The notes beneath the pieces were generated by a model. That model saw only the letters and a program-made list of their open reading frames with translations. It was not told where the DNA came from and did no database searches. Of a stretch of DNA of 64,000 nt, positions 1 through 64,000 are shown piece after piece. The stretch is from an uncultured Candidatus Saccharibacteria bacterium (GTDB lineage: Bacteria; Patescibacteriota; Minisyncoccia; Phycocordibacterales; UBA918), in contig CAZCWH010000001.1 in NCBI GenBank assembly GCA_964502345.1, positions 167 to 64,166 on the forward strand, in the 5' to 3' direction. The position numbers and the translations under genes were made by a program. Position 1 is the stretch's first letter. Every line of letters starts with the position of its first letter.

Positions 1-319
1 CTTTAATAATGGTCTCATTACGTATCGCAAGATTTTCAAGCTCATCAGTTACTTTTCTGAGATGCGTATCAATCAACTGCCGTGTTTCGCCAGTGTCCCC
101 AGTGAGAGTAATTGAAGCGAGGATCTCTTTACGGGTATGCTCAATATCATTTCGGATTTTTTCCATCTCAGCCTCATCTCCTTTTCGAACTGCTTGTGCA
201 AATCTATGTAAATCTTCTTGAATTCTAAGTCTGAATCTGCGCAACTCAGTTTCAAGATTTTCTCTTTCAACACTATCAGAAATATCAATTTCATCCATGA
301 CCGCGGTTGCTGATGTCAT
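1..319 (-). CDS. hypothetical coiled-coil protein, 3' end runs off window start
   Basis: minus-strand frame is open from ATG (plus 317-319) to position 1. The product is charged and heptad-like (MTSATAVMDEIDISDSVERENLETELRRFRLRIQEDLHRFAQAVRKGDEAEMEKIRNDIEHTRKEIL...). The same frame upstream is closed by stops at 428-430, 446-448 and 476-478. No clear SD. Confidence 0.4.
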   Translation of the reverse strand, partial: MTSATAVMDEIDISDSVERENLETELRRFRLRIQEDLHRFAQAVRKGDEAEMEKIRNDIEHTRKEILASITLTGDTGETRQLIDTHLRKVTDELENLAIRNETIIK

Positions 320-475
320 ATAGATTGGAGGAACATTCGATGTGCGAGATGAAGTCCCACTTGATTGCGGTTTGGTAGTTCCTGCGATGTACGTAGTGTC
401 TTCAAGCTCTGCATGAATCTGCTGTATTTCAACAACTTTCGCAGTCTCAGCTTCTGTGTGAACCGGTACAATAGC

Positions 476-2050
476 ATTAACGATTGATGCTGGAATACGT
501 GTGCTTTCCGTCACACCATACTGGTGCTTTACTCGTGCAAATACTTTGTAATTACCATTCGGTGTTTGTTTGGTAGGCCATTTAAACTTCCACGTATCAT
601 CGTTTTGCTTTTGTGCGCGACCTAAGAATAATGGTGTGAGTGCACTTGTTGGTTGAACGTACAACTCAACAAAGGTTGCGTCAGATACAGTGACAAAAAC
701 GTCAACATCACCATCAAGCGGAGAAGGCTTAGGGATCTGAATGAGTATCTGAGGCTCCAGCGCTGCCGTGGCAGTTGTCGTAGCTGTTGAACTAGCGTTT
801 GTCGCAGGGGTCGCATTATCAATTGATGTTGTAACCTCGTTACTTTGATAGGAAGCTCCTGTAAATAGCGCCTGTGCACGAACAGTATAGGTTCCCTTTG
901 GAAAGAGCGCTGTATTCCATTCAAACCGCCATTCTGTACCGTTGTGGTACGTTGCATACCCAAGTAATGAATAATTTGAGCTGCTACCACTTTTTACATA
1001 GAGCTTAACTCCAGTTGCACCTATAACCGTGGTCTCCATGGTTACGTAGCCCTTAAGTGGCGGAGCTTCATTAATGGTGAGCTGTACGAGTGGTGCCGAT
1101 GTTGCAGTAGTAGTTGTTGTCGGAGTTGACACTGTGGTTGTAGCCGAGGGTGGAGTGCTCGTCGTTGATCCAGTGCTAGTACTTGATCCTGTTTCTGCAT
1201 CAGAAGCCATGGAGACTGGGTAATTTTCTACAAAAATATTTGATGATTCCGTATGGTTGTACGTACCATACGCGTTTTTGACAAGTGCTTTAATACGATA
1301 CTCACCATCTGTGTAGCCTCGCGTATCCCAAAAAAATCTCCAGATATCACTACTTACATTGACTGCTCTTCCGAGCGTTATGCTTGTTCCTGTAGTTTTC
1401 TGATACGCATGTACATCAACGCTTGTGGCATAGGGCACAATGATAGTAATTGGAACAATATTTGCATACGGCGAGACTCCCTCAAACAAAAAGTCGACAG
1501 GTGGTGTTGGATCAACACTAGACCCTGTCGTTCCTGAGGTACCCGCTGTTTCATTTGTTGCACAGTACACCGCATCATAATTTGGGCTTGCTGTGTCAGA
1601 GCAGTTGTAGTTTGATCCAGTAGACTGGGCTACCAGACTTGCACTCTCTAGATTTGCATAGGTTCCACCGAAACTTTGCATATGAAAAAGCGTAAATAGA
1701 GCGCCAACGACAACAAAGAACACTCCGGCATAACGCGCAACCTGAGACGCAAGCCTGTCATTATCAATAGGAAGACGAAACGGTGAAAGTAAAGCTAGTT
1801 GTAAATTATTTCGCACCACAATTGCGCTTGGGAGCGCAAACGTAGTTTGAGGGCTATCCGCTTTAACTTTCTTTGAATCACCGCCAACAGTGATTTTCGT
1901 CTTTAAATTTTTTGAGGACTTTTGATCACGATGTGTAGCCTTAGTTAAAGAAACTGTATTCTTAATCTTTTTAGAACGCACTCGTGATGAAGAATCTTTT
2001 ACCTTCAGCAAAACTGCGGGCTTCTTTAATGCAGCTCCGTTCTTTGACAT
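476..2050 (-). CDS. type II membrane protein. Basic cytoplasmic N-terminus (~110 aa), one TM helix (YAGVFFVVVGALFTLF), then three Ig-like repeats each with a W-[RK]-F-x-W motif. 524 aa.
   Basis: manual codon-by-codon translation of the minus strand from ATG at 2050 to TAA at 476-478 found no in-frame stop. It is absent from the supplied ORF track. Track ORFs 622..990, 1378..1578 and 73..294 are other frames. Confidence 0.55.
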
Positions 2051-2100
2051 GCCATCATTATACTTTGATGTCGTCAGTAATTACGTGACTGTGTCGATAA

Positions 2101-4128
2101 CTATTTTGATTTCTTGAGCGACTCAAGTGCACGGATTTCATCTCGGATAATAGCGGCTGTTTCGAAATCAAGTTGCTTAACCGCCTCCTCCATCTGTTCA
2201 CGCTTTTCGATCAGTGTTTGTTTTGGATTCTTACGGTAAAGATCAATATCTACAGCAAGCAGTGTGTCGACGGTCTGCATATGTTCAGTGCGAAGATGCT
2301 CGGTAATGTCTTTAATTTCTTTAGCGATTGTTTGCGGGGTGATATTGTGCTTTTTATTATAGGCGAGTTGTATCTCACGTCTTCGCATTGTCTCATCAAT
2401 TGCATATTTAAGTGCTGGCGTTATTTCATCTGCATAGAGCAAAACTCTACCATTAACATTGCGTGCTGCTCGTCCTATAGTTTGAATAAGTGATGTTTCA
2501 GAACGCAAAAAACCAGCCTTATCTGCATCGAGAATGGCAACGAGCTCAACTTCGGGTAAATCGAGTCCCTCGCGGAGTAAATTGACTCCAACAAGACAAT
2601 CAAAAACACCCTTTCTGAAGTCTGTAAGAATCTGTATTCGCTCGATTGTCTTAATATCACTGTGCAGATACTTTGAATTAATACCTCGCTCAGTAAGAAA
2701 TTCAGAAAGATCTTCGGCCATCTGCTTCGTGAGCGTGGTTACAAGCACACGTGTACCACTCGTAATCACTTTTACGGCTTCCTCGATAAAGTCTTTTACT
2801 TGCCCCTTGTAATTTCCTTTCTCAACAATCGGTCGAAGATCTATAATTGGATCAACAAGTCCTGTTGGGCGAATAATCTGTGAGACGATTTCACCCTGTG
2901 CATTGTCAGCATGCGCAAACTCGTACTTCCCTGGTGTTGCAGAAGTATAAATGCACTGCCCCACGCGCTCCTCAAATTCTGAAAAGTTGAGAGGCCGATT
3001 ATCAATAGCACTCGGGAGTCTAAATCCATGTTCAACGAGTGTTACTTTACGTGAACGATCGCCTGCGTACATACCACCAAGTTGAGGAATGGTCACATGT
3101 GATTCATCAATAATCGTAAGAAAATCAGGAGTACCGTCAGCCTTGTGTGGAAAGTATGAGAGGAGCGTATAGGGTGCTTCTCCTTCTTTTCTTCCATCAA
3201 AATGGCGTGAGTAATTTTCGATACCATTGCAATAGCCAATTTCACGGATAAGTGCGAGATCATGTTCCGTTCTTCGCTTAATACGTTGTGCTTCTATGAG
3301 CTTCTCTTCCTTCTTAAACTTCTTGAGTTGCAAATCAAGCTCAAGCTTAATATCTGCCATAGCTCGCTTGCGCTCATCTTCTGGGGTAACAAAGTGCTTG
3401 GCAGGAAAAAGAAAGAAGACGTCACTTTCTTCAATAATTGCTCGTGAGACGGCATCAATCTTTGTAATGTCGCTTATTTCGTTCCCTTTAAAACCTAAAC
3501 GGAAGATGACTCGCTCATTGGTTGGCATAATTTCAACAGTATTTCCAACAGCTCTAAAGTGTCCTGGGGTTAAATCAGCATTTGTTCTTTCAAAATACAT
3601 CGAGACAAGTAATCTGAGCATTTCAGCGCGTGATATAGAAAAGCCACGCGTGATTTTCTTATGTACTTTCTCATACTCGATTGGTGAACCGAGCCCGTAA
3701 ATACATGACACGGAGGCAACTATGATGACATCCTTGCGTGTGAGTAAGGCCTGAGTCGAAGCATGTCGTAAGCGGTCAATCTCTTCATTTATCATCGCTT
3801 CTTTTTCGATGTACGTATCAGAAATTGGCATGTATGCCTCAGGCTGATAATAGTCATAGTATGAAACGAAGTAGTGAACAGCATTATTTGGGAAGAAATC
3901 TCGATACTCTTGCGCGAGCTGTGCAGCAAGAGTCTTATTGTGTGCAATAACTAGTGTCGGCTTTTGGACATGTGCAATCACATTCGCTGCCGTATAAGTT
4001 TTTCCAGAGCCAGTCACACCAAGTAACGTCTGGTGACGCATACCCGCTTCGTAACCTTTTACCAGCTTTTCTATTGCCTTTGGTTGGTCACCTGCAGGTG
4101 TTTTATCAGTATTAAGCTTGAATTCCAT
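2101..4128 (-). CDS. uvrB: excinuclease ABC subunit B (UvrB)
   Basis: 675 aa with a Walker A motif (GVTGSGKT), helicase motifs, and a C-terminal UVR domain (IRDEIRALESLKK). Full-length UvrB architecture. Confidence 0.95.
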   Translation of the reverse strand: MEFKLNTDKTPAGDQPKAIEKLVKGYEAGMRHQTLLGVTGSGKTYTAANVIAHVQKPTLVIAHNKTLAAQLAQEYRDFFPNNAVHYFVSYYDYYQPEAYMPISDTYIEKEAMINEEIDRLRHASTQALLTRKDVIIVASVSCIYGLGSPIEYEKVHKKITRGFSISRAEMLRLLVSMYFERTNADLTPGHFRAVGNTVEIMPTNERVIFRLGFKGNEISDITKIDAVSRAIIEESDVFFLFPAKHFVTPEDERKRAMADIKLELDLQLKKFKKEEKLIEAQRIKRRTEHDLALIREIGYCNGIENYSRHFDGRKEGEAPYTLLSYFPHKADGTPDFLTIIDESHVTIPQLGGMYAGDRSRKVTLVEHGFRLPSAIDNRPLNFSEFEERVGQCIYTSATPGKYEFAHADNAQGEIVSQIIRPTGLVDPIIDLRPIVEKGNYKGQVKDFIEEAVKVITSGTRVLVTTLTKQMAEDLSEFLTERGINSKYLHSDIKTIERIQILTDFRKGVFDCLVGVNLLREGLDLPEVELVAILDADKAGFLRSETSLIQTIGRAARNVNGRVLLYADEITPALKYAIDETMRRREIQLAYNKKHNITPQTIAKEIKDITEHLRTEHMQTVDTLLAVDIDLYRKNPKQTLIEKREQMEEAVKQLDFETAAIIRDEIRALESLKKSK

Positions 4129-4160
4129 AGTTTTGTGATTTTAACACATCAGAATAGTAA

Positions 4161-4189
4161 TTGACACTATAGCTTTTTTACGACATAAT
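4161..4189 (+). promoter_or_regulatory. sigma70-like promoter, TTGACA-N17-CATAAT
   Basis: -35 TTGACA at 4161-4166, a 17-nt spacer, then -10 CATAAT at 4184-4189. It lies 32 nt upstream of the GTG of the small plus-strand ORF. Confidence 0.4.
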
Positions 4190-4220
4190 AAATTATACGC
4201 TCATTCTGGAGGAACAGGCC

Positions 4221-4400
4221 GTGCTGACGAACATTGCACAGCAACTTGCGGTAGTTAGTTTTGTCCTTTTTGTTCTCCTTACCCCATGTGATTACTTTGG
4301 TTTATCACACTACCTAAAGTGGATGTATTTCACTGCAGTGGTTACTGGCATAGGCGCAGGAGTACTTTTCTTCTGCAACTACCTCCTGCAACGAAAATAA
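4221..4400 (+). CDS. small two-TM membrane protein (59 aa), GTG start
   Basis: GGAGG SD at 4209-4213 sits 7 nt before GTG at 4221. The ORF is VLTNIAQQLAVVSFVLFVLLTPCDYFGLSHYLKWMYFTAVVTGIGAGVLFFCNYLLQRK. It has a promoter upstream and a hairpin plus T-tract downstream. It is not in the ORF track. Confidence 0.45.
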   Translation: MLTNIAQQLAVVSFVLFVLLTPCDYFGLSHYLKWMYFTAVVTGIGAGVLFFCNYLLQRK

Positions 4401-4425
4401 GAAACAAATTACAAGCATGAATGAG

Positions 4426-4455
4426 GCTCCGTCACTGCGGGGCTTTTCTTTATTC
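4426..4455 (+). terminator. intrinsic terminator-like hairpin (GCUCCG/CGGGGC with one G-U wobble) followed by TTTTCTTTATTC
   Basis: stem 4426-4431/4438-4443, 6-nt loop, T-rich tract 4444-4455. The pairing only works in the plus-sense RNA. It overlaps the last codons of tgt. Confidence 0.35.
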
Positions 4456-5643
4456 GGAAAGAATCCTTTCTCTTAGTTTTTTTGTGAAGTTGACGATGAC
4501 GTACAGATTATGAAGAGATGCAAGGTGAGCACCAAGCATTTCATTAGCTCTAAAAAGATGCGCAAGATACGCTCGCGTATAGTGGGTACATACGTAGCAA
4601 TCACATCCTTCATCTGGCTTTCCTAGATCGTTCGTGTACTGTGCATTTTTTAAATTGAGTTTTTTGATTCCCTCATGTGTATGCACATAGATTGCTCCTG
4701 TGCGTGCGATGCGCGTAGGAGCTACACAATCAAATGTGTCACAACCCATACGTACCCCTGCTTCAATATCCTCAGGCTCACCAATACCAAGAAGGTGTCG
4801 AGGCTTGTCTTGAGGGAGTACCTCATTTACAGCTTTCAAAGATCCACCCAAATCCTCCTTACTAAATGAACCGCCAATACCAAATCCATCGAAGTCCATG
4901 TCACTTAAAATGCGTGCACTCTCTTTTCGTAAATCTAAGTGTCGTCCTCCCTGCACCACTCCATAAAGTCCCTGTTTTTGCAGTGCTTCATAGTTACGCT
5001 TATGCGCAAGAATAGAGCGCTTTGCCCAACGATGCGTCCGATTCATCGCTTCTTCTTGGTACTCCCGGGGTGCGGTAGGAGACGTGCATTCATCAAACGC
5101 AACGATGATATCAGCACCTATACTATGCTGAATTTCTATGGAGCGTTCTGCGGTGAACCGATGCATACTCCCATCAATGTGTGATGTGAATGTGACCCCA
5201 TCTTCATCGATGACACAGAGTTTACCGTGGCTCTCCGCAAGTTCTTTTGAGTACACCGTGAGCCCTTCGTCAGCATCTACGGTTTCACCTTTTGCAAACT
5301 TTGTTACTCCTTTACCAAACGCAGCGCCAAGTGAAAATACTTGAAACCCTCCTGAGTCAGTCATCGTTGGGAGCTTCCAGTTAGAAAATGAATGCAGTCC
5401 CCCTGCTTTTTCTATGAGCTCATGCCCAGGCTGAAGATAGAGATGGTAGGTATTTGCGAGCGCCACCTGTGCACCAACATACTCCTCAAGGTCCTCAGGT
5501 TTGAGTGATTTCACCGTCCCCTTTGTACCCACAACAACAAAAGCAGGTGTCAGAATATCACCATGGGGTGTATGAATAACACCAGCCCGTGCAAGAGTGC
5601 CTGGCTGGTGCTTTACTACTTCAAACGTGATGGGTGAAGCCAT
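4450..5643 (-). CDS. tgt: queuine tRNA-ribosyltransferase (tRNA-guanine transglycosylase)
   Basis: 397 aa with a TGT fold and a C-x-C-x2-C...H zinc site (CDCYVCTHY...H). Its ATG overlaps the stop of the upstream FKBP gene as TAATG. Confidence 0.93.
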   Translation of the reverse strand: MASPITFEVVKHQPGTLARAGVIHTPHGDILTPAFVVVGTKGTVKSLKPEDLEEYVGAQVALANTYHLYLQPGHELIEKAGGLHSFSNWKLPTMTDSGGFQVFSLGAAFGKGVTKFAKGETVDADEGLTVYSKELAESHGKLCVIDEDGVTFTSHIDGSMHRFTAERSIEIQHSIGADIIVAFDECTSPTAPREYQEEAMNRTHRWAKRSILAHKRNYEALQKQGLYGVVQGGRHLDLRKESARILSDMDFDGFGIGGSFSKEDLGGSLKAVNEVLPQDKPRHLLGIGEPEDIEAGVRMGCDTFDCVAPTRIARTGAIYVHTHEGIKKLNLKNAQYTNDLGKPDEGCDCYVCTHYTRAYLAHLFRANEMLGAHLASLHNLYVIVNFTKKLRERILSE

Positions 5644-6188
5644 TAATTAATCTTCACGAGTTCGATAGCGAAAATAAGTGTTGATCCTGCTTCAATTGGA
5701 CCTACTTTCCTCTCTCCGTAGCCAAGTGATGGTGGTATTACAAGAATTCGCTGACCACCAACCTGCATCCCAAGAATTCCTTTTTCCCAACCCTGAATGA
5801 CTCGATGATCACCAACGGTGAATGTGAAGGGTTCACCACGAACGTATGAATTATCAAACTGCACACCACTTTGTGTTGAACCAATATAGTGTGCAACAAC
5901 CGTGTCACCTTCCTTGACCTCGGGACCAGTTCCTATCTTTATGTCATCAACAACAAGCTTTTGTAGCTTTCCATCAACAGTTGCCGCATTTCGTAGTGCC
6001 TTCTCGAGATCGCCAGTACCCACTTCAGTATCAGCCTCAACTGCTACAAGCGCTGCCTGAGAGTCTCCTTCGAGCGTTGCGACAGTTGCATTAATGTCTG
6101 TCTGGAACCTAAGAAGACTAAGGGCTACTGCCATGACTGCAACACTCAAAAAGATGCCAATTACCTCAAATTTATTTACTGGACTCAT
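5643..6188 (-). CDS. FKBP-type peptidyl-prolyl cis-trans isomerase, membrane-anchored or secreted
   Basis: N-terminal hydrophobic segment, then an FKBP_C domain (VVAHYIGSTQSGVQFDNSY...FTVGDHRVIQGWEKGILGMQVGGQRILVIPPSLGYG). Confidence 0.85.
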   Translation of the reverse strand: MSPVNKFEVIGIFLSVAVMAVALSLLRFQTDINATVATLEGDSQAALVAVEADTEVGTGDLEKALRNAATVDGKLQKLVVDDIKIGTGPEVKEGDTVVAHYIGSTQSGVQFDNSYVRGEPFTFTVGDHRVIQGWEKGILGMQVGGQRILVIPPSLGYGERKVGPIEAGSTLIFAIELVKIN

Positions 6189-6235
6189 ATATTCATTGAT
6201 TGATTATCGAACCATAATAGCCGTGTTTCCCAAAT

Positions 6236-6470
6236 ATGCAACCTAAAGCGCAACGACCAAAGGGAGTATGCGTTTGGAAGTACTCCTGTGGTACAACCTA
6301 TTTTTTAAGGAGCCTCTGGCGACTATAAAAATGGAAGTACTCTTGTGGCACAACCTAAAGCGCAACGACCAAAGGGAGTATGCGTTTGGAAGTACTCCTG
6401 TGGTACAACCTGATTTTTAAGGAGCCTCTGGCGACTATAAAAATGGAAGTACTCTTGTGGTACAACCTGA
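6236..6470. repeat. tandem repeat, 2 x 112 bp. Each unit is two ~56-bp half-units ending GGAAGTACTCYTGTGGYACAACCT.
   Basis: direct inspection: acctaaagcgcaacgaccaaagggagtatgcgtttggaagtactcctgtggtacaacctRattttttaaggagcctctggcgactataaaaatggaagtactcttgtggY occurs twice head-to-tail, between the CapA-like and FKBP genes. Confidence 0.8.
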
Positions 6471-6547
6471 TAAGAGTTTGAATTTATGAAAACTATCTTA
6501 GAACCTGAACAGCCTCTGTAAGACAGCACTCGATATCCGTTCAATGC

Positions 6548-7576
6548 TTAATCACGCGACACCACAAAGTACGGGTGACCTACTTCGTTATACTTTCCAT
6601 CGGTAATTTTTTCGAAGCGTTTATAAATCTCCATTCGCTCATCACCGGTCACAACATAGGGTTGACTACGGGAATCCTTACTTGAAAATGGGATAAGCGT
6701 ATAGATGACTCGATCTCTCTCAAACATAAGATCTATGCCTAATCCCTTTTGAACTTCATCACTGAAGTACTGATCAAAAATGAAATTTCCAAGGGAATAG
6801 AAAATTGGTTTGTCATTATATATTTCAATATCTTGGATAACATGGGGGTGATGCCCAATAACTGCATCAATACCGTTATCTATTAGGAGATGCGCTAGAC
6901 CCTCCTCCTTATAACTATGGAGTAATTCGTACTCATTACCCCAATGAACAAAAACGATCTGAAAATCTGATTTCTGCTTCAACTCAGTAACTACTGCCTG
7001 GAGCGCGTCAAGATCCGGTTCTGTAAAGAGCGTATGCATAAACAAGAAACCAATCGTAGTATCACCCACTTTTTTTATACTCGTGGATGAGGATGTAACC
7101 GTGAGTGGATGACCAAAACACGAGATACCATACTGTGAGCATACTGATAGCGTATTTTCATAACTCTGAGGACCATAGTCGAGTGCATGATTATTAGCTA
7201 GCGAGAGGACATCAATTCCAGCATTATGTAACTCCTGCATATACTTTTCTTCTATGGAAAAGGTCATTCCAAGAGATTGTGTTGGGATATGATTCTGTGG
7301 AATCGTGCCCTCAAAATTTCCCACTGCAAGATCAGCACTCCTAATGAGTTCTTCGACTTTTCTAAATGAATATGATGTACCGTTTTGCTCACCAAGGACT
7401 TCAACATTCCTACCAAGCATTATGTCTCCAACAAACAGCACATGAGCATCGTCGTAGGTCTCCACAAATTGCCAAAACTCAAATGAAGGGATGCGAAATT
7501 CAGGAAAATTGACTACTGTAAGATGGACACCCGCTCCAACAATTGCAACAAAAAGTATGATTAGAAAAAATTTCAC
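6548..7576 (-). CDS. CapA/PgsA-family metallophosphatase (poly-gamma-glutamate/capsule synthesis protein-like)
   Basis: 342 aa with an N-terminal TM. Calcineurin-like motifs (VGDIMLGR, GNFE, ANNH, GHHPH, LGNF) are typical of PGA_cap. Confidence 0.7.
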   Translation of the reverse strand: MKFFLIILFVAIVGAGVHLTVVNFPEFRIPSFEFWQFVETYDDAHVLFVGDIMLGRNVEVLGEQNGTSYSFRKVEELIRSADLAVGNFEGTIPQNHIPTQSLGMTFSIEEKYMQELHNAGIDVLSLANNHALDYGPQSYENTLSVCSQYGISCFGHPLTVTSSSTSIKKVGDTTIGFLFMHTLFTEPDLDALQAVVTELKQKSDFQIVFVHWGNEYELLHSYKEEGLAHLLIDNGIDAVIGHHPHVIQDIEIYNDKPIFYSLGNFIFDQYFSDEVQKGLGIDLMFERDRVIYTLIPFSSKDSRSQPYVVTGDERMEIYKRFEKITDGKYNEVGHPYFVVSRD

Positions 7577-7594
7577 AGGTACAGTACTTATGCA

Positions 7595-7999
7595 TTATAG
7601 GTAGAATGGTCCAATTTTAAGTATAAACATCGCAATCGTAGAGGTAACCCCAGCAACTATAATCGCGGTCACAAATGTAATTAGTCTATGCACAAATGTT
7701 GCTTCTAAATTTTGAGCCATTTGATACTCGTCATGAGCCCTTGTAGTACTCGTGTGTATATGGATATTGAGAAGTGACAAAACTGCACCAGATGACAGTC
7801 GCGAATCACGATACAACACCTTCGAAGCTTCACTTTCCTCATGTTCTGCCACCACGACACCTCGAAGTGCCCTAAGTGCTTCTACTATGTCACCATCAGT
7901 CCAAGAAAACTTCTTTAGCTCAAGCGTAATTTCAGCATCAGTAGCTGTGCTTGAAATACCATTAATCCTCAAATAATTTTCAACATATTCTCGAGTCAT
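7595..7999 (-). CDS. hypothetical tail-anchored membrane protein
   Basis: 134-aa ORF with a C-terminal hydrophobic helix and no recognisable domain. Confidence 0.4.
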   Translation of the reverse strand: MTREYVENYLRINGISSTATDAEITLELKKFSWTDGDIVEALRALRGVVVAEHEESEASKVLYRDSRLSSGAVLSLLNIHIHTSTTRAHDEYQMAQNLEATFVHRLITFVTAIIVAGVTSTIAMFILKIGPFYL

Positions 8000-8008
8000 A
8001 CTGGGTTG

Positions 8009-9127
8009 CTACGTCTTACGGATTTGAGTTGCATACAATTCAATGAGCACTGTGAAGAAACTGAGAATGACTGGTCCAAGTATGAAACCGATAGGGCCAA
8101 AGAGTGCTATTCCTCCAAGCACAGAAAGTAGAATAAGAAATGGGTGCAGTGAGTTTCCACGACTCATCACGTACGGCCCAATGAAATTATCGATAATTCC
8201 AACTGCAAGCACACCCCACAGTGCAACACCCCCCGCAAGAAAATGTGAGCCAGTAACTATGAGATATATAACTGCAGGTATAAAAACTATTGTTGTTCCG
8301 ATGCCAGGTATGAGTGCACCAATAGCAGCAACACTCCCCCACAAGACTGCACGTTCAAATCCAAACATGTACAAACCAATTCCAGTTAAGGTTCCTTGAA
8401 GGAGCGCGACGAGTACCGTACCCAGCGCTACTGACCTCACTGATGTAGCAAGTCGCTTTAGAATGAGTTCATCCTGCACATTCTTAAGTGGACTAATCTT
8501 AACGAGATATGTAGTAAACAATTTGCCATCACGGAAAAAGTAAAAAGAAGCAATGAGTGCAATGAAAAAGAGAAATATGGTCGAAGCAGTACCAGCAAAA
8601 AGACTTACTATGTGAGTTGCTATAAAACTTGCAACTTGCTCTACAAAACTTGCCACATCAAGTGAAAATCCAGGAATGAACTCCTGCATAAATGATTCAA
8701 TCCGTTCAAGCTGTCCCGAGAATGTGAGGTATGTATTTGAATTGAAAAGTGAATACACCGAAAGCGCCTCACGCAGAATGAATGATGCAAGAACTGAGAG
8801 AGGTAACACAACAATGAGAATGACTGAAAGTACCGCAAGGAGTGATGCAACAGTTTTGTTTCCCCGCGGAACAATACTTAAAAGTCGTTCATAGAGTGGG
8901 TAGCAAATAGTCACAATAATCGCCGCAAGTGCGAGTGCTCCACCAAACGGTGCAAACAGCTTCCACATAAGAAATGCAGAACCTACAAGAACTGCAAAGA
9001 AAAATATGTGCTCAATGAGTTTGTCACTTACCATACGATTACTCCTATTGTACATTGTTCGTGAAAAGAAAAAAGCCAAGCGGATGCCTGGCTTTTTCTC
9101 TTTATTCAAAATTCTGCTTAGAAGCAA
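8009..9127 (-). CDS. AI-2E family transporter (PerM/YhhT-like permease)
   Basis: about 8 TM helices with AI-2E-like topology and a Gly-rich C-terminal half. The true start may be the internal Met (MVSDKLIEH...). Confidence 0.65.
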   Translation of the reverse strand: MLLSRILNKEKKPGIRLAFFFSRTMYNRSNRMVSDKLIEHIFFFAVLVGSAFLMWKLFAPFGGALALAAIIVTICYPLYERLLSIVPRGNKTVASLLAVLSVILIVVLPLSVLASFILREALSVYSLFNSNTYLTFSGQLERIESFMQEFIPGFSLDVASFVEQVASFIATHIVSLFAGTASTIFLFFIALIASFYFFRDGKLFTTYLVKISPLKNVQDELILKRLATSVRSVALGTVLVALLQGTLTGIGLYMFGFERAVLWGSVAAIGALIPGIGTTIVFIPAVIYLIVTGSHFLAGGVALWGVLAVGIIDNFIGPYVMSRGNSLHPFLILLSVLGGIALFGPIGFILGPVILSFFTVLIELYATQIRKT

Positions 9128-9396
9128 TCGCAGCTGCTTCTAATGCCTCAAATGTAGCCTTTCCTGCTACATCAGCGGCTTCAAAACTCTGAGTAAAGAG
9201 GTTGGATACGTACCACAGTACGAATATGAATCCTATGGCTCGAAACATAGTAATATTTTTGCAAATGCATGCTTTCTTTGACGAGAAGAAAGCTGAAAAA
9301 ATCGACATTTGCCCGAGCTCTCAAGAACTGTACTTCTACACTCTATTACAAAAACTATTCTTGTAAAGTTTCAAGCAGTAGTATGGACGAGCTCTG

Positions 9397-9954
9397 CTAT
9401 TCTTGTGGCACTATTCCACTCACATAGTCTTTGAGTTCTTCGCTCGTGAGTGAGCCTCTTTTATGAAATACGAGATTCCCAATTTCATCATAGAAAAGCG
9501 TCTCTGGCATAGCATACCCTTCAATGGTACTAAAAAGGTGATCGTCTTGATCAATGAGGTACTCAATACCCTCTTCTCTACCAATCGTGTTTAGATATGC
9601 AAGCGCAGTTTCCTTGGTCTCCATTCGATTCATTGCGACAACCGAAATCTTATCGCCATATTCTTTTTTAATTTCACCGAGCGCTTTTAGATCACCCTGA
9701 GAAAAAGGACTCCACGAAGCCCACATGTTGATGATAAGTGGCTTACCTTGGAAGTCAGCAATATTGACCGCATTTCCGCTTAAATTAGTGTATGGCAGTG
9801 TTTCATCATGAACAATACTCACAATGTCAGCATTCCTTTTGGCAAAATATCCATTTGGTGACTTAAGCTCATAGATAACAAAGATACCAATGAGTACGAT
9901 AACACCAAGAATCGTGAGTGTTATTAAGGTTGCTTTCGCCGGATGCTTCATCAC
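9397..9954 (-). CDS. TlpA/ResA-like thioredoxin-fold protein, membrane-anchored, with CXXC replaced by SPFS (probably redox-inactive)
   Basis: N-terminal TM. The redoxin motif context INMWASW-SPFS-QGDLKALGEI occupies the place of the canonical WASWCxPC. Confidence 0.7.
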   Translation of the reverse strand: MMKHPAKATLITLTILGVIVLIGIFVIYELKSPNGYFAKRNADIVSIVHDETLPYTNLSGNAVNIADFQGKPLIINMWASWSPFSQGDLKALGEIKKEYGDKISVVAMNRMETKETALAYLNTIGREEGIEYLIDQDDHLFSTIEGYAMPETLFYDEIGNLVFHKRGSLTSEELKDYVSGIVPQE

Positions 9955-10009
9955 TTAATTCTAATACACTCGGGTGGATTTAGGGCGGTCATCTACTTGA
10001 TAACAGTTG

Positions 10010-10489
10010 TTACCCTTTAATAAACAACTCAAAATCATCTGGAGTCTCATCACTACCTGCTGGAATTAAATTAAGCTCAACAGGTCTTCCTTCAAAGGTT
10101 GCTCGCATACTCGCGCCCTGACTTGCTTGAAATTCTACTTTGAATCGTTGATTCGTCACTACTTGGGCACAGGAATCAGATGTATTAATTACATCAAAGT
10201 TAATAGCAACTTGTTCGGGCATAGACTCAGCTACCACACTGTCCCAATTGAGCAAATCACACGCAGTTGGCATAGCAACTTCTCCAACAAGTGTATGTGT
10301 ACCATCTATAAAGAAGTGTTTTGCATCAATTCTCGTAATAGAGTCATATGGACCTGCTACGGGTTCCTCGACAACTGGAGTCACCCCAGTATTCTCAATC
10401 TCAGACTTCTTCAGGTACGCAAACACAAACATACCAATAATAATGAGTATAAAGAGTACAATGGCAACTATAATTCCATTATTTTTCAT
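10010..10489 (-). CDS. hypothetical N-terminally anchored extracytoplasmic protein
   Basis: 159 aa with a TM at residues ~5-25 and two Cys. Confidence 0.45.
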   Translation of the reverse strand: MKNNGIIVAIVLFILIIIGMFVFAYLKKSEIENTGVTPVVEEPVAGPYDSITRIDAKHFFIDGTHTLVGEVAMPTACDLLNWDSVVAESMPEQVAINFDVINTSDSCAQVVTNQRFKVEFQASQGASMRATFEGRPVELNLIPAGSDETPDDFELFIKG

Positions 10490-10551
10490 AGAGGATAGAG
10501 CTAAGCTACTAATGTATACCTAGTATATCACTTATAACTTCAAGCGATATA

Positions 10552-11904
10552 TTACTCTGACGTCGGTGATGGGATGACAGGCTGAGTCTCAAAGTTAGCT
10601 TTAACCTCATCATCAGAAAGTTTTCGTTCCCCATCACCTTCTTTGATCGTTATTTCATAATCTCGTTCTGGTTGAGACGCATCAGAAATATAGAGAACGG
10701 CCCCGACAAACCCGACAATAAGGAGTGCAACTGAAATGAAAAACATTTTATAGTGCACAATGAATGTCCAAATTGTACTGAGCACATCAAGAAATTCAGT
10801 TACTCTACTCAAGCGTCCCCGAAGATCCGCAGCACCACTACGGATCGGGGCTGATACTGCTCGATATGATACAAGCCGGGCAGGCTGCTTTTTAATTTCA
10901 AGTGTTTCCTCTCTCTCATTATTTGATTCTTCTGGGTGTACACCTGCAAGAGCAAGCATTCTGCGAATATACAATTTGATCATCCATGTCACCAATAAGA
11001 TAAATGCAATTACAATTGAAAGGGTTATGAGCGTTGCTTTTACAGGAATAACCCAGAAATACGTAACCGCATCAGTACTTTTAACCCCGTTTTCTCCATA
11101 CGCAAGTGTTACTATCGCCTTGTACCGCCCAATTTCAGTAACTGAGCCCTCTCCCTTCCAGGTAAACCTGAAGTCTCTAATACTTTTTGGTAACACGTTA
11201 CCAAAATGCGATTGGTTATTAATTGGTATGAGGCCTCGCTCAGTTCCCCACATATTGGTGATTACAATATGACCACGTGGCTGTAAATGCACATTGCCCT
11301 TATTTTCAAATCTAAGTGAGAACTCTGCTTCAGGTGTATCTACAATACTGTCGAGCACTCTAAACTCTCGAACTGAACCTAGCTCAGTAACATCTCCTTC
11401 AATACGTACAAAGAAGAGCGAAGTTATAGTTTGTGATGTGAGTAATTGAAGTTTTGCCTCAGAGTTTTTTGGTGGCTGTGTACCAACGAGTATTGCTGCG
11501 AAATGCCCACCAGGGGGTGCATCTTTTGGAATTTCGACAAAAAATGAAAGTTCTCTGCTTTGCTCGGGTGGTATGACATACGGCCCATTTGCAATCTCTA
11601 TCCACTCTGCAAGTGTGTTTCTACTTTCATCCTCGTCTTCTAGAACTGGAATAAATTTTCCTTGTCCCGATTCCCCTGAAGCTGCAAAATTTACAACTTC
11701 TGCATAAACGGTAATTTCGTATGGATTTCCATTCACAACCTTAACTGAGCTTTGCCAGATATCACCTCTTTCAACTGATAGTTGAAAGAGTGGTGGTGTC
11801 ACCGTGAGCACCTGTGCGTTTGATTGAGCATGTACTGAAAATGGTAGTGCAAGAAAAATGCTAAAGATAAAAACTATACTGTTTGTTACAACTCTTTGAC
11901 TCAT
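10552..11904 (-). CDS. DUF916/CscA-like cell-surface protein (signal peptide, beta-rich ectodomain, C-terminal TM helices)
   Basis: signal peptide, then xTVTPPLFQLSV...VKVVNGNP, which resembles the DUF916 N-terminal motif. TM near residue 290 and a second TM near 385. It overlaps the next gene by 4 nt. Confidence 0.45.
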   Translation of the reverse strand: MSQRVVTNSIVFIFSIFLALPFSVHAQSNAQVLTVTPPLFQLSVERGDIWQSSVKVVNGNPYEITVYAEVVNFAASGESGQGKFIPVLEDEDESRNTLAEWIEIANGPYVIPPEQSRELSFFVEIPKDAPPGGHFAAILVGTQPPKNSEAKLQLLTSQTITSLFFVRIEGDVTELGSVREFRVLDSIVDTPEAEFSLRFENKGNVHLQPRGHIVITNMWGTERGLIPINNQSHFGNVLPKSIRDFRFTWKGEGSVTEIGRYKAIVTLAYGENGVKSTDAVTYFWVIPVKATLITLSIVIAFILLVTWMIKLYIRRMLALAGVHPEESNNEREETLEIKKQPARLVSYRAVSAPIRSGAADLRGRLSRVTEFLDVLSTIWTFIVHYKMFFISVALLIVGFVGAVLYISDASQPERDYEITIKEGDGERKLSDDEVKANFETQPVIPSPTSE

Positions 11905-12935
11905 TGTTTTGTAAGATCTATGTCGTGATGGCGGGGGTCTGAACGAGATTCACGTATGCGAAGTGGAATCGGATCAGAATCATCCTGTATATCGTCGTCA
12001 AGATATTTTTTATGCACAAAGAAAGCAAGTACGACTACAAGAAGTGCAAGCGCTGCAAAAATACTCAGAAGCATTTTGAGCGGTATCACATAAAAAAATG
12101 AAGTGTCCTGGACAGAAGCTCGCTCAGTATTTCCATATTCAATATTGAGAAATGCTTTATATTTGCCAAAAAGTCCATCGACAGGTACCTCTACCGCAAA
12201 CTCCTTCTCCTCGCCTGCATTGATTGTCTGATTATCAGTGTTTACTGGAAGTGAAGCAACTTCAACCCCTTTGCTGTCATAGAAGATGATTTCGCCTTTG
12301 GGTGTAAGTGATTCATCTCCTGGATTTTTGATTGTGTACACTGCTGCCTGATTGCCCGCTCCCGTAATAAATCTATCAATTATAAACTTGCCTAGTTTTA
12401 GAAATTCAACCTTATTGTCTGCTATTGTTGCATTAATAATACTTCCAGGAGCATCACCACGCTTTACCTGCTCTGCTGCTTCATCTCTGTTTCTTCCATA
12501 CCCAAATCCTAAAAACGCATGGTATTCGCCAGGGACTGGACTCGGATGAACTCTGAATGTGACTTCTAAGGTTTTTGTCGCACCAATCATAAGATTAATC
12601 CCTTGCCTGCTGAACTCCATCCAGGAAGAGAGGGACGCGGAACGATCACTCTCAATTGGAGAATGATACTCTTCAATCATTCCCCCTTCATTGACAGAGA
12701 TGTTATTGATGCTCGGGTAGATGGTGACCGGAGAATCACCCGTGTTTGTAATGGTTATGATCTTAGTTACAATGTCGCGTGCTTCTAGATCTAAATCAAT
12801 GACTAGTGGAGAAACAAGGTAAGACGGAGCCGCGAAGCTGACCAAAGGAAATAGCAGTGAAAGACAAAAAAGTGTTATCGGAATCCTTGTTACCATACGC
12901 ACAGATAGTATCATACTAAAAAATTGGTACCGCAA
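11901..12935 (-). CDS. DUF916/CscA-like cell-surface protein with C-terminal TM and an acidic/basic tail
   Basis: signal peptide, beta-rich ectodomain, then TM (LLSIFAALALLVVVLAFFV) plus a charged tail. It lies immediately downstream of the 2471-aa giant gene with a 20-nt overlap. Confidence 0.45.
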   Translation of the reverse strand: MRYQFFSMILSVRMVTRIPITLFCLSLLFPLVSFAAPSYLVSPLVIDLDLEARDIVTKIITITNTGDSPVTIYPSINNISVNEGGMIEEYHSPIESDRSASLSSWMEFSRQGINLMIGATKTLEVTFRVHPSPVPGEYHAFLGFGYGRNRDEAAEQVKRGDAPGSIINATIADNKVEFLKLGKFIIDRFITGAGNQAAVYTIKNPGDESLTPKGEIIFYDSKGVEVASLPVNTDNQTINAGEEKEFAVEVPVDGLFGKYKAFLNIEYGNTERASVQDTSFFYVIPLKMLLSIFAALALLVVVLAFFVHKKYLDDDIQDDSDPIPLRIRESRSDPRHHDIDLTKQ

Positions 12936-15900
12936 TATACCTTATACTTGTGCCATATACACCAGCTGGCTGGGACTGACGGACCTTGAGTTTAAAGACG
13001 ATATCGGTTATTTCATTTGTCACGGGGACTGAACTATATGCCACCTCATCGAGAGTTGTGGTACTCATACGAGCGTACGTATCAATGGCAGAAAATCGTG
13101 CATTGCTGTTATATAGTGTGTCATCACCCGAATGGTAACCAGCACAACCAGTAGCCTCAGTGGAGCAACCTGTACTCCAATCTATTGGACTTGCATTTGT
13201 TCCTGTAATAGGTGGAATAATTGCTTCACTTCCACTCATGAAGTCATCTGTTGCTATCATAAAAATTCGATATCCTTCGGTAGCATTTGTAGTAACTCGC
13301 AACCGTTGAACTGCCTCTACATCTGAACCAATCGGAAGTATGCCAAATGGGATTGTTGTTGTACCAGAAGCAACGTCTGTCGTAATACCCTCAGTCGCAG
13401 TCGACGACGCAACGCCACCAACTGAAAATACGAGTGATGCTCCTTCAGTTACAAGTGACGGATACTGTTCACTATTGTTAGTAGACACGGGGACTCCCTG
13501 CACTACATCGTAAAGTCTAAAGTAGTACACAAGGTTTACGCGAGGACCTGCAGATTGAATGGTAAATTCGTATTCTGTAGCATCACCACCTTCATGCCGA
13601 AAACCACTCAACGCTTGAGGGGATTCATTATGCGTTCCACAACCGTTCCCAACACCCGCGACGCAACTGTCTGCATCAGAAAGTGTTCCGGTCGTTATTT
13701 CACTGTTATCGGTACCACCTCCATCTGCATAGCACCAGGTTGAAGTTGCTGTACACGTACTTGTTGCGACCACATCTGCAACAGTTTCGAAATTTGCATA
13801 CTCTGAGTACTGCAGTTTAAAACGCACATCATCACGTGATATATTTTTTACCTCTTTCACTACAACTCGGAGCTTGACCGCTTGACCATTTGCAATATCT
13901 ATTGGTGCAACATTTTCTATTGCAAGTGGTGTAACGGGTGTTTCATTATTTTCATCGTCGTACCAGCGCCAATTTTGCGTTTTGGGAGTAAAACTTGCAG
14001 TTCTAATTTTTGGATGTTGGTAATAATTTCCTAATAGTTCCCCATTTGTTTCAACCATTCGGAAACAGTAGTATGTTTCTGCATTTGCACCATTTTGTTC
14101 AACAATCCAATCATACTCAATGGTCTCATTCACCTGCACTGCATGCGCATTAGCATCAGTATCATTTTCTTCCTCAAGCGTACCAGCTACATCCGAAATG
14201 GAAGGAAGTACGAGATCGCCGAGCGTAGGAGGGTCTCCGGAAAGAAGCGTACCATCAGTTGTTCCTGTGGCATTAAAACCCCTCCAGATTGTACTTGAAG
14301 CAGCGTTCCCAAGTGTGTTCCAGTTTGCTTCACTAATTGCACTACATGTTGAGACCATTGGAGCATACTGGAGCTTAAATGCCTTAGTGCCAGCTGGCCA
14401 TGTGGCATTGAGTGCCTGAAGAGACATGCGAATACGAATCCGTTCTCCTTCACCTAGTGGTTCATCAGTAGCAGTTAAGGTTGTGTCTTCACCAAGATCT
14501 TGACCCCCGACAGGCCACGGGTCTGTTGGCTTGAGTGCATTGTTATCAACAAACAATTGATAATGGAGTTGCTCGAGTGCAAGCCCTGCAGTTGGCCATT
14601 CAACAATCTCCGCACGATACGTAAGCACTGAACCAGTATTACTGCGCCAGATTTCAAATGCAGTAGATGAAGCAATTGTTATACCTGCTATCGCTCGCGG
14701 GAAAATCGTAGTAGTGAGTGACGAACGAGCATTTGCAAATATTGATGCGTTTGTAAGGTCAGTCAGAACCTTTCCATTCGGAAGCGTGACGCTTACCGTA
14801 AGCGGAGCTGTGCCACCGGTCGTAAAACCATTTGACTGAGTGACTTCCATAGCTCCAGCTGCAGTTTGTGTATTTTCAATGATCCATGCGACTGAAGTCT
14901 GTCCAGACGGGGTTGTCGCACCAGCTTGAAGAAAGTACGACACAGAGCCAACACTAGAAAGCCACACCTCAGCACCAAATTCATCTGTTCCATTGAGTAG
15001 TCGATTATTTCTTTTCTGTGTATGTATAAACGTACGAGTTAGATTACCGAGGGCTGTAATTGCCTCAGTTTCAGTAACACCAGCTGCACTGTAGGTGTGT
15101 TCACTTCGTTGAACAACCCAATTCGGACCTTTAAATTCAACTACGGCATAACTTACCCGTACTGCATCCGTGCCGGTTGCTCCTCGCCAGAAATATGGTG
15201 TATCGTTATTTGCATCCCATGCTGAAGTACTCGGTAATGCATCATAGTTTGCCGAACCAGTATCAGGGCTTTGTTGCCCCGTAATAAATACAACTACATC
15301 ATCATCGTTTGTGATACCAGAAACTATACTGCCCGTAGCACTCGTAGAAGCTACTCCATACGCAATAAATGTTTGATCATGCACTATCATTTCATTATCG
15401 GAACCAGGCTCTCCAATAAATTCAATAATTTCCCAATCAACTCGTGTCGATGTTGCGACTCCTGTTCGTGCAATGGTCACTGAAGTCATGATATTTGAAG
15501 GGTTGAGTATATACGCTGTTGTGTTTGTTGCGTTTTGGGCTGCGGTATTCCCCGAAGCGTGACCAGCACCAGTAATACCGATATTTGTGATACGAATAAA
15601 TGCACTCGTTGAAGCGTTTGGTGTTATGTAGTGCACTCCAGCGACAAGTGTTGTTGAGGTAGCTCCCATGAGTATGGTTGCAGAGTTACGCTGGATTTCA
15701 AAATCTCGCTCAGGAGATGTGGTGAGCTCTGCATATTTTGAATACGCGTTAAGCTCAACACTCGAAGCAGCAAGCCTAAAACAATAGGTTATATCATTAC
15801 CCGCATCGACTGTTTGCTCAATACTAAACTCTGCTTCGAGGTACTCCGAACTCGTAATTGATGTAGTTGCAATGATTGATGATGTGTCCTTTATTGCACT

Positions 15901-18900
15901 GTTTGGTGAGAGGAAACTAGAGTTTTCATTTGATACCCCGCCCCCCAGTATAGAAATGTCTGTACTGTCATCACCATCCGTTAAATTAATCGAATCGTAC
16001 ATCTCCCAGGCGCCGCCAGTCGCACCCACATCAGTCCATGATGTTACAGCGCTACAGGTTGTGATTTTTGCTCCATACTCTAATCGTAATGCTCTGGCTA
16101 ATGAAGTAACAGTACCTTCGTTTGAAACTTGTAACCTCAAACGTACGGGAGTTGTCTGTGCAACATTTGAAATTGCCGTATCTTCCGCGTCACCCGAGAG
16201 CGAAGTTGCTGTTGTCTCATCTCCATTATCACTTCTCCAGTGGTAGTGGGTCTGTGTAAGGACTGCTCCTAAAAGTGTCGTTGACCCATTCATATCACGA
16301 GTAATTGAAGGACTTACTGAGCCTCCTCCAGAGACAATTAAATTTGATGATGGGCTTTCCATGATGATATCGATAGTTTCATCATTTTGTGCAGTGTCAG
16401 TCGTATCAAGTACGGTGTACAAACACATGGTCGACGTCGTCGAAATCGAGACTGACCCTGTAAATGTTGAGGTCCCATTGGGTCCTGAAAATCCATCAGT
16501 ATCTGTTGAACCAAACTGGGCTTCCCCTCCCGTATAACTATCACTTGCACAATCATAGGGAGCAGTGGTATCCAAATCATAATGAAGTTCTATATTGTCT
16601 AGATCGGTTTGTGCATCAACAGTCCCATTTTCTGAAATAGTAATGCTGGTAACATTGCGAGTGCTGACATTCTCAGTAATGACAAAAGCGCTCCCCACAT
16701 AGAAATCTGTTGCTGGTATTGTTGTCGTTGCTGTCTGACTTGTGGTTGCAATGGTCACGAGGACATCTGAAGAAATATTTGCACGCGGTATAACTGAATA
16801 CGCTGAGAGCGCTTGTCCTTGATTGGTAACTCTAAAACAGTATGTATTCCCTTCTACCGCGGTTGTTGAAGCTACTATTGAATACTCTAATTCAACAAAC
16901 TCTGATGATGACAGAGTAATTTGGCCGGTTTGAGATACAGTATCTTTTACACCACCATTTGGAGTAAGGAAGGTAGCATTTTCATCTGTCACAGCACCAT
17001 TGATTCCTGATGCTATATTTGTAGTATCTGCACCATCAGTTAAATTTAGTGTGTCGACCATATCAAAATCACCTCCTGCTGAACCAATGTCAGTCCATCC
17101 TGTTGCTGCTTCGCACGTGCTTGGATTTGGCGCATACTCCAAACGATACTGCATTGCTGGAGTTGAACTACTGCCCTCATTTGATACCTCTACACGGAGA
17201 CGTGTGGTTGATCCTTGTCGCATCGCAGTCAGTGAGGTGTCCTCAACTCCGCTCGTCTTTGAAGTGGCAGTCGTTTCATTTCCATCATCATTGCGCCAAT
17301 GATAGTGAACGAGAGTAGGAGTATCGTTATACACCAATGTTGTTCCAGAAAGATCTTGTGAAGCACTTGGCCCGGCACTACTACTCGTAACGGTCACATC
17401 GCTCGCTGGATTTGCAATAGAAATTTCAATTGTTGAACTACTGTCCGCTGAATCAAGCACGTCCATGACGGGATATACACAAAGTGCTTCAGTCGCATCT
17501 ACATTAACAGTCGAACCAGTAAACCCTGATGTACCATCTGCGCCAGAAAAACCATTACCATCCGTTGAACCAAACTGACTTTCACTTCCTCCATACGTGA
17601 CACTTGCACAATCGTATGGCGACACTGTATCGAGCTCATAAAACAACTTTACGTTAGCAATATCTGCCGAACCATCGATTGTTCCAGATTCAGTAATGGT
17701 AATTCCAGTAATATCATATGCTTGCGTTTCATCAGTATTGTAAAGACTAAACACACTACCGACATAGACATTACTCGTGCTTGCGTAGAGTGACGCAATT
17801 TGAGACCCAGTAGTTGCAATTGCAGTGCTTGGTAAATTTGCGAGTGTAGCACCATAGATATCATCGTCTGTATTATCAAACCATGTAACATACAAACGTT
17901 CACTATTGACGAATCCTACATCAACTCCATAGATATCATCTGGACTAGTATTTACTGGACCTTGTTCATATTCCCATGTAGTCATCCCATCAGTTGATCG
18001 TTTCCATAGTACATTCGCTGTGTTGGCTGTGTTTGCTGTGGCCTGTGCGCTATACGCTACATAGACGTCGTCATTGCTTGTATCCAGTGCAATGGCAACA
18101 TTTGTAAGACCAAGTACGACAGATGCACTCACATTAGTTTTTGGAGTCCACGTACCCGCGGAATAGACTGCTGTACGTAGCACGTCGTTCCCTGGTGTAG
18201 CATTATCTGCAATGTACGCGAGATATACATCTCCAGTCGTTGGACTCACAGTAACAGCCATACCTACGTCATATGTCGCATTATCGATTGCGTTTGAATC
18301 AATAGTCGTAGACGCCGCATCCCACGAGCCAGCTCCATTATTCCAAACTTTACTTTCAATATTTTCTGCAGCGGCGCCGACATCGCGATGAATTGCAATA
18401 ATGTTGCCCCCTGGAAGTGGGGCGAGTATTGCATAGTTGTTAGTGAGCCCAAAGGGGTTAGTTCCTGTTTCTGACCAACTTCCCGCAAGATTACAACTCG
18501 CAGAACATTCAACTACAAATGAATCAGATGCATCAATACTGCTTGCATAGATCGTCCCATCAGTTCCCTTCGTTATTGAAATCTGGTTGGTACCTACAGT
18601 AATCGTGCCTCCTTGAGCGTTTGTCGTACTTACCGGTGCACTACCCATAAGCAGTGTGTCGCTCGTCGTATCAAGCCGGTTGTACCAAACATCATCAGGG
18701 TTAGTATCGAGTGTCGCTATATGAATGTAATCTCCTGTATCTCCGGGCGTCCACTGGTCATACCATACTTGAATAGAGATACAGTCGACCTGAGCATCAA
18801 CCGTTGTGGTACCACTCCATGTCTGACCTCCATCAGTTGTTTTGCGGTACACACAGTATCCGGGTGCGTCAACAAAAAATTTGTACCCTGTCTGATCATC

Positions 18901-20331
18901 GGTAAAGACGGTTTGGGAGCCGGCTAACACATGTGATGTACCTGCGGTACTCACATTGCTATCTATTGTGTACTGGGTGTAGGAGTCATTACTATTGATT
19001 TCGTCAAAGGCAGTTGTGCGTACATGGATCCCTGGAAAAATATCAGCGAGAGTTTCTCCAAAAATATCATTATCTGTGTCATCAAACCACGTTGCATAAA
19101 TCCGTTCATCACTGACCAGATTTAAATTGATGCCGTACATATCATCAGCGCTCGTATTGAGTGGCCCCTGCTCATATCCCCAACTTGCCATGTCATCAGT
19201 CGACTTGCGCCAGTAAATATTTCCAGTCGCTAGTGTGAGAGGTGTTGTACGAGCACTATATGCTACGTACACATCGTCATTAGAGGCATCAAGTGCGATA
19301 GCAACATTCGTGATTCCTTTCTCACTATACCTCACAACCTCTTTTGTCGAGGTCCACGTACCACTCGAGTATCGTGCAGTGCGAATCTGATCGTCAGCTC
19401 CAAGGGTCGTATTACGTGCGATATATGCCAAATACACATCTCCTGTCGTCGGACTCACCGTAACAGCCATTCCAACATCATACGTAGTGTTATCTGTTGC
19501 ATTTGCATCTATGGTCGTCGATGCAGCGTCCCATGAGCCTGTGCCATTGTTCCAAACCTTACTCTCAATATTCTCTGCAACCGCAGCAACGTCACGATGA
19601 ATTGCTATGATGTCGCCACCTGGGAGAGGAGCGAGTATTGCATAGTTATTGGTAAGCCCAAATGGATTTGTACCGGTCTCAGACCAACTTCCTGCGACAT
19701 TACAACTTGAAGAACATTCAACAACAAATGAATCGGAGGCATCTATACTGCTTGCATAGATTGTTCCATCTGTTCCCTTCGTAATAGAAATTTGGTTTGC
19801 ACCTGCCGTAATGGTTCCACCCTGCCCCGTAGTCATACTAACTGGTGAGCTCCCCAAGAGGAGTGTATCCCCATTGGTATCAAGACGGTTATACCAAACA
19901 TCATCTGGGTTAGTATCGAGTGTAGCTATATGGATGTAAGTTCCAGTATCCCCTGGTGTCCACTGGTCGTACCAGACTTGCACTGAGATACAGTCAACCT
20001 GTGCATCGACTGTTGTTGTAGCGCTCCAGGTCTGCCCTCCATCCGTTGTTTTACGGTACACACAGTATCCTGGAGCATCAACAAAGAATTTGTATCCTGT
20101 TTGATCATCAATAAATACCGTTTGCGAACCCGACAGTATGTGCGACGTACCAACGGTACTTGCATCAGAATCAATAGTTGCCTGTGCAGCTTCAGCAGTA
20201 GGTACTATCCTCGTTAATAGTGCATCACCAAAACTGCTAAGCAAAAAAACGAGTATAAGAATAGACGCAACAGTCTTCTTCACTCGCAAGAGTTTTTTAA
20301 ATACAATACCTCCCATTGTCACCATTATCAC
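12916..20331 (-). CDS. giant secreted surface protein (2471 aa). It has two tandem BNR/Asp-box sialidase-like beta-propellers, repeated ~190-aa HYHWRxDDG...YCFR modules, and a conserved C-terminal module.
   Basis: signal peptide. Asp-box motifs TTDGGQTW and STDGMTTW occur in two ~390-aa units that are ~85% identical at the DNA level (about 17780-18980 and 19010-20180). The C-terminus ...GTSIRYIAVPIF is shared with the 378-aa protein. Confidence 0.85.
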   Translation of the reverse strand: MIMVTMGGIVFKKLLRVKKTVASILILVFLLSSFGDALLTRIVPTAEAAQATIDSDASTVGTSHILSGSQTVFIDDQTGYKFFVDAPGYCVYRKTTDGGQTWSATTTVDAQVDCISVQVWYDQWTPGDTGTYIHIATLDTNPDDVWYNRLDTNGDTLLLGSSPVSMTTGQGGTITAGANQISITKGTDGTIYASSIDASDSFVVECSSSCNVAGSWSETGTNPFGLTNNYAILAPLPGGDIIAIHRDVAAVAENIESKVWNNGTGSWDAASTTIDANATDNTTYDVGMAVTVSPTTGDVYLAYIARNTTLGADDQIRTARYSSGTWTSTKEVVRYSEKGITNVAIALDASNDDVYVAYSARTTPLTLATGNIYWRKSTDDMASWGYEQGPLNTSADDMYGINLNLVSDERIYATWFDDTDNDIFGETLADIFPGIHVRTTAFDEINSNDSYTQYTIDSNVSTAGTSHVLAGSQTVFTDDQTGYKFFVDAPGYCVYRKTTDGGQTWSGTTTVDAQVDCISIQVWYDQWTPGDTGDYIHIATLDTNPDDVWYNRLDTTSDTLLMGSAPVSTTNAQGGTITVGTNQISITKGTDGTIYASSIDASDSFVVECSASCNLAGSWSETGTNPFGLTNNYAILAPLPGGNIIAIHRDVGAAAENIESKVWNNGAGSWDAASTTIDSNAIDNATYDVGMAVTVSPTTGDVYLAYIADNATPGNDVLRTAVYSAGTWTPKTNVSASVVLGLTNVAIALDTSNDDVYVAYSAQATANTANTANVLWKRSTDGMTTWEYEQGPVNTSPDDIYGVDVGFVNSERLYVTWFDNTDDDIYGATLANLPSTAIATTGSQIASLYASTSNVYVGSVFSLYNTDETQAYDITGITITESGTIDGSADIANVKLFYELDTVSPYDCASVTYGGSESQFGSTDGNGFSGADGTSGFTGSTVNVDATEALCVYPVMDVLDSADSSSTIEISIANPASDVTVTSSSAGPSASQDLSGTTLVYNDTPTLVHYHWRNDDGNETTATSKTSGVEDTSLTAMRQGSTTRLRVEVSNEGSSSTPAMQYRLEYAPNPSTCEAATGWTDIGSAGGDFDMVDTLNLTDGADTTNIASGINGAVTDENATFLTPNGGVKDTVSQTGQITLSSSEFVELEYSIVASTTAVEGNTYCFRVTNQGQALSAYSVIPRANISSDVLVTIATTSQTATTTIPATDFYVGSAFVITENVSTRNVTSITISENGTVDAQTDLDNIELHYDLDTTAPYDCASDSYTGGEAQFGSTDTDGFSGPNGTSTFTGSVSISTTSTMCLYTVLDTTDTAQNDETIDIIMESPSSNLIVSGGGSVSPSITRDMNGSTTLLGAVLTQTHYHWRSDNGDETTATSLSGDAEDTAISNVAQTTPVRLRLQVSNEGTVTSLARALRLEYGAKITTCSAVTSWTDVGATGGAWEMYDSINLTDGDDSTDISILGGGVSNENSSFLSPNSAIKDTSSIIATTSITSSEYLEAEFSIEQTVDAGNDITYCFRLAASSVELNAYSKYAELTTSPERDFEIQRNSATILMGATSTTLVAGVHYITPNASTSAFIRITNIGITGAGHASGNTAAQNATNTTAYILNPSNIMTSVTIARTGVATSTRVDWEIIEFIGEPGSDNEMIVHDQTFIAYGVASTSATGSIVSGITNDDDVVVFITGQQSPDTGSANYDALPSTSAWDANNDTPYFWRGATGTDAVRVSYAVVEFKGPNWVVQRSEHTYSAAGVTETEAITALGNLTRTFIHTQKRNNRLLNGTDEFGAEVWLSSVGSVSYFLQAGATTPSGQTSVAWIIENTQTAAGAMEVTQSNGFTTGGTAPLTVSVTLPNGKVLTDLTNASIFANARSSLTTTIFPRAIAGITIASSTAFEIWRSNTGSVLTYRAEIVEWPTAGLALEQLHYQLFVDNNALKPTDPWPVGGQDLGEDTTLTATDEPLGEGERIRIRMSLQALNATWPAGTKAFKLQYAPMVSTCSAISEANWNTLGNAASSTIWRGFNATGTTDGTLLSGDPPTLGDLVLPSISDVAGTLEEENDTDANAHAVQVNETIEYDWIVEQNGANAETYYCFRMVETNGELLGNYYQHPKIRTASFTPKTQNWRWYDDENNETPVTPLAIENVAPIDIANGQAVKLRVVVKEVKNISRDDVRFKLQYSEYANFETVADVVATSTCTATSTWCYADGGGTDNSEITTGTLSDADSCVAGVGNGCGTHNESPQALSGFRHEGGDATEYEFTIQSAGPRVNLVYYFRLYDVVQGVPVSTNNSEQYPSLVTEGASLVFSVGGVASSTATEGITTDVASGTTTIPFGILPIGSDVEAVQRLRVTTNATEGYRIFMIATDDFMSGSEAIIPPITGTNASPIDWSTGCSTEATGCAGYHSGDDTLYNSNARFSAIDTYARMSTTTLDEVAYSSVPVTNEITDIVFKLKVRQSQPAGVYGTSIRYIAVPIF

Positions 20332-20335
20332 CTAC

Positions 20336-22123
20336 TTACGTGCTCGATGCGACTGTTTCCTGTGAGTCCAGAGTATCAGTAATTGGTTCAACGTACGGAG
20401 TAATAATTAGATCTTCAATATGCGCTACATCCTCCTCAAAGAGAGACTCAACTGAAGGGATAACGACATCTGAAATACTTGATGTGGCTCCATCAGTATC
20501 GAATTCAGTCTCAAGAATTACATCATCGGTCGATGTTGCAAAATGCGTAGGTGGGGGTATAACCACATCCACTAAAGTGCCTGTCTCCGTCGATGTCGCA
20601 TACGTATCATCGGTAGGATCAGGCTCTGGATTAGTTGACGTTGCTATTTTTGTTTTTACTTGAACGGGTGGTTGCACAAGTGCTCGTTCCTCACCAGTTT
20701 GCTCAGGATCTGGAATCTCTTGTGGTACAGATGTGGGAGAGGAATTAAGAGGCATGACCTCACCACTTTCAAGATCGTATCCTTTAGTCTCTACGTCACC
20801 GTTTTCATGCTTTGTATCATACACAAGCACAAAGCGAGGATTATCAACTGATGCTCCATCAGCATCCTCAATAATGCTTACCTGTTTCGTAATCCGATCA
20901 TAGACCTTTACACGCCATGCATTGTTATCAAATGCCTGCCAAATAATGTAGTTACCGTTTATACGTGGTGATACATCACTCGTGGTGTTATCAGTAATCA
21001 TACTGAGTTCACCTTTCTCTTCAAGCATTACTTCCCAATCACTGCCAACCCAACCCTGCCAAACTGTGATGTCACCATACCGAGAAGGCTCCATATTATT
21101 ATAGCGATCGCTCGTAAGTTGCGCTTCCTCTCCTGTCTCAACGTCATAAGAAATAATTTGGTACCGCTCATCTATGAGCCGGTGCCAAACAATTGTATTT
21201 GATACCTCGTCAAAGTAAGGAGCATCATCATCAAGCATATTAAAGGAAATTTGAATGAGTTCGCCATCTCGCTCAACGAAAATTTCTTTATCACCATCCT
21301 GATCTACTGCGGAAAATACTCTATCGGTTCCAAATACTGAAGGTGTCGTCGTTCCAGAAGAGCAGTAAAATGATCCGTCGCCTACACTCACACACTCATC
21401 TTTTGAAAAGGTGAATTTGCTAGCCTCATCAATCGCAAGGCTTATTGCAGTCGTATCTATCTGAACTACTTCTGGGGTTACAGTAGCAACCTCTGAAATG
21501 GGAGCTGTCTCAATATCTATAATATCCTCTGTACTTGATGCGGCAGGTGGTTGCACATCCTCTATAACAGGCGGGATACTTTCTGGAATTATTTCACCCG
21601 TAGTTGTGGCAGACTGATCATCTGATGTTGTTGTAGCTGTTTCTTCACTTTGAGAAATACCTTCGCTTTCAGGATTAGTAGAAGATGATGAGCTACTCAA
21701 TTCAACATCTTGCAGGACAGGCGCTTCTGTTTCCTCATCTTGAGAGATGTCTTCTAAAGTCGTACTAGCTTCACTCTCTTCAATATACTCAAGGCTTTCA
21801 ATGTTAGTTTCTTCTGTCGCGAGTTCGCTGTCAGGCAGTAAGTCATCAATAGCAGCAGTATCCTCATCACTAACTATTTCTTCTACTTTCGCACTTTCAG
21901 TAGTATCAGAAGAAATTTCAGCTTCAGTCACAGACTCAGATTCAACGCCTCCAGCATCTTCCTGAATGGAAGCTGTTTCTAGAGTATCCACTTCAGAAGC
22001 AAACGCAGGCGCCATCGGGAGAAGTACAAGTACACAGAAAAGGAAAGACGCCAAAAGGCGAGACATTTCATATAAAAATCCTCGCGTATTTTTCTTCGCT
22101 TCTTCTTTATGCGACCTGTTCAT
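20336..22123 (-). CDS. secreted protein with an acidic low-complexity N-region and beta-propeller-like repeats (IVWHR.../ITVWQGW.../YIIWQAF...)
   Basis: 595 aa with a signal peptide. An E/S/T-rich stalk is followed by three TolB-like repeat blades. Confidence 0.6.
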   Translation of the reverse strand: MNRSHKEEAKKNTRGFLYEMSRLLASFLFCVLVLLPMAPAFASEVDTLETASIQEDAGGVESESVTEAEISSDTTESAKVEEIVSDEDTAAIDDLLPDSELATEETNIESLEYIEESEASTTLEDISQDEETEAPVLQDVELSSSSSSTNPESEGISQSEETATTTSDDQSATTTGEIIPESIPPVIEDVQPPAASSTEDIIDIETAPISEVATVTPEVVQIDTTAISLAIDEASKFTFSKDECVSVGDGSFYCSSGTTTPSVFGTDRVFSAVDQDGDKEIFVERDGELIQISFNMLDDDAPYFDEVSNTIVWHRLIDERYQIISYDVETGEEAQLTSDRYNNMEPSRYGDITVWQGWVGSDWEVMLEEKGELSMITDNTTSDVSPRINGNYIIWQAFDNNAWRVKVYDRITKQVSIIEDADGASVDNPRFVLVYDTKHENGDVETKGYDLESGEVMPLNSSPTSVPQEIPDPEQTGEERALVQPPVQVKTKIATSTNPEPDPTDDTYATSTETGTLVDVVIPPPTHFATSTDDVILETEFDTDGATSSISDVVIPSVESLFEEDVAHIEDLIITPYVEPITDTLDSQETVASST

Positions 22124-22255
22124 AGCTCTACGTTCAGGGGCGTAGAAATTGACCTAATACCCCTGATACCTGTAATGGTACCAGTATATACACTGCTTCT
22201 CCACAGTTTTATCAACAGAGTAAGTTAATCTCTTTACCAAGCACATCTACGGAGC

Positions 22256-22993
22256 TTACTTAATAAATGAGTCAGCTAGAAGTATTGAAAAATCCTTAAG
22301 CGTCATGCGCCCGTCTCCATTAAAATCAAAAATCTTACCTTTTGTGAACCATGCTGCCATAAAGGCAGAGATGTCTTTAAGGTCCACTTCCCCATTACCG
22401 TCGAGATCAGTCACGAAGGCAACCTCAGCAGTTCCAATAAGCTCACCATCTACACCCGTTATGTAGATTCTTGTCTCGTCGTCCTCAACGTCCGCGACAT
22501 CAACAAGTGTTCCTAATCCATCTCCCGCAACAAATGTAGCGTTATCGGTGGTCACCTTAGCAATACCTGATTCGAGTGCTTTTGCATTGATTCGAGCAAT
22601 CGTATGCTCTCCAATAAAACCCTTTCTAAATGTTCCTCCCCGCATATATATGCGCCCATCCTTTGCATAGGGTTTCTCTGTCCACAGTGTAATGACTGAG
22701 GTCCCCGTATCAACACTTTCGATGCTCATCTGTGATTCTGGATACTTTATGGTTATATCAACAGCATTTACCGGTGTATGTGCTGTTGCGCGTACTTCTA
22801 TGTAAAAATTCTCACCTTCGAGTACTGAAGACGGACTTGTGTGAATTGAAATATATGAAGTATTTTCTGTGATTACAGAAGCAAGGCTTGCAAAGAGTGC
22901 CGTGAGTACAACCAGTGGAAATGCATATCGAACAGTCTTACCAGTTGTAAGCGTATATGATGGAAACATCATTTTCCAAATCTTTTCAAACAT
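22256..22993 (-). CDS. small secreted protein with an N-terminal cohesin-like domain and a C-terminal dockerin-like module
   Basis: cohesin-like segment VLEGENFYIEVRATAHTPVNAVDITIKYPESQMSIESVDTGTSVITLW. The C-terminus DLDGNGEVDLKDISAFMAAW...DFNGDGRMTLKDFSILLADSF is two Ca-binding dockerin-like repeats. Confidence 0.6.
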   Translation of the reverse strand: MFEKIWKMMFPSYTLTTGKTVRYAFPLVVLTALFASLASVITENTSYISIHTSPSSVLEGENFYIEVRATAHTPVNAVDITIKYPESQMSIESVDTGTSVITLWTEKPYAKDGRIYMRGGTFRKGFIGEHTIARINAKALESGIAKVTTDNATFVAGDGLGTLVDVADVEDDETRIYITGVDGELIGTAEVAFVTDLDGNGEVDLKDISAFMAAWFTKGKIFDFNGDGRMTLKDFSILLADSFIK

Positions 22994-22995
22994 AG

Positions 22996-23655
22996 TTACG
23001 TGCCAAGTTCAGCTCGTAAGTTATCAATCTGCTTATCAATAACGTTCAGTGTTTCTGATATGTTTTGTGCAGTACTTGCAAGCCCTTGCACGTTTTTACT
23101 TGATGTTTGCTCACCTTTTATAAGTGCGGTGATAATATCACCTTGTATAGTGGTAAGTTCTGTAAGATATGCACTTCGGTCTTTCTCAAGATCGATAATC
23201 TTCCCCCAGGTATCGAGATTATTGAACGAAACAGTTTTTGGGCTAATAACTTTAAGTAACGCAATACTTTCCTCTAATGATGCATACTCACGTTCGAGAC
23301 GCGACACCATGAGTGCCTTTCTTTCTGCATAGAAACTCCCGCAGCTTTCAAATAATTGTTGAACGATTATGAGATCCTTGTTTGTAAGTGACTCTAGGCG
23401 ACCCAAAAGGAGGTCAAATTCATTTCGTCTTGGACAGTCTTGAATAATTGCCCCAACGACACCATCTGCGCCATTCCAGTCTGTTGTATCAGCAAGTCCA
23501 ACCATGAGCTCGACTTGTGCATCAATGTTTTCTTGAATTTTTTGCACCACTTCTTCTTTTTGGTAATGTGCGACCCACGCACCGGCAGTAATTGCTCCTG
23601 CAATGATACAGAGGTGGATACTTATGAGTAAGTGCGAATTCAGAAAGGATTTCAT
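22996..23655 (-). CDS. hypothetical membrane-anchored coiled-coil protein
   Basis: 219 aa with an N-terminal TM. The remainder is predicted helical/coiled. Confidence 0.5.
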   Translation of the reverse strand: MKSFLNSHLLISIHLCIIAGAITAGAWVAHYQKEEVVQKIQENIDAQVELMVGLADTTDWNGADGVVGAIIQDCPRRNEFDLLLGRLESLTNKDLIIVQQLFESCGSFYAERKALMVSRLEREYASLEESIALLKVISPKTVSFNNLDTWGKIIDLEKDRSAYLTELTTIQGDIITALIKGEQTSSKNVQGLASTAQNISETLNVIDKQIDNLRAELGT

Positions 23656-23659
23656 GCTT

Positions 23660-25405
23660 CTATTGTACTATATGTTCGATATCTGATATTTCCTTTCGTA
23701 TCTTTGACCGTGCGTCAGCGAGATCTGTTTCAATTTGATCTATAAGAGTATTTTCTGCCTGTGTGAGCTTGCCTTTTCGTGACTCTTTCAGCTTTTCAAC
23801 ATTTTTGTGCATGTTGGTCATTACTTCGTCGAGCTCTATCTTCATTATACTCTCTACCTCAAGGGTTTCTTTCTCAACTTTTCGACGCCACACCGCAAGC
23901 CTGTGCCAGAGATACCAGCAACCAAAAATCAGTACAATAGAGAGTGAGATAAGCGGAACAAGTACAGAAAGCACCGTCACAACAAACGAACCAATTCGTA
24001 CGAATCCTGGTTCCTCAACTATAATTCTAATCGGATCTGAGACATCACTTGTTGCGCCGTGCATGTCTGTTGCAATTGCCGTTATGTCATACACACCAAT
24101 TTCAAATGGTGCGTCAGGGATGAATATGAATGCACCTCCCCCGTCGGATTTAAGTGTGTACGTTTTTGTAGCACCATCTGTTGGTGTCACTGACACCTCT
24201 ACCTGTGCGTCAGGACGTGTAGTACCCCTCAGTGCTGGGATTACTTCAGCGTTAATTCGTGATGGATACTCAGTAAAAAGTGGTTTCTCAAATGCTGTAA
24301 TATCAAATGAATATGTAGCAACTCGACTGTTACCTGCACCATCAAATGCTTCTACGATAAGTGTATGGTGTCCTGGCGCTATTGAAGGAAGCACGTACTT
24401 TCTCGTTTCTTCCTCATCTAGATATTCAAAAGGGTCAGTAGCATCAATCTGTATTTTGTATCGTGTTACAGGAGAAATATCTTCCACAGTAAACTGAAGT
24501 GTTCGCTTTGGATTTGATGGATCAAAATCAGTATCTTCTGAAACAGTAAATGCTGACGGCGCCTCACTATCTACCTGGATTTTAAAGTGGGTTACCCTAC
24601 CCCATCCCTCTGCATTTTTAAACTGAATATGGAAATACGATATGCCTTGTGGCAAATCCTCGAGTGTACGTGATCGAATGGGCTCGTCATATACGATGGT
24701 TGGTATTGTACTTGGAGCAGTGTCGAGTAATGTACGTACTGCAATAATTCCACTCGGTAGTTCCCAACTAAGCTCTGCAGCGTCATTCTTGTACCAGGTC
24801 TCCTGATTACCATGAGTCGTTGAAGTGACAACTGGAGCCTTTGGGGTATTGGCTGGTGCAATATACTCAGGCTCTGGATTACTCGTTACTGCAGAAATTG
24901 TATAGGAAGAACCAGTCATTGATGTCAGAACATTTGTTCCAAGTCCATCAGCTGCAAGCACTGAACCACTCTTAAAGGTGACTTTTGGATTACCTGCACC
25001 AAGAGGTCTAAACGTAATTGTTAAAATGTTCCCCGAGGCTCCGGTGTAACCCGTTGGTGATCCTCCTCCAAACGATATTGTGCCTAATGTATTTGAAAAA
25101 CTTGGCTCCTGTGTCCACAAATTAAAAATGGAACTCGCTCGAGAGACACTGACGACAGAAAGCTCCTTTGGGTTATAAGAAAGCTGACCATCTGCAGCAT
25201 TGACTGCTTTGTTTTGAGTATTAATGATCACATTTGCGGTAAATGTCCCTCCAACGGTATACACTCCCGTATCTGGACTCACACGAAGTGTTGCAGCATG
25301 TGCCGACTGTGTCATACAGATATACAACACACTCAAGAGACCAACGATGATGATCGTTCGTAAAAATACTATTCCTATACTATTCGATTTCAACATTGTC
25401 TTCAT
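23660..25405 (-). CDS. cohesin-domain bitopic membrane protein with a cytoplasmic coiled-coil tail
   Basis: signal peptide, then a cohesin-like domain (ATLRVSPDTGVYTVGGTFTANVIINTQNKAVNAADGQLSYNPKELSVVSVS...NLW). Ig-like domains follow, then a TM (IGSFVVTVLSVLVPLISLSIVLIFGCWYLW) and a ~90-aa charged helical tail. Confidence 0.7.
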   Translation of the reverse strand: MKTMLKSNSIGIVFLRTIIIVGLLSVLYICMTQSAHAATLRVSPDTGVYTVGGTFTANVIINTQNKAVNAADGQLSYNPKELSVVSVSRASSIFNLWTQEPSFSNTLGTISFGGGSPTGYTGASGNILTITFRPLGAGNPKVTFKSGSVLAADGLGTNVLTSMTGSSYTISAVTSNPEPEYIAPANTPKAPVVTSTTHGNQETWYKNDAAELSWELPSGIIAVRTLLDTAPSTIPTIVYDEPIRSRTLEDLPQGISYFHIQFKNAEGWGRVTHFKIQVDSEAPSAFTVSEDTDFDPSNPKRTLQFTVEDISPVTRYKIQIDATDPFEYLDEEETRKYVLPSIAPGHHTLIVEAFDGAGNSRVATYSFDITAFEKPLFTEYPSRINAEVIPALRGTTRPDAQVEVSVTPTDGATKTYTLKSDGGGAFIFIPDAPFEIGVYDITAIATDMHGATSDVSDPIRIIVEEPGFVRIGSFVVTVLSVLVPLISLSIVLIFGCWYLWHRLAVWRRKVEKETLEVESIMKIELDEVMTNMHKNVEKLKESRKGKLTQAENTLIDQIETDLADARSKIRKEISDIEHIVQ

Positions 25406-26471
25406 AGAGTGCTAACAGTTTTTGCTTGCGTCGCCAGAGCATGTATACAATAAGCCCACACACAACGATTACGAGCGTCCCCACAACAACCCACGTAATA
25501 ATTGTGCCCAAGGTTAATGTACGCATTGCCTCTGCAGGAACGAGGACCGCAACAGTTTCATTTCCTGCCTTATCAATTGCTTTGACACGTATTGTGCTAT
25601 TAAGTGTTTGATCAGTTAGGACATATGGGCTTTCAGTTGTCACCCATGGCGCATCAGCTCTCCCCCACCTAAATGCATAGAAATCTTCAAAGGGTTCTTC
25701 CATTACTTCATAGTGGTCGATTCCTGATTGTTTATCATGACTATTAAAGGATATGAAGTAGCGTCCACTAAACGCGAAATCATCTTTGAAAAGACTTATT
25801 AAAAAATCTGATGGCTTAGTGGTGTCCGTCTGGACACGATTTTTCCAGTCGTCTTCAGTTGTTTCACCTGCAGTGCCAAGTAGTGTGATTATGGCTCCCT
25901 GTGTACGTAGTGAAGCTGGAGTGCCGAAACCATCATGAATAAGCACTTGCGATGTCTCGTCAACCCAAATATTAGCTGTGGGTGCATCTCCAGCTCCGAT
26001 ACTAAAACCAGGTGACCGGAAGACAAGTTCTGCAATTATATTCGTGAGACTCGGATCACCAGCAATTCTTCCACAGTATCCACCAGGCAAGCCTCCTGCG
26101 AGTGTAATCGTGTGATTTTCTTCATCAATCTTAGGGTCCTCGAGCCAAATATTGAGAATTGAATCACCGCGCGATACATCAACGGCTCTGATGGCTGAAT
26201 CATACTTAATTACAGCATCGACTGCATTGATACATTCCCCTTCATCTGTATCAATTCTTAAACCGACCGTCACAGTATCACCTCGATTTAAATTTATTTC
26301 TCCTGGATCAAAATATAGAAGTGCAGCTTGTGTATGCACACATAACACCAAAAACAGTAGTGAAGAAAATAAAAAATAGGCGAAACCTCGCACGACATGC
26401 TGAATGGCGCTGTGCATATGTACGTATAGTATAACAGTCACTATAGTCTGACATAGCCCCACTACCCACAT
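25380..26471 (-). CDS. cohesin-domain membrane protein (N-terminal signal/anchor, cohesin-like domain, C-terminal TM)
   Basis: LLYFDPGEINLNRGDTVTVGLRIDTDEGECINAVDAVIKYDSAIRAVDVSRGDSILNIW is cohesin-like. The C-terminal TM is TIITWVVVGTLVIVVCGLIVYMLW. Confidence 0.65.
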   Translation of the reverse strand: MWVVGLCQTIVTVILYVHMHSAIQHVVRGFAYFLFSSLLFLVLCVHTQAALLYFDPGEINLNRGDTVTVGLRIDTDEGECINAVDAVIKYDSAIRAVDVSRGDSILNIWLEDPKIDEENHTITLAGGLPGGYCGRIAGDPSLTNIIAELVFRSPGFSIGAGDAPTANIWVDETSQVLIHDGFGTPASLRTQGAIITLLGTAGETTEDDWKNRVQTDTTKPSDFLISLFKDDFAFSGRYFISFNSHDKQSGIDHYEVMEEPFEDFYAFRWGRADAPWVTTESPYVLTDQTLNSTIRVKAIDKAGNETVAVLVPAEAMRTLTLGTIITWVVVGTLVIVVCGLIVYMLWRRKQKLLALYEDNVEIE

Positions 26472-26826
26472 AAAAAACCCATCTCGCTCTAAAGTGACCC
26501 AATGTCACTTTAGAGGAGGTTCTCGATAGTTTAATCCGCCTGAGGGCGGAGAGAACTATCATAGAACCAGAACAGCTTCTGTAAGAAGGTGGCTAGCCAC
26601 CACGAGCTTGGCTTTTCTTTTGAGCAAATCCATTTGCTCAAAAGAAAAACCCGTCTCGTGGTGCGACCCAATTTCTAAGGAGCGAAGCGACTATAGAAAT
26701 GGAAGTACTCCTAGATCAGCTCCGAACATCGCAGAATTCAAACATAGTGTAGCGGGTGGGATAAAAGAAAAACCCGTCTCGTGGTGGGAGATAGGGTTTT
26801 TCTAAACTCTTGTACTGTTGCTTGTT

Positions 26827-27963
26827 TTAGAACGTCGGTGTCGCAATGTAGCGAAGCTCCGTCGTATAGTCGTCGCCTGCTTCTTGGAGCGCCGAGATCT
26901 GAATCTGGTACCCGATGCGTGCGGCGCCTATTCCGGCAGTCACACCATCTGCTGGTCCCGTATGACCCATAACCACTATAGGTGTCGTGCTACCTGATAC
27001 CCATTCATCTGAACCAAACTCTTCTGGTGCAGAACGTGAAGTTGTAGCGTCAGTTGAGGTTAGACCCCAATGACCGTAGGTAGCGATGTCAGCAACAAGA
27101 GCACTTGGCCCTTGCCACGCAGTTGGTGTTTGCGTGTAGGCTCCATCGATGAATCCATCGATTATTCCGCCTGTTGTTGATTCGAGATCACCTGTTTGTT
27201 CTACTGTTACCGTGTAGCCGTGTAGGGCGTTTGTGGTAACAGAAAGATCTTGAGCAAGTGTTTTTGACGTATTGATTTCGAGTGTACCGAACGGTAGCGC
27301 TACATTAGTTGAAGTTGCTGCAGTCGTTGTTGGGCTCCCGTTCACGGTTGAGCTGGCTCCGACGCCAGTGACTGTGAATGTGAGCGAAGCATTGACGCTT
27401 GCAGATACCGTTACTTCATCAATGATAGCGACCCGAACTTGCCCTGAATCGGGCATGGTTCCACCGATTTCAATAAGATGCGATGTCGTTGTTGCAGTCG
27501 GGTTTGAGATCTGAGCATCCCCTCCTCCAAATAGACCAATCTCAATTACGAGTGGTGTACTTGATGCCTGCGGTACGTTACTCGGTGATGTGAGTGTTAG
27601 TACCTGAGCATTGAAGTAGGCTCCCCACACTCCACTTCCATTTACTGCCGCTACTGTTTGTGGAGTAGCTGATGCAGTGATGTCGATATCATCGAATGCC
27701 ATTGCTGGTATCGTGAAATCTACAGGAAATGTAATGGTGATCGTTGAACTTGCGAGCATACCAGTTGGCGTTGTAAACGCAATGGTGTGGTCGGAAGGCA
27801 ACCCTGGTGCAGAACTAGACAACGTATCACTTGCAAAAGTGATTGATGCAGCTTCCGCGGTGCGGAAGATGGTTGGAAGACCTGTACTCCAAAGGAATAC
27901 AGCGATACCAACAATCATTGCAACAGCCTGAAGAGTTCGCACGGTACTTGCCGTGTGAATCAT
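26827..27963 (-). CDS. secreted protein sharing the ~170-aa type-A C-terminal module with the 2471-aa giant protein
   Basis: 378 aa with a signal peptide. Its C-terminal half aligns by eye with the 2471-aa C-terminus (L.F.V.GV.ASST...PFG.L.I...VTTNA..GY... ...RYIA.P.F). Confidence 0.6.
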   Translation of the reverse strand: MIHTASTVRTLQAVAMIVGIAVFLWSTGLPTIFRTAEAASITFASDTLSSSAPGLPSDHTIAFTTPTGMLASSTITITFPVDFTIPAMAFDDIDITASATPQTVAAVNGSGVWGAYFNAQVLTLTSPSNVPQASSTPLVIEIGLFGGGDAQISNPTATTTSHLIEIGGTMPDSGQVRVAIIDEVTVSASVNASLTFTVTGVGASSTVNGSPTTTAATSTNVALPFGTLEINTSKTLAQDLSVTTNALHGYTVTVEQTGDLESTTGGIIDGFIDGAYTQTPTAWQGPSALVADIATYGHWGLTSTDATTSRSAPEEFGSDEWVSGSTTPIVVMGHTGPADGVTAGIGAARIGYQIQISALQEAGDDYTTELRYIATPTF

Positions 27964-28537
27964 AGGCTTTACGTTGTATTAACTACAGTATGTCGACTCT
28001 AATAATGAGCGGTTTGTATTGTTGTGCTCTTTCAACAATATTTACCTAGTAACCATGAGAGTCTCCACCCCTCTTTGATTCACTTTCGAACATACTACAC
28101 TCACCTCGACAACGCTCGGCTGTAAGCATTGGTACAGGATATTAATCCTAATACAAGTATTTCCTTCTCACATGTATGAAGTAAATACCTCGAAATGACT
28201 GTAAGTTCATTGTAACGTGAAGTTTTTTTATGAGCGGTTACTTATACACAAAATGGAGTAAAAATTCTTGTCACGGTAAATTTTTCACAAACCGCCAGCC
28301 TCCCTTGTACTCAAGGACTAAAAAGGCACCCCGTGTAATTGCAACTTATTTAACTAACTTGAGTTCCTTTCATCGCTTTTTCTTCATTGAAAAAGAAAAA
28401 GCGACGAACTCAGAAAATATCGGCCAGTTGCTTATGTCCAAATTGAAAGTTGGAGCAGGGCGTCTCCACAAAGCATCAGGAAAAGCATTGTGGAGACGGA
28501 CTCCTAAAGTATTGTCGCTGCGCTCTGTACTTTAGGG

Positions 28538-29662
28538 TCACCCGGTCCAGTTGAAGAGAAGGATTGAGAAGTCTTCGAGACTGACTCGACCATTTTGATT
28601 AATGTCTGCTGGAGGATTCGAGTTTCCACCTGGCGTATTCCACCAAAAAATCAGGATTGAAAAGTCGATTAGATTTACCTTCCCGTCACGATTGAGATCC
28701 GAGTTACTCGTCGGCCTCCCCTCAACTCCTACAAATAGTGACAGTGCCGTACCATAGGTACTTTCTGTTTTGAGGTTGCCTGTTCCTTCAATGAATCGTG
28801 CCTTTGCGGTGTGTGTATCTGCGGTGACGCTCGATGTATTGAAATCAACACTCCAATTTCCATTCGCGTCTGATGTTGTCCTCAGAGTTTGCTTTCCATT
28901 ATCAATTGATACTTCAACTGCAACACTTGGAACTGTTTGCCCACGCAAAATTATTGTCTCACCGGGATTAGGAGCATTATTGGAAGCACGTATAGTTGGT
29001 GGAATTAGCACACCGTTTACGTTTGTCACTGCACCCTGCGTTATATCAAACGTAGTACTGAATGTTGCAGATCGTGTCCCCGCAGTATCATTTGCCCAAA
29101 AGCTAAGTGATGCTGTACCAGGTTCAGTATCTGTATTAAATAAAAATTCTCCCCTACTATTTGTACGCACAGTCCCCACTGACTCACCATCAATTAAAAT
29201 AGTAACGGTGACATTCGGATACGCTTTCCCCTGCACAGTCACTTGCGTATCGCCAAGTTCGGTATCTCGTCCTCCTGACCCTGAATTTCCACCACCACCG
29301 GTCGATCCTCCTCCTGCATCTGCTTCTTCTTCTGTACAGTCTGCTGCACAAAAATCACCATCGGTATTGTTACCATCATCACACTCCTCTGAATAAATCG
29401 TTTGTAAAATAGCATCACCACAATATGGTGCCCACCTACAAATATCAGTGCACTGTCTTCCTGCGATTGTTGTGCTGTATTCCCCAGTATCTGTTGGGAT
29501 ATCACAGCTTTCTCCTGCATTGACAATAAGGTCACCACAAATACTAATGAGTAGCGAAGTCGTCGCAATACTTGATTGAGACGAAGCAACAAGAGGAACA
29601 AACATGGTGAGCAAACCACATATGCTTAGAATGAAATGATACGCAGGTCGTTTAGCGTACAT
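28538..29662 (-). CDS. secreted dockerin-bearing protein. Myxococcus-type Cys-rich repeats, a Gly-rich linker, two Ig-like domains, and a C-terminal dockerin.
   Basis: CGDxxxxxGEECDDGNNTDGDFCAADC-type repeats. The C-terminus DLNRDGKVNLIDFSILIFWW...DINQNGRVSLEDFSILLFNWTG is a dockerin duplicated-segment motif. Confidence 0.7.
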   Translation of the reverse strand: MYAKRPAYHFILSICGLLTMFVPLVASSQSSIATTSLLISICGDLIVNAGESCDIPTDTGEYSTTIAGRQCTDICRWAPYCGDAILQTIYSEECDDGNNTDGDFCAADCTEEEADAGGGSTGGGGNSGSGGRDTELGDTQVTVQGKAYPNVTVTILIDGESVGTVRTNSRGEFLFNTDTEPGTASLSFWANDTAGTRSATFSTTFDITQGAVTNVNGVLIPPTIRASNNAPNPGETIILRGQTVPSVAVEVSIDNGKQTLRTTSDANGNWSVDFNTSSVTADTHTAKARFIEGTGNLKTESTYGTALSLFVGVEGRPTSNSDLNRDGKVNLIDFSILIFWWNTPGGNSNPPADINQNGRVSLEDFSILLFNWTG

Positions 29663-29665
29663 ATG

Positions 29666-30604
29666 CTAACGTGCTCGCGAGCGTCGTGACTTCCCTATGC
29701 GTATGACAACAAACGCAAACGATATAATAAAGAATAATACTGGTGCAATCACAGAAAGCTTGTGCGGTAATGAAAGTCCACTAAACCCAAAACCAGCAGT
29801 CTGTAATGTTCCATACGGCAAGATACTCACGTTTACTTCACCATTTAACTTAACCTCCTCATCGTTCAATATCTCAAATCGTGCTAGGTAACTTCCTGCA
29901 GGGAGTCTTGTTGGCAATTCAGCGAACACAGTCTCAACTTTAAAAGGATCAACCTCATCTATTTTTCCCTTCTTATGAGTCTCTTCCAAAAGTACCTTGC
30001 CTGTGCTGTCATAGATTCTAAACACAACGTCACTTGGAGCGACTGGAACATTTCCTAAGTTTTCAAGAAGCATTTCAAAACGGATTTTTCCTGGGAAATA
30101 CAACCACCCAACTTTATGTCCTTCGTTTAAATCAGATATGCCAATTTTTCTTACTTTAAAATCTTTAATCTCCTTATCAATGACCGTAATATCTACATCG
30201 ATTTGTGCTCCTAGAGAAATATTTACTGCTCCACCAGACACCTGATCATCGGGGGCACCGGTCTTAATACGAATGTTACCAGTGTAATCCTTAAAATCAG
30301 CATCATCTGGAACCTTTACCCGAACGGTCATTGGAATTTTTTGCGCTCCCTGCGGTAGTAAAAATTCGTTTCCTTCAACAATAGTAAACCACTCATTGAT
30401 ACCAGGAACATCAACACTGATTGTTGCTTTAAGCGCAGTAGTTGGATCACTACGTACGAGATAAATTATTTGCTCATACTCAGAATTTCTTGTAAGACTT
30501 GCGTTCGATACATAGGGAGGCGTAATTCCAAATCCCGCATGAACAGTCGCAGTCACTGAAAAAGCAAGCAGTATAGCCAATAAAAGAGATCTATAGATTC
30601 CCAT
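29666..30604 (-). CDS. DUF916/DUF3324 (CscA)-like membrane-anchored cell-surface protein
   Basis: signal peptide, then GFGITPPYVSN... as a DUF916-like start. Two beta-rich domains, a C-terminal TM, and an RSRRSRAR tail. Confidence 0.5.
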   Translation of the reverse strand: MGIYRSLLLAILLAFSVTATVHAGFGITPPYVSNASLTRNSEYEQIIYLVRSDPTTALKATISVDVPGINEWFTIVEGNEFLLPQGAQKIPMTVRVKVPDDADFKDYTGNIRIKTGAPDDQVSGGAVNISLGAQIDVDITVIDKEIKDFKVRKIGISDLNEGHKVGWLYFPGKIRFEMLLENLGNVPVAPSDVVFRIYDSTGKVLLEETHKKGKIDEVDPFKVETVFAELPTRLPAGSYLARFEILNDEEVKLNGEVNVSILPYGTLQTAGFGFSGLSLPHKLSVIAPVLFFIISFAFVVIRIGKSRRSRAR

Positions 30605-30673
30605 TATTCAAAACGCAGCCGCAAAATGCGTATGCTACCTAATTATCAAACGGTTAAGCCATAAACGCAAGAA

Positions 30674-30699
30674 CCACCGTAGGATAACGGTGGTTTTTT
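30674..30699 (+). terminator. hairpin CCACCGT-aggata-ACGGTGG followed by TTTTTT
   Basis: a perfect 7-bp stem plus a T6 run in plus-sense. It lies just 3' of the stop of minus-strand gene 30718..32601, where the A-run on the other side is weaker. Confidence 0.35.
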
Positions 30700-30717
30700 G
30701 CTGATGGTATTTATAAA

Positions 30718-32601
30718 CTACCAGTCGATTGATTCTCCTACTTTTGCAGTGAAAGTGTTTTCACCGGTATAGTCACCTGCATATGAGATAGTTATTGGAA
30801 CTCTAATACCCCAGAAAGCATCTGCCGTGGCCTGTGATGAGGTTGCTGTAGACTTAGGTACGTTGATTTCAATTTCCTTTGGCGTGGTTGAAGATAGTGT
30901 GAATCCTGCATTAACAGCATCTGTATAGCTTATAGAGCTAGTTGCAAACACCTGCTCACTTTCTGGAATTGTCGATGATGCAGACTGAGGACAGAGAGTT
31001 GATCCAGTATACGTAGTACACATTGATTCACCTGTTACATCTTTATCGAGACCAACGTTTCCAGTTGCAGCTATAGTTGTCTCAGCTACAAGAGGATCCG
31101 TTTGTTGTCCAGGTTCAAGTGCACCATATGGAATCGAAAGCGTGTTGAGAGCGAATGCAAGGAAACTTGTTACCTCAACCCCAGTATCCGCTTCTGAAAG
31201 TGATCCAGTTAATGAGACACCGTTGTTACCTTGTTGCCCATCATCAATAGCACGAACTTGTGCCCTCCAATCGTTCCATGAATACTTGGTAGACGTTGCT
31301 GTTCCATCAGTTGGATCTGCGACATACCAAAGTGGGAATGTACAATTCCAAATCATATCAACGTCTGATGAACCAGTACATGAGGTAGTTGAAGCCGTAC
31401 AATTAAGATTCCAGACAGCACTTGAAACAGAGCTTGGGTAACAATTATTTGGGTCATATGGACCAGTAACTGGGCACGTTGATGATGAACTTGTGATGGT
31501 ACCAGTACCGTTTCTGTAAATACTCAAATCGTAATCAATGACTTCATCTCCAACTCCACCACCAACCGCATCGCAACTATTATTATCTACAGTAGTAAAT
31601 GACAAACTGAAGCCTGTAGTTTCAGCTGCTTCATTCACAAGAACTATATTAGTAGTTGTCGGTTGGACAAGTGAAATAGTCGAGGCAGTAACTGTCGGTG
31701 CAATATTACCTACCGTAAGTATCGAGTTTGTTCCTTGTGTAGTAGTAGCTTCAAATCCGTGACTATCAAAAACATACCCATACGCTCCATAGTTTTGGTC
31801 TTGAGTAGGAACAACTACTGTATACGTAGCGGTTGCATTAGCAGCAACAAATACTGTGGTACTTGCAAGCGTTGTTCCTGTGCATGAGTCAGTTGTCGTA
31901 CTGAAGCCTGCTGTTGCACAAACGAAGAGCTTTACAAAGTCCTGTGTTCCAGATACATCTGCATCAGTTGAAGTACTTGTGAAAACTACAGCATTACCTG
32001 GAGTTGTCGTTGAGTTATCCCAGAATGAAGTAAAGTTTGGTCGGTGATTGATTTCAAATGGTGATGAGTTGGTTGCATTTGTTCCTTGTGTGTATGAGCT
32101 ATTGCATCGTGGTGATACTGAGTTACCGTCGCAAATCCAAGCAAACCAAGCATTGGATTCTGACCAGCTGTGTAGTGATGTGGTTGCAGCTCGTGCCTGT
32201 GTTCCAGAAGTTGTTGTTGCTGAAACTGCATACTGCACACCGTTATTACAGTGTGGCGCGCCATTGCTAGTTGCAGATGCTGTATCGCTTGTACTACATA
32301 TGAGAAGCCAGTAATCCTCAGCGTTCGAGTCTGTAGCGACTGCAACCCACGCAACTACATCCCCTGCATTAGTTGGTGTTGTTGCTGAAGACTCCGTTTC
32401 CTCTGTTGTAGAGGCTGTCCACTGAGGAGGGGTGTTAAGAACAGTAACTGATGTAGTTGCATTTTCCTGAGCAACTACTTGCTTGAGATCATTTGTACCA
32501 AGATTGAAAATAAATACAAATGCAAAAATCAGCACTCCAATGATTGTGGTGTACACAGTGATTTTACCTGCCGTACGTAAATTATCTGTGTTATATGACA
32601 T
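30718..32601 (-). CDS. secreted Cys/Thr/Ser-rich surface protein (627 aa) with the type-B C-terminal module shared with the 7248-aa giant protein
   Basis: N-terminal TM/signal. The last ~330 aa align by eye with the giant protein's C-terminus (PNNCY...DPTDG...WRA...YGALE...FWGI.[IV]P...G[TE]NTF). Confidence 0.65.
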   Translation of the reverse strand: MSYNTDNLRTAGKITVYTTIIGVLIFAFVFIFNLGTNDLKQVVAQENATTSVTVLNTPPQWTASTTEETESSATTPTNAGDVVAWVAVATDSNAEDYWLLICSTSDTASATSNGAPHCNNGVQYAVSATTTSGTQARAATTSLHSWSESNAWFAWICDGNSVSPRCNSSYTQGTNATNSSPFEINHRPNFTSFWDNSTTTPGNAVVFTSTSTDADVSGTQDFVKLFVCATAGFSTTTDSCTGTTLASTTVFVAANATATYTVVVPTQDQNYGAYGYVFDSHGFEATTTQGTNSILTVGNIAPTVTASTISLVQPTTTNIVLVNEAAETTGFSLSFTTVDNNSCDAVGGGVGDEVIDYDLSIYRNGTGTITSSSSTCPVTGPYDPNNCYPSSVSSAVWNLNCTASTTSCTGSSDVDMIWNCTFPLWYVADPTDGTATSTKYSWNDWRAQVRAIDDGQQGNNGVSLTGSLSEADTGVEVTSFLAFALNTLSIPYGALEPGQQTDPLVAETTIAATGNVGLDKDVTGESMCTTYTGSTLCPQSASSTIPESEQVFATSSISYTDAVNAGFTLSSTTPKEIEINVPKSTATSSQATADAFWGIRVPITISYAGDYTGENTFTAKVGESIDW

Positions 32602-32673
32602 GATGCTTATGAACTTGTTAGTACAATTGTACCTAATCCACAGAATATTATAGCCAAGTTATGCACAGGTCGC

Positions 32674-33888
32674 TTATTCATACCGAATGGCATCAAGCGG
32701 GTTGAGAAGTGACGCTCTACGCGCTGGAAAAATTCCAGTTAAATAGCCTACTGCAGCCGAGAAAATCGCAATGAATGTAAGGAAGGTTAGCGGGAAAGAA
32801 AACAAGTTTACTGATTGACCACCGAACTGACTTGCCGCGATGTTCAACAGGATATTCACCACAATCCCCAGCGTTACCCCCATAGCTATCCCCGTCACAC
32901 CTCCCATGAACCCTACGACAATTGACTCGGAAATGAAGAGGAATTTAATGTCACGAGGCGAAGCGCCGAGCGTTCGCATAATCCCAATTTCTTTTGTACG
33001 TTCAAGAAGTGTGACTGTCATTGTGTTGAACATACCGATCGCTGAAACAAGGAGTGCAATACCTCCGAACGTTGCCAAGACTGCCTGCACTCCTTCAAAA
33101 ATCTTTGATGCTTGCTCAACTGTCTTTGAAAGTGCAGTAACCCGATACCCTGCCTTTATGAGTGATTCTTCGGTTACGGTGAGGAATTCATTTGATACCA
33201 CTTTCACTTGAGCACGGTCGTACTCTTCTACCCCCACGTAGTTTTTAAGTTCTTGAAGCATCATGAGTGCATTGAGTACACCTTCTTCCTTTGTAACCCC
33301 TCGAACCTTAAACTGCTTCTCGATTACAATCTCATTGATTGTATCTGTTCCATCGTCTGCAGGAATCAAGAGGCGAAATGAAACCTCCTGTCCTATAAAA
33401 GAATCGATTTTATCATCAGCAATACCGAAAAGCTTTAGAACAGCAGGTGAAATCATCACATCAGTTCCGTTTCCAATATCAGCTTCCTGAAAAACTTCTC
33501 CGTATGTCGCAGTTATACCTGAATATCGTATATATGCAGGTTCTGCTCCTTGAAGGAAGACATTACCAGTTAGACCTTTATAGGTAATGAGCGCAGGATA
33601 CCGTGCGAGCGGAGCAGCATCTTGAATATTTGGGTCCTTTTCAAATTCAGCGATAACCTCGTCAGTGATTGAAAGATTTCGTGCCCCCGTTGCCGAGACG
33701 CCAAGTGAGAGAAGACTGTCACCGAAGACAATCTGTTCAAGAATGATCTGCTGAAGACCAAACCCGAGTCCAACAAGCACAACGACTGCCCCGGTTCCCA
33801 CTCCCATACCAAGAATAGTAAGCCACGTACGAAGTGGATTCGTCTTAAACATTCTCGTTGAGAGTCGAGCGAGATCAGCAACTTGCAT
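32674..33888 (-). CDS. ABC transporter permease, FtsX/MacB-like, with a large extracytoplasmic domain
   Basis: 404 aa with TM1, an ~220-aa periplasmic-type domain, then a 3-TM FtsX domain with TLGAS...G motif context. Confidence 0.85.
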   Translation of the reverse strand: MQVADLARLSTRMFKTNPLRTWLTILGMGVGTGAVVVLVGLGFGLQQIILEQIVFGDSLLSLGVSATGARNLSITDEVIAEFEKDPNIQDAAPLARYPALITYKGLTGNVFLQGAEPAYIRYSGITATYGEVFQEADIGNGTDVMISPAVLKLFGIADDKIDSFIGQEVSFRLLIPADDGTDTINEIVIEKQFKVRGVTKEEGVLNALMMLQELKNYVGVEEYDRAQVKVVSNEFLTVTEESLIKAGYRVTALSKTVEQASKIFEGVQAVLATFGGIALLVSAIGMFNTMTVTLLERTKEIGIMRTLGASPRDIKFLFISESIVVGFMGGVTGIAMGVTLGIVVNILLNIAASQFGGQSVNLFSFPLTFLTFIAIFSAAVGYLTGIFPARRASLLNPLDAIRYE

Positions 33889-33982
33889 ACTGTAGTGTAA
33901 TAGTAAACAAAAAACACCGAATACGAAACCTGGTTGCTCGCATAACTAGCACTCAAAGCTAAAAGCGCACTTTGAGCGTGCA

Positions 33983-35305
33983 TTAATTTTTGTAACTCAC
34001 ATCAACACCGAGTGCGATGAGTTTCTCCATATAGCGAGCAATATCATCTGCTACTTTTTCCTTAAGACCAAGACCTCCTGTTTTTTCGCTTTCCATGAGC
34101 CCTTGATGGAACTGTACATCACCGTAAATACCCGAGAGCCTATCTGCAATGAGTCCAGCCATATTTTCATTTGTCTTTTTTGAAAGCGGTATATTATGAC
34201 ACTGGAGTAAATATTCCCGTACCCGTTCAGCAAATTTATGCTGTTGAAAGAATGCGGCATCTGATGTGTTATCACTTCGGTATCGTCGAACATCATCTGC
34301 CTGTGTTACGAGTGTGACTGAAAGGTCAGACATTCGCTCAGCCGTCACACGATCAATCCCAATACCTCCTTCTTCATACTTGCGGATGAGTGTCTGCGTA
34401 AAGAGTTTTTTATGTATTTTGCCTGAGATAAGCAGTCGAATCGCCTTTTCAAGTCGCACGAGTTGGTCAAATGTATAGTCTTGCGTGAGAAAGTTCGTGA
34501 GGCTTTTCACTCGAAGTGTTTCAACAGAGTCGTACGGAAAAAGACGAGCAAGTTGTTCAAGTTCAGTCACAATAGTCTCGCCTTCCATAACTGGTTTAAT
34601 CTGCTTACGTTGTGGATTAACAACCTCACGAACAATAAATCCATCTTTGAGATAGTACACGCGGTGCGCATATGCAAGGTGTGCTGCATTATGGGAAACC
34701 ATGATGATAGTACGCATATCAAATGTATTGATTTCATCAATCTTATCCATCACTTGCTGTGTCGAAACACTATCGAGATTCCCTGTCGGTTCATCCGCAA
34801 GAAGAATCTGAGGATCATTCACCATGGATCGAGCCACCGATACACGTTGCTGTTGTCCTCCAGAAAGCATAGAAGGAATTTTGTGCGATACCCCTCCCAC
34901 ACCAAAGCGATCAAGGAGCGACTGCGCTCGACGTTCACGAGTTGCCTTATTTGCATCACAAAAAATCATTGGGAGTGCCACATTATCAAGAACTGAGAGC
35001 GAACCAATGAGGTTAAATGACTGGAAGATAATACCCATGACGTATCGTTGAAAAAACACACGTTCTGCTGGTGGATACGCATATACATCATCACCACGAA
35101 TAAGCAGTGTTCCGTCCCCAGGCGGGAGTGAGCCTTGAATCGAATACATGAGTGTAGATTTACCACACCCTGATGGACCGAACAGAATGATATATTCACC
35201 CTCGTAGATATCAGTATTAACGCCTTGGAGTGCTTTAAACTCATTCGACTTACCTTTGTTGTAGGTAATCGTGAGATCTCGACAGACGATGAGTGGTTTA
35301 GCCAT
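33983..35305 (-). CDS. ABC transporter ATP-binding protein (FtsE/LolD/MacB family) with an unusual ~200-aa C-terminal extension
   Basis: Walker A GPSGCGKST, signature LSGGQQQRV, Walker B ILLADEPT, H-loop. The protein is 440 aa against ~230 for typical FtsE. Confidence 0.9.
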   Translation of the reverse strand: MAKPLIVCRDLTITYNKGKSNEFKALQGVNTDIYEGEYIILFGPSGCGKSTLMYSIQGSLPPGDGTLLIRGDDVYAYPPAERVFFQRYVMGIIFQSFNLIGSLSVLDNVALPMIFCDANKATRERRAQSLLDRFGVGGVSHKIPSMLSGGQQQRVSVARSMVNDPQILLADEPTGNLDSVSTQQVMDKIDEINTFDMRTIIMVSHNAAHLAYAHRVYYLKDGFIVREVVNPQRKQIKPVMEGETIVTELEQLARLFPYDSVETLRVKSLTNFLTQDYTFDQLVRLEKAIRLLISGKIHKKLFTQTLIRKYEEGGIGIDRVTAERMSDLSVTLVTQADDVRRYRSDNTSDAAFFQQHKFAERVREYLLQCHNIPLSKKTNENMAGLIADRLSGIYGDVQFHQGLMESEKTGGLGLKEKVADDIARYMEKLIALGVDVSYKN

Positions 35306-35311
35306 AGTGTG

Positions 35312-36823
35312 TTATCCACCGATATTCTTAACCCAACCAAAGGTGCCTTGGAAGTTTTCAATGATTATATCAATGATATTTTTCTCCTGTATTGGAGTAA
35401 AAAGTACGTAGTTCTCGGAATCCACTGCATTCTTCGCTTCATCTTCACAATTAAGCCAAAACTGATACACAGTAGCTGGTGCAAATTCAACAATAACTTC
35501 AACGTGTTGTTCACTGTAGCTGACATCTTTTGCTTCAACTAAGGTTGGGTCTACTCCTCCCACGATACCTTCTCGATAGAAAAGCTTACAAAAAGCTGGT
35601 TCATCAGTACTCCACTCAATGATAGTCTGAATACGCGATTCACCTCCTGGAAAAAGAGTTGACTCGTTTGTTACGTTACTGATTATTGGTGCAGCAGTGT
35701 CCTTAACGGTAATAAATGTAATCGGATTACTTTTTACACGATCACCACCAGCATTTTCTGCAATAACGAATGCGACATATCGTGTCCCAAGCGTGAGGTC
35801 AGCAATACGCATCTGATGTGTCGAAGCAAGTGTTGGACGCCCAATTGAATTTTGTGTACCGGTAGTAAGGTCTTGATACTCAATGAGTGCTTTTGCGGGG
35901 ACTGTTGTGTCCCACGCGAGTGTTGCTGAGTTTTCTTCAACTTTGACGATACGTAGATTTTTAATTTCTGGAAGCGAAGCCTTCGTCATAAATGTGTAAT
36001 CACGACTTTCTCCCAGAATCCCATATGTGTCCTTCGAGCGAACCTTAAAGTGATATTCGGTATATGCTTCAAGGCCAATGAGTCGAACTTCGTGCTCTGT
36101 TGTATTACCACCTGGGTCAGCTTGAGAAAAACTATACTGATCTGGGACATATGAATCAGTTGGTGAAAAAACGACTTCAGAACTTGATTCACGATCTGTG
36201 GTCCACTTGACGATAGCGCTCGTGGTCTCGGCAATAACGGTTGGAGGACCAACAATAGTAAGATCTTCGGTGATACCCTCAATTGCCTTCACGGTCTCAT
36301 TGAGGATTTCCTGCAAAATTTCAGGAGATTGAATTTGTTCAATTTGTTCAACAATTTCCTGTGTTGTCTGTGATTGAGATTGTGATTCACTCTGTACTGT
36401 TTGTTCAGTTTGAGTTTGTGACTCTGCGCCTTCCCCAGCTTCTGCACCAACCTGTGGTGTTCCTTCGGTCAGCACTTTATAGTTAGCTGAAATACCTTGG
36501 TTTCCATCTTCATCAGAAGAAACTACACGAAAATAGTATGTGCGCCCTGGTTCAAGACCGTTGAGGGTGATGGTGTGCTCCGTTTTATCAACTTGAGGAA
36601 CACGAACGATACCGTAATCCTCTTGAAGACCATAATTCACGAGTGAATCTGCATTTTCATCTGTCTCCCAGGTAATCGTTACTGTATCCTCCGCAACATT
36701 CGTAATTTGCACATTGGTTATATCAGGCGGAATTGCGTCAGCAGCACGAACGACTGGTGACACCTGTATGTAGTAAATCAACACAAAAAGCGTGAGCGCT
36801 ACTGAAGAGAGCGAACGTAACAT
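35312..36823 (-). CDS. secreted protein with tandem fibronectin type III domains
   Basis: signal peptide. Four FN3-like units (ITWETDENADSLVNYG..., IVKWTTDRESSSEVVF..., TLAWDTTVPAKALIEYQ..., IIEWSTDEPAFCKLFY...). Confidence 0.7.
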   Translation of the reverse strand: MLRSLSSVALTLFVLIYYIQVSPVVRAADAIPPDITNVQITNVAEDTVTITWETDENADSLVNYGLQEDYGIVRVPQVDKTEHTITLNGLEPGRTYYFRVVSSDEDGNQGISANYKVLTEGTPQVGAEAGEGAESQTQTEQTVQSESQSQSQTTQEIVEQIEQIQSPEILQEILNETVKAIEGITEDLTIVGPPTVIAETTSAIVKWTTDRESSSEVVFSPTDSYVPDQYSFSQADPGGNTTEHEVRLIGLEAYTEYHFKVRSKDTYGILGESRDYTFMTKASLPEIKNLRIVKVEENSATLAWDTTVPAKALIEYQDLTTGTQNSIGRPTLASTHQMRIADLTLGTRYVAFVIAENAGGDRVKSNPITFITVKDTAAPIISNVTNESTLFPGGESRIQTIIEWSTDEPAFCKLFYREGIVGGVDPTLVEAKDVSYSEQHVEVIVEFAPATVYQFWLNCEDEAKNAVDSENYVLFTPIQEKNIIDIIIENFQGTFGWVKNIGG

Positions 36824-36858
36824 ATGTAATCAAAGTGTAGCATCCGACTACTCAAGAG

Positions 36859-36885
36859 CTGATGCATGTTATTAACATGCATCAG
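36859..36885. promoter_or_regulatory. perfect 27-nt palindrome CTGATGCATGTTA-T-TAACATGCATCAG
   Basis: direct inspection. It lies between the giant gene stop (37020) and the FN3 gene start (36823). There is no adjacent U-tract, so it looks more like an operator than a terminator. Confidence 0.4.
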
Positions 36886-37019
36886 TCCCCAATCGCATAG
36901 AACGTGACCAGAAAATAATGAGCGTAGCGATTATATTTTCTGAGTCCATCTTCATGAGCTTTTCCTATGCCTCATGAAGATGCCGTAATCAAACGCTCAA
37001 TAAAATATGGAAGTAGTAT

Positions 37020-40000
37020 CTAATCTCCAATTGCGTAAAACGTATTCGTCCCCTGGTGTGGATTCCCTGCAACTCCAAATGGAATTGCTATACCCCAGAA
37101 AAGTTGATCACTCACAGAAGGTGTCGTAGAAGTCGGCTTTGTGAGGTCAAGTTCATAATTCGTAGAACTTGCAGAAAGCTGGCTACAGAACGTACACGTG
37201 GTGTATGTAAATGTTGACGTTGCAAAGATTTGCTCATTAACAGGAATGAGTGAGGAATTACCATCAGTAAGGTCAGTTCCTGCTATCGCAATATCGAGAG
37301 CGTCATTTCCGATATTTTCAACCGTTGTTGTTGCATTATAAGAACCTGTGTCGTTATTAACTTCTAGAGCCCCATAGTTAATAGTGCTGTCTACTGTAAT
37401 TGCACGCAAAGTGAGTAGATCTATCGAAGGTGCTGTGCCTGTCGCAATAGCACCGCTTTGATCACTCACCGAAAGTTCTGCGCGCCATGTTTGACCAGCG
37501 TAGGTACCAACATCTGTTGGGTCTGCATGGTAATAGAAATCTGCCGAACACGTTACGTCACATGAACTTCCACTACAATTTTCAAACACGCACTGTGTTG
37601 GAGAAGCTATGTAGCAGTTATTTGGATCACTCGTACATGACGAGAGCACACTTGAGCGGAACATGGTAGTTGTTGCGAGATTCAAATCACCATACCCGTT
37701 GAGGTCCGAGACTGTCCCTGTTGCGTAAATTGTCGTTGTCGCACCAGGTGAAAGAGTGATGTCATTTCCACCATTAAGTGAGAGTGAGGTTACGACCGGT
37801 GTAAACACAAGACTCAATTCTGCAACCTTTGTGTATGCGTCGAGCTCTGCCCCTTCGTTTGTCACACGGAAACAATAGTTCGAATCACTCACGTTAATTG
37901 TGGGTGCGATTACATACTCAAGTTCTGTAAACTCACCTGAATCGACATCTAGGCTTCCTGTGTTATTGCTTGAATCTTCCACTACCTGTCCTGGTGTAAA
38001 CACACCCGAGCCTCCGAGGAGGTCAGTCGTACTTTCCAAGTCTGTAATATTGGAAGAAGACACCATACAAATATCACTCGTACCGCAACTTGCGACATTC
38101 GGAACCTCTACATAGTCATTGTAATCAACAGATTCACAGCTCGGTGCTGCACCCTTTGGTGCAAACTCAATCTCATAATTTTGCGCACTCACTGGAGTTC
38201 CGCTATTTTCTACGAGGAATCGAACGCGAGCAGTTTCCCCTATATCAATTCCAGAAGCAGGGGTATTACGAGCAGAAGTCCATGTTGCACCACCAGGAAC
38301 CTGTTCACCACCTAAGCTCGTAGTTGCAGCGGTTGCCATGAGCGGACGAGCTGAGTAAATATCCCATCCACCGTGGTATCCCCAAAGTGTAAATCCAACA
38401 CCTCCCGAGGTGTAGCTACTGTCCGTCGCACTGGTTGTTGCAACCACACTGCCATTTTTCGATAGCCGTACATATATTGAGTCATCGGTATCCCAATCAA
38501 CTTCAACTTCATACCAACCTGTACTGTACGTTACTGTTGTTGATGCAAGTACGGTACCACTCGTATCACGATGGGTTGCATTTTCAGAAATAGAGAGTCG
38601 ATCAACACCGAAAAGTTCGAGACATACCGCATAACTTGTCGCTCCTGTCTGAACACCAAAGTGGGTACATGATTCGTCCGCTGCTCCACTCACAGTATCA
38701 ATGTATTGGAGCCATCTAAGTGTCTGCCCTTGCGCTACCGTCACGCCAAGATTACGCATGTTCTGATCTGTCTTTGAATTGGTTTGATCAAACGCTTCAA
38801 GCCTATATGTTCGCTCATATGCGCTACTTCCCACCACACTAAAGTCTCCAGTGTCACCAGTGTACTCACTGATATTTCCATCTTCAAAGTTGTCCATGAA
38901 GTCAAACGTCGATGTTGCACTTCCATCACTCACCGTACCTTCCCCGTAGTACATGTATACAGTTGCTGTTGTTGACGTTGCAAGTGTTGGTACCTTGACC
39001 CACACAACAGCTTGTGTACTTGCAGTATATGATTCGGTGAAGTGTTCTACCGCAGTGAGCCCATCTTCTTCTGTAAATCTTAGATCATCAAAATCGGCCT
39101 GCATATCACTGTCATATGGCACGATGACCTTCACGGCGACGTCATGATAGGTTACTGGATCAGAATTTGTTACCGTGACACGCTTTCGCTTACTCCAGTC
39201 AAAGTCAAACCACTCTGAATTTGGTACGCCTTCCCCACCATCGTCGTTTCGGAATCGATACGCTGATTGCTCAATGAGTATACAGTTGCTATCGTCCCAT
39301 CGTATTGAACCACAGGCATCCCCACCATCAATATCGAATGCTTCACCATCAAAGTTTCCTGTATGTGACACAAATGTCCATGCACTCGGCGTAGAGCCAC
39401 TCAACTCTACGTTTGCTCCAGTGATAGCCGTTGTTGTTGCAAAGGCAACTCCAGTCACAAAGAGTCCTGCGTTGTAGTTGAGTGTTGTTGAGGAGAGCGT
39501 TATGAGTGAACCTCCATTTACCGCAAGCGTGAAGTTACCTTCGGTGAGTGAACTTACGGTCGTGAGACCACTTAATTTTAGTCCGTCAACATTCATATTT
39601 GCGAAGCTGTAGTAGAGTGCATTGAGTGTGCCTCCAAGAATATCAATCGCATAGGTACCGCTTCCTTGATTAGAAATAGTTGTATCAAATCCACTTGCTC
39701 CTACGATATTGAGTGATCCACCCTGAAGTGTCGTGGTTGCATTCGCCGCAATGTACACAAATACCTGTCTTGAACTTCCGCCAAGCGCGGTGCCATCGAA
39801 ATCAGTTGCATAGCTCCAGTAGTCAGCACCTGCGGTTCGCTCATAATCTCCATAGATGTAGAGGACACCACTTACACCTGCATGATCTTGTGAGTAAAAT
39901 GAACTTTCTGAATCAGTGATTGTAATCGTGCCCGTACTATCCCACGCACGAAGCTCCGTACTTGAACCAACGCGGATATTGTTGTAGGTATCTCCACCCG

Positions 40001-43000
40001 CACTCTTACTGTTAATTGTGTACGAACTGCCTGAATTGATAACGAGCGTACTACCCGTCCAAGTCGTTGGGGCACCACCTACAAGATTCGTAAAGACTCC
40101 ACCAACATATAGTCGTGTACTAGAGCTCTGCGTAAAGCTCGACGCTGAAGTTAGTGAGAAATTCCCTGTTGTTGTCGCATTAGCTGATATGGTCCATCCA
40201 CCACCGCCACTCGCAAGCGTCACATTGTGGAATAATGAATTGCCTGGATTAATAATTTCACCAGTATCACTCGAATTGAAGAGTATACTGCCTGATGCAT
40301 TATTGAATGAGCCTCCAGTATTTAGAAGTGATCCTCCAATAGACATGGTTCCAGTCGCCAAAGTCACTGCACCACTCTGGATAGTTAAACTACCAAGCAA
40401 AGCAACATTTGTATTAGTGAATGTATATGCCCCTCCTCCGGCAAAGGTTGTGCTGTAGAGATCGGAGGTACTTGCGGTCACAACGACTGCACCTGCACTA
40501 GTGAATCGGAGTTCCCCACTGCCGTGCACAAAGACATCACTATTTATAAAGTTACCGCCTATCGTCAAGGTACCCGTTGCACTGGTGAATGATCCATCAA
40601 CGATTCGTACATCTCCCGTCGTAGTTGCATACCCTCCTTGGAGTGAGAAACTACCCACCCCATTCACGACGAGGGTACCGAAACTGGAACTACGTGGGCG
40701 AATAGTCTCAGCACTTCCTGAGTTAAAGACCATTGTTCCACCGCTCGAGGTGAATGAGCCTCCGGTGACACTCAATGAACCTGTGACTGTCGTCGTCGCA
40801 GATGGAAGTGTTACAGTACCCTGTGCAACAGTAAAATCATTACCAATATCAAACGTGGTATTGGTAACAGTCCAGCTACCTGATCCGTTAAATGTGGCAT
40901 CATACAAACTACTCGAATTAGTATCGACGGTCCGTCCTGCTCCTGATGTTGTAAATACAAATGTAGAGGTCTCATCATCGATACTTGCTCCAGTGCCACT
41001 AATGAGGCTTCCTCCAATTGAGTGTGTCTCACTACCCGTCGCATCAAATACTGCATTTGTATACAATTCAAGCGTTCCATCGTATGCACTGCCACCCCCA
41101 CCACCCGTTACCGTGATGTTTCCGTTTGGTTCAAACTCTTTCCCTGTCCATACAATAAGCTTACGATTTGCAGGTAGGGTAAGTGTGTCCGGAGTACCAT
41201 CGACAGCAGTAAATGGAATATCAGCGTCATCACTTGAGTCCCAAAGTGACATATCAACAATTGAGAGTGGGTCGCTACTCTCATGACGAACAATCACACG
41301 ATTTTCATAGAGATCGAGACCAGTTATGTTTGAAACTGGGTCTTCAGTAACAGTTGCTGCCTTTTCAGTCTCACCATCAATATATACAACGAGTGAATCA
41401 TTCGGACTATAGAGCACTCCTGGAATTGAATAAAGGCCTGAACCATTACATGAGCCAGTATATGACGTAAGACCACCAACACGCAGATGAATGCTTTGAG
41501 TCGAACCATCACACACAGACACACCCATTGGAGTAGTACCCTCATCGCTATATACCGTTCCCGAAACAGTAATACTTGACGACGAATTATCCCATACGAT
41601 ATAACCTGGGTTACCATCTGGATCCACATCAAAATCTTCACCATCAATTGATCCTGCATGATTCGTAAATCTCCACGAACTAGCCGTAGTACCTGTTGCA
41701 GTGACGTTATACGCAGGAGTAATTCCTGTTGAAGTTGCAAAGTAATTATTTGTGAATGTTTTTGCAGGATTTTGTGTAATGACAGTCCCCCCTACGGTCA
41801 TTGCTGTACCGCTATTTTGAGAAACAGTGATGTCACCATACGCGAGTGTTACCACATTCGGTGTACCGCTCAAGGTAAGTCCAGATGCATCCATATCTTG
41901 CATGTCGTAATACGACCATGTTGTTGATGCGCTACCACCAATACGGAATGAGTACGTACCACTTCCCTGATTCTGAATTGTTGTAGAAGCGCTGTCTAAA
42001 CCGAGTACAGAAAGTCCTCCACCCGTATAAAGAACGCTACCACCACCTCGAATGTATACGTCGACGTTACGTGGTGTACCGCTGATATTTGTGCCATCAA
42101 AGTCTGTTGTATAGCTCCAGTAGTCAGTACCAGATGTTTTGCTGTATGCACCATATATATACAAGTCTCCATTCACTCCCCCATGATCTTGTGAGTACAG
42201 TGAACCATTTGCATGTGTATCATATGTACCCGCAGTACTATTCCACATACGTATTTGTGTCCCACTGCCGACACTCAGTTTCTCATAGGTGTCACTCGTC
42301 GTAGAGGCATTTATAGAGTAGCTTCCACTTCCATAGAAATGGAGCACGGAACTAGTCCATGTGGTGACTCCACCACCTTGTCCGTTCGTAAAGAGACCAC
42401 CCACCGCGAGTGATTGACCGCTTGCGAGCGTAAATGATCCTGCATTGGTGAGCGAAAATGCACCTGTCGTTGTTGCCGGTTCGGATACCGTAAATGCTCC
42501 CGAGCCATTAATCGTGAGATTCGCAAAAGGTGAGTTACCTGCAGCGATTGATGGAGTACCTGCACCATCAAAGGTAACTGTTCCACTACTTCCAGTATAA
42601 GTACCATTATTATCCCAACTGCCAGCAACAGTGAAGTTTGCACTTGCACTTCCTATGAGCGTTCCTGTGGAATCAATGGTGATGTTTCCATTTACATCAA
42701 ACGCCGGATCACTTGTATCCAGTGTAAACGTTGTTGCATTAGGACCTCCCACAGTGAGATTGTTGCTCACAATAATACCAAGACCTGTTCCGGTATATGT
42801 TGGTGAGCTTCCCTGTGCCTTCAAGTCGAGATTATAGTAAGTCGTTGAAATAACATTGGTTGCGCCAGCACCGCTATATCGCACCGTACTTGTATCCTCA
42901 AGGAAAGTACCGCTCTCAACAAATACATTTCCTGTTCCAGAAAGATTCCAGAGCGAACTTCCTGCATCAAGGTAATGTGCAGTATTTATTGTGAGTTTTC

Positions 43001-46000
43001 CGAGAATCGTAGTTGTTGCGTTACTTCCAGGTGTTGTGGTCCCAATGATACTTCCGTTACCAAGGACGAGGTTTGCGAGAGTCCATGCAGTTGTACCTCC
43101 AAGCGTATTTGTTTGGTAGATTGTTGTTGTACCACTTCCCATTGAGAGGACTCCATTTCCAGAAAGTGAGCCATTTACCACCGTGATATCAGCCGTTCCT
43201 GTGACCGTACCAAGCGTTACATCAATGTCCTGTAATGCTCTAATATCACCATTAATATTCCATCCACCACCAAGACCATTGAACTCAATTGTATTAAATG
43301 TAATCTCCTGAGTTCCAGTAGTGGTGATAGTCTTCCCCGTAGTCGTTGCATTCATAATGACCGTCGTTGAAGCACTCGCGAATGTTGCACCATCATCCAT
43401 AGTGAAACTTCCTCCAATTGTGTATGTAGATGAGGCAGATCCTGTAAAGATTGCATTATTGTCAATATGCAAAGATCCATCAAACGCGGTGGACGAGGCA
43501 TTCCCGTTAATGGTGATATTACCGTCTGGTGCAAACGTACTGCTCGAAGCAATGTGGAGCTCAGTATTAGCGAGCACGGTAAGTGTGCCTGTCGCGGCAA
43601 CAAACGAGATGTCACTATCGTTATCATTGTCATATGCTGACATCTTTAGAATGGTCATTGGCTCCGTATCCTCATGACGCGTAATAACTCTATTCTGATA
43701 GATATCAAGATCAGTGATATCTGAAATTGGTGTACGTGTTACTACTGTCCCCTTTGCACCACCGTTTGTATTGAGGTACACAGTTACCACCGGATCCCCC
43801 ACAACAACGACACCAGGAATACTAAATGAACCGTTTGCTGAGGCACAGGTACCTGTATACGAACTTCCACCTTGCACGACGATACGAATATTTGCTGTCA
43901 CATCATCACACACTGGATTTCCCATTCGGGTAACCCCGTCATCACTGTAGACGACACCAGAAACAGTAATGACAAGTGAGCTATCGTCCCATCTGACTGA
44001 ACCTGGGTCACCAGTATCATTATCAAATGCTTCACCATCAATATTTCCTGTTGAGTCTCGGAACCACCAGTACGATGTCGGTGTACCATCTGTCTGCGTT
44101 ACATTGGTCGCTGAAATTGCGGTCGTTGTTGAGAAATTGACTCGATATATTTGGAACCCTGGATTTGCGTTGATTGATGAGGAGGCAACAGTAAATCCAG
44201 TTCCTGCAGATATTCCTGGTTTTACAAAACCATCGTTCAGTGAAGATATGGTGCCTGCTCCTCTAAAAGTTACCCCTGCTGTCCCAAGATTACTAAATTC
44301 ATAATTATTGAATGTCGTCGCCGTTGAAGAAGCGATTACAACATACGTACCGCTTCCTTGATTAGCAACTGTTGTCGTAGCTGTCGAAGATCCAATCATT
44401 GAGAAAGTACTTCCAGAGAGTGTCGCACTCGTTCCTGAAGCAAGTCGTACATCAACTTGGCGTGAACTTCCACCAAGCGCTGTGCCATCAAAATCAGTTG
44501 CATAGCTCCAATGCTCAGTACCGGACGTTCGTGTATAGTCACCAAAAATATAGAGATCCCCGTCTACTGCAGAGTGATCCTGTGAGTAAATTGATGCTGT
44601 ATCGAGTGTTGAATATGTGTTTGCACTTGAATTCCACATGGAGATGTCAGTATCACCAACAACGAGAAGCGTGCCGTACACATCTCCCGCGTGACTCTTA
44701 CTATTAAGGGCACTGTCTCCACCAGTGAGTCGAAGCGTTGATCCTGTCCATGTTGTATTGCTGCCATTTGCTGCATGTGTAAATGTTCCACTTGCAGTAA
44801 GTGTCAGACCACTATTGAGCGTAAACTGGGACACATTGGTCAAAGACACTGCTACTGTTCCTGTTGCAGACTCGGTGACGGTGAAGTCTCCGGACGCACT
44901 ATTAAAATCAAGAGTTGAAAATGCTGAAGTACCAGCTGCAATAGTTTCACTGCCTCCAGAAGAATTGAATCTGACAGTGCCCCCATTTGCATCAAATATT
45001 GCATTATTGTCAAACGAACCACCTATCGACAGCACCCCTGTTGGGAATACAGCATCTCCACCGAGCTCAGAAATATAGTTTCCGAGAATCGTAGTATTCG
45101 TATCGCTAAATCTGCGTGAGCGAGAGCTCTCTTCTCCGCCAGCGGTGTAAAACGATGTCGAGGTTGCCATGTTGCGGTATTCTGCATCACGCCATGCATC
45201 AGCTCGAGTAGTTGTTGATACGCGCACCTCGTCAATTCGACCATCAAATGAAATAGGTGGTACACGATTCGGTCGAAGCCCAGATATGGTGAAGTTTGCA
45301 GTTGGGTCTGAATTGCCGGCTGTAAAACTACCGCGAGCAACACCGTTTACGCGGGTCGTGACAGTACTATTTCTCACTGCATTAATTGAGACATGGTACC
45401 AATTTCCTGCAACTAGATCAGCACCAGTTGTCACATTACACGTCGTCACGGTAGTAAATGCACGCACGCACACTTCATCAGGAGCCGGTGTGCCACCAAC
45501 TGATGTCCAGTCATAAACTCCCGCTGTTGAAACTCCGTACAAACTATACCCATAGGTATTAGTCTCCTGAGGTGCAGCTCCTGCGAGCGTATCAGGATTA
45601 AACCACATTGATACGTTGTACTGCGTCTGCCCATTGAGGAAGCTGCCTGTGTATTGAATCGGTGTTGTATCAAAGGATTGTGCTTTCTTTACACGCCCAG
45701 TTGAAACCTCGAGCGGGTTGTTCGAAACGGGGCTACCCGCTGTGTCTGTCTTAACACCAGTGATTGTACGAACACTATTCTGTACCACGCTCGTCGTGAG
45801 ATCATTCATGTGACTGACGAGTGTATAGCCATTACTCCATACACTTCGTGCTCCATATGGAGAAGTTGATGCGTAGGCACTCGCACCACTGTTACCATAG
45901 TAGATATAGAATGTCGTATCAGTCGTTGAAGAGACTGAAGTCGCTCTAAAGTAGAGTTCACCATCAGTGCCACTCGTGTCAATTGATACGAGTTCGATTG

Positions 46001-49000
46001 GTACTTCAGTCACTCCGTCACTCTCCGTGACACGGATATCACTACCATCGGTCTTTACGGTACTGAAGAATGCGGATGAGAGGTCGTCGAGATTGACGTA
46101 GACTGGGAAATTCGTGAGTCCTGCATCTATTTGGGAGGCTTGGATGGTGATCGGAATACGTCGAGTCCAAGAATCATTGTACCAAGAGGTCGCGATACCG
46201 CCTCGCGTACGTACATTATTAAATGAAGAACCATTTGTACTCACTGTCTTAGAGTTTTGTACAACAAAGATTACTTCGCCCGAATTATGTGTGAAGGCAC
46301 CAGTACCAGTGGTAGTAAAATCACCACTTACCGTAAGCGTACCTGATGGGAGTGTCACGGTACCAGCCTGGATACGGAATGTGTTGGATGTTGTTGCATT
46401 ACTTTCTGTAAATGCCCATGAACCAGAACCAGTGAAGACGAGATTATAAAAAGCATTAAGGAATGTTCCGCCACTCTGCGTAATCGAACGACCACCAGCA
46501 GTACTACTCATGACGACTGTCCCGTTATTGTGAGCAAACACACCCCCTGTATTAAGGAAGGATCCTGCGACTGTTGTCGTTGCTGTTGGTAACGTTACCG
46601 TCCCTGTTGCAATCGTGAGATGGTTACTTACCGTGAGTGTTGGAGCAGTGAATGACCATGAACCACCAACCCCAGAGAAGGTTAAGTTATAGAATGCACT
46701 CGAGCCGGTCGTAATGATTCTGTTCGTTGTTGTTGCAATGAAGGAAACAGTTCCAGTTCGAGCAGTAAAGGTATTATTGTTGATCCAATCTTCGTATACG
46801 GAAGCACTGAATCCTGTGATTGAAGCATCAAAGGCATCGTTTGCTCCAATAGTCATTGATTGCATGGTCACATTACTTCCCAGGACAAGTGTCTTTGTCG
46901 TACCATCAACAAGCACACGTCCAACATTTTGTTTAACAGCATTATTATCTGTCCATGTCGATGGGTTAATTCCATCAAATGTAGTCGTCCCCATACCGGT
47001 CCAATAACCACTTGCACCTATCGTGAGGTTGCCAGCGACGAAAATAGATGTGGTTCCTCGAGCAAGTGTTCCAAACGACACTCCTAAGTTACCATCCACA
47101 TCAAGTGTCGAAAGCGTATTCCATGTTGCTGTTCCACTCGTCTCACCAAAGGTTACGTTATTGAATCCACTAGTCACTGATCCAGTCTCATCTATTGATT
47201 CAGTTGATGAGGTGGCAGTGAATATGACCGTCGAGCCAGTCATGGTCGTTGTCGCATTATTGTCCCATGAACCACTCACTCGAATACTGTTACTACCTGC
47301 AGTAAAGGTGCCATAATTCCTAAGATCATGTGTAGTGACATCAGCTCCAGTTCCTGGTGCATACGTATTTCGTGTAAGTACAACAATACTTGCATCAGTA
47401 CAACCAGTATCAGCACACATAGTGAGATCATTCCCTGCATTCACATCAAAGAAGAGATCTTCATCATTCGTGTAATCGTACATACCAATCTGTGTATTCG
47501 TAGCAGTCACAAAGTCATTTGAACCAATGGTGAGATGACGTTTTTGAAGACGCATACCTGTCACGTCAGGCGTACCATCAAATACGGTGACCCCTACAGC
47601 TTCATCCACGTCATTCGCCCCACTTATAAATGTAGTAATTACATCCCCACTGAAGAGTGGGATATTCTCAATCTCCCATGTGCCGTCTCCAAGAATTGCA
47701 CCCGTCGCGCCAGACTGAAGTACTCCATTTACTGCTACTGCAACAGTACCCGCTGTGGTAGATGATACCCCGTCATACTCAAGCGCAGTACCCGATACCG
47801 TGAAGCCAGCTATCCATGTGACTGTCCAATCATCAAGTGTTGGACAATTTGCTCCACTACAATTGAGATTTCCAACAATCCGTATCTGGTTGTATGTTGT
47901 TGTATTAAGCGCTTCTAGATCAATAGGTGATGTGGTAAATCCTGTTGAATTCCCCGGAAGTGCACTATCAGGAATGAGTCCCCATACGCCAAGTCCATTA
48001 AGGAACTCGATCTGATATCGCACTTCACTTCCGCCTGGCTCAGAATCTCGCCATGACAATTCTCCCCACCCTGGTCCACTACCATCATCAAAATCTATAG
48101 TATCTGATTTAATACTACCCGAACTCAATACTGCTGGATTAACTGCGAATTGGAATCCTGTTGCACTATCGGCGACGCTCAAGCCAACAGTTGCTGCTCC
48201 TGTTCCTCCGGCACTTGCCACCAATTGAGTTCCCCATACTCCAGACGCATTAGCAGTTCCGCCTCCTGCCTGTATTTCATCACTCTCAGTCCAGCCTGTT
48301 CCTGAAACAGTGAATGGGTATACATCTCCACCGTCTCCACTTAAGAGATAGAATGCCAACGACTGGTCTTCTGTCGTCGTAATACCAGTAACTGCATGAC
48401 TGGCAGCACTTCCTCCATTATAGTCAGCACCAATAACATTTATAGGATCCGTGGTACTTGCTCCGGTTACTCTAATGTAGAATCCCCAGAAATCATCCGA
48501 TGATTGTGCGGGAACATTAATTGTTGTCCCCTCTGAACCATTTGCAACACGATAGAATGCTGCTGCATGAGCATCTGATACAGTGTCATTTCCTGATTCA
48601 TTAATGAGTGTGAACCCAGACGGCTTGAGTGTCGTATCATTCCACTGCGCTGTTGCAGAGTTATCATCACTTCCTACCAAAATAAGGAGGAGGTCACCTG
48701 AGACCACTCCGGATGGCTTCGTGAGTGTAAGCGAACTGCCAGGAATTGCTGTATTTGATGTCCAGCCACTTTCAACCACAATCCCTCCACCGATTCCTAC
48801 ACTATTTGTCGCTGCATCAACTCCTGAGAGTGTACCCTTATCAAACTGAAGTCCAAGAGTTTGGAACCAAGTTGACACTTGCACTGGTTCACCTGACGTT
48901 GCAGTCGTAAAACTCCATGGCTCTGACCATGTTGAAAAATTATCGCTTCCGCTTGGATCTTTAGCGCGAGCACGCCACCAGTACGTTGTACTTGCAGAAA

Positions 49001-52000
49001 GTGCGTCTCCTGGTTGAATTTTATACGAAATCGTGTCCCCTGAATCAAATGGGTTTGTGTCCCCACCATTAACAAGATTCACGAATCCTGTTGGTGAAGT
49101 GCTTGAGTTTCTTGTAGTGCTTCCCGTAGCGAAATTGTAATCTGTTGACCACGATACTTCGTACTCAATGTCGTCATTCTCTGGGTCAGAAGAAGAGAAG
49201 CCGAACGTTGGAGATGTTGTTGCAAATTTTTCATTATCAAATGGAGCACTGAGCGTTGGTACTTCTATACTTTCTGCCCATGCAAGTGTCCAATCAAGAA
49301 GTGTTGGCGCTCCAGTTCTAAAGTTTGCTCGAATGCGTATGACGTCGTACAGTGTGACATCAAGCCCACTAAGGTCAACGGGTGATGAGTCGTATCCAGC
49401 CGCATTTCCAGAGAGCGCACTGTCTGGAATCAAGAACCAGTCCCCATCATTTTCGTATTCAATATGGTAGAGAATATCATTTGCAGAACCTGTCTCGTTA
49501 AATGAAAGCTCCCCCCACACATTACCAATTGTTGCGTCGCTAAAATCAATCGCTGTTGATGTAGTCGTCGCGACCGTAGATCCACTTGCAAAAGCGACGA
49601 GATCGCTCGCAGTTGCTTCAGTACCATCATGAGTGTTTGTTTCAAACTGCTCCTCAGTTGTTTGGTACCACGTAGAGACAGTGAGTGATGTGTCTACTGT
49701 AAAACTCTGTGGAGTAGACCAGTCTCCATATGCAGCAGATCCACTCGCATCCTTAGAACGCACTCGCCACCAATACGTGACCCCATTGCTGAGTGACGAC
49801 GGAATTGTGTAACGCATTCTTGCATAATTATTAAACGGTGTTTTGTCTGAAGGAGTAGCAATGTTAAGGAAATCATCCAAATTAGTCTCTGAATCAGTAT
49901 CTATCACTGTGGAACTGAAAGCATAGTCATTATCAATCTGAATCTGATAATCAACTTCATCACCATTTTCATCGTAGCCAATAAACTCAAACCATGGTGA
50001 TGTGCTTGCAAGCTTTTCATTATCAAATGGCGCAAACATGTCTTCGATCAGTGGAGAAGCGTTTGTTACAAGTGTCGGAAACTGGGTGTAGGTATCAAGT
50101 TCTGTCCCGTCTGCATTAACCATTCTGAAACAGTACTGTGCTCCCGGTGTTGCATCATTATTTTGTAAAGCAAAATCCCACTCGGCAGCTTCACCAACAT
50201 TAATAGCATTTGGATTGGGTACTGTTGGATTTCCTTCCTCATAGGTTTCGAGTACATCTGAGTCAGTGAGCAATAGTGAGGTGAGCTCATACCCATCAGC
50301 GCTTCCACCCATCGATTCATCCGAAACGGTATAGAAATCCGTAGAGGTCGCCATATTGCGATACTCAGCGTCTCGCCATGCATCAGCTCGAGTCGTTGTC
50401 GATACACGGACCTCATCAATTCGTCCATCAAAACCGATGTTTCGTTGGGGTGTACCACGTAGATCACCGATAGTGAAGTTTGCACCCACGTTGTTCTCAC
50501 TACCATTAATATACGATAGTCGCTGTACTCCATTGACTCGAACAGTAGTGGTACCTCCGTCAATTGCATTCACCGATGTGTGGTACCAGTTACCTGTAGC
50601 TAGCCCTGCGCCACTTGTTGGCACACATGTGGTGGCTGTATCTTCATACGCACAGAGACGTAGCTCAGTGAGATTACCTGTACCCCCTGCAGTAAGCCAT
50701 TGATATGGTGCGGCTGTTGGTGAAATACCGTAGAGTGACAATCCATAGGTGCCCAAGTCTCCACCCCCGGTGAGTGCATCGGGATTAAACCAGAGTGAGA
50801 CAGCGTATTGGGTTGCATTTGTGAGCATGGTACCGGTGTACTGTATGAGATCAAGGCTAAAGTCTTGAGCCTCTGAAACAGGACCTGTACTTACTTCTGC
50901 AGGATTTCCAGCACTCGTCTTTACTCCATTGAGCGTCCCGGCACTATTCTCGACGACACTCGTCGTGAGATCATTCATATGGCTCACGAGAATGTATCCA
51001 TTACTCCATACACTTCGTGCTCCATATGGAGAAGTTGATGCGTAGGCACTCGCACCACTGTTACCATAGTAGATATAGAATGTCGTATCAGTCGTTGAAG
51101 AGACTGAAGTCGCTCTAAAGTAGAGTTCACCATCAGTGCCACTCGTGTCAATTGATACGAGTTCGATTGGTACTTCAGTCACTCCGTCACTCTCCGTGAC
51201 ACGGATATCACTACCATCGGTCTTTACGGTACTGAAGAATGCGGATGAGAGGTCGTCGAGATTGACGTAGACTGGGAAATTCGTGAGTCCTGCATCTATT
51301 TGGGAGGCTTGGATGGTGATGCGAGTCCTACTACTCCAATTTTCGTCGTACCAATCATCCATCGCAATACCATTTTCATATCCGCGCCAGAGCGCTGTAG
51401 TACTTGCAGCATCACCCACGTCGTACCATGTGAGATCAACGCTACATGTATCCCCTTCAGCATACTGTAAATTGAAGAGCTCAGAATCTGCACTTGCATT
51501 TGTACTCGAACCAACAAGTGACATGCGAAGCCGGAGTACATCAGCATTGAGTACTGCACTCGATGAGTCAATCGCTTCATTTTCATTTAGATCTACGCCT
51601 CCAACCGGCCATATGTCCGTTGGTGTGGTTGAAGCAGCATTTACATACCATTGGTAATCTTGCTGTACAAATTGGGGCGAGAGCACCCAACTCACGGTCC
51701 AATCTTCTAGTATTGGCGAGGTACTCGCACTGTCTTGCTGTAACTCCATCTGAAGACAAATACGATTGTAAGTCGTTGTAGATAGTGTTGAGATATCAAG
51801 TGGGCTCGTATCACTGGTAAAGCCTGTACTGTTTCCAGGAAGCGCTCCGTCAGTGATGATGGTGTCGCACACAGTAGTACTCGAGTAATACAAGCGCATG
51901 CGCGTCTCAGAACCTGCTGGCTCAGTGACGCTCCAACTCACCTCTCCCCATGTGCTTTGATTTGGCACTGAATCATGATCAACTTCAGTTGACATTATGG

Positions 52001-55000
52001 TTCCTTGGCTACCGGTACCTGCAACCTTTAAACTGATACCACTCATTGAATCATGCGTACCAGCGGCACTCGCGGTATGTCCGGAGGCTTCTGTCCCCGC
52101 CGTCGTGACGTTCCGATTATTGATATGGAATCCAAGACCCCAGTTAGTACCCGGTACATACGTTGCCGCAACAGACGATGGACTCGGCCAGGTTGCATTT
52201 GACCATGTGGTTACTGTACGTACACCAGCACCAGCTGTTGAACGTGCGAGATTAATGACCTCAATTGCTTGATCTCCTTGATTGATAGTGAGACCAGCTG
52301 AGAATGGACCTACTGTGGCATTTGCAGTGGCGCCACTGAAGTAGTTGCGTGCATCAGTCACTACAGTTGTTTGATCAACTCCTGCAAAAACAGCTGCATA
52401 TACGTAATTGTAATAGGAGGTTCCACCAGTAATGGTCACATCGAGGTCGTCCCCCGAGGCAGCAGCAATTCCCGCATCATTGAGGTAGAAAATGTACGTA
52501 TGATTTCGGTTGGTAGCATTTGTCGCATCCCCCACAGCAAGGGTCATAGCCTGACCGCCGTACGTCACACTCACGGACTGTGTCCCTACTGTGGTTCGAG
52601 TAGAACCAATTGCAACTACGAGCATTCGGTCAGTGCCTGCTGCTATTGCATAGCTCGCATTAACTGTTCCTGCTGGGTACGCAGTACTTGCGTACTGTTG
52701 CAGCCAGTCTGCTTGAGTCGTGATGACCGTTGAAGGAGTTCCGATGGTCTCAATCTCAACACTGTCTCCACTTGTCGTTGCATTTGAAAGTGTGGCTTCA
52801 TCAAACTGTGCATCAGTGGTTTGGTACCATTCAGGTACTCCTATAAACGTATTAACCGACATACTACGTGCAGTTGAAGTAGCACTCCATGTGTTGGTAC
52901 CAGAAGGATCTCGTGCGCGTACTGCCCACCAATAGGTTGTGCCTACCGTAAGCTCATCTCCAGCCTGGAGTGCATAGGTTGTCGTCGCCCCTGAGGCAAA
53001 TGTTGATGCACTCCATCCTGCATCAGTCGGATAATTTGAAGACTGCTTCGTCAAGATTGGCGAAGTGAGATTTGAACTTGTACTTACAATAAGCTCAAAT
53101 TCCATTGCGTCACCCTCAAAGTCAGTCGCAGCAAAACCTCCAAGTGTCGGTCGTGTTGTCGTGGCACGAAGATTATTAAACGCAGGATAAAGCGCGAGAT
53201 TTGGCGTATACGGTATCTGATTTGGAACCGCCCAGTCCACAGTCCAATCATTAAGCGACGGTGAGGTGGTACCAAAACCTAGATCGAAGGTCATCCGCAG
53301 ACAGATGCGATTATAGGTCGTCGTTGAAAGTGTATTGATGAACAACTCTGACGCCGTAACATCAAATCCAGTACTATTTCCTGGAAGTGCCGAGTCAGGA
53401 AGTATGGTGTCGCAGGCAAGCGTACTCGTATAGAACAACTGGAGTCGTGTATCGGTATGCGTTGGCTCAGTCGTATTCCAAGTCACTACTCCCCAGTCAC
53501 TCTGTCCGGATACAGAGTCAAAATCTACTTCAGGCGACATTACGGTACCTTTCACGTGTGAAGGATTAATAGCGAACTGGAATCCAGATGAGCTATCGTT
53601 CACAGAGAATGCAACCGTGGCAGCACCAGTTGCGCCCGCAGTCACCATCGAACGTGTTCCCCACGTACCAGCAGATCCATTTCCTCCAGCCCCTACCTGA
53701 ACTTCTGCACTCTCACTCCATCCAGTTCCTGAAACACTAAATGGGTATGTATCATCCCCATCACCAGAGATGACGTAGAATGCGAGCGTATTATTGACCG
53801 TTGTATTGACGCTTGTAACGGCGTGACTGACAGCTCCTGCATCGTCATTATCTGCTCCGACTACATTGATTGGATTTGTTGTTGATGCTCCCGTTACTCG
53901 AATATAGTATCCCCAATAATCGGCTGAGATTTGAGCAGGAACACTCGTTGTCGCTCCTTCTGTTCCGTCTGCAACTCGATAAAATGCAGCGGTGTGTGTA
54001 TCGGATGTGGTGTTTCCCGATTCATTGATGAGCGTGAATCCTGTTGGTTTAAGTGTCGTGTTATTCCACTGCGCGTTTGCAGTATTGTCATCATTACCCA
54101 CGATGATCATCAAAAGGTCCCCGATTTCTACATTTGATGGCTTCGTGAGTACGAGTGATGCACCTGGAGATGTGGTAGCTACTCTCCAGCCACTCACAAC
54201 GGTCGGGACAGCAGTACTTGTTGTCGCGAGCTGTGCAGTACCGGAGGTCGAAGCTGTATTTGTGAGTGTTCCTCTCTCAAATTGGCTACCTTCAGTCTGG
54301 AACCACGTCGATGGATCAATACCAGTCGTATACGTAAAACTTCGGACACTACTCCATTCACCCCAAATATTACCAACTGTTTCTTTCGCTCGAACACGCC
54401 AATAGTACGTCACTCCATTTGTAAGCGCAGTCTGTATGGTAAAGCGCATCTGTTCATTTTCGGTATACGGATGTGTATCGGTCGATGAGGCGGTATTGCT
54501 AAAACAATTCGGTGTACATCCGCTTTCATTGTCTGATGTCCGATCTCCAACAGGTGAAGTACCTACATCAACATCATCATCCCATTGGAACTGGTATACC
54601 AAGGTATCACTACCGTCAGGATCATTTGCAGTAAATGTGAAGGATGGTGTTGAAGTACCAGTCTGTTCATTATCAAAAAGCGCAATAGTAGTAGGTGCCT
54701 CAGGCACAGCACCTCCTACATCTCGCTTTGCAAACACTGCAGTTCTGAATGGAGGTATCGTTGCTACCGCTGAGAAGTTTGTGACGTCGACTTGATGCGT
54801 ATGTGCATTAGTCGTGACTGTATTATCAATAGTCACAAGGTCACGAGTCTGTGTACCACTTGGCCCCTGCGAGGTTACGGTAATGTTACTGTGAGTCGTC
54901 GTTGCAGCTCCGCCAGTGCCTCCATAAGTCGTGCTCGCTTTTACAAAGCGATTTTCAAATGGATCAGATGGTCCTGAGAGATCACCCCACCCGAGCGGTG

Positions 55001-58000
55001 CTTCATCTGTCCACATTGCAATCATTGCATCGGTTGGAGATGACGTTGCATTTAGTTTTCCGAGTACTGCTTCTCGATATGGTGGTTCATGGTTGACTGT
55101 ACCAGTGACAGAACTCACGATGTGTGTGTGGTTAGCAGACGCAGTATTTACCAAATTGTCACCTGCCGCTGCGGTAGTAAAGTTTCCTGTCGCCACAAGA
55201 CTTCCGGTAATACTGTGCGTGTGTGTATTAGAACTACTTGCGGTTCCTACCGTCGTTGTTGCTGCACCTCGTATATACCTTCCATCTTGTGCGGAATACT
55301 GTGTCCAACCAGTTGGAACGGCCGCATCAAAAATCGCAATGGCTCCCGCTGGGATTGTTGGTGGTGAACCAGCAGAATTGTACTGAATCACTACTAATTC
55401 CCGATAGGCGGGAAGATTGTTATCAGTTGAAATTGTGGGAGTATATGTGTGTGCGTGAGCAACTGTAGGCACATTCGTAGCACCTCCACCACCAGAGTTT
55501 ATTGACGTACTTGAAGCAGAGGCGGTAACTCCACCCGTTGCAGTGTGTGTGTGTGTCGAGACCCCACCATTAGTACCTGCAGTAGAAGAACCCTGAATGA
55601 ATCGTTGATAGAACACGTCCCCTGGCAGACACGATACACAGGTCCATCCTGATGGGATGTTTGTCCCGTCCCAGTACAAGAGCATATTTCCTGTCGCATC
55701 TGAAGCAATCTGCCACTGTCGGTGTTCAACAAATACAATATTTGTGGATGTAGCAACAACAAGAGGGGCGTCCCCAGTCGCAACTTCATCAAGAACAACG
55801 GTGCTGGTAGCCGTTTCTACATCTTCTTCCATTTCAACACCAGTATCTTCCGGGATTATTTCTTCTTCTAACAAAGGTACAGATTCATCTTCCACCTCAG
55901 TAGTAAACTCTGTTGTTTCAGCTTGTGTGAATAAGAACTTACCGATAACTTTCTTAAAGACCGAGACATACGATGATTCGTCACCCTCAGTCTGAAGAGA
56001 TGATTCGGTTGGTTCGGGAGCTACTTCCTCTTCTGGAGCCTCAGCTTCAGACTCAGTCGAAGGAACAGGTTCTGGTTCTACAGGGGTTTGCTCAGGTGTG
56101 ATTTCACCTGTCTCGCTCTCAACTGTAGACGAATCATCTGTTGGCACAGGCTCTGATGTTTCAGGAGTTACTGGCTCTACCGGAGACTCGTCTACCACTG
56201 GAGTGGATGATGCTTCAGGCTCGATAGGACTCTGTGTATCAGGTTCCATAGAACCTGATACATCAACCGGACCCTGACCTTCCGTGCCCTCCTCTATGAC
56301 TTCTGGTGACTGCACTTCCTCCCCAGTAACGGCAGCAACTGGCTCAATTTCATTTGAAATAAGTTGAGCGGGGCCAAGCTCATAGAGATATGGTGATATA
56401 TCGGGAGCATCAAATTCATACGAGACCGTAAGGCTCGAACTACTCGCCATATCCACCTTCCAGACGAGTTCAGTGTAGCTTTCCTGTGGTCTGATCTCTG
56501 CATCAGTATTAAATATTGCAAAACTTTTTGGTACACGCTCGACTATCTCACCAGTAAATGATCGACGCAGTGCATGGACGGTGAGTTCCATTGCGTATGG
56601 TGACGGTGGATAAATTCGAGTTGGCCCACTGCGCTCAATCACAATAGGTTGATTGCTTGCTACAAAGAACGTCTCTAGCGTATGTGAAATTACACTTCCA
56701 GACTCATCGACTCGCTCAAGGTACATTTCGTATTCACCTGGAACTCCTGTTACAAATTGGCTGCTGTAGTCCGGAACATCAATGACATTGTTTCCATTAC
56801 AGTAACCCGAAGGGAGAACTTGTGTGCTCGATATAAAGCCATTTGGGTCAGAAATGTATAGATTGAGATTTGCGTCACAGAGTGTATTTCCATTTGAGGT
56901 AAGCGCACCCATTGAAATATCTGCAACATCACCACTTTCATAGGTCGTTTGATTGCTGTTGATTGAGAGAAGTCCCCACTGGAATTCAAATGTATCAGTC
57001 GAGACGAGTCCTCCTTCATTGATTTCGAGCTCAACGGTGTAGATACCCGGGAAAAGCTGTTCTTTATCAGCCTCTGTCAACACAACTGAAATGAGCCCCT
57101 CTTGTGTGACCGTTACCTCAGGTGAGATCTCAACTTCCTCCCCTTCATTGTGGACAAATTCCACAGACTCTACTGTTGCCAGATCTCGTCCAAAGAAACT
57201 CCTAAACGCCTGCACGAGGAAATTACGTTGTGAGTTGTACCGGAGATTAAATTGTGGCAATTCCTCACGAAGGAAATCAAGTTTCTCACTCAAGAGTTCC
57301 ATACTCACAGGGCCATCCAAGTGCTTCAACATTTCATCAGATGAAAATCGTTCCTTGAGAAGTTCCTTATCAAATACGACCGTCCCAACCTCAAGCCACG
57401 CAGCATCTATGTAGAGAGACTGAAGTTGTTTCACGTCTCCATCAAATGAAATCGTGATGACAAGTTGCTTGAGAAGCTCTGGGTCTGTTATTGATGGGAG
57501 TGGAATGAGGTAATAGCCACCATTAATCGCATTCGATATTTCAGCATCAAGTAATATGCTTCCCGCATCTCGAGAGAATTCTCCAAACGAATATTCTACA
57601 GAAACGAACCCGGGCTTCTGTCCATTACTCATGTCATATTGACCAGCGAGCGAGAGACGAAGTTGTAAATTATTAATAAACTGTCCGGAAGCGAGCCCTG
57701 GGATACCAAAATTACTCAAAGTAATCTGTGGAGCAGCATTTGTTTCTTGTATAGGTTGAGCAACTGTTTGTCCACCAGTAGGTGCAGGTTCTTCGTCCTC
57801 GATTGAAGAGGTCGCTTCTTCAGCTGCTGGCAATATTTCTTCAGTCTCAGTTACGACTTCATCAGAAATAGTTTCTTCGGGTATTGAACTACTGGTCTCT
57901 TCCTCTGCAATAGGGATCTCTTCAGATGTTAATTCCTCCTCATTCAAAGGCTCGGAAGATTCCTCGTTAGTTTCCAAGATAAGTTCAGTCGTTTCAGCTT

Positions 58001-58766
58001 GCGTGAACAAGAACTTACCGACAACTTTCTTAAACACTGAGAAATAGGAAACTTCCTCCGGTGCTATTTCAGGAGAATCATTACTTGATTGCGAATCAGA
58101 TTCCTCGACAGCTGGAACGACTGTTTCTGTGACTGGGTCTTCTTCAGGTATTTCAGGAGAAACATCATCCTGCGGAGCTTGAGTATCACCTTCTGCATCT
58201 GGTAAATTCTCATTCTGCTCTGCATTACCCTCCTCAGTGCTATCTACTGACTCAGACTCGACCGAAGTATCCTCATCTGCTGTTCCAGAGTTTGAATCAG
58301 CATGTTGCAGCGCATACTCCCGATCAATGTGTGCAGAATTACTCGTATTAAACTCATGCGTAAGTGACTGCTCACTCAAATCCTGATTATTCACTGTCTG
58401 CACATTCAACCATCCTTGAGAAGAAATATCTGAAGGATACACATCAATGGACTCATTCTGAGGTTTAAAACTGCTTTCCTTTTTGGCTTGTGCAACAGAT
58501 GCATCGAATGAAGAGAGAAGCGTAAATGAAAGCAGAACACAGAAAGCAACGCATGCGAAGAGGACTTTTCTCTTACTGCGCTGAATATTTGTAACATGAG
58601 AAAAATTAAAAATTTCAACAAAATTTGTTACATACTTAATTTTTTGTGTACTAAAATCAACAAAACGCCACAGCTTTGATTCCAGCGCTCTAAATATGAT
58701 TATTTTATTGTCCGCTCTTGTTTTTCTTGAGAAAAATCTCATCAACTCAACAAGCAACCCGACCAC
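37020..58766 (-). CDS. giant secreted surface protein (7248 aa, 21.7-kb ORF). Signal peptide, acidic low-complexity stalks, phage-tail-collar-like HxH repeats, FN3/Ig-like domains, DUF2341+LamG pairs, long beta-helix-like repeat region, and the type-B C-terminal module.
   Basis: uninterrupted ORF. DUF2341-like W..R..ItI......LtNFPV.V.L...........dG.D.R....dg...P.E...........YF......YIYYGN followed by LamG_3-like ...DEVRVSTTTRADAWRDAEYRNM (twice). HTHT/NHTHI/NAHTHQ repeats each ending PPYR/PPFR. The start codon is uncertain because a 75-aa basic leader precedes the signal peptide. Confidence 0.9.
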   Translation of the reverse strand: MVGLLVELMRFFSRKTRADNKIIIFRALESKLWRFVDFSTQKIKYVTNFVEIFNFSHVTNIQRSKRKVLFACVAFCVLLSFTLLSSFDASVAQAKKESSFKPQNESIDVYPSDISSQGWLNVQTVNNQDLSEQSLTHEFNTSNSAHIDREYALQHADSNSGTADEDTSVESESVDSTEEGNAEQNENLPDAEGDTQAPQDDVSPEIPEEDPVTETVVPAVEESDSQSSNDSPEIAPEEVSYFSVFKKVVGKFLFTQAETTELILETNEESSEPLNEEELTSEEIPIAEEETSSSIPEETISDEVVTETEEILPAAEEATSSIEDEEPAPTGGQTVAQPIQETNAAPQITLSNFGIPGLASGQFINNLQLRLSLAGQYDMSNGQKPGFVSVEYSFGEFSRDAGSILLDAEISNAINGGYYLIPLPSITDPELLKQLVITISFDGDVKQLQSLYIDAAWLEVGTVVFDKELLKERFSSDEMLKHLDGPVSMELLSEKLDFLREELPQFNLRYNSQRNFLVQAFRSFFGRDLATVESVEFVHNEGEEVEISPEVTVTQEGLISVVLTEADKEQLFPGIYTVELEINEGGLVSTDTFEFQWGLLSINSNQTTYESGDVADISMGALTSNGNTLCDANLNLYISDPNGFISSTQVLPSGYCNGNNVIDVPDYSSQFVTGVPGEYEMYLERVDESGSVISHTLETFFVASNQPIVIERSGPTRIYPPSPYAMELTVHALRRSFTGEIVERVPKSFAIFNTDAEIRPQESYTELVWKVDMASSSSLTVSYEFDAPDISPYLYELGPAQLISNEIEPVAAVTGEEVQSPEVIEEGTEGQGPVDVSGSMEPDTQSPIEPEASSTPVVDESPVEPVTPETSEPVPTDDSSTVESETGEITPEQTPVEPEPVPSTESEAEAPEEEVAPEPTESSLQTEGDESSYVSVFKKVIGKFLFTQAETTEFTTEVEDESVPLLEEEIIPEDTGVEMEEDVETATSTVVLDEVATGDAPLVVATSTNIVFVEHRQWQIASDATGNMLLYWDGTNIPSGWTCVSCLPGDVFYQRFIQGSSTAGTNGGVSTHTHTATGGVTASASSTSINSGGGGATNVPTVAHAHTYTPTISTDNNLPAYRELVVIQYNSAGSPPTIPAGAIAIFDAAVPTGWTQYSAQDGRYIRGAATTTVGTASSSNTHTHSITGSLVATGNFTTAAAGDNLVNTASANHTHIVSSVTGTVNHEPPYREAVLGKLNATSSPTDAMIAMWTDEAPLGWGDLSGPSDPFENRFVKASTTYGGTGGAATTTHSNITVTSQGPSGTQTRDLVTIDNTVTTNAHTHQVDVTNFSAVATIPPFRTAVFAKRDVGGAVPEAPTTIALFDNEQTGTSTPSFTFTANDPDGSDTLVYQFQWDDDVDVGTSPVGDRTSDNESGCTPNCFSNTASSTDTHPYTENEQMRFTIQTALTNGVTYYWRVRAKETVGNIWGEWSSVRSFTYTTGIDPSTWFQTEGSQFERGTLTNTASTSGTAQLATTSTAVPTVVSGWRVATTSPGASLVLTKPSNVEIGDLLMIIVGNDDNTANAQWNNTTLKPTGFTLINESGNTTSDTHTAAFYRVADGTEGATTSVPAQISADYWGYYIRVTGASTTNPINVVGADNDDAGAVSHAVTSVNTTVNNTLAFYVISGDGDDTYPFSVSGTGWSESAEVQVGAGGNGSAGTWGTRSMVTAGATGAATVAFSVNDSSSGFQFAINPSHVKGTVMSPEVDFDSVSGQSDWGVVTWNTTEPTHTDTRLQLFYTSTLACDTILPDSALPGNSTGFDVTASELFINTLSTTTYNRICLRMTFDLGFGTTSPSLNDWTVDWAVPNQIPYTPNLALYPAFNNLRATTTRPTLGGFAATDFEGDAMEFELIVSTSSNLTSPILTKQSSNYPTDAGWSASTFASGATTTYALQAGDELTVGTTYWWAVRARDPSGTNTWSATSTARSMSVNTFIGVPEWYQTTDAQFDEATLSNATTSGDSVEIETIGTPSTVITTQADWLQQYASTAYPAGTVNASYAIAAGTDRMLVVAIGSTRTTVGTQSVSVTYGGQAMTLAVGDATNATNRNHTYIFYLNDAGIAAASGDDLDVTITGGTSYYNYVYAAVFAGVDQTTVVTDARNYFSGATANATVGPFSAGLTINQGDQAIEVINLARSTAGAGVRTVTTWSNATWPSPSSVAATYVPGTNWGLGFHINNRNVTTAGTEASGHTASAAGTHDSMSGISLKVAGTGSQGTIMSTEVDHDSVPNQSTWGEVSWSVTEPAGSETRMRLYYSSTTVCDTIITDGALPGNSTGFTSDTSPLDISTLSTTTYNRICLQMELQQDSASTSPILEDWTVSWVLSPQFVQQDYQWYVNAASTTPTDIWPVGGVDLNENEAIDSSSAVLNADVLRLRMSLVGSSTNASADSELFNLQYAEGDTCSVDLTWYDVGDAASTTALWRGYENGIAMDDWYDENWSSRTRITIQASQIDAGLTNFPVYVNLDDLSSAFFSTVKTDGSDIRVTESDGVTEVPIELVSIDTSGTDGELYFRATSVSSTTDTTFYIYYGNSGASAYASTSPYGARSVWSNGYILVSHMNDLTTSVVENSAGTLNGVKTSAGNPAEVSTGPVSEAQDFSLDLIQYTGTMLTNATQYAVSLWFNPDALTGGGDLGTYGLSLYGISPTAAPYQWLTAGGTGNLTELRLCAYEDTATTCVPTSGAGLATGNWYHTSVNAIDGGTTTVRVNGVQRLSYINGSENNVGANFTIGDLRGTPQRNIGFDGRIDEVRVSTTTRADAWRDAEYRNMATSTDFYTVSDESMGGSADGYELTSLLLTDSDVLETYEEGNPTVPNPNAINVGEAAEWDFALQNNDATPGAQYCFRMVNADGTELDTYTQFPTLVTNASPLIEDMFAPFDNEKLASTSPWFEFIGYDENGDEVDYQIQIDNDYAFSSTVIDTDSETNLDDFLNIATPSDKTPFNNYARMRYTIPSSLSNGVTYWWRVRSKDASGSAAYGDWSTPQSFTVDTSLTVSTWYQTTEEQFETNTHDGTEATASDLVAFASGSTVATTTSTAIDFSDATIGNVWGELSFNETGSANDILYHIEYENDGDWFLIPDSALSGNAAGYDSSPVDLSGLDVTLYDVIRIRANFRTGAPTLLDWTLAWAESIEVPTLSAPFDNEKFATTSPTFGFSSSDPENDDIEYEVSWSTDYNFATGSTTRNSSTSPTGFVNLVNGGDTNPFDSGDTISYKIQPGDALSASTTYWWRARAKDPSGSDNFSTWSEPWSFTTATSGEPVQVSTWFQTLGLQFDKGTLSGVDAATNSVGIGGGIVVESGWTSNTAIPGSSLTLTKPSGVVSGDLLLILVGSDDNSATAQWNDTTLKPSGFTLINESGNDTVSDAHAAAFYRVANGSEGTTINVPAQSSDDFWGFYIRVTGASTTDPINVIGADYNGGSAASHAVTGITTTEDQSLAFYLLSGDGGDVYPFTVSGTGWTESDEIQAGGGTANASGVWGTQLVASAGGTGAATVGLSVADSATGFQFAVNPAVLSSGSIKSDTIDFDDGSGPGWGELSWRDSEPGGSEVRYQIEFLNGLGVWGLIPDSALPGNSTGFTTSPIDLEALNTTTYNQIRIVGNLNCSGANCPTLDDWTVTWIAGFTVSGTALEYDGVSSTTAGTVAVAVNGVLQSGATGAILGDGTWEIENIPLFSGDVITTFISGANDVDEAVGVTVFDGTPDVTGMRLQKRHLTIGSNDFVTATNTQIGMYDYTNDEDLFFDVNAGNDLTMCADTGCTDASIVVLTRNTYAPGTGADVTTHDLRNYGTFTAGSNSIRVSGSWDNNATTTMTGSTVIFTATSSTESIDETGSVTSGFNNVTFGETSGTATWNTLSTLDVDGNLGVSFGTLARGTTSIFVAGNLTIGASGYWTGMGTTTFDGINPSTWTDNNAVKQNVGRVLVDGTTKTLVLGSNVTMQSMTIGANDAFDASITGFSASVYEDWINNNTFTARTGTVSFIATTTNRIITTGSSAFYNLTFSGVGGSWSFTAPTLTVSNHLTIATGTVTLPTATTTVAGSFLNTGGVFAHNNGTVVMSSTAGGRSITQSGGTFLNAFYNLVFTGSGSWAFTESNATTSNTFRIQAGTVTLPSGTLTVSGDFTTTGTGAFTHNSGEVIFVVQNSKTVSTNGSSFNNVRTRGGIATSWYNDSWTRRIPITIQASQIDAGLTNFPVYVNLDDLSSAFFSTVKTDGSDIRVTESDGVTEVPIELVSIDTSGTDGELYFRATSVSSTTDTTFYIYYGNSGASAYASTSPYGARSVWSNGYTLVSHMNDLTTSVVQNSVRTITGVKTDTAGSPVSNNPLEVSTGRVKKAQSFDTTPIQYTGSFLNGQTQYNVSMWFNPDTLAGAAPQETNTYGYSLYGVSTAGVYDWTSVGGTPAPDEVCVRAFTTVTTCNVTTGADLVAGNWYHVSINAVRNSTVTTRVNGVARGSFTAGNSDPTANFTISGLRPNRVPPISFDGRIDEVRVSTTTRADAWRDAEYRNMATSTSFYTAGGEESSRSRRFSDTNTTILGNYISELGGDAVFPTGVLSIGGSFDNNAIFDANGGTVRFNSSGGSETIAAGTSAFSTLDFNSASGDFTVTESATGTVAVSLTNVSQFTLNSGLTLTASGTFTHAANGSNTTWTGSTLRLTGGDSALNSKSHAGDVYGTLLVVGDTDISMWNSSANTYSTLDTASIYSQDHSAVDGDLYIFGDYTRTSGTEHWSYATDFDGTALGGSSRQVDVRLASGTSATLSGSTFSMIGSSTATTTVANQGSGTYVVIASSTATTFNNYEFSNLGTAGVTFRGAGTISSLNDGFVKPGISAGTGFTVASSSINANPGFQIYRVNFSTTTAISATNVTQTDGTPTSYWWFRDSTGNIDGEAFDNDTGDPGSVRWDDSSLVITVSGVVYSDDGVTRMGNPVCDDVTANIRIVVQGGSSYTGTCASANGSFSIPGVVVVGDPVVTVYLNTNGGAKGTVVTRTPISDITDLDIYQNRVITRHEDTEPMTILKMSAYDNDNDSDISFVAATGTLTVLANTELHIASSSTFAPDGNITINGNASSTAFDGSLHIDNNAIFTGSASSTYTIGGSFTMDDGATFASASTTVIMNATTTGKTITTTGTQEITFNTIEFNGLGGGWNINGDIRALQDIDVTLGTVTGTADITVVNGSLSGNGVLSMGSGTTTIYQTNTLGGTTAWTLANLVLGNGSIIGTTTPGSNATTTILGKLTINTAHYLDAGSSLWNLSGTGNVFVESGTFLEDTSTVRYSGAGATNVISTTYYNLDLKAQGSSPTYTGTGLGIIVSNNLTVGGPNATTFTLDTSDPAFDVNGNITIDSTGTLIGSASANFTVAGSWDNNGTYTGSSGTVTFDGAGTPSIAAGNSPFANLTINGSGAFTVSEPATTTGAFSLTNAGSFTLASGQSLAVGGLFTNGQGGGVTTWTSSVLHFYGSGSYSINASTTSDTYEKLSVGSGTQIRMWNSTAGTYDTHANGSLYSQDHGGVNGDLYIYGAYSKTSGTDYWSYTTDFDGTNISGTPRNVDVYIRGGGSVLYTGGGLSVLGLDSASTTIQNQGSGTYSFRIGGSASTTWSYYDMQDMDASGLTLSGTPNVVTLAYGDITVSQNSGTAMTVGGTVITQNPAKTFTNNYFATSTGITPAYNVTATGTTASSWRFTNHAGSIDGEDFDVDPDGNPGYIVWDNSSSSITVSGTVYSDEGTTPMGVSVCDGSTQSIHLRVGGLTSYTGSCNGSGLYSIPGVLYSPNDSLVVYIDGETEKAATVTEDPVSNITGLDLYENRVIVRHESSDPLSIVDMSLWDSSDDADIPFTAVDGTPDTLTLPANRKLIVWTGKEFEPNGNITVTGGGGGSAYDGTLELYTNAVFDATGSETHSIGGSLISGTGASIDDETSTFVFTTSGAGRTVDTNSSSLYDATFNGSGSWTVTNTTFDIGNDFTVAQGTVTLPSATTTVTGSLSVTGGSFTSSGGTMVFNSGSAETIRPRSSSFGTLVVNGVGSFSLQGGYATTTGDVRIVDGSFTSATGTLTIGGNFINSDVFVHGSGELRFTSAGAVVVTASTSDLYSTTFAGGGAYTFTNTNVALLGSLTIQSGAVTLATGTMSIGGSLLNTGGSFNNASGSILFNSSDTGEIINPGNSLFHNVTLASGGGGWTISANATTTGNFSLTSASSFTQSSSTRLYVGGVFTNLVGGAPTTWTGSTLVINSGSSYTINSKSAGGDTYNNIRVGSSTELRAWDSTGTITITDSESSFYSQDHAGVSGVLYIYGDYERTAGADYWSYATDFDGTALGGSSRQVFVYIAANATTTLQGGSLNIVGASGFDTTISNQGSGTYAIDILGGTLNALYYSFANMNVDGLKLSGLTTVSSLTEGNFTLAVNGGSLITLSSTTLNYNAGLFVTGVAFATTTAITGANVELSGSTPSAWTFVSHTGNFDGEAFDIDGGDACGSIRWDDSNCILIEQSAYRFRNDDGGEGVPNSEWFDFDWSKRKRVTVTNSDPVTYHDVAVKVIVPYDSDMQADFDDLRFTEEDGLTAVEHFTESYTASTQAVVWVKVPTLATSTTATVYMYYGEGTVSDGSATSTFDFMDNFEDGNISEYTGDTGDFSVVGSSAYERTYRLEAFDQTNSKTDQNMRNLGVTVAQGQTLRWLQYIDTVSGAADESCTHFGVQTGATSYAVCLELFGVDRLSISENATHRDTSGTVLASTTVTYSTGWYEVEVDWDTDDSIYVRLSKNGSVVATTSATDSSYTSGGVGFTLWGYHGGWDIYSARPLMATAATTSLGGEQVPGGATWTSARNTPASGIDIGETARVRFLVENSGTPVSAQNYEIEFAPKGAAPSCESVDYNDYVEVPNVASCGTSDICMVSSSNITDLESTTDLLGGSGVFTPGQVVEDSSNNTGSLDVDSGEFTELEYVIAPTINVSDSNYCFRVTNEGAELDAYTKVAELSLVFTPVVTSLSLNGGNDITLSPGATTTIYATGTVSDLNGYGDLNLATTTMFRSSVLSSCTSDPNNCYIASPTQCVFENCSGSSCDVTCSADFYYHADPTDVGTYAGQTWRAELSVSDQSGAIATGTAPSIDLLTLRAITVDSTINYGALEVNNDTGSYNATTTVENIGNDALDIAIAGTDLTDGNSSLIPVNEQIFATSTFTYTTCTFCSQLSASSTNYELDLTKPTSTTPSVSDQLFWGIAIPFGVAGNPHQGTNTFYAIGD
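45831..46150. repeat. intragenic direct repeat, copy 2 (about 320 bp, 100% identical to 51000..51320) inside a ~1.1-kb diverged duplication
   Basis: direct comparison of the two stretches encoding DUF2341 unit 2. Flanking sequence is ~80% identical. Confidence 0.8.
51000..51320. repeat. intragenic direct repeat, copy 1 (identical to 45831..46150)
   Basis: same as above. It encodes ...IQASQIDAGLTNFPVYVNLDDLSSAFFSTVKTDGSDIRVTESDGVTEVPIELVSIDTSGTDGELYFRATSVSSTTDTTFYIYYGNSGASAYASTSPYGARSVWSNGY. Confidence 0.8.
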
Positions 58767-58794
58767 TTTATTAGAGTGGGGGCTAATTGTAATT

Positions 58795-58826
58795 ATAGCG
58801 CGCTAAACGTTCGTTTAGTGCGCTAT
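58795..58826. promoter_or_regulatory. 15-bp inverted repeat (one mismatch) ATAGCGCGCTAAACG-tt-CGTTTAGTGCGCTAT
   Basis: direct inspection. It lies between the cohesin gene stop (58850) and the giant gene start region. Confidence 0.35.
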
Positions 58827-58849
58827 GACTGTGGATTGGAATGTATTTG

Positions 58850-60379
58850 TTACTTTAGAATTTTATTGACGTCACTTATTTCCTTTTCTATAAGCGTCTC
58901 AGAGACTTCGAGTGCCTGATTGAGGCCTTCTACAGCTTCACGCTCCTTCTTTGATAGTCGTTGTTTCTTAGTAATGAGGTTAATCTGATCGTAAATTTCG
59001 TCACGAAGTGCAGAGAATATCTTTTCCATCTGGTCCTGAATTTCCTTCGTCTCTTTACGAAGTTTGTGCTCCTTCTGGTCATGCTGCTTTCGTAGATAAA
59101 TCATATACCCTGTCTGGCAGAAGAAAAGGATTATGAGGAGCATAATTATGAGATTCTTTCCCTTGAAGAAATCCCAAATTGAACTTTCATCAATAACCGC
59201 TGATGGAGGAAGCCATCCGGCAGTAATAAGGACAGGGACAGTTGAACGCATCTTATTGCCTGCAAAGTCATATGCTACAACCTCAACAGTATATGTTCCG
59301 TCCTCGAGCTTATTGAGAAGGTAACCAAGTTTCGCCTCATCAGGCGTTACTTCAATCATCTCTTGGTCGGCGATGGTCATTTCGTATCGCTCAATACCTG
59401 AAGTTTCATCTTTTGCTTCAAAGGTGAGCATCGGGAATGATGTAGGTGAGTTGCCAGCACGCACATTTATCGTAAATGGCTGCGGAGGTTGCGTATCAAT
59501 CTTCAACATTCGATGCAGAATACCTCCCCACCCAACCTGATTCTTAAATTGAAGCGTCAAGTACTGCACTCCTTCAAAAAGTACTTCATCATTAGTTGTA
59601 AACTCTTCAATCGGAGGGTCATATCGGGTGACTGGTGTAAAGTCTGATGACGTTGCAATATCGAGCGCTACTTCAGTAACATCAAATGGAAGCGTCCAGG
59701 TAAAAATACCAGTCTTGGTTGAATACCATAATTCAGGATCTAAAAATGTGGTTGAGCCTGCCTCTGGAGCGCGGGGTGGATCACCAAATGTAATAGTTGC
59801 ATCGTCAGATGGCTCTTCTGCAACAGGCTCTTCTTCGGATGGTGGAGGTGTTACCGGTGCGGTTGCCGCGGTTACTGTATAGCTTGCTGGATTTCCACGT
59901 GTATAGACATCAGTGCCGAGGCCGTCAGCCGCAAGCACTGAAGCTGACGCAACAGTGGCTGCGCCTGTTCCTTCCGCAAGTGTTTTAAAGGTTACAGCAA
60001 TCAGGGTTGACCGTGCAGTGAACGGTGTCGGACTTCCTCCTCCAAAGTCAATGGTACCAGCACTGTTTGAAAAGGTTGGTTCTGTTGTCCATAGTGAAAA
60101 TACTGAACCAGTTTTTGAAACACTTACCACCGAGAGCTTTGTATTATCAAATGACAATTTCGCTTCAACCGCATTGACACTTTTACCCTGTGGATCAACC
60201 TGCACCGTCACCGTGAACGATTGTCCAATTGCATAACTGCCCGTTGATGGCGAAAAGTTGATTTCCGCCGCATGTGCAAACGTCGCTGCACCAAAAAAAC
60301 CGAGTGCAAGCACCGTGAGGTAAAATATTTTTCTAAATTGATTTAAATGAACTGAAAGAACCATAAACGTAAGACACAT
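58850..60379 (-). CDS. cohesin-domain bitopic membrane protein with a cytoplasmic coiled-coil tail
   Basis: signal peptide. Cohesin-like AEINFSPSTGSYAIGQSFTVTVQVDPQGKSVNAVEAKLSFDNTKLSVVSVS...SLW. TM (IIMLLIILFFCQTGYMIY) plus a ~100-aa charged helical tail. The likely start is ATG at 60379 with an AAGGAG SD. The track start 60382 is GTG. Confidence 0.7.
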   Translation of the reverse strand: MCLTFMVLSVHLNQFRKIFYLTVLALGFFGAATFAHAAEINFSPSTGSYAIGQSFTVTVQVDPQGKSVNAVEAKLSFDNTKLSVVSVSKTGSVFSLWTTEPTFSNSAGTIDFGGGSPTPFTARSTLIAVTFKTLAEGTGAATVASASVLAADGLGTDVYTRGNPASYTVTAATAPVTPPPSEEEPVAEEPSDDATITFGDPPRAPEAGSTTFLDPELWYSTKTGIFTWTLPFDVTEVALDIATSSDFTPVTRYDPPIEEFTTNDEVLFEGVQYLTLQFKNQVGWGGILHRMLKIDTQPPQPFTINVRAGNSPTSFPMLTFEAKDETSGIERYEMTIADQEMIEVTPDEAKLGYLLNKLEDGTYTVEVVAYDFAGNKMRSTVPVLITAGWLPPSAVIDESSIWDFFKGKNLIIMLLIILFFCQTGYMIYLRKQHDQKEHKLRKETKEIQDQMEKIFSALRDEIYDQINLITKKQRLSKKEREAVEGLNQALEVSETLIEKEISDVNKILK

Positions 60380-60840
60380 CACTGCTCCTTTGTACGTGCT
60401 CGACTTATCTTTAAACGAACCTTCTCCTTTTCTTCAGGTCGCAGAAGAGGAAGGATAAGGACCAGTACTCCATTCTTAATCTTTGCCTCTGCACCCTCAA
60501 TATCAACACTTTCTGGTAAGATGATTCGTCTATAAAAATCGCCCCAGACGCATTCTTCAGTAAAGAAAGCACCTTCAGGCTTTTTCTTTGGGAATGCCAA
60601 ATGTTCTGGGCGCAACCGCTTACCCTCAATAAGCACAACATCGGCATCACCCTCAATAGACACATGAATATCGGTGAGCTCAGCCCCGGCAGCTTGTGCA
60701 TATACGGTAATAAGATCAGTCGTCTGAAATACATCGACATCGAGTTGCACAATCTTATCAAGTGCCGTTTCTTCTTCGCTCGATTGCAGACGTTGTTCAG
60801 TTCGAATACCTCTTCCCTTGAGTCTTTGCAAAAAGGACAT
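60379..60840 (-). CDS. Hsp20/alpha-crystallin family small heat-shock protein
   Basis: 153 aa with an alpha-crystallin domain (LDVDVFQTTDLITVYAQAAGAE...IEGKRL...GDFYRRIILPESVDIEGAEAKIKNGVLVLILP). Its stop TGA overlaps the ATG of the downstream cohesin gene as TGATG. Confidence 0.85.
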   Translation of the reverse strand: MSFLQRLKGRGIRTEQRLQSSEEETALDKIVQLDVDVFQTTDLITVYAQAAGAELTDIHVSIEGDADVVLIEGKRLRPEHLAFPKKKPEGAFFTEECVWGDFYRRIILPESVDIEGAEAKIKNGVLVLILPLLRPEEKEKVRLKISRARTKEQ

Positions 60841-61030
60841 ACGATATCATTCTACTTGAAATGTTCAAAATATTACTGCGACTTATACACAAATGTTGCT
60901 TTAAGAAGATATCAGAAAAATGCTGACAGAAATTACTATCGCTGCAACTCCGAGGGGCGGTACACCTTTCGCAGAGATTGGCCCAGGCCACTCTCTCTGC
61001 CTACTGCATTCACCTTGTGTTCAAGGTCCT

Positions 61031-61053
61031 AAAAAAGCACCCCGTGCTTTTTT
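61031..61053. terminator. bidirectional intrinsic terminator AAAAAAGCAC-ccc-GTGCTTTTTT
   Basis: perfect 10-nt complementary arms with a GC core, flanked by an A-run and a T-run. A degenerate copy sits at ~28321-28345. Confidence 0.55.
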
Positions 61054-61084
61054 AGCCCGTCCAGTTGAAGATCATGATTGAAAA
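61052..61084 (-). pseudogene. orphan remnant of a dockerin C-terminus (encodes FSIMIFNWTG-stop) without an upstream ORF
   Basis: reverse-complement reads ttt tca atc atg atc ttc aac tgg acg ggc taa. That is 10/10 aa identical to the end of the 61171..63042 protein and ~70% nt identical to the 3' ends of both dockerin genes. The frame is closed a few codons upstream. Confidence 0.4.
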
Positions 61085-61170
61085 ATTAAATGAAGAAATG
61101 AAAGTAATGAATATTCTGAATTTATGTCCCGATTTTCCCCTTTCAAGGGAAAATCGCTGGACCACGCCAA

Positions 61171-63042
61171 TTATCCAGTCCAATTAAAGATCATGATCGA
61201 GAAGTCCGTCAAAGATACCTTTCCGTCACGATTGATGTCTGCAGGTGGATTTGAAGCACCTCCGTTTGAATTCCACCAGTAGAGAAGAATAGAAAAGTCG
61301 ATTAGATTTACCTTGCCGTCACGATTCAGGTCTGATGTTTGTGGTACTTGCGCCTGTGCACCTACTCCGTAATATGTAAAGTCAGAAAAATTAGTCGAGA
61401 CACCTCCATCCTGGCGAGCTTTTGCCCTTACCTTGTACGTACCTGTTTGAAAACCTGAAGTACTTAAATCGATTGACCACGCACCATTTGCGTCGGATGT
61501 AGCGGTGAGTGTTTTAAGACTGGCACTTGATTTATCATTTTGATTTTCAATAGTAATGGTAGCGTCTGGAATCGCAAATCCTGATATTTGGACTATACTA
61601 TTAGGATCGACAGGGTTTGGGGTCACCTTGATTGAAGGCATTACATTAATGTTAGAAAGTGTCGAACCACGAGCCCCTGAGACGGTAAATGTTGTCGAGA
61701 AAGTACTTGAACGAGTGCCGTTTTTATCTACAGCATACACACCAAAGGTATATACGCCACGGGCAATAAGATCAATGAGTACAGAAAATTCTCCTGTTGT
61801 CCCTGCTGTATCCTGCTCAGCAATCTGACCGTCGACGAGTACATACACCGTACTACGCGGGAAGGCGTACCCATTAACAATAACCCTACCATCGCCACTC
61901 TGGTACACTTTCTCTGACCCCTCCAGTCCACCTCCGCCATCGTCTCCACCACTTGATGATCCTGTACCCCCTCCGCCACCTCCACCTCCGCCTCCGCCAG
62001 AAGAGCCACCACTCGAGTCATCACCACCGGAAGGATCTCCCCCACCATCATCTACATCCCCCGAACCTTCTCCTGTACCAGAGCCCTCTCCTTCATCTTC
62101 ACCCTCTGCTCCTGGTGTTCCTTCCGGATATTCAGGCACAGTAAAGGTGAGTACATAGTCATCAATATTTACGTTCCCTTCATCGTCAATACAACGAATG
62201 AAAAACGTGTAGGTGGTACTTGTGGACACAGATATTGTTTCAGGATGAATCGTCGTAAAATTTGAAGTAAACTCAGACCCCATTGAAAAGTATGGCGTGC
62301 CTGAGGCAGTGCTATATCGACATTTCGAAAACTCATCAGTCTCAACGGAAATTTGCACTGCAAGTGAAGTACCTGAAATAGTTCCTGAAGGAGCCCCATT
62401 GAAGCGGACTGGTGGGTCAGTCTCCGTCGTGTCAAGATTAGGAACCGAGACTCTATCGACAGTAGCCACATGTCCTCTCACTCGCTCATCAGTACCTCCA
62501 CCTCCTGCCTCAATATGAAACTCAAATGTACCTGTTGCTGATGGATTAAGTAAACCAACATCTGTAGTAGTCGCATTTGTTGTGTGTGAACCAATAAGTA
62601 GACGAATGTATCTATTTGCTGGAATCCCAGTGGTCGAATTGAGTGTCACTTCAATATTCCCTGAAGTCCCAGTCGTAATTGCCACACCATCATCCACGGC
62701 ATCAGGAGTCACTGTTGCTGTACGAAGCGTATACCCTGACTCTGCTGAAGCTGATACATACATTTCAACATTATCAATATCAAAATCAGATACAGGTACA
62801 GTAAACGCTCCATCCTCAGGTATGAATCGTACATAGCCACCAGGTGGAATAGCAACGGTCGTCTTAAACTGTATGGTGTGGTTTGAATACTCACTCGGAA
62901 CAGAGTTAGAAAGTGTGTCCTTGTACTCGTGTATTGTTGCAGCAAAAACTGCATGTACTACAAATAAAAAAGACAAAACGCTCAGTGCAACAAAAGCGAG
63001 TTTAAATAAATCTTTATATAAAAAACGGCCCCATACATCCAT
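61171..63042 (-). CDS. secreted dockerin-bearing protein (623 aa). N-terminal head domain, long Gly/Ser/Asp linker (G13 run), two Ig-like domains, and a C-terminal dockerin.
   Basis: signal peptide. The C-terminal ~200 aa are paralogous to the 28538..29662 protein and end DLNRDGKVNLIDFSILLYWW...DINRDGKVSLTDFSIMIFNWTG. Confidence 0.7.
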   Translation of the reverse strand: MDVWGRFLYKDLFKLAFVALSVLSFLFVVHAVFAATIHEYKDTLSNSVPSEYSNHTIQFKTTVAIPPGGYVRFIPEDGAFTVPVSDFDIDNVEMYVSASAESGYTLRTATVTPDAVDDGVAITTGTSGNIEVTLNSTTGIPANRYIRLLIGSHTTNATTTDVGLLNPSATGTFEFHIEAGGGGTDERVRGHVATVDRVSVPNLDTTETDPPVRFNGAPSGTISGTSLAVQISVETDEFSKCRYSTASGTPYFSMGSEFTSNFTTIHPETISVSTSTTYTFFIRCIDDEGNVNIDDYVLTFTVPEYPEGTPGAEGEDEGEGSGTGEGSGDVDDGGGDPSGGDDSSGGSSGGGGGGGGGGGTGSSSGGDDGGGGLEGSEKVYQSGDGRVIVNGYAFPRSTVYVLVDGQIAEQDTAGTTGEFSVLIDLIARGVYTFGVYAVDKNGTRSSTFSTTFTVSGARGSTLSNINVMPSIKVTPNPVDPNSIVQISGFAIPDATITIENQNDKSSASLKTLTATSDANGAWSIDLSTSGFQTGTYKVRAKARQDGGVSTNFSDFTYYGVGAQAQVPQTSDLNRDGKVNLIDFSILLYWWNSNGGASNPPADINRDGKVSLTDFSIMIFNWTG

Positions 63043-63342
63043 GGTACTTGCTTATTGTACCGTACGTAACCACTGATTATTGACTCCCGGTGCGTATAAA
63101 TCCATCCTCAGTGCTCATTTGTATAGAACATGCTTCCCTGAGCAAAGTTCGAGATAAAAGAAGCATTAGGAAAAGCATTATCGCTAATATTCTTATATTT
63201 CAGTTATTTTGAGACGTCTAGCCCTTTCATCATGAACGATGAAAGGGAGACGGAAGTTCGCAATAGTCGCTACTTCTTACAGAAGCTGTTTAGGTTGTTG
63301 CAAGTTTGTCTCCAGAGTCACAAACTTGCTAACAACCTCTTG

Positions 63343-63364
63343 CAAAAGTGCACAGCACTTTTTC
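63343..63364. terminator. intrinsic terminator-like hairpin AAAAGTGC-aca-GCACTTTT with a flanking T-run
   Basis: 8-nt complementary arms, plus-sense TTTTT at 63359-63363, and an A-run on the other side so it is bidirectional. It lies in the 460-bp intergenic region upstream of the dockerin gene. Confidence 0.45.
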
Positions 63365-63504
63365 ACTCGTTGCTCACTTTTTATAAAACCTGATTTCCTG
63401 AGCAAAGTTCGAGGCAAAACTAAGTTTTTGATTAAGCCCTACTTGGCGTAGGGTGAGATGAAAAACTGACGTTTTAACGAGGAAATTTGCCAGGAAAGCA
63501 GGTT

Positions 63505-64000
63505 TTATTTCACACATCTAAAGCCGATACCTATACTCGCAGACGTAGGGAGTGTATCGGCATGAATTGAATAGGTACCTGCATCTTTACCACTATCGTA
63601 GTAACCGCCACGGATCATACCGTAAGCACCTGTCTCATTAACCCAGAAATAGTCTTCCCCAAAAAGTGACTGGGGGATATCAGTTGAAACGATAGCGACT
63701 CCTCCAACATCGACTTGTGCAACATACCCTTCCTGAGGCAGTAATCGTTCTTTATATTTTCCATCGATTATGTCATCACTTACCCACTCCCACACATTAC
63801 CCACAAAATCATATGCACCATGTGGAGAAACACATTCTGCATAGGCACCTGTTTTTGAAACTTGTTTAGAATTTACATTACATGCTGCTTCTACAGTGGT
63901 CATACCAAGACTGAGTTGATACCACTCCTCTGCGGTCGGTAAGCGCTTACCAGCCCGTGCACACATCTGCATCGCCTGATCACGAGTGACAAACCCCCAT
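63505..64000 (-). CDS. formylglycine-generating-enzyme (FGE-sulfatase/SUMF1) domain protein, 5' end beyond window
   Basis: ...WGFVTRDQAMQMCARAGKRLPTAEEWYQLS...GNVWEWVSD...RGG matches conserved FGE-sulfatase motifs. The frame stays open to the last base of the window. Confidence 0.75.
   Translation of the reverse strand, partial: WGFVTRDQAMQMCARAGKRLPTAEEWYQLSLGMTTVEAACNVNSKQVSKTGAYAECVSPHGAYDFVGNVWEWVSDDIIDGKYKERLLPQEGYVAQVDVGGVAIVSTDIPQSLFGEDYFWVNETGAYGMIRGGYYDSGKDAGTYSIHADTLPTSASIGIGFRCVK

Follow-up and report, generated by a model that had tools for sequence, protein, structure and literature searches.

One partial gene at the left edge of the window

The window analysed here, a 64,000-nucleotide stretch of a contig from an uncultured Candidatus Saccharibacteria bacterium, opens inside a long reading frame on the minus strand, which starts with an ATG at 2050..2048 and runs without interruption to base 2, followed upstream by uvrB (Table 1). 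The original prediction had placed the start of a long minus-strand ORF at this ATG, correctly so: it is the earliest start codon past an in-frame stop at 2083..2081. Translation of the 683 codons between 2050 and base 2 gave no in-frame stop, and the chance of an open frame of this length, estimated from composition, is about 1e-18.

Table 1. Features of the Ig-repeat gene and its upstream neighbour in the window. Residues are those of the window protein; positions are those of the window.
Feature	Residues	Position	Strand	Evidence and remarks
Single partial CDS	1-683	2..2050	-	683 codons, starting at ATG 2050; frame still open at the left edge, 3' end missing
Basic cytoplasmic tail, predicted disordered	1-103	1742..2050	-	22 K/R vs 6 D/E; pLDDT <50
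TM helix 1 (signal anchor), VARYAGVFFVVVGALFTLFHM	104-124	1679..1741	-	hydropathy, AF2 model, conserved pattern
Ig-like repeat 1	183-278	1217..1504	-	repeat alignment; AF2 strands 186-274, pLDDT ~80; repeat HMM 183-276
Ser/Thr-rich linker	279-319	1094..1216	-	63% S+T; pLDDT ~30
Ig-like repeat 2	320-412	815..1093	-	repeat alignment; AF2; repeat HMM 320-412
Ig-like repeat 3	431-525	476..760	-	repeat alignment; AF2; repeat HMM 433-525
Charged helical region, cut by the edge	586-683	2..295	-	AF2 helices 593-623, 626-646, 655-682; pLDDT 77-89
Out-of-frame TAA		477..479	-	supposed stop of the original prediction; in-frame codon 478..476 is AAT (Asn525)
Internal ATG (Met578)	578	317..319	-	supposed second start; 319 and 2050 both 1 mod 3
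uvrB		2101..4128	-	immediately upstream of the Ig-repeat gene; Pfam UvrB, UvrB_inter, Helicase_C, UVR; synteny

The same prediction had divided the region into two genes, a 524-aa type II membrane protein with Ig-like repeats that ended at a TAA at 476-478 and a coiled-coil protein from a separate ORF at 1..319, and had raised the question of whether these were one gene broken by a frameshift. The DNA does contain both signals on which the division was built, a TAA (479..477) and, further left, an ATG (319..317), but the TAA is one base out of frame (the local codons read ...ATC GTT AAT GCT ATT...), the length of 524 aa being the product of this one-base slip, and the ATG is an internal methionine codon of the long frame; no stop separates the two supposed genes. 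The in-frame stop between 479 and 2047 of the minus strand, which had been named as a sign against the long ORF, is absent. Homology gave the same picture. Three homologues of 899-945 aa matched the window protein with E values from 8e-93 to 6e-150 and identities of 33-43%, the best of them (P0001) with 99% query coverage; each is a single protein that matches the query over its entire available length, and around the supposed gene boundary (residues 520-590) their alignment with the window protein is colinear and unbroken. Since the frame contains no stop and the homologues align through the boundary, one gene accounts for the region and a frameshift is unnecessary, and a division into two genes is hardly credible. 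The homologues run about 237 residues past the window edge, and by this comparison some 237 codons of the gene would be missing beyond it.

We considered whether the long frame might instead reflect misassembly or a pseudogene in decay, with the short alternate-frame ORFs as the true genes. What speaks for this is the gene's absence from the ORF list and nothing else, and the gene is absent because the list excludes ORFs that run off either end of the window. The ORFs that are listed in the region are 40-122 aa long, in alternate frames and nested within the long ORF, which is itself uninterrupted over a length with the very low chance expectation given above, has homology across 99% of its length, and keeps all three repeats and the conserved motifs intact. 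We therefore regard this explanation as extremely improbable, and it and the two-gene reading remain very unlikely even when taken together. The frameshift, pseudogene and alternate-frame-gene models were all rejected; the sole reading consistent with the data is a single gene that the window truncates. That a protein-coding gene was missing from the list is borne out by the 683-codon frame and by homology, while the "two missing genes" were mostly an artefact, made by the dropping of edge ORFs and by a one-base frame slip that created a false stop. The practical lesson is that ORF lists should keep edge-truncated ORFs.

The window protein and its family in Candidatus Saccharibacteria

The available part of the protein begins with the basic N-terminus of the original prediction (there about 110 aa), which ends in a juxtamembrane motif conserved in the family, LSPFR(F/L)P (residues 88-94). 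Over residues 83-103 the window protein shares 86-90% identity with P0001 and P0002 and 52% with P0003, as opposed to 19-25% over the remainder of the tail. In the window protein LSPFRLP, then VARYAGVFFVVVG, represents this motif and the AR..G pattern of the first transmembrane helix (TM1), whose conserved pattern is AR..G...F...G. One transmembrane helix had been predicted for this part of the protein, and hydropathy indeed gave a single strong hydrophobic segment (about 104-124), with a Kyte-Doolittle maximum of 1.99 at residues 104-122 and a helix at 97-122 in the AlphaFold2 (AF2) model.

The three Ig-like repeats with W[RK]F.W and G.Y.[VI].A motifs were likewise recovered, at the positions given in Table 1. 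They are 24-32% identical among themselves and share the motif LG.A...W[RK]F.W.T...G.Y.[VI].A; the third is the best conserved, with 43-57% identity to relatives. Each repeat is all-beta in AlphaFold2 (pLDDT 70-87 in the window protein, 82-96 in the P0001 model), and the predicted fold is a beta-sandwich whose fold matches are tandem Ig/FN3 arrays. Ser/Thr-rich linkers (50-63% S+T) join the domains. Pfam gave nothing above cut-off in the window protein, the best match being a sub-threshold one to Big_3_3 (16.8 bits vs 27), in the region of repeat 2 (373-429); no curated NCBIfam family reached its cut-off, and a PDB sequence search with the window protein returned nothing meaningful. The distal part, which had been described as a coiled coil, is predicted to form three helices of 21-31 residues each, and the same helices appear in the P0001 model; its helical character thus stands, and the coiled coil is no more than a possibility, the best heptad score being reached by 47 of 300 shuffles.

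The extent of the family became visible only at the profile level. Word-indexed searches, with the single protein and with a 40-sequence alignment, yielded just three full-length relatives, a shortfall probably due to the low-complexity Ser/Thr stretches, and were so sparse that an exhaustive profile search was needed to reveal the family. A four-sequence profile run against 1.84 billion representative proteins retrieved 1540 representative clusters at E<=1e-30; among the best 150 of these 1540, nearly all are about 850-1000 aa long and most span the profile almost end to end. The one named relative comes from an uncultured Candidatus Saccharibacteria bacterium. These searches show that the window gene belongs to a large family of predicted envelope proteins of about 900 aa in Candidatus Saccharibacteria.

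Pfam matches in relatives, AF2 models and fold matches together define the order of parts in the family: a basic tail with LSPFRFP, TM1, three Ig-like domains with Ser/Thr-rich linkers, a helical region, Ca-binding TSP3 repeats, a Big_13 Ig domain, a second transmembrane helix (TM2) and a short basic tail. In relatives, Big_13 (PF19077) scores 48-50 bits (cut-off 27) and TSP3_bac (PF18884) 25-35 bits (cut-off 25); Big_7 reaches 28.3 bits in P0003 only. Exactly three repeats, with the family motif W.(F/Y).W.T...G.Y, are found in 38 of the 39 members of about 900 aa in the family alignment, and likewise in the window protein. When 40 members are compared, LSPFRFP, TM1 and the entire C-terminal module stand out as conserved, and the cytoplasmic tail, the linkers and Ig1-Ig2 vary. 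In the window copy, the C-terminal module and the kinase described below would lie beyond the left edge, as extrapolated from relatives.

All 39 full-length members end in a transmembrane helix (hydropathy up to 3.4) and a basic tail, and most of them have the N-terminal helix as well. This bears on the type II topology first proposed: the N-terminal anchor and its basic tail are upheld, and the single-pass arrangement is probably wrong. From hydropathy and the positive-inside rule, extended to the window copy from its relatives, the family protein is most likely anchored in the membrane at both ends, N-in/C-in, with about 750 residues outside the cell.

Members are annotated at source as "hypothetical protein", and a search with the C-terminal module gave mostly short fragments. 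Neither Pfam nor NCBIfam has a family-level model, and our full-text literature searches found no description of the protein or its kinase pair in Saccharibacteria; for this family of surface proteins, very large as it is, we thus found neither a curated model nor a published account. In Southlakia epibionticum, a cultivated oral model strain, the Tn-seq study makes no mention of the protein, the annotation tables contain no PF18884 or PF19077 entry, and the neighbours of uvrB and uvrA differ from those at the family loci; the family may be absent from tractable oral strains. One Southlakia protein, SEML1_0315 (927 aa, essential, three E-set domains), bears a superficial likeness and was considered as a possible orthologue, but was left out of the family, as the tables of that genome contain neither PF18884 nor PF19077 and the gene order differs.

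Gene neighbourhood and the adjacent histidine kinase

The gap between uvrB and the Ig-repeat gene is 50 nt and contains no terminator-like site, and the two genes are likely co-transcribed; a promoter and terminator scan found nothing above chance. Read from the far end, the window carries two unannotated ORFs, a 159-aa ORF, and genes for a redoxin, an AI-2E transporter, PGA_cap, FKBP and TGT, followed by uvrB and the Ig-repeat gene, and this order is identical in another Saccharibacteria contig (L001), which continues beyond the family gene with a histidine kinase, uvrA, a small ORF and uvrC.

We collected 31 loci from metagenomes, using family peptide patterns and confirming each with the window protein, a retrieval that was blind to the kinase and to all other neighbours; four more came from exact look-ups. 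Thirty-two non-redundant loci have DNA past the 3' end of the family gene, and three further loci end at the gene. A HisKA/HATPase_c kinase orthologue lies directly downstream, on the same strand, at every one of the 32 informative loci, and at 17 of them its start overlaps the stop of the family gene by 4 nt. This count includes one locus (L030) where the family gene is split and a 418-nt gap precedes the kinase. The pairing also holds at a locus (L007) where the family protein is 24% identical and transketolase replaces uvrB upstream, and a 375-aa relative that consists of the C-terminal module alone adjoins a kinase too. The upstream neighbour is uvrB in about 15 loci, and in closer relatives the pair of family gene and kinase is flanked by uvrB and uvrA. 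Six loci besides L001 have an ORF of about 880 aa behind the kinase, its identity as uvrA being established in L001 only. The kinase has two transmembrane helices around a loop of about 145 aa, and its matches in NCBIfam are to generic kinase cores only. No response regulator was found adjacent to the pair at the loci examined.

The neighbours differ widely in how fast they change. Compared locus by locus, UvrB shares 76-89% identity with the window UvrB and the kinase 44-81% with that of L001, whereas the family protein shares 24-41% with the window copy; the family gene thus changes much more quickly than the genes beside it, chiefly in the part encoding the distal ectodomain.

A possible partnership with the kinase, and comparison with known systems

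Gene order and conservation together suggest that the protein is a doubly anchored envelope protein in functional partnership with the adjacent kinase, a reading that we put slightly above even odds (about 0.55). With both its ends anchored in the membrane and some 750 residues in the extracellular space, the protein would be made together with the kinase and act together with it, as its auxiliary, outward-facing partner. The fast-evolving Ig stalk could then meet a variable external target, for example a host or a cell surface, and the conserved parts (TM1 with its juxtamembrane motif, and the base formed by TSP3, Big_13 and TM2) would lie beside the sensor loop of the kinase, where they might contact and modulate it. 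Adjacency and translational coupling show co-expression of the two genes, not contact between their products; the lack of an adjacent response regulator also speaks against the partnership, and neither a PDB sequence search nor the listed top fold matches gave any sequence or fold likeness to known kinase-accessory proteins.

The protein could also be purely structural or adhesive, serving, for example, as a stalk or spacer, as an adhesin for the host or as a tether to the wall, with a kinase that only shares its transcript or regulates it. Such a role would fit the fast divergence, which is typical of exposed surface proteins, the many other surface proteins encoded in the window (cohesin, dockerin, giant ORFs) and the weak, local NCBIfam matches to CglD and MtsD, two proteins of cell cohesion. 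On the other hand, the adjacency at 32 of 32 loci, with its frequent 4-nt overlap, persists across deep divergence and changing neighbours, which exceeds expectation for unrelated genes, and conservation peaks in the membrane-embedded and membrane-proximal parts rather than at the distal tip. We hold a structural or adhesive role to be a real possibility, though short of probable.

A stronger form of the partnership with the kinase can be proposed, in which the family would be the outward arm of a two-component system, found in Saccharibacteria only, that senses contact or hosts, and would represent a hitherto undescribed kinase co-receptor architecture. The protein would form a loop pinned to the membrane, whose diversifying Ig stalk would recognise a host or cell surface and whose membrane-proximal module and transmembrane helices would pass this event to the translationally coupled histidine kinase. 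We offer this as a speculative and, on present evidence, rather unlikely extension. Few molecular leads have so far been available on how epibiotic Saccharibacteria sense their environment or host, and kinase coupling together with fast divergence makes the family a concrete candidate for such sensing; that it is invariably coupled to a sensor kinase is a lead of modest interest, and one that can be tested.

Among known systems, the Ca2+-stabilised extender regions of giant bacterial adhesins (SiiE, 2yn3; a large adhesion protein, 6xi3; MpIBP, 5irb) resemble the family in their tandem Ig-like beta-sandwich domains and in Ca-binding motifs, which in the family occur in relatives. Identity to the family is only 10-14%, and unlike the giant adhesins the family has three repeats, in fixed number, and its relatives end in transmembrane helices, being predicted to be anchored rather than secreted and having no C-terminal secretion signal. 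Proteins with Big_13 and TSP3_bac domains share these domains with the relatives, in a part of the protein that lies beyond the edge of the window. A likeness to the cohesin proteins further right had also been put forward. The cohesin and dockerin proteins of the window, detected with Pfam at 22256-25405, 28538-29662 and 58850-63042, are, like the family, secreted or anchored beta-sandwich surface proteins, here of the same genome, and one cohesin protein (23660-25405) has a Big_13 domain, of the type found in the C-terminal module of the relatives. The resemblance is generic only: Pfam gave no cohesin match either for the window protein (E<=1) or for the relatives (E<=0.1), dockerin is likewise unmatched in both, and the TSP3 repeats of the relatives belong to a different family of Ca-binding repeats.

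The closest parallel in organisation may lie with the membrane-anchored accessory proteins that are encoded beside sensor kinases, YycH/YycI with WalK in Bacillus and LpqB with MtrB in Actinobacteria. Like these, the family protein is predicted to be extracytoplasmic and membrane-tethered, and its gene is kept across the lineage beside a HisKA-type kinase with two transmembrane helices. In contrast, the family gene lies upstream of its kinase and theirs downstream, the family operon is missing a response regulator, and the family protein has two predicted anchors where they have one, with an ectodomain built of Ig-like, TSP3 and Big_13 modules. The resemblance would thus be one of logic only; by analogy with these systems, the conserved transmembrane and juxtamembrane segments of the family offer a plausible surface for contact with the kinase.

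Cohesin, dockerin and sparsely annotated genes of the window

Five predicted minus-strand genes in the window encode cohesin- or dockerin-domain proteins (Table); as a set, their domain content suggests a surface assembly of the cohesin-dockerin type in this Saccharibacteria genome. The ORFs of 7248 and 2471 aa are essentially unannotated. The 450-aa ORF scored 23.5 bits against the WxL-interacting-protein peptidoglycan-binding domain (cut-off 27.3), and its counterpart in L001, the locus with the same gene order as the window, shares 66% identity with it.

Table. Positions of the features described in the window, in related loci (L) and in homologous proteins (P).
Feature	Location	Strand	Basis or content
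Giant ORF, 7248 aa	window 37020-58766	-	only DUF2341 and Ig_Rha78A_N matches
ORF, 2471 aa	window 12916-20331	-	only a weak BNR_2 match
ORF, 450 aa	window 10552-11904	-	sub-threshold WxL-interacting-protein peptidoglycan-binding domain match
Cohesin-domain protein	window 22256-22993	-	domain matches
Cohesin-domain protein with Big_13	window 23660-25405	-	domain matches
Cohesin-domain protein	window 58850-60382	-	domain matches
Dockerin-domain protein with Big_6, DUF4215, Big_13	window 28538-29662	-	domain matches
Dockerin-domain protein with Big_6	window 61171-63042	-	domain matches
Surface-protein/kinase pair flanked by uvrB and ~880-aa ORF	L001 7908-18753; L013, L015, L019, L022, L031, L032		
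P0188, 375-aa relative next to kinase	L005 6316-9128		
~675-aa distant family relatives	L023-L027, L029, L037		
YNC.D..SPNY...YC stretch with C150, C163	residues 150-163, window 1562-1603	-	
(E/x)P(S/T/A)(L/F), TM helix, basic tail	C-termini of family members, e.g. P0001 residues 870-920		alignment A3

Genomic setting and variants of the surface-protein/kinase pair

In many Saccharibacteria, uvrB is followed by the surface-protein and kinase pair and then by an ORF of ~880 aa, which was identified as uvrA in L001 only; uvrC also lies near the pair in L001. The rationale for placing a putative membrane-sensing pair within a nucleotide-excision-repair cluster is not obvious. The window uvrB is intact (675 aa), and that of L001, the closest relative, was called as two ORFs (7908-8183, 91 aa; 8211-9950, 579 aa), which suggests that a frameshift or stop codon interrupts it or that the assembly is wrong at this point.

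P0188 consists of the TSP3, Big_13 and TM module only and directly follows a HisKA_7TM-type kinase gene; the link between module and kinase therefore recurs with another kinase type and gene order. The ~675-aa relatives also carry the kinase gene downstream, and since the family repeat HMM detects only one repeat in them, the number of stalk domains may vary among lineages.

Sequence features of the family proteins

The window protein has just two cysteines, C150 and C163, which may pair as a disulfide and so close a loop lying between TM1 and the Ig1 repeat. The stretch containing them is common to this protein and its full-length homologues P0001 and P0002, and is absent from a third, P0003.

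At the other end of the family proteins, the C-terminal TM helix with its basic tail is preceded, at a distance of ~5-8 residues, by an (E/x)P(S/T/A)(L/F) motif of moderate conservation. Although this motif matched none of the known sortase or exosortase motifs, the layout of motif, TM helix and basic tail is reminiscent of tripartite sorting signals.

Follow-up and report, generated by a model that had tools for sequence, protein, structure and literature searches.

Locus and neighbouring genes

The element described here occupies the spacer between uvrB and tgt (positions 4129-4449, 321 nt) in a 64-kb stretch of DNA, which is referred to as the window in its full length throughout. Both neighbours are encoded on the minus strand and were confirmed by Pfam, in agreement with the location between uvrB and tgt given in an initial sequence-only reading of the region. 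The spacer contains a small plus-strand open reading frame (ORF) with its own expression signals, and this candidate unit is called the micro-gene below. The features of the region are listed in the order of their coordinates.

2101-4128, minus strand: uvrB, with the Pfam domains UvrB, UvrB_inter, Helicase_C and UVR; divergent from the micro-gene
4138-4167, minus strand: promoter-like site of uvrB, GTGTCA-18-TAAAAT preceded by a TG
4161-4189, plus strand: predicted sigma-70-type promoter, consisting of TTGACA (4161-4166), a 17-nt spacer and CATAAT (4184-4189), 11 of 12 consensus positions
4208-4212, plus strand: Shine-Dalgarno (SD) sequence GGAGG, 8 nt 5' of the GTG at 4221, by direct reading
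4221-4400, plus strand: ORF with a GTG start, 59 codons and a stop, VLTNIAQQLAVVSFVLFVLLTPCDYFGLSHYLKWMYFTAVVTGIGAGVLFFCNYLLQRK, from the ORF list and its translation
4423-4456, plus strand: predicted intrinsic terminator with a stem at 4423-4446 followed by TCTTTATT
4450-5643, minus strand: tgt (queuine tRNA-ribosyltransferase), Pfam PF01702 with E = 2e-128; convergent with the micro-gene

The uvrB -10 box ends 9 nt ahead of the uvrB ATG, which is a leaderless layout, and the uvrB -35 hexamer overlaps the micro-gene -35 hexamer on the opposite strand, with 5/6 base pairs (4162-4166) in common. Positions 4186-4198 are readable as a -10 box on either strand. At the other end of the spacer, the T-tract of the plus-strand terminator abuts the tgt stop codon (4450-4452). 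The stretch at 1-2100 was considered as non-coding DNA and rejected as such, since it belongs to an ordinary gene on the minus strand that continues past the start of the window.

Relatives of the Tgt protein come from Patescibacteria MAGs labelled Paceibacteria, Kaiserbacteria or Parcubacteria, and by sequence the host is a Paceibacteria/Kaiserbacteria-like Patescibacteria genome. Looking up the exact Tgt, UvrB and FKBP sequences of the window yielded no closer relatives.

Expression signals of the micro-gene

The promoter described in the sequence-only reading, TTGACA-N17-CATAAT on the plus strand at 4161-4189, is present with 11/12 agreement to the consensus and is the sole match of at least 11/12 in 64 kb with both strands counted. 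Since about 1.4 matches of at least 11/12 are expected by chance in 64 kb on two strands, the promoter by itself is not significant. Given the standard spacing from -10 to +1, transcription would be expected to start near 4197, which gives a predicted leader of ~24 nt. The GGAGG sequence previously placed at 4209-4213 does exist and is located one position earlier, at 4208-4212. In the predicted fold of the leader this sequence is exposed in a loop. The GTG start at 4221 and the 59-aa ORF that it opens were found as described, and the ORF extends over 4221-4400.

The terminator stem begins 22 nt past the ORF stop and consists of 10 bp, including 4 G-U pairs, closed by a 4-nt loop. Folded as plus-sense RNA the hairpin reaches -15.4 kcal/mol (z = -2.5), versus -6.1 kcal/mol (z = -0.24) as minus-sense RNA, where the fold is weak because four of the stem pairs are G-U and where no U-tract follows. 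The earlier statement that the hairpin and U-tract pair only in the plus sense is thereby borne out. The hairpin was also considered as a terminator for tgt and rejected in that role, given the lack of a minus-sense fold and of a U-tract on that side; it is a plus-strand-specific terminator. No own-strand terminator is recognisable for tgt at this locus, whereas one is present in several relatives.

The unit was compared with a canonical monocistronic arrangement, defined by a -35/-10 spacer of 16-18 nt, an SD sequence 5-10 nt before the start codon and a GC-rich hairpin followed by a U-tract. At the sequence level the promoter, the SD/start/ORF and the terminator all take this form.

This layout is set among genes that look different. 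An SD-like motif precedes only 1 of the 29 genes in the window, no minus-strand promoter site in the window matches the sigma-70 consensus at 10/12 positions or better, and many resident genes have a -10-like box immediately 5' of the start codon. The same pattern is found in related loci, in which uvrB carries a conserved (G)GTATACT or TATAGT box ending 6-10 nt before the start, and in which -10-like boxes peak at -13/-12 among 568 ORFs. The resident genes thus look mostly leaderless and without SD sequences, to judge from these motifs, and the cassette is for this reason atypical for its host. In the same 568 ORFs, SD 4-mers are mildly enriched at positions -12 to -10 (~3% vs a background of 0.7%). 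From this positional enrichment it follows that SD-led initiation exists in the lineage as a minority route. A literature search on the use of SD sequences by Patescibacteria gave no useful information.

Joint occurrence of the signals

The probability of obtaining the signals together was estimated with a first-order Markov model built from the composition of the intergenic DNA in the window. The training set included the coding stretch 1-2100, which slightly diluted its AT-richness and left the conclusion unchanged. A relaxed set of features was defined as a promoter with at least 10/12 matches, an ORF of at least 40 aa starting 10-80 nt downstream and any properly spaced SD 4-mer; with the terminator not required, the model predicts 9.6e-4 occurrences of this set per 321-nt spacer strand. 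A strict set, consisting of an 11/12 promoter, GGAGG and an ORF of at least 50 aa, occurred 0 times in 6 Mb of sequence simulated under the same model, again with the terminator not required. A separate terminator scan used criteria that were too loose, with 42 matches on the plus strand and 47 on the minus strand, and was kept out of the statistics.

The long plus-strand ORFs in the 64 kb are all antisense within minus-strand genes, and no other intergenic ORF in the window combines promoter, SD and terminator signals. The description of the micro-gene as the only plus-strand coding candidate in 64 kb is therefore upheld as far as these scans reach, with no rival intergenic ORF. The window likewise holds no second copy of the cassette. 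Taken singly the signals are weak evidence; combined they are strong evidence against chance, and the unit is supported as a coherent strand-specific expression cassette, non-random as a set, built round a small two-helix hydrophobic ORF.

The 59-aa peptide and searches for its relatives

The peptide has a GRAVY of 1.04 and two 19-residue hydrophobic windows, which places it in the top 2-3% of the plus-strand ORFs; two or more TM windows occur in only 4 of the 179 plus-strand ORFs of 45-120 aa. AlphaFold2 run on the single sequence returned helices at residues 2-25 and 28-58 with a mean pLDDT of 78, a result that adds little because helices are commonly predicted for hydrophobic sequences of any kind. 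The two TM segments proposed earlier were thus recovered both by the hydrophobic windows and as two AlphaFold2 helices, and the peptide is predicted to be a two-helix membrane hairpin. Its C-terminus is basic (QRK).

Relatives of the peptide were sought in a total search space of ~15 billion proteins, genome, metagenome and viral contigs, phages and plasmids. A word-indexed search of 5.8 billion protein clusters returned no relative, and HMMER against 1.84 billion representatives returned no genuine one; its single match, to P0001 (E = 6e-4), was rejected as a tandem-repeat pseudo-protein in which 17 residues were matched. Searches of Pfam, NCBIfam, PHROGs and PADLOC gave nothing above noise, the best PHROG match (E = 0.045) being to a family whose function is unknown. 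No relative of the peptide turned up when genome, metagenome and viral contigs were scanned with six-frame patterns, and tblastn against phage and plasmid collections found no match. Because no homologue was present in any collection searched, purifying selection on the ORF cannot be shown. The protein collection contains the contig's own Tgt (P0004, 100% identical) and lacks the 59-aa product, so the ORF was evidently not predicted by a gene caller; ORFs of this kind are missed by such programs.

Several other identities for the spacer were examined and set aside. A mobile mini-element was rejected, since the spacer has no terminal inverted repeats and its sole flanking direct repeat is 14 nt long with 79% identity, which is chance-like. 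A class II phage holin, which would have two TM segments, was rejected in view of housekeeping neighbours and of the lack of any match to a phage family, phage record or viral contig. Decayed cargo of the kinds found in relatives (HD_4, IS200-like Y1 transposase, alpha-CTD-like, HTH and the small TM families) was rejected because blastn, tblastx and tblastn detected no similarity to it. A structured RNA was rejected as well: there is no Rfam, tRNA or tmRNA match, and the predicted transcript fold, with z = -1.66, is not unusually structured. Rfam gave no match at gathering score anywhere in the window, with only sub-threshold noise in 4000-4600.

The tgt-uvrB junction in related genomes

The order tgt→uvrB is kept in 119 of the 157 related loci, and these 119 represent 108 distinct junctions. 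The spacer in these junctions varies from -4 to 3194 nt, with 26 junctions at 100 nt or less, 26 at 101-500 nt, 41 at 501-1000 nt and 15 above 1000 nt. Co-oriented HD_4-domain cargo genes are found in at least 18 junctions and opposite-strand genes for IS200-like Y1 transposases in at least 16. The slot also carries three conserved families of small proteins with 1-3 TM segments, of 92-95, 70-72 and 71-87 aa. By these comparisons the junction is a hypervariable, fast-turnover slot for accessory genes across the clade.

The nearest relatives have Tgt identities of 84-86%, and none carries the 59-aa ORF. Their spacers are occupied as follows.

L152: tgt-uvrB spacer of 44 nt
L153: 120-aa alpha-CTD-like gene (RNA polymerase) in the spacer, opposite strand
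L154: HD_4 gene in the spacer
L155: 142-aa HTH gene in the spacer, opposite strand
L156 and L157: 124-aa orphan gene in the spacer, opposite strand

None of this cargo is similar to the spacer of the window at the DNA or protein level. Conservation of the ORF between uvrB and tgt, the check proposed in the sequence-only reading, came out negative, with the ORF in 0 of the 157 related loci and with a 44-nt spacer or unrelated genes in the nearest of them. This absence does not refute a lineage-specific gene, because Tgt identity is only 84-86% and the slot is hypervariable; with such a slot, conservation is unusable as evidence here.

The relatives nevertheless provide structural comparisons. 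The cargo genes of L153, L155 and L156/L157 have the same orientation as the micro-gene, convergent on tgt and divergent from uvrB, and in L153 and L156 a hairpin terminator separates the cargo gene from tgt, as it does for the micro-gene. Their products differ from the 59-aa peptide in being soluble and two to three times longer, and are unrelated to it and to one another. A second comparison is provided by the 70-72 aa family (L043, L136, L139 and L140) together with a 71-aa gene in L007, which lie in the same slot and encode proteins of similar size with 1-2 predicted TM windows and basic C-termini. In L043, L139, L140 and L007 the layout is that of the micro-gene, with a TTGACA -35, a -10, an SD leader, a small membrane ORF and a terminator, and the strong terminator sits ahead of a leaderless uvrB promoter. 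These genes lie on the tgt/uvrB strand, whereas the micro-gene is inverted with its own divergent promoter. No homology connects the 70-72 aa family with the micro-ORF (hhalign probability 0.1%), and tblastn with the micro-ORF gave no match with E ≤ 0.1 among the loci carrying the 92-95, 70-72 and 71-87 aa groups. The opposite-strand genes in L153, L155 and L156 and the small membrane genes of the same layout are precedent for a lineage-specific gene at this position.

Alternative explanations

Four alternatives to a lineage-specific gene were weighed. The one that survives best is a non-functional or relic spacer, in which a chance ORF on the T-rich strand, a promoter that is a by-product of the uvrB region and a hairpin left over from largely deleted opposite-strand cargo would make no functional protein. 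A complete orphan ORF that the gene finder does not call is compatible with such a spacer, and one 11/12 promoter per 64 kb equals the chance expectation. The uvrB promoter region is AT-rich and its segment 4186-4198 reads as a -10 on both strands, and SD sequences and canonical -35 boxes are rarely used in this host. Relics are to be expected in a slot with rapid turnover that carries unrelated opposite-strand genes in relatives; the spacer of the window, however, shows no similarity to any relative's cargo gene. There are 178 other plus-strand ORFs of 45-120 aa in the window, yet a two-TM character appears in only ~2% of chance ORFs. Codon usage bears on both sides. The whole-codon score of the ORF is low, ranking at the 2.8th percentile among real gene windows, and is matched by 31% of shadow ORFs, although part of this is explained by membrane-protein composition; the synonymous-only score, from which amino-acid composition is removed, stands at the 24th percentile of real gene windows and exceeds that of 88% of shadow ORFs. 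That a promoter, SD, start, hydrophobic ORF and strand-specific terminator should occur together in the correct order and at the correct distances is also very improbable by chance. A relic is considered unlikely, while being the most probable of the alternatives.

A second alternative places the function in the RNA or in the act of transcription, with the ORF incidental. The product would be a ~260-nt RNA complementary to tgt→uvrB read-through, or the promoter would act by competing with the overlapping uvrB promoter. The divergent -35 hexamers with their 5/6 shared base pairs, and inferred starts that lie ~66-69 bp apart, are consistent with competition, and the lack of an own-sense terminator for tgt, unlike in several relatives, makes antisense read-through plausible. 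The plus-strand terminator suggests in addition that plus-strand transcription is stopped there. An RNA role would, however, need neither a well-placed SD and start codon nor a hydrophobic ORF that fills most of the transcript, and the fold of the transcript is unremarkable and without an Rfam match. Nor is there any conservation against which structure could be tested. This alternative is judged distinctly improbable.

The third alternative is a module like those of type I toxin-antitoxin systems, with a 59-aa membrane-damaging toxin and an antisense RNA supplied by tgt read-through or by an unrecognised small RNA. A single TM helix is the norm among type I toxins, and the known mRNAs for them carry long structured leaders. 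The peptide lies within the range of such toxins in size and hydrophobicity (59 aa and GRAVY 1.04, against ~60 aa or less and hydrophobic), has a basic C-terminus and, like many type I toxins, is an orphan encoded in an intergenic position. TxpA, Hok, TisB and Fst resemble it in being ~60 aa or less, hydrophobic, membrane-targeted, intergenic and often lineage-restricted. Read-through from tgt offers a potential full-length antisense RNA, and the minus strand has a TGTAAT -10-like box immediately beyond the ORF stop. The differences are nevertheless numerous. Unlike the four named toxins, the peptide is two-helix, its leader is short (~24 nt) and unstructured, leaving the SD unsequestered in a loop, and there is no evident gene for an antitoxin RNA; the minus strand of the unit, uvrB promoter aside, contains neither a terminator nor a clear antitoxin promoter. 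Pfam, NCBIfam and PADLOC returned no match to Hok/Gef, Ldr, TisB, Fst, Ibs, TxpA/BsrG or any other toxin family, and an unrestrained toxin expressed from a near-consensus promoter would be lethal. The toxin role suggested in the sequence-only reading was thus not sustained, with no toxin or defence family match, no dedicated antisense RNA gene visible, two helices and a short open leader, and we regard it as very unlikely; the accompanying label of a regulatory micro-protein was unsupported.

The least probable of the alternatives, to which we attach very little credence, is a newborn or newly captured micro-gene wired to DNA-repair control in a Patescibacteria episymbiont, whose promoter would compete with that of uvrB, whose mRNA would be neutralised by tgt→uvrB antisense and whose peptide would be a conditional type I toxin-like membrane effector.

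Proposed function and significance

The explanation favoured here, with moderate confidence, is that the element is a free-standing, lineage-specific gene for an accessory small membrane protein in the hypervariable tgt-uvrB slot. RNA polymerase would start near 4197 and produce a monocistronic mRNA of ~260 nt, onto which ribosomes would load via the SD sequence, using the minority initiation route of the lineage. The product would enter the membrane as a hairpin of two helices, with the basic QRK at its C-terminus, and the terminator would stop micro-gene transcription that would otherwise run antisense into tgt. By analogy with the proteins that relatives encode in the slot, the most likely role of such a protein is to bind or modulate a larger membrane component, and a type I toxin role is less likely than this one.

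Two regulatory side effects involving the neighbours are possible. The micro-gene and uvrB promoters may compete, as their -35 hexamers share base pairs, and read-through from tgt, which has no terminator here, would be antisense to the whole micro-gene mRNA.

Hairpin membrane proteins of ~50-76 aa are known among the Pmp3/YqaE-type proteolipids (PF01679) and CsbA, and in B. subtilis the small membrane protein CsbA is encoded next to uvrB and co-oriented with it. The likeness of the 59-aa peptide to Pmp3/YqaE and CsbA is one of size and topology only, with no Pfam match to either. The csbA gene and the micro-gene both adjoin uvrB, the former co-oriented with it and the latter divergent from it.

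As a single orphan ORF put forward as a candidate gene from sequence alone, the micro-gene is of modest importance. If the peptide is made, it would be one more unannotated, lineage-specific small membrane protein in a Patescibacteria genome, a group for which cell-surface and membrane functions are thought to be important in the episymbiotic lifestyle. The slot appears to gain unrelated small membrane genes repeatedly, SD-led and driven by -35/-10 promoters, amid core genes that are mostly leaderless, and this contrast between SD-led and leaderless genes could help to find recently acquired or newborn genes in Patescibacteria genomes.

Strand bias and start signals

Over the whole window (1-64000) the minus strand carries all credible genes, and the cumulative GC skew declines monotonically. 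Matches to the sigma-70 consensus at 10 or more of 12 positions are depleted over the same interval (4 observed vs ~19 expected), with none found on the coding strand.

Starts lacking a Shine-Dalgarno (SD) sequence are near-universal among the resident genes, an SD-like motif being present at only one of the 29 minus-strand gene starts in the window. Among the related loci L001-L151, SD 4-mers show a positional peak, which is present but small. In many genes, both at the minus-strand starts of the window and in these relatives, the start codon lies 6-10 nt past the end of a -10 box, a layout suggesting that leaderless mRNAs are widespread in the window and its relatives. At the uvrB genes of L001-L151 the box is conserved as (G)GTATACT or TATAGT and likewise ends 6-10 nt before the start.

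Additional open reading frames and repeats

The following features lie elsewhere in the window:

37020-58766, minus strand: giant ORF of 7248 aa
12916-20331, minus strand: giant ORF of 2471 aa
2-2082, minus strand: long ORF downstream of uvrB, open past the window start
9102-9308, minus strand: 68-aa ORF with one hydrophobic segment and -10-like boxes nearby
6239-6462: 112-nt unit repeated twice in tandem (97% identity between copies)
26597-26789: repeated hairpin or terminator-like modules

The ORF at 2-2082 extends beyond the window start and is therefore absent from the ORF listing; it is conserved in relatives by tblastx. Its product is probably a surface protein, since it is rich in Thr/Ser runs. 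The 68-aa ORF, located in the spacer upstream of the gene at 8009-9127, has no Pfam match and may encode another unannotated small membrane protein.

The 112-nt tandem repeat sits within a 359-nt spacer upstream of an FKBP gene. The modules at 26597-26789, in a 355-nt spacer, comprise 32-nt inverted arms with 88% complementarity, together with a direct repeat of 27 nt whose copies are 123 nt apart. They resemble either a stack of bidirectional terminators or a small repeat element.

The tgt→uvrB junction

In L153, a close relative, the following gene is oriented opposite to tgt and uvrB, and its product is essentially an RNA polymerase alpha C-terminal domain (alpha-CTD) alone:

L153 5246-5608, minus strand: free-standing alpha-CTD protein, 120 aa (PF03118, E = 7e-11)

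Across the related loci L001-L157, 108 distinct tgt→uvrB junctions have spacers of -4 to 3194 nt. Their cargo is unrelated, comprising HD_4 genes, IS200-like Y1 transposases, alpha-CTD-like, HTH and orphan genes, and includes three small membrane-protein families. The junction (4129-4449 in the window; downstream of tgt in L001-L157) is a hypervariable accessory slot throughout this Patescibacteria clade.

Follow-up and report, generated by a model that had tools for sequence, protein, structure and literature searches.

With modest confidence, we interpret the tandem array at positions 6239 to 6468 of the window (the whole 64-kb stretch of DNA that we analyzed) as four units of a non-autonomous, REP/MITE-like mobile element that is specific to Patescibacteria and folds on its + strand. 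We call this element E. As judged by comparison among genomes, E behaves like a miniature mobile repeat, and the array most likely has no designed function at the FKBP-tgt locus. Patescibacteria have very small, streamlined genomes that are thought to be poor in repetitive and mobile DNA. In the literature that we searched, no such repeat family is described for CPR bacteria or Patescibacteria, and the E family has no match in Rfam. It accounts for a class of long intergenic regions in Patescibacteria genomes and points to an associated enzyme or RNA activity.

Tandem Repeats Finder reports the array with a period of 112, 2.1 copies, 97% matches, and no indels, and with sub-periods of 55 and 57 at 66 to 70% matches. 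A 25-nt core, TGGAAGTACTCYTGTGGYACAACCT, is matched exactly at 6275, 6332, 6387, and 6444 (in 0 of 100 shuffles). Based on these two results, the 2 × 112-bp tandem repeat of ~56-nt units that had been proposed from the sequence alone is real. The same proposal described the units as 56-bp half-units. The periodicity is right, but the units are not halves of one unit: the covariance model R1 (described below) matches whole units, so the alternating units are two full variants of E, which we call A and B. The 24-mer GCGACTATARAAATGGAAGTACTC is found exactly at 6319, 6431, and 26687 and in none of the shuffles; this block had correctly been noticed as common to the array and the intergenic region at 26.6 kb, where the third copy is the solitary one in Table 1. 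Unit 3 equals unit 1 base for base over 6356-6405 (from the T of CAACCT to the end), and a fifth CAACCT stands at 6463-6468, directly after unit 4. The solitary copy starts with GCGACC, as is typical of the family. Its 3' arm breaks off after GAAGTACTCCT, and its stem, AUUUCUA/UAGAAAU, differs from that of units 2 and 4 by a compensatory change. The probable degenerate copy at 36.9 kb keeps GTGACC and the G·A hairpin AGAAAAUAAUGAGCGUAGCGAUUAUAUUUUCU, and its 3' arm has decayed to GAGTCCATCTTCATGAG, which fits neutral loss. By R1, the 64-kb window holds 5 to 6 copies, all on the + strand.

Table 1. Positions of the E copies and of adjoining features in the window
Feature	Positions	Strand	Match or other basis	Layout	Hairpin
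Unit 1, B variant	6239-6293	+	R1 match 6238-6293, E value 8e-9	CAACC, hairpin, arm GGAAGTACTCCTGTGGTA	Lower stem AAGCGCA/UGCGUUU; upper ACGACC-AAA-GGGAGU, tandem G·A
Unit 2, A variant	6294-6350	+	R1 match 6297-6348, E value 0.004; exact core	CAACC, hairpin, arm GGAAGTACTCTTGTGGCA	Lower stem AUUUUUU/AAAAAU; upper AAGGAGC-CUCUG-GCGACU
Unit 3, B variant	6351-6405	+	R1 match 6350-6405, E value 1.3e-7		
Unit 4, A variant	6406-6462	+	R1 match 6408-6461, E value 1.3e-5		
Solitary A-type copy	26663-26717	+	R1 E value 1.6e-4		
Degenerate sixth copy (weak assignment)	36900-36956	+	R1 hairpin-only match 36912-36939, E value 0.07		
Putative FKBP-tgt native promoter	6214-6241	-	TTGCAT (6241-6236), 16 nt, TATTAT (6219-6214)		
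79-nt segment, array to PGA_cap stop	6469-6547	+	Missing in relatives; holds X motif 6491-6523		

Many copies of E exist outside the window. An exact scan of metagenome contigs with GCGACTATARAAATGGAAGTACTC yields 32 loci with unrelated flanks, and a looser pattern (GCGAC-N15-45-GAAGTACTCYTGTGGTG), run over species-representative genomes, yields at least 120 genome loci, often with several contigs of one genome matched. Among the matches listed, wherever a record title gives a taxon, it is a lineage of Patescibacteria (Kaiser-, Nomura-, Lloyd-, Taylor-, and Vogelbacteria, Paceibacterota, and Parcubacteria), and some E-bearing MAGs are labeled merely "bacterium" or "uncultured Candidatus Saccharibacteria." Judged by these titles, E is confined to the Paceibacteria/Parcubacteria group of Patescibacteria. 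The looser pattern has no match in 2.9 million viral contigs, a shortened 21-mer has one viral match that looked like chance, and phage records searched by blastn do not match the array spacer. The exact window core with ACAACC has no match in the genome contigs. R1 was built from 12 copies, none of them from the window. It detects 119 copies at 100 loci, as well as each of the five copies in the window, and can be used for annotating E copies.

To compare filled and empty sites, both flanks of each copy were joined and searched against all loci. There are six filled/empty pairs, including L074/L119, L090/L119, L106/L088, and L101/L138. In the reciprocal pair L067/L142, the spacer is the same but E sits at a different position in each of two related genomes, and each genome is empty at the other's site. 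Copies are also nested. In L010, one copy lies inside the apical loop of another, and the latter is uninterrupted in L014 and L031, while in L137, one E copy interrupts the 3' strand of another. Five of the six pairs show the exact insertion of CGAC...GTGGTG behind a G, and the target is not duplicated. The ends of E, CGACC and GTGGTG, are not inverted repeats. On the target side, there is a G at -3 in 80 of 119 copies (the G at -1 is ascertained by the search pattern). Since E itself ends in GTG, an insertion behind a copy already in place would give a head-to-tail array in which the units differ, and such arrays are found in the window (B-A) and at L020, L033, L034, L091, and L102. Locus-specific complementary flanks with at least 7 contiguous pairs surround 24% of copies, versus 8.7% of permuted flank pairs. 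This could reflect either insertion into hairpin loops (terminators, T-arms) or selection for an outer RNA stem.

The boundaries of E are sharp, and the flanks carry ~0 bits of information. Counting against the mobile-element reading, no transposase or recurrent gene stands beside E copies: ORF clustering finds none within 2.5 kb of ~150 E loci, and the 685 neighboring ORFs form only small clusters of housekeeping genes (LysRS, BipA, GreA, RF1, and ThrRS). The orientation classes relative to the nearest ORFs number 33, 25, 23, and 23. Across 165 copies, E in tandem spacers shows no preference for the 3' or the 5' end of genes, by which a terminator or 3'-UTR role was rejected. Wherever E seemed to lie within an ORF, the ORF was short and spurious or had been extended too far at its N terminus, and an intron-like element in genes was dismissed.

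Across 178 distinct copies, E consists of (G)CGACC, 1 to 3 bases, a hairpin, one variable base, and the arm GAAGTACTCYTGTGGTG. The hairpin has a 7-bp lower stem of any sequence, then a U·U or a one-base bulge and one pair, and at its top tandem G·A/A·G, 2 bp, and a triloop. Two apical classes occur, GAGC-GAA-GCGA and CGACC-NNN-GGGAG; in the window, the B units have the apex ACGACC-AAA-GGGAGU and the A units have an A/U stem with the apex AAGGAGC...GCGACU. The 3' arm is 17 nt long (GAAGUACUCYUGUGGUG), and 16 of its 17 positions are invariant in >96% of copies, a value that is partly circular because copies were found through the arm. A near-invariant 17-nt arm across distant lineages is unusual for selfish repeats, although part of the invariance is ascertainment.

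This structure is supported by covariation in the lower stem. In the 119-copy alignment, each of its seven pairs has 15 to 43 sequences changed on both sides and few that are unpaired, and 88% of the cells of the eight-pair lower helix are paired. The covariation value for the whole 16-pair structure is 0.39, compared with 0.108 for shuffled alignments; none of 500 shuffles reaches it, and slid partners give at most 0.08. Two apical pairs covary as well. The G·A and A·G between the apical pairs are present in ~49 of the 65 copies that align there, and the U·U is present in 71 copies. The 5' C·ACC and the terminal GGUG can also pair, and this pairing varies too little to give a covariation signal. 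Evidence for the structure is comparative: single-sequence folding energies are unremarkable (+ strand z between +0.5 and -1.9). A mini-hairpin inside the arm (N-GA-AGUAC-UC-Y) shows no covariation (P = 0.8) and was discarded. An H-type pseudoknot of AGGAG with CUCYU was given up as well, because other variants place AGGAG in the upper stem of the hairpin (GGAGC-GAA-GCGACU, where the tandem G·A occurs) and the loop of many copies has only 3 nt.

Wobble pairs differ between the strands. At the apical pairs there are 11 G·U versus 0 A·C, and at the closing pair (C/U-G) the counts are 20 versus 2; taken together, these wobble pairs are confined to the + strand (31 versus 2). The + strand folds better in 119 of 165 copies and the - strand in 40. 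The strand-specific wobble and the better folding of the + strand indicate that folding takes place on one strand, which may be RNA or single-stranded DNA.

These results also bear on a different reading, in which E is mainly a structured small RNA, perhaps itself mobile or selfish, for example a new small ribozyme that cleaves itself, or an RNA that binds a protein or acts as a decoy. Transcription would be from the + strand, and the invariant 13- to 17-nt arm and the G·A hairpin would make up the active or bound core. We regard this as possible but doubtful. The strong covariation, the conserved tandem G·A, the one-strand wobble in the upper stem and the closing pair, the better folding of the + strand, the near-invariant unpaired arm, and the enrichment of locus-specific outer stems all favor it. 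A multi-copy, tandem, orientation-independent, tRNA-linked pattern is known for small ribozymes. Hammerhead, twister, pistol, and hatchet ribozymes resemble E in their length of ~50 to 60 nt, in a conserved core with freely covarying stems, in multi-copy or tandem occurrence independent of orientation, and in sharp boundaries. However, E matches none of their Rfam models, and none of their core motifs is visible in it. Rfam finds no family for E in the window or in 36 further E loci, where it finds tRNAs only. Moreover, the flanks hold no promoter or terminator conserved at a fixed distance from E, orientation is random with respect to flanking transcription, the folding energies are ordinary, the hairpin inside the arm does not covary, and wobble pairs in the lower stem lack a strand bias (7 versus 13). 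The suggestion, made from the sequence alone, of an sRNA or riboregulator family is thus partly right, because structure and covariation are present; a riboregulator of the neighboring operon is not supported.

The array lies, as first described, between the stop of PGA_cap (6548-7576, - strand) and the start of FKBP (5643-6188, - strand). TGT (4450-5643) and then UvrB follow downstream of FKBP. The minus strand encodes every large ORF of the window, and the folded strand of E is antisense to every window gene. The closest FKBP homologues (63 to 71% identity) lie in the same order as in the window: AI-2E transporter, PGA_cap, FKBP, TGT, and UvrB. The PGA_cap-FKBP spacer is 359 bp in the window versus 53 to 58 bp in these syntenic relatives, and a covariance search finds no E copy in six loci around the relatives' FKBP genes. 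The assembly of the closest relative has E on a different contig (L096). By this comparison of spacers, the array is an insertion specific to the lineage of the window. The sequence TTGCATATTT...CTATTAT is invariant in an alignment of the window with three relatives that lack E, and everything from there to the PGA_cap stop is extra in the window. It is a plausible -35/-10 pair for FKBP-tgt, with 16 nt between the hexamers. The array adjoins this putative promoter and overlaps its upstream hexamer, so expression of FKBP-tgt could still be affected.

Given this position, the array could be taken for a cis-regulatory device of FKBP-tgt, consisting of tandem promoters, a riboswitch (e.g., preQ1-like), or leader micro-ORFs. 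It is immediately upstream of FKBP-tgt, unit 2 contains one sigma-70-like match on the gene strand (GTGCCA-18-TATAGT), and AAGGAG and ATG are present. Nevertheless, we consider such a device very improbable. The promoter scan gives 2 sites versus 2.3 expected by chance, the structured strand is antisense to the operon, and the relatives have the same operon and keep the same putative native promoter without E. At E, Rfam (including the preQ1 families) gives no match up to an E value of 10; for positions 6100-6650 at that threshold, there are two chance-level matches only, and the whole 64-kb window has no match at gathering score and no tRNA gene. A preQ1 or other riboswitch was considered for the CUAUAAAAA stretch with tgt nearby and was rejected by the lack of an Rfam match and the wrong strand. 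Across the family, random orientation, information-free flanks, and housekeeping neighbors rule out riboswitch, leader, and operator roles.

The sequence-only reading had pointed to AAGGAG and ATGGAAGTACTC, both of which do occur in the array as it described, and had derived micro-ORFs from them. Micro-ORFs are not supported. AAGGAG forms the 5' strand of the upper stem of the hairpin, and it does so in one sub-variant only. The ATG is missing in most family members, which have TTGGAAG, CTTGAAG, ACAAGAAG, or TCGGAAG there, and no reading frame is conserved downstream of its position; neither AAGGAG nor ATG is conserved in the E family. A promoter or riboregulator module for the operon is not supported either, given the antisense strand, the syntenic relatives without E, and the random orientation and position of 165 copies relative to genes.

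Beyond the array, the 79-nt segment holds a motif, X (approximately CAACCTGWACAGCNTCTGTAAGA, with ACAG-NNN-CTGT), that occurs in three long spacers of the window, at 6491-6523 and 26554-26586 on the + strand and at 63273-63313 on the - strand. The first copy matches the second at 91%, and the third is inverted. X is also found at L092:2857, L095:4812, L096:3949, L122:1672, and L139:955, and in several other genomes it is ~60 to 150 nt from E. Its minus strand has a promoter-like CTTACA-16-TATGAT. At 26598-26663, the window has a near-perfect inverted repeat with 32-nt arms that are 88% complementary and 2 nt apart. Its 3' arm, AAAAGAAAAACCCGTCTCGTGGTG, occurs again 100 nt downstream (26763-26786). 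Both copies of AAAAGAAAAACCCGTCTCGTGGTG end in CTCGTGGTG, which resembles the 3' end of E, and the first is immediately 5' of the solitary E copy.

We also weighed whether the array is a degenerate CRISPR-like or TIGR-like guide array. A CRISPR array has direct repeats of 23 to 47 nt and unique spacers of similar length, and here 25-nt conserved blocks alternate with ~30-nt segments. The segments between the four 25-nt cores are two duplicated pairs, and as conserved, self-complementary hairpins they are common to other genomes, which agrees with the view from the sequence alone that this is not CRISPR. TIGR arrays occur in CPR bacteria; their 36-nt unit has two 8- to 12-nt repeats (edge and loop) and ~9-nt spacers, with an adjacent Nop-domain Tas gene (PMC12045711). 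E shares with them the CPR hosts and a regular alternation of conserved and variable segments. In contrast, E has a 55- to 57-nt unit with a 25-nt conserved block and a covarying hairpin, most of its copies are solitary, and Pfam scans of 27 window ORFs find no cas-like domain and no Nop-domain (Tas) gene. We give a guide array next to no credence. A type III toxin-antitoxin RNA does not fit either. In ToxI, identical repeats stand in tandem just before the gene for a toxin endoribonuclease, and the neighbors of the array are PGA_cap and FKBP on the opposite strand, with most E copies being solitary.

E is linked to the 3' flank of tRNA genes. Thirty-five of 165 copies are within 300 nt of a tRNA gene, and 29 of these 35 lie 3' of it, 18 in the same orientation and 11 in the opposite one (binomial P = 1e-4). 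At four loci, the GTGGTG of E overlaps the reverse complement of the tRNA 3' end. Behind at least 11 co-oriented copies, the final 18 or more bases of the tRNA occur again as a direct repeat. In L128, E splits a second copy of the final 50 nt of the tRNA exactly in the T-loop. These tRNA-end duplications may be scars left by integrative elements, or they may have survived insertions into tRNA ends that had been duplicated.

If they are scars, E might mark the ends of tRNA-targeting integrative elements, as a recombination or accessory site by attR whose interior has been lost. In keeping with this, the at least 11 copies stand 4 to 126 nt before a direct repeat that starts in the T-loop, ten tRNA species are involved, and the preference for the tRNA 3' side is strong (29 of 35). 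On the other hand, ~80% of copies, including all window copies, have no nearby tRNA, the inserts between the repeats are only ~100 to 350 nt, no integrase recurs nearby, and the filled/empty pairs and nesting show that E alone is the inserted unit. We consider integrative-element scars improbable. Binding of the tRNA CCA end by UGGUG, as in a T-box, was suggested by the four copies that overlap the reverse complement of a tRNA 3' end and was dropped as well, with no Stem I, downstream gene, or Rfam match.

Several other features were seen at E loci. In L128 (4700-5060, - strand), the leader and trailer of a tRNA-Ile are complementary over ~22 to 26 nt, and the trailer is duplicated after the E insertion. 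A conserved ORF of ~230 aa lies immediately upstream of tRNA-Ile(TAT) in L054 (2052-2756) and L077 (3821-4483), and a third member (L107:621-1283) lies away from tRNA-Ile(TAT); the ORF has weak helix-turn-helix Pfam matches only. On the 3' flank of tRNA-Ile(TAT), E is in opposite orientations in L054 and L077. One E sub-family has a ~60-nt module, GGGGTCGGGRAACGGGAGTTYCCCGTGSAGGAAGG ... AACCGTGG, immediately upstream of E (L126:160-225, L117, L064, L111, L152, L056, L087, and L141), and at several of these loci, a tRNA gene lies on the upstream side and a duplicated 3' piece of a tRNA on the downstream side. Rfam has no family for this module. Insertion of E into a known structural RNA was considered and rejected; around the module only tRNAs were found. 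Another module, GCAAGACCTTGAGCANTTTCTGCG, is immediately before E or the X motif in L096, L122, L149, L139, and L092, which suggests mosaic assemblies of several repeat modules.

Returning to the mobile-element reading, the behavior of E is closest to that of REP or IS200-like miniature elements, although E departs from some of the features that define them. E is a short intergenic imperfect palindrome with many copies per genome, as REPs are. The REP/BIME sequences of proteobacteria, which are mobilized by RAYTs, share with E a size of 20 to 60 nt, strictly intergenic, multi-copy occurrence conserved across related species, an imperfect hairpin with a short conserved unpaired flank, placement singly or in clusters of unlike units, and the absence of terminal inverted repeats and of target duplication. 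However, REP clusters usually alternate in orientation, while E arrays run head to tail. The conserved flank of a REP is a 5' tetranucleotide, whereas E has its 17-nt invariant 3' arm plus 5' CGACC, and the stems of E, unlike those of REP, vary freely between copies within one genome. A RAYT (a Y1 HUH transposase), which is typical between REPs, is found within 2.5 kb of none of ~150 E loci.

The ends of IS200/IS605 elements and the PATEs derived from them (e.g., Nezha) also have neither inverted repeats nor target duplication. As in E, IS200/IS605 ends have a subterminal imperfect hairpin that matters on one strand, the sequence 5' of the hairpin can pair with the last bases (in E, C·ACC with GGUG), this pairing partner sits 10 to 15 nt 3' of the hairpin, and insertion is immediately 3' of a short target. 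PATEs differ in having left- and right-end hairpins and a tetra- or pentanucleotide target, compared with one hairpin and a weak G-N-G target for E. For IS200/IS605 single-strand transposition, an orientation bias relative to the direction of replication is expected. E shows no such bias, with 25 co-oriented and 33 anti-oriented copies in tandem spacers (gene direction being an indirect proxy for replication), although the window copies are all anti-oriented. That the orientation of E does not follow gene direction argues against targeting of the lagging-strand template in the manner of IS200/IS605. A tblastn search with an approximate IS200 transposase sequence gives no match over 1.1 Mb of flanks, so no Y1 transposase is detected nearby.

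Classical MITEs have terminal inverted repeats and a target-site duplication; E lacks both (the duplication is absent in 5 of 6 pairs). No match of the repeat to the terminal repeat of a known IS or MITE was found. BOX (of pneumococcus) and ERIC elements resemble E in being modular and intergenic, with variable numbers of tandem sub-units, predicted stable folding, and no named mobilizing enzyme. Like BOX/ERIC mosaics, E co-occurs with other short modules (the X motif). The differences are that E has no sequence relationship to them, is much smaller, and belongs to another host phylum.

In the mechanism that we propose, the folded strand of E (single-stranded DNA or RNA) would be what a putative trans-acting enzyme recognizes. 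E inserts precisely, with neither terminal inverted repeats nor target-site duplication. New, whole, unrelated units would frequently be placed right behind the terminal GTG of a copy already present. In the window, a B-type and an A-type unit may have come side by side in this way, at the upstream edge of the putative FKBP-tgt promoter, in a spacer that is 53 to 58 bp in relatives, and the 112-bp pair would then have been duplicated recently. Because the two 112-bp halves are near-identical, one recent duplication suffices. More speculatively, and with a probability that we put on the low side, E is a cis-acting module of a not-yet-described transposition or RNA system of Patescibacteria. It may be the substrate of a single-strand or RNA-mediated insertion enzyme that places a 55-nt unit without duplication, and the sites of this putative enzyme may be after G-N-G, in hairpin loops, and beside tRNA 3' ends. 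Alternatively, E may be a small RNA of a new catalytic or protein-binding class and may spread in that form.

The many copies, the insertion polymorphism, and the tRNA 3' flank preference make E a usable marker of genome dynamics in uncultivated Patescibacteria. A caution for annotation is that E arrays should not be taken for CRISPR-like arrays, riboswitches, or micro-ORFs.

Elsewhere in the window are two giant ORFs, of 7248 aa (37020-58766, - strand) and 2471 aa (12916-20331, - strand), with internal repeats of ~2.3 kb and ~5.2 kb. ORFs near them have cohesin, dockerin, Big_13, and fn3 domains, which suggests a cellulosome-like locus for adhesion at the cell surface. At their 3' ends (28538-28702 and 61052-61335), two dockerin-domain genes have a common repeated segment with 75 to 84% identity, and this segment is present twice in tandem near 61.2 kb.

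Follow-up and report, generated by a model that had tools for sequence, protein, structure and literature searches.

A large part of bacterial diversity belongs to the CPR, whose members live attached to other cells, and for most of them we know of no account of how structures on the surface are made. The window analysed here, a single stretch of DNA of 64,000 nucleotides from an uncultured, ultra-small CPR bacterium of the Paceibacteria, encodes three membrane-anchored proteins with two domains each (P1, P2 and P3) next to very large secreted proteins (Table 1), and the question raised by the locus is what the anchored proteins do for their large neighbours. The initial annotation had compared the arrangement to a WxL cluster, with DUF916-like anchors serving surface proteins that end in two novel modules. 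The results point to a Paceibacteria version of the Pam-type surface-fibre system of CPR bacteria, with a chaperone and without an usher, and we give this reading a probability of about 0.6.

Table 1. Features of the locus, with positions in the window. Residue numbers refer to the protein named.
Feature	Position	Strand	Description
Membrane-anchored thioredoxin-like Redoxin	9397..9954	-	Synteny; downstream of P1 in 60/80 P1 loci
159-aa TM protein	10010..10489	-	Synteny; downstream of P1 in 56/80 P1 loci
P1	10552..11904	-	450 aa; signal peptide, two Ig-like (PapD-like / DUF916-like) domains, TM1, TM2
P1 topology			TM1 ~288-315, conserved cytoplasmic loop, TM2 ~378-411, short extracellular tail
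P2	11901..12935	-	344 aa as mechanical ORF; signal peptide, two Ig-like domains, one TM helix
2471-aa secreted giant	12916..20331	-	N-terminal BNR/sialidase-like repeats; last ~150 aa = type-A module
Type-A module	12919..13362	-	Last 148 aa of the 2471-aa giant; ends ...QPAGVYGTSIRYIAVPIF
Candidate linker or donor strand	13399..13458	-	PSLVTEGASLVFSVGGV, directly before the C-terminal domain (CTD) of the 2471-aa giant
378-aa pilin-like protein	26827..27963	-	Signal peptide, N-terminal beta-sandwich, linker strand, type-A CTD
P3	29666..30604	-	312 aa; signal peptide, two Ig-like domains, one TM helix, basic tail
627-aa protein	30718..32601	-	N-terminal TM or signal anchor; C-terminal ~240 aa = type-B module
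MacB-type ABC transporter pair	32674..35305	-	Permease 32674..33888, ATPase 33983..35305
7248-aa giant	37020..58766	-	Last ~200 aa = type-B module

Architecture and relationships of the anchored proteins

The open reading frames of P1, P2 and P3 were found where they had been placed, all on the minus strand, and in the hydropathy profile each of them has a hydrophobic signal segment at the N-terminus and, close to the C-terminus, a helix that is likewise hydrophobic, in agreement with the shared architecture claimed for them at the outset. The likely start of P2 is the ATG at 12914, which reduces the protein to 337 aa, and its acidic, conserved cytoplasmic tail ends in DHDIDL. P1 extends beyond its first TM helix with a second one (378-411) and about 40 more residues. 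Its AF2 model consists of beta-sandwich domains at residues 33-170 and 176-285 followed by helices. The model, the hydropathy and the family alignments give the layout typical of WxL-interacting proteins (WxLIPs), in which a signal peptide is followed by two Ig-like domains in tandem and a TM helix at the C-terminal end.

P1 and P2 are paralogs with 24% identity over 300 aa (BLASTP, E 1e-13), and hhalign aligned the two families across both domains from the first strand (99.9%). P3 was aligned to the P2 family with 97.3% (E 2.7e-11) and to the P1 family with 91.9%, and judged by these profile alignments it is a remote homolog, or paralog, of both. Domain 1 of P1 and P2 includes a hairpin of about 20 residues (approximately 77-97), which is absent from P3. 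Clustered at 50% identity, the chaperone-like family still numbers about 4,900 representatives. P1 orthologs are 55-67% identical, some of them with an extra LytR_C cell-envelope domain, and for P3 the identity is 73-81% in over 120 clusters; conservation as strong as this is expected for machinery, not for variable adhesins. In Pfam, the second domain of family members gave only weak matches to fn3_5 or NEW3, and P3 gave no match to any Pfam family.

C-terminal modules of the secreted proteins

Both C-terminal modules reported as novel proved to be real, but the novelty of type-A did not hold, since it corresponds to the Pam-pilin CTD described by NF058581. The tail of the 2471-aa giant resembles that of the 378-aa protein (E 3e-6) and matched the NCBIfam model NF058581 (CPR_Pam_pilin_C) with E 6.8e-10 and 39 bits, covering profile positions 3-148 of 148. 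The same model matched all 26 orthologous type-A tails (best E 5.7e-11) and the 378-aa protein (E 8e-4). As the scores of approximately 39-41 bits fall below the NCBI naming cut-off of 55 bits, type-A constitutes a divergent branch; on the strength of the profile matches, the module is a divergent Pam-pilin CTD.

Relatives of the 2471-aa giant are 1700-2700 aa long, and the protein has repeats in common with the 7248-aa giant; we take it to be a giant subunit or an adhesin. The segment PSLVTEGASLVFSVGGV preceding its CTD has the alternating hydrophobic pattern L-x-F-x-V-x-G-V and aligns with a conserved strand, VSASVNASLTFTVTGV, of the 378-aa protein, modelled by AF2 as 13 residues of strand (187-199) that separate the two domains of that protein. 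By analogy with PamA/PamB (bioRxiv 10.64898/2026.03.03.709456), this segment may act as a donor strand. Orthologs of the 378-aa protein are 63-77% identical, and the protein was present in 53 of the 80 P3 loci. Its N-terminal domain (NTD) was modelled with pLDDT 82-96 and its CTD with 31-54, a difference consistent with a CTD that does not form a complete fold by itself. The quality of the CTD model does not allow a groove to be made out, and the Foldseek matches of the whole model were generic Ig-like proteins.

The type-B module connects residues 383-619 of the 627-aa protein with residues 7047-7245 of the 7248-aa giant (BLASTP E 2e-15). Also the tail of this giant could be aligned with the tails of orthologous giants, and orthologs of 5573-5607 aa carry DUF2341. 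The Pfam scan of the 627-aa protein and the NCBIfam scan of the type-B module matched nothing, no similarity of type-B to the Pam CTD, WxL or type-A was detectable, and hhalign between type-A and type-B was not significant. Type-B is an uncharacterised module.

Gene order and co-occurrence

The initial observation that a large secreted protein is encoded directly upstream of each anchored protein was borne out. The stop of the 2471-aa gene precedes the start of P2 by 1 nt, and the P2 stop and P1 start overlap as ATGA; the gene of the giant shows translational coupling with P2 and P1. The gap between the 627-aa gene and P3 is 113 nt.

Near-universal co-occurrence of the anchor-like proteins with the C-terminal modules, which had been proposed as a check, was found across related genomes. 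The order type-A tail, P2-like and P1-like gene was present in 39/39 metagenome loci, these being the P1/P2 loci with enough upstream DNA. With P3, the end of a type-B protein was situated within about 230 nt of the match in 75 of the 76 species genomes in which a type-B tail was found upstream, the other four loci having almost no upstream DNA. An arrangement of this regularity is far beyond chance. In our best reading, P2 and P1 would be anchored chaperones or anchors for the type-A (Pam-CTD) proteins, namely the 378-aa pilin and the 2471-aa giant subunit, and P3 a chaperone or anchor for the type-B proteins. As P3 lacks the proposed donor hairpin and type-B has no detectable similarity to the Pam CTD, the extension to P3 is drawn from paralogy and adjacency only.

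Relationship to WxL-interacting proteins

WxLIP, or CscA, is composed of DUF916, DUF3324 and a TM helix and is the partner of WxL-domain proteins (Hassan et al. 2023, PMC10599100; PDB 9i1y, 9i25). The DUF916 reading was partly borne out: the N-terminal domains of P1 and P2 are probably remote homologs of PF06030 (WxLIP_PGBD), and the reading was not supported for P3, which itself had no PF06030 match. P1 (E 6e-5, 23.5 bits) and P2 (E 0.003, 18.1 bits) both scored below the Pfam gathering score of 27.3 bits. Among family members, the model matched 14 of 28 P1 orthologs, 8 of 27 P2 orthologs and, in a wider set of relatives, 33 of 64 proteins, the last with a best E of 8.4e-9. When the families were compared by hhalign with eight genuine WxLIPs, from WxL clusters taken from plasmids and located via a mass-spectrometry peptide, the P2 family reached 95.2% (E 2.6e-8) and the P1 family 65.6%, and the P3 family gave no significant result. 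The best PDB match of the P1 model was the WxLIP of E. faecium, followed by chaperone-usher chaperones. The structural matches included the solved WxLIP-long WxL complex, the chaperones CfaA, CsuC, Caf1M, DraB, SafB, FimC and CupB2, and also RbmA. P1, P2 and P3 are distant relatives of the Gram-positive WxL-interacting protein.

The remaining parts of the WxL comparison were not recovered. The expected second domain, DUF3324 (PF11797, WxLIP_HBD), had no match in the window proteins or in 119 family members (28 + 27 + 64). The WxLIP motif NQIDKxxxYFDLK was absent, and the aligned position reads SVTPPLFQLS in the P1 family, VSPLVIDLDLE in P2 and AGFGITPPYV in P3. No WxL HMM matched the neighbouring proteins or, at E up to 10, the 26 type-A tails, and the type-A and type-B tails reached 0.9% and 0.4% in hhalign against an alignment of 12 WxL sequences. 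The non-significant hhalign runs line up analogous motifs (FG-x-L; GY-x-I vs GW-x-L), which is suggestive only. Scans of WxL proteins with NCBIfam models and of type-A tails with Pfam models revealed no link between WxL and Pam. In the PDB, sequence searches with the P1 family, type-A and WxL profiles and with two WxL proteins retrieved nothing relevant, 9i1y and 9i25 being found by the genuine WxLIP only. The search of representatives returned close relatives only (all E < 1e-54), with no HMMER-level bridge to Firmicute WxLIPs or to the PamC/PamD of Saccharimonadia. According to Hassan et al. (2023, PMC10599100), a WxL cluster contains two or more WxL-domain proteins in the space of a few genes, and the locus falls outside this definition, with no WxL Pfam match in any neighbour scanned.

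The likeness to WxL clusters consists of the signal peptide, two Ig-like domains, TM helix and charged tail of P1, P2 and P3, the remote sequence homology of domain 1 and the position of the genes beside those of large secreted proteins. In WxL clusters, the WxLIP is predicted to complete the beta-sandwich of its partner with a hairpin strand. The differences are the lack of a DUF3324 HMM match, of NQIDKxxxYFDLK, of a WxL domain and of a small LPXTG protein, the Pam-type CTD or type-B module of the partners, the extra TM helix and loop of P1, and the CPR host.

Comparison with Pam and chaperone-usher pili

[quoted passage not shown] Each pilin has an NTD, a linker strand and a truncated Ig CTD, the latter an incomplete Ig-like fold in need of a beta-strand from another protein, and the system uses donor-strand exchange with two operon-encoded PapD/FimC-like chaperones that have a C-terminal TM helix; PamT is a tip pilin with a CTD only, and PamR an RbmA-like membrane terminator with an extra N-terminal donor strand (bioRxiv 10.64898/2026.03.03.709456). 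Because type-A is a Pam-pilin CTD, the closest known system is this pilus and not the Firmicute WxL cluster. The initial suggestion that the modules may stand in for WxL, as strand-accepting domains to which the anchored protein would bind, is compatible with such a relationship.

Besides the homologous C-terminal pilin domain, matched by NF058581 in 26 of 26 type-A tails, the locus resembles Pam in the apparent layout of NTD, linker strand and CTD of the 378-aa protein, with the CTD poorly modelled, and in its size, which is close to that of PamB (38.7 kDa). It further resembles Pam in the pair of PapD-like proteins, each with two domains and a C-terminal TM helix, that the operon encodes, and in having a monoderm CPR host and no usher. 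P1 and P2 are likened to PamC (WP_260763277.1) and PamD (WP_260763284.1) of M. amalyticus, whose PamR is WP_260763282.1, by description, not by sequence, and no NCBIfam model for PamC/PamD matched P1, P2 or P3 at E up to 1.

The locus differs from Pam in its Paceibacteria lineage, the NF058581 scores under the naming cut-off and the presence of one of the CTDs on a 2471-aa giant. Pam pilins are reported mainly in Saccharimonadia and Microgenomatia (2026 preprint, bioRxiv 10.64898/2026.03.03.709456), and this distribution and the sub-cut-off scores were counted against the Pam-like reading. An informal look at the proteins here recognised no equivalents of PamT and PamR. P1 differs by its second TM helix and conserved cytoplasmic loop, and in some orthologs by the added LytR_C. 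A simple chaperone role does not explain this second helix or the conserved cytoplasmic motifs of P1 and P2.

In comparison with classical chaperone-usher pili (PapD/FimC, Caf1M, CfaA, CsuC), the chaperone here is membrane-anchored instead of soluble and periplasmic, outer membrane and usher are lacking, and the pilins are two-domain or giant proteins. Sequence similarity was not detectable, and no usher family was among the Pfam matches of the neighbouring ORFs scanned. PapC_N matches in two of the 26 type-A tails (E 0.046) were regarded as noise.

Proposed mechanism and alternative explanations

What we observed directly is homology, fold, anchoring in the membrane, coupling of the genes and an almost universal co-occurrence, and from these we infer all the binding and assembly steps of the proposed Pam-type system. 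On this reading, the giant proteins are probably built into surface fibres, or tethered as such, by strand insertion. The CTDs of the 378-aa and 2471-aa proteins would have an open Ig-like fold that receives a beta-strand from another protein. P2 and P1, PapD-like members of the DUF916/WxLIP lineage, would remain anchored in the cytoplasmic membrane and, after Sec export of the subunit, insert a strand into its open CTD and hold it at the membrane; the inserted strand may come from the conserved hairpin of their domain 1. Thereafter a strand of the next subunit could displace that of the chaperone, so that the fibre grows, the conserved strand before each type-A CTD being a candidate for the one donated to the next subunit. 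Alternatively, the complex of P1/P2 and subunit could persist, leaving the giant protein tethered to the cell. The hairpin-less P3 would have an equivalent role for the 627-aa and 7248-aa proteins with their unrelated type-B tail.

The homology to WxLIP also allows an explanation by static anchoring, in which P1 and P2 (and P3) hold the large proteins via the C-terminal module, with no donor-strand exchange and no filament. WxLIP has been proposed to anchor WxL proteins on the Firmicute cell surface, and the best structural match of P1, including the WxLIP-long WxL complex, the DUF916 homology, the LytR_C domain of some P1 orthologs and a WxL-like gene order of a large surface protein followed by an anchored two-domain protein all fit this explanation. 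However, what the partner module matches is not WxL but a pilin domain that is known to form polymers, DUF3324 is absent, and the conserved strand before the CTD in both type-A proteins has no role in pure anchoring; we consider static anchoring unlikely. If P1, P2 and P3 were only generic Ig-like envelope proteins, such as adhesins, structural proteins or proteins associated with the cell wall, transcribed together with their large neighbours and not binding the C-terminal modules of these, the strict pairing of P1/P2 with type-A (39/39) and of P3 with type-B (75/76) would not be expected, nor would the translational coupling of the genes; also the closest structural relatives bind strand-deficient partners, and this explanation appears very improbable.

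A variant concerns the division of labour within the pair, one member of which, most likely P1, could be the fibre terminator and membrane anchor, in the role of PamR, leaving P2 as the only true chaperone. The two TM helices of P1 and the LytR_C of some orthologs agree with such a role. Against it, P1 and P2 align from the first strand, leaving no extra N-terminal donor strand of the PamR kind, and the chaperone matches of P1 score equal to or above RbmA; we regard the variant as possible, with the balance tilted against it.

Implications of the Pam-type reading

Under the Pam-type reading, the results suggest that a strand-exchange system of the Pam kind belongs to the conserved core of Paceibacteria and that it has been put to use for giant proteins. 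They further suggest that the anchored chaperones and the Gram-positive WxL-interacting protein belong to the same lineage, which would link WxL clusters, Pam pili and chaperone-usher pili in evolution and in mechanism. The locus also singles out a second module-chaperone pair, type-B with P3.

More tentatively, the WxL/WxLIP clusters of Firmicutes, the Pam pili of CPR bacteria and this Paceibacteria locus could be branches of one ancient monoderm system, in which a membrane-anchored DUF916/PapD-like protein completes the strand-deficient CTD of secreted proteins. Here the system would have been extended to tether or polymerise giant proteins of 2,000-7,000 aa, and it would have gained type-B, an acceptor module not described before, with a chaperone of its own, the extremely conserved, hairpin-less P3. 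The type-B/P3 branch may, moreover, be coupled to the MacB-type ABC transporter. The transporter pair is located between the 7248-aa giant and the 627-aa protein, and according to the MacB_PCD/FtsX and ABC_tran annotations in orthologous loci, the permease was present in 71 and the ATPase in 66 of the 80 loci. Cohesin/dockerin proteins also occur in the neighbourhood, where Pam loci have ATP synthase genes nearby.

Architecture and kinship of the anchored proteins

In the hydropathy analysis P1, P2 and P3, three membrane-anchored two-domain proteins read as chaperones or anchors, each have an N-terminal signal segment and a transmembrane (TM) helix near residues 280-315, and in P1 a second one lies at residues 378-411. 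The AlphaFold2 model of P1 (28 orthologs as input; mean pLDDT 75) consists of two beta-sandwich domains (33-170 and 176-285) followed by the TM helix, a helical loop, the second TM helix and, at the C-terminus, a small hairpin. P1 and P2 share 24% identity over 300 aa (BLASTP, E 1e-13), and their family profiles align with a probability of 99.9% (hhalign, E 4e-32). The P3 family matches the P2 family over both domains (97.3%, E 2.7e-11) and the P1 family at 91.9%. The three proteins are homologous, and the signal peptide, two beta domains and TM helix that the initial annotation ascribed to all of them are borne out by hydropathy, the P1 model and homology. A domain-1 hairpin of ~20 residues, conserved in P1, P2 and the WxL-interacting proteins (WxLIPs) of Firmicutes, is missing from P3. 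The motif AGFG occurs twice in P3, straight after the signal peptide and just ahead of the TM helix.

Positions of the features in the window; all genes of interest are on the minus strand
Feature	Position	Strand	Description
P1	10552..11904	minus	450 aa
P2	11901..12935	minus	344 aa
P3	29666..30604	minus	312 aa
378-aa pilin-like protein	26827..27963	minus	type-A C-terminal domain (CTD)
2471-aa giant	12916..20331		type-A tail
627-aa protein	30718..32601		type-B tail
7248-aa giant	37020..58766		type-B tail
Redoxin and 159-aa protein	9397..10489		3' of P1
MacB-type permease and ABC ATPase	32674..35305		between 7248-aa giant and 627-aa protein
Cohesin-/dockerin-domain proteins	22256..26471, 28538..29662, 58850..60382, 61171..63042		several membrane-anchored
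Hsp20/alpha-crystallin gene	60379..60840		E 4e-10

A profile of the P1 and P2 ectodomains retrieved 4,857 proteins at E <= 1e-3 from 1.84 billion representatives (HMMER); the family is very large. Four relatives of 605-802 aa (P0361, P0362, P0370 and P0446) match the profile in two or three stretches and appear to be P2-P1 fusions. Homologs of P1 (55-67% identity over >100 clusters), of P3 (73-81%) and of the 378-aa protein (63-77%) were found in MAGs of Paceibacteria, Minisyncoccia and Kaiserbacteria, and the conservation of P3 is unusually high for a surface-exposed protein of CPR bacteria.

Comparison with WxL clusters

The Pfam profile of DUF916 (PF06030) matched P1 (E 6e-5, 23.5 bits, profile positions 1-117 of 121) and P2 (E 0.003), both under the 27.3-bit cut-off. 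Matches were also found in 14 of the 28 P1 orthologs, 8 of the 27 P2 orthologs and 33 of the 64 wider relatives (best E 8.4e-9). Against an alignment of WxLIPs from eight genuine WxL clusters, taken from plasmids of Enterococcus, Melissococcus, Lactococcus, Bacillus, Lactiplantibacillus and Listeria, the P2 family scored 95.2% (hhalign, E 2.6e-8) and the P1 family 65.6% (E 5.8e-5). The Foldseek search with the P1 model placed WxLIP structures first, 9i25_C ('WxLIP ... bound to long WxL') and 9i1y matching both domains at E about 1e-10, followed by CfaA, CsuC, Caf1M, DraB, SafB, CupB2 and RbmA. P3 did not match PF06030, and its family did not align significantly with the eight WxLIPs (hhalign). 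These searches support the proposed kinship with DUF916 for P1 and P2 but not for P3, and we take the first two to be a divergent CPR branch within the DUF916/WxLIP lineage.

The further reading of the locus as a WxL cluster is rejected. DUF3324 gave no match anywhere scanned, the NQIDK motif is absent from P1, P2 and P3, and Pfam scans of the neighbours and type-A tails found no WxL domain in the locus.

C-terminal modules and the Pam pilus system

All-against-all BLASTP of the window proteins confirmed the two modules. The type-A module joins residues 2298-2471 of the 2471-aa giant to residues 192-378 of the 378-aa protein (E 3e-6), and the type-B module residues 383-619 of the 627-aa protein to residues 7047-7245 of the 7248-aa giant (E 2e-15). 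Both modules, described at the outset as novel, are real, but type-A is not new, as it matches a named family, NCBIfam NF058581 ('CPR_Pam_pilin_C, Pam pilus system pilin subunit'). The match covers profile positions 3-148 of 148 in the giant (E 6.8e-10), includes the 378-aa protein (E 8e-4) and recurs in 26 of the 26 orthologous type-A tails scanned, with scores under the 55-bit naming cut-off.

The AF2 model of the 378-aa protein has a confident N-terminal domain (pLDDT 82-96), a 13-residue strand (187-199) and a poorly modelled CTD (pLDDT 31-54), a layout compatible with that of a pilin. The strand VSASVNASLTFTVTGV, among the most conserved parts of the protein, aligns with PSLVTEGASLVFSVGGV just ahead of the CTD of the 2471-aa giant. 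The signal-peptide region (residues 1-40) is almost invariant among 30 orthologs, and both type-A proteins carry TAEAA at the likely cleavage site, which points to dedicated processing or to a function of the N-terminal segment. Many orthologs of the 378-aa protein lie on several independent gene-sized contigs of ~1.3-1.4 kb (Logan, JGI and ENA assemblies), possibly because the gene is very highly expressed and some of these assemblies derive from transcriptomes.

Despite profile scores short of significance, type-A and WxL motifs are collinear: FG-x-L ... TNATEGY-x-I parallels FG ... D-x-RGT-x-x-GW-x-L of WxL, and the C-terminal Y-x-T-x-I-R-Y-I-A-x-P parallels Y-x-T-K-L-T-W-x-L-x-x-x-P. In two WxL proteins (Bacillus, Listeria) W is replaced by Y or V.

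The type-B tail has conserved cysteines, the motifs ADPTD and I-x-YG-x-LEPG ... GN-x-GLD, and a C-terminal YWGI-x-VP ... G-x-NTFTA. It matched no family or profile in Pfam, NCBIfam or hhalign against WxL and type-A, and what ties it to P3 is their adjacency together with the paralogy of P3 to P1 and P2.

Among known systems the CPR Pam pilus comes closest; its PamA and PamB filaments have been solved from Ca. Mycosynbacter amalyticus (Troman et al., bioRxiv 10.64898/2026.03.03.709456). There the pilin CTD takes the linker of the neighbouring subunit, and the operon carries genes for PamC and PamD (PapD/FimC-like chaperones that end in a TM helix), for the tip pilin PamT and for PamR, an anchored terminator resembling RbmA. 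That paper is silent on WxL, DUF916, Paceibacteria and giant proteins; the present locus goes further in three respects, namely giant proteins with the CTD in a Paceibacteria setting, anchored chaperone-like proteins akin to DUF916/WxLIP, and the pair of type-B and P3.

Possible mechanism

Once the type-A protein has been exported by Sec, its incomplete CTD would receive a strand from the anchored P2 and P1 and so be capped. One candidate donor is the P1 hairpin G77-E78-x-G80-x-G82-x-F84, which is invariant, of low confidence in the model and aligned with the domain-1 hairpin region of WxLIPs. The linker strand of the next subunit would then take the place of the cap, so that a fibre grows, or else the cap would stay on and serve as a tether. 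We infer all the binding steps of this strand-capping model.

A simple chaperone role does not fit the second TM helix and conserved loop of P1, the tail of P2 and the additional C-terminal LytR_C domain in about one fifth of the P1 orthologs. Residues ~312-411 of P1 comprise the conserved cytoplasmic loop (invariant Y312, R314, L317, L319, A320, G321, P353 and G357) and the second TM helix, and the last 40 aa of P2 form a conserved cytoplasmic tail ending in DHDIDL(K). Such parts would not be expected of a passive anchor or chaperone, and since they are conserved they hint at a cytoplasmic partner.

Conservation of the locus

The whole ~50-kb locus is syntenic in relatives, in the order giant, Fn3 protein, ABC pair, type-B protein, P3, dockerin protein, 378-aa protein, cohesin proteins, ~590-aa protein, giant type-A protein, P2, P1, 159-aa protein and redoxin. 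The TAG of the 2471-aa giant is separated by 1 nt from the ATG opening P2, and the P2 stop and P1 start overlap as ATGA. Among 80 metagenome loci retrieved with P1, all 39 with >2.2 kb upstream have the order type-A tail, P2-like, P1-like. Among 80 species-level genomes retrieved with P3 (four loci with almost no upstream DNA), a type-B tail lies upstream in 76, and the protein that bears it ends within about 230 nt of the P3 match in all but one of these (75). The initially noted adjacency of anchors and C-terminal modules is therefore upheld for both types.

The MacB-type pair, whose ATPase has a C-terminal extension of ~200 aa, is kept in 66-71 of 80 related genomes. The cohesin and dockerin genes, interleaved with pilin-like and giant genes and syntenic in relatives, are reminiscent of cellulosome-style docking, here in a CPR bacterium; the N-terminal domain of the 623-aa dockerin protein recurs in the 378-aa pilin-like protein (E 2e-4). 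The Hsp20 gene lies between cohesin and dockerin proteins, upstream of the 7248-aa giant. A membrane-anchored thioredoxin-like Redoxin is present 3' of P1 in 60 of 80 loci and the 159-aa TM protein in 56 of 80. Given that a pair of cysteines is invariant in the type-A CTD, and that the paired cysteines of Pam pilins may be disulfide-bonded, a disulfide-handling role is possible.
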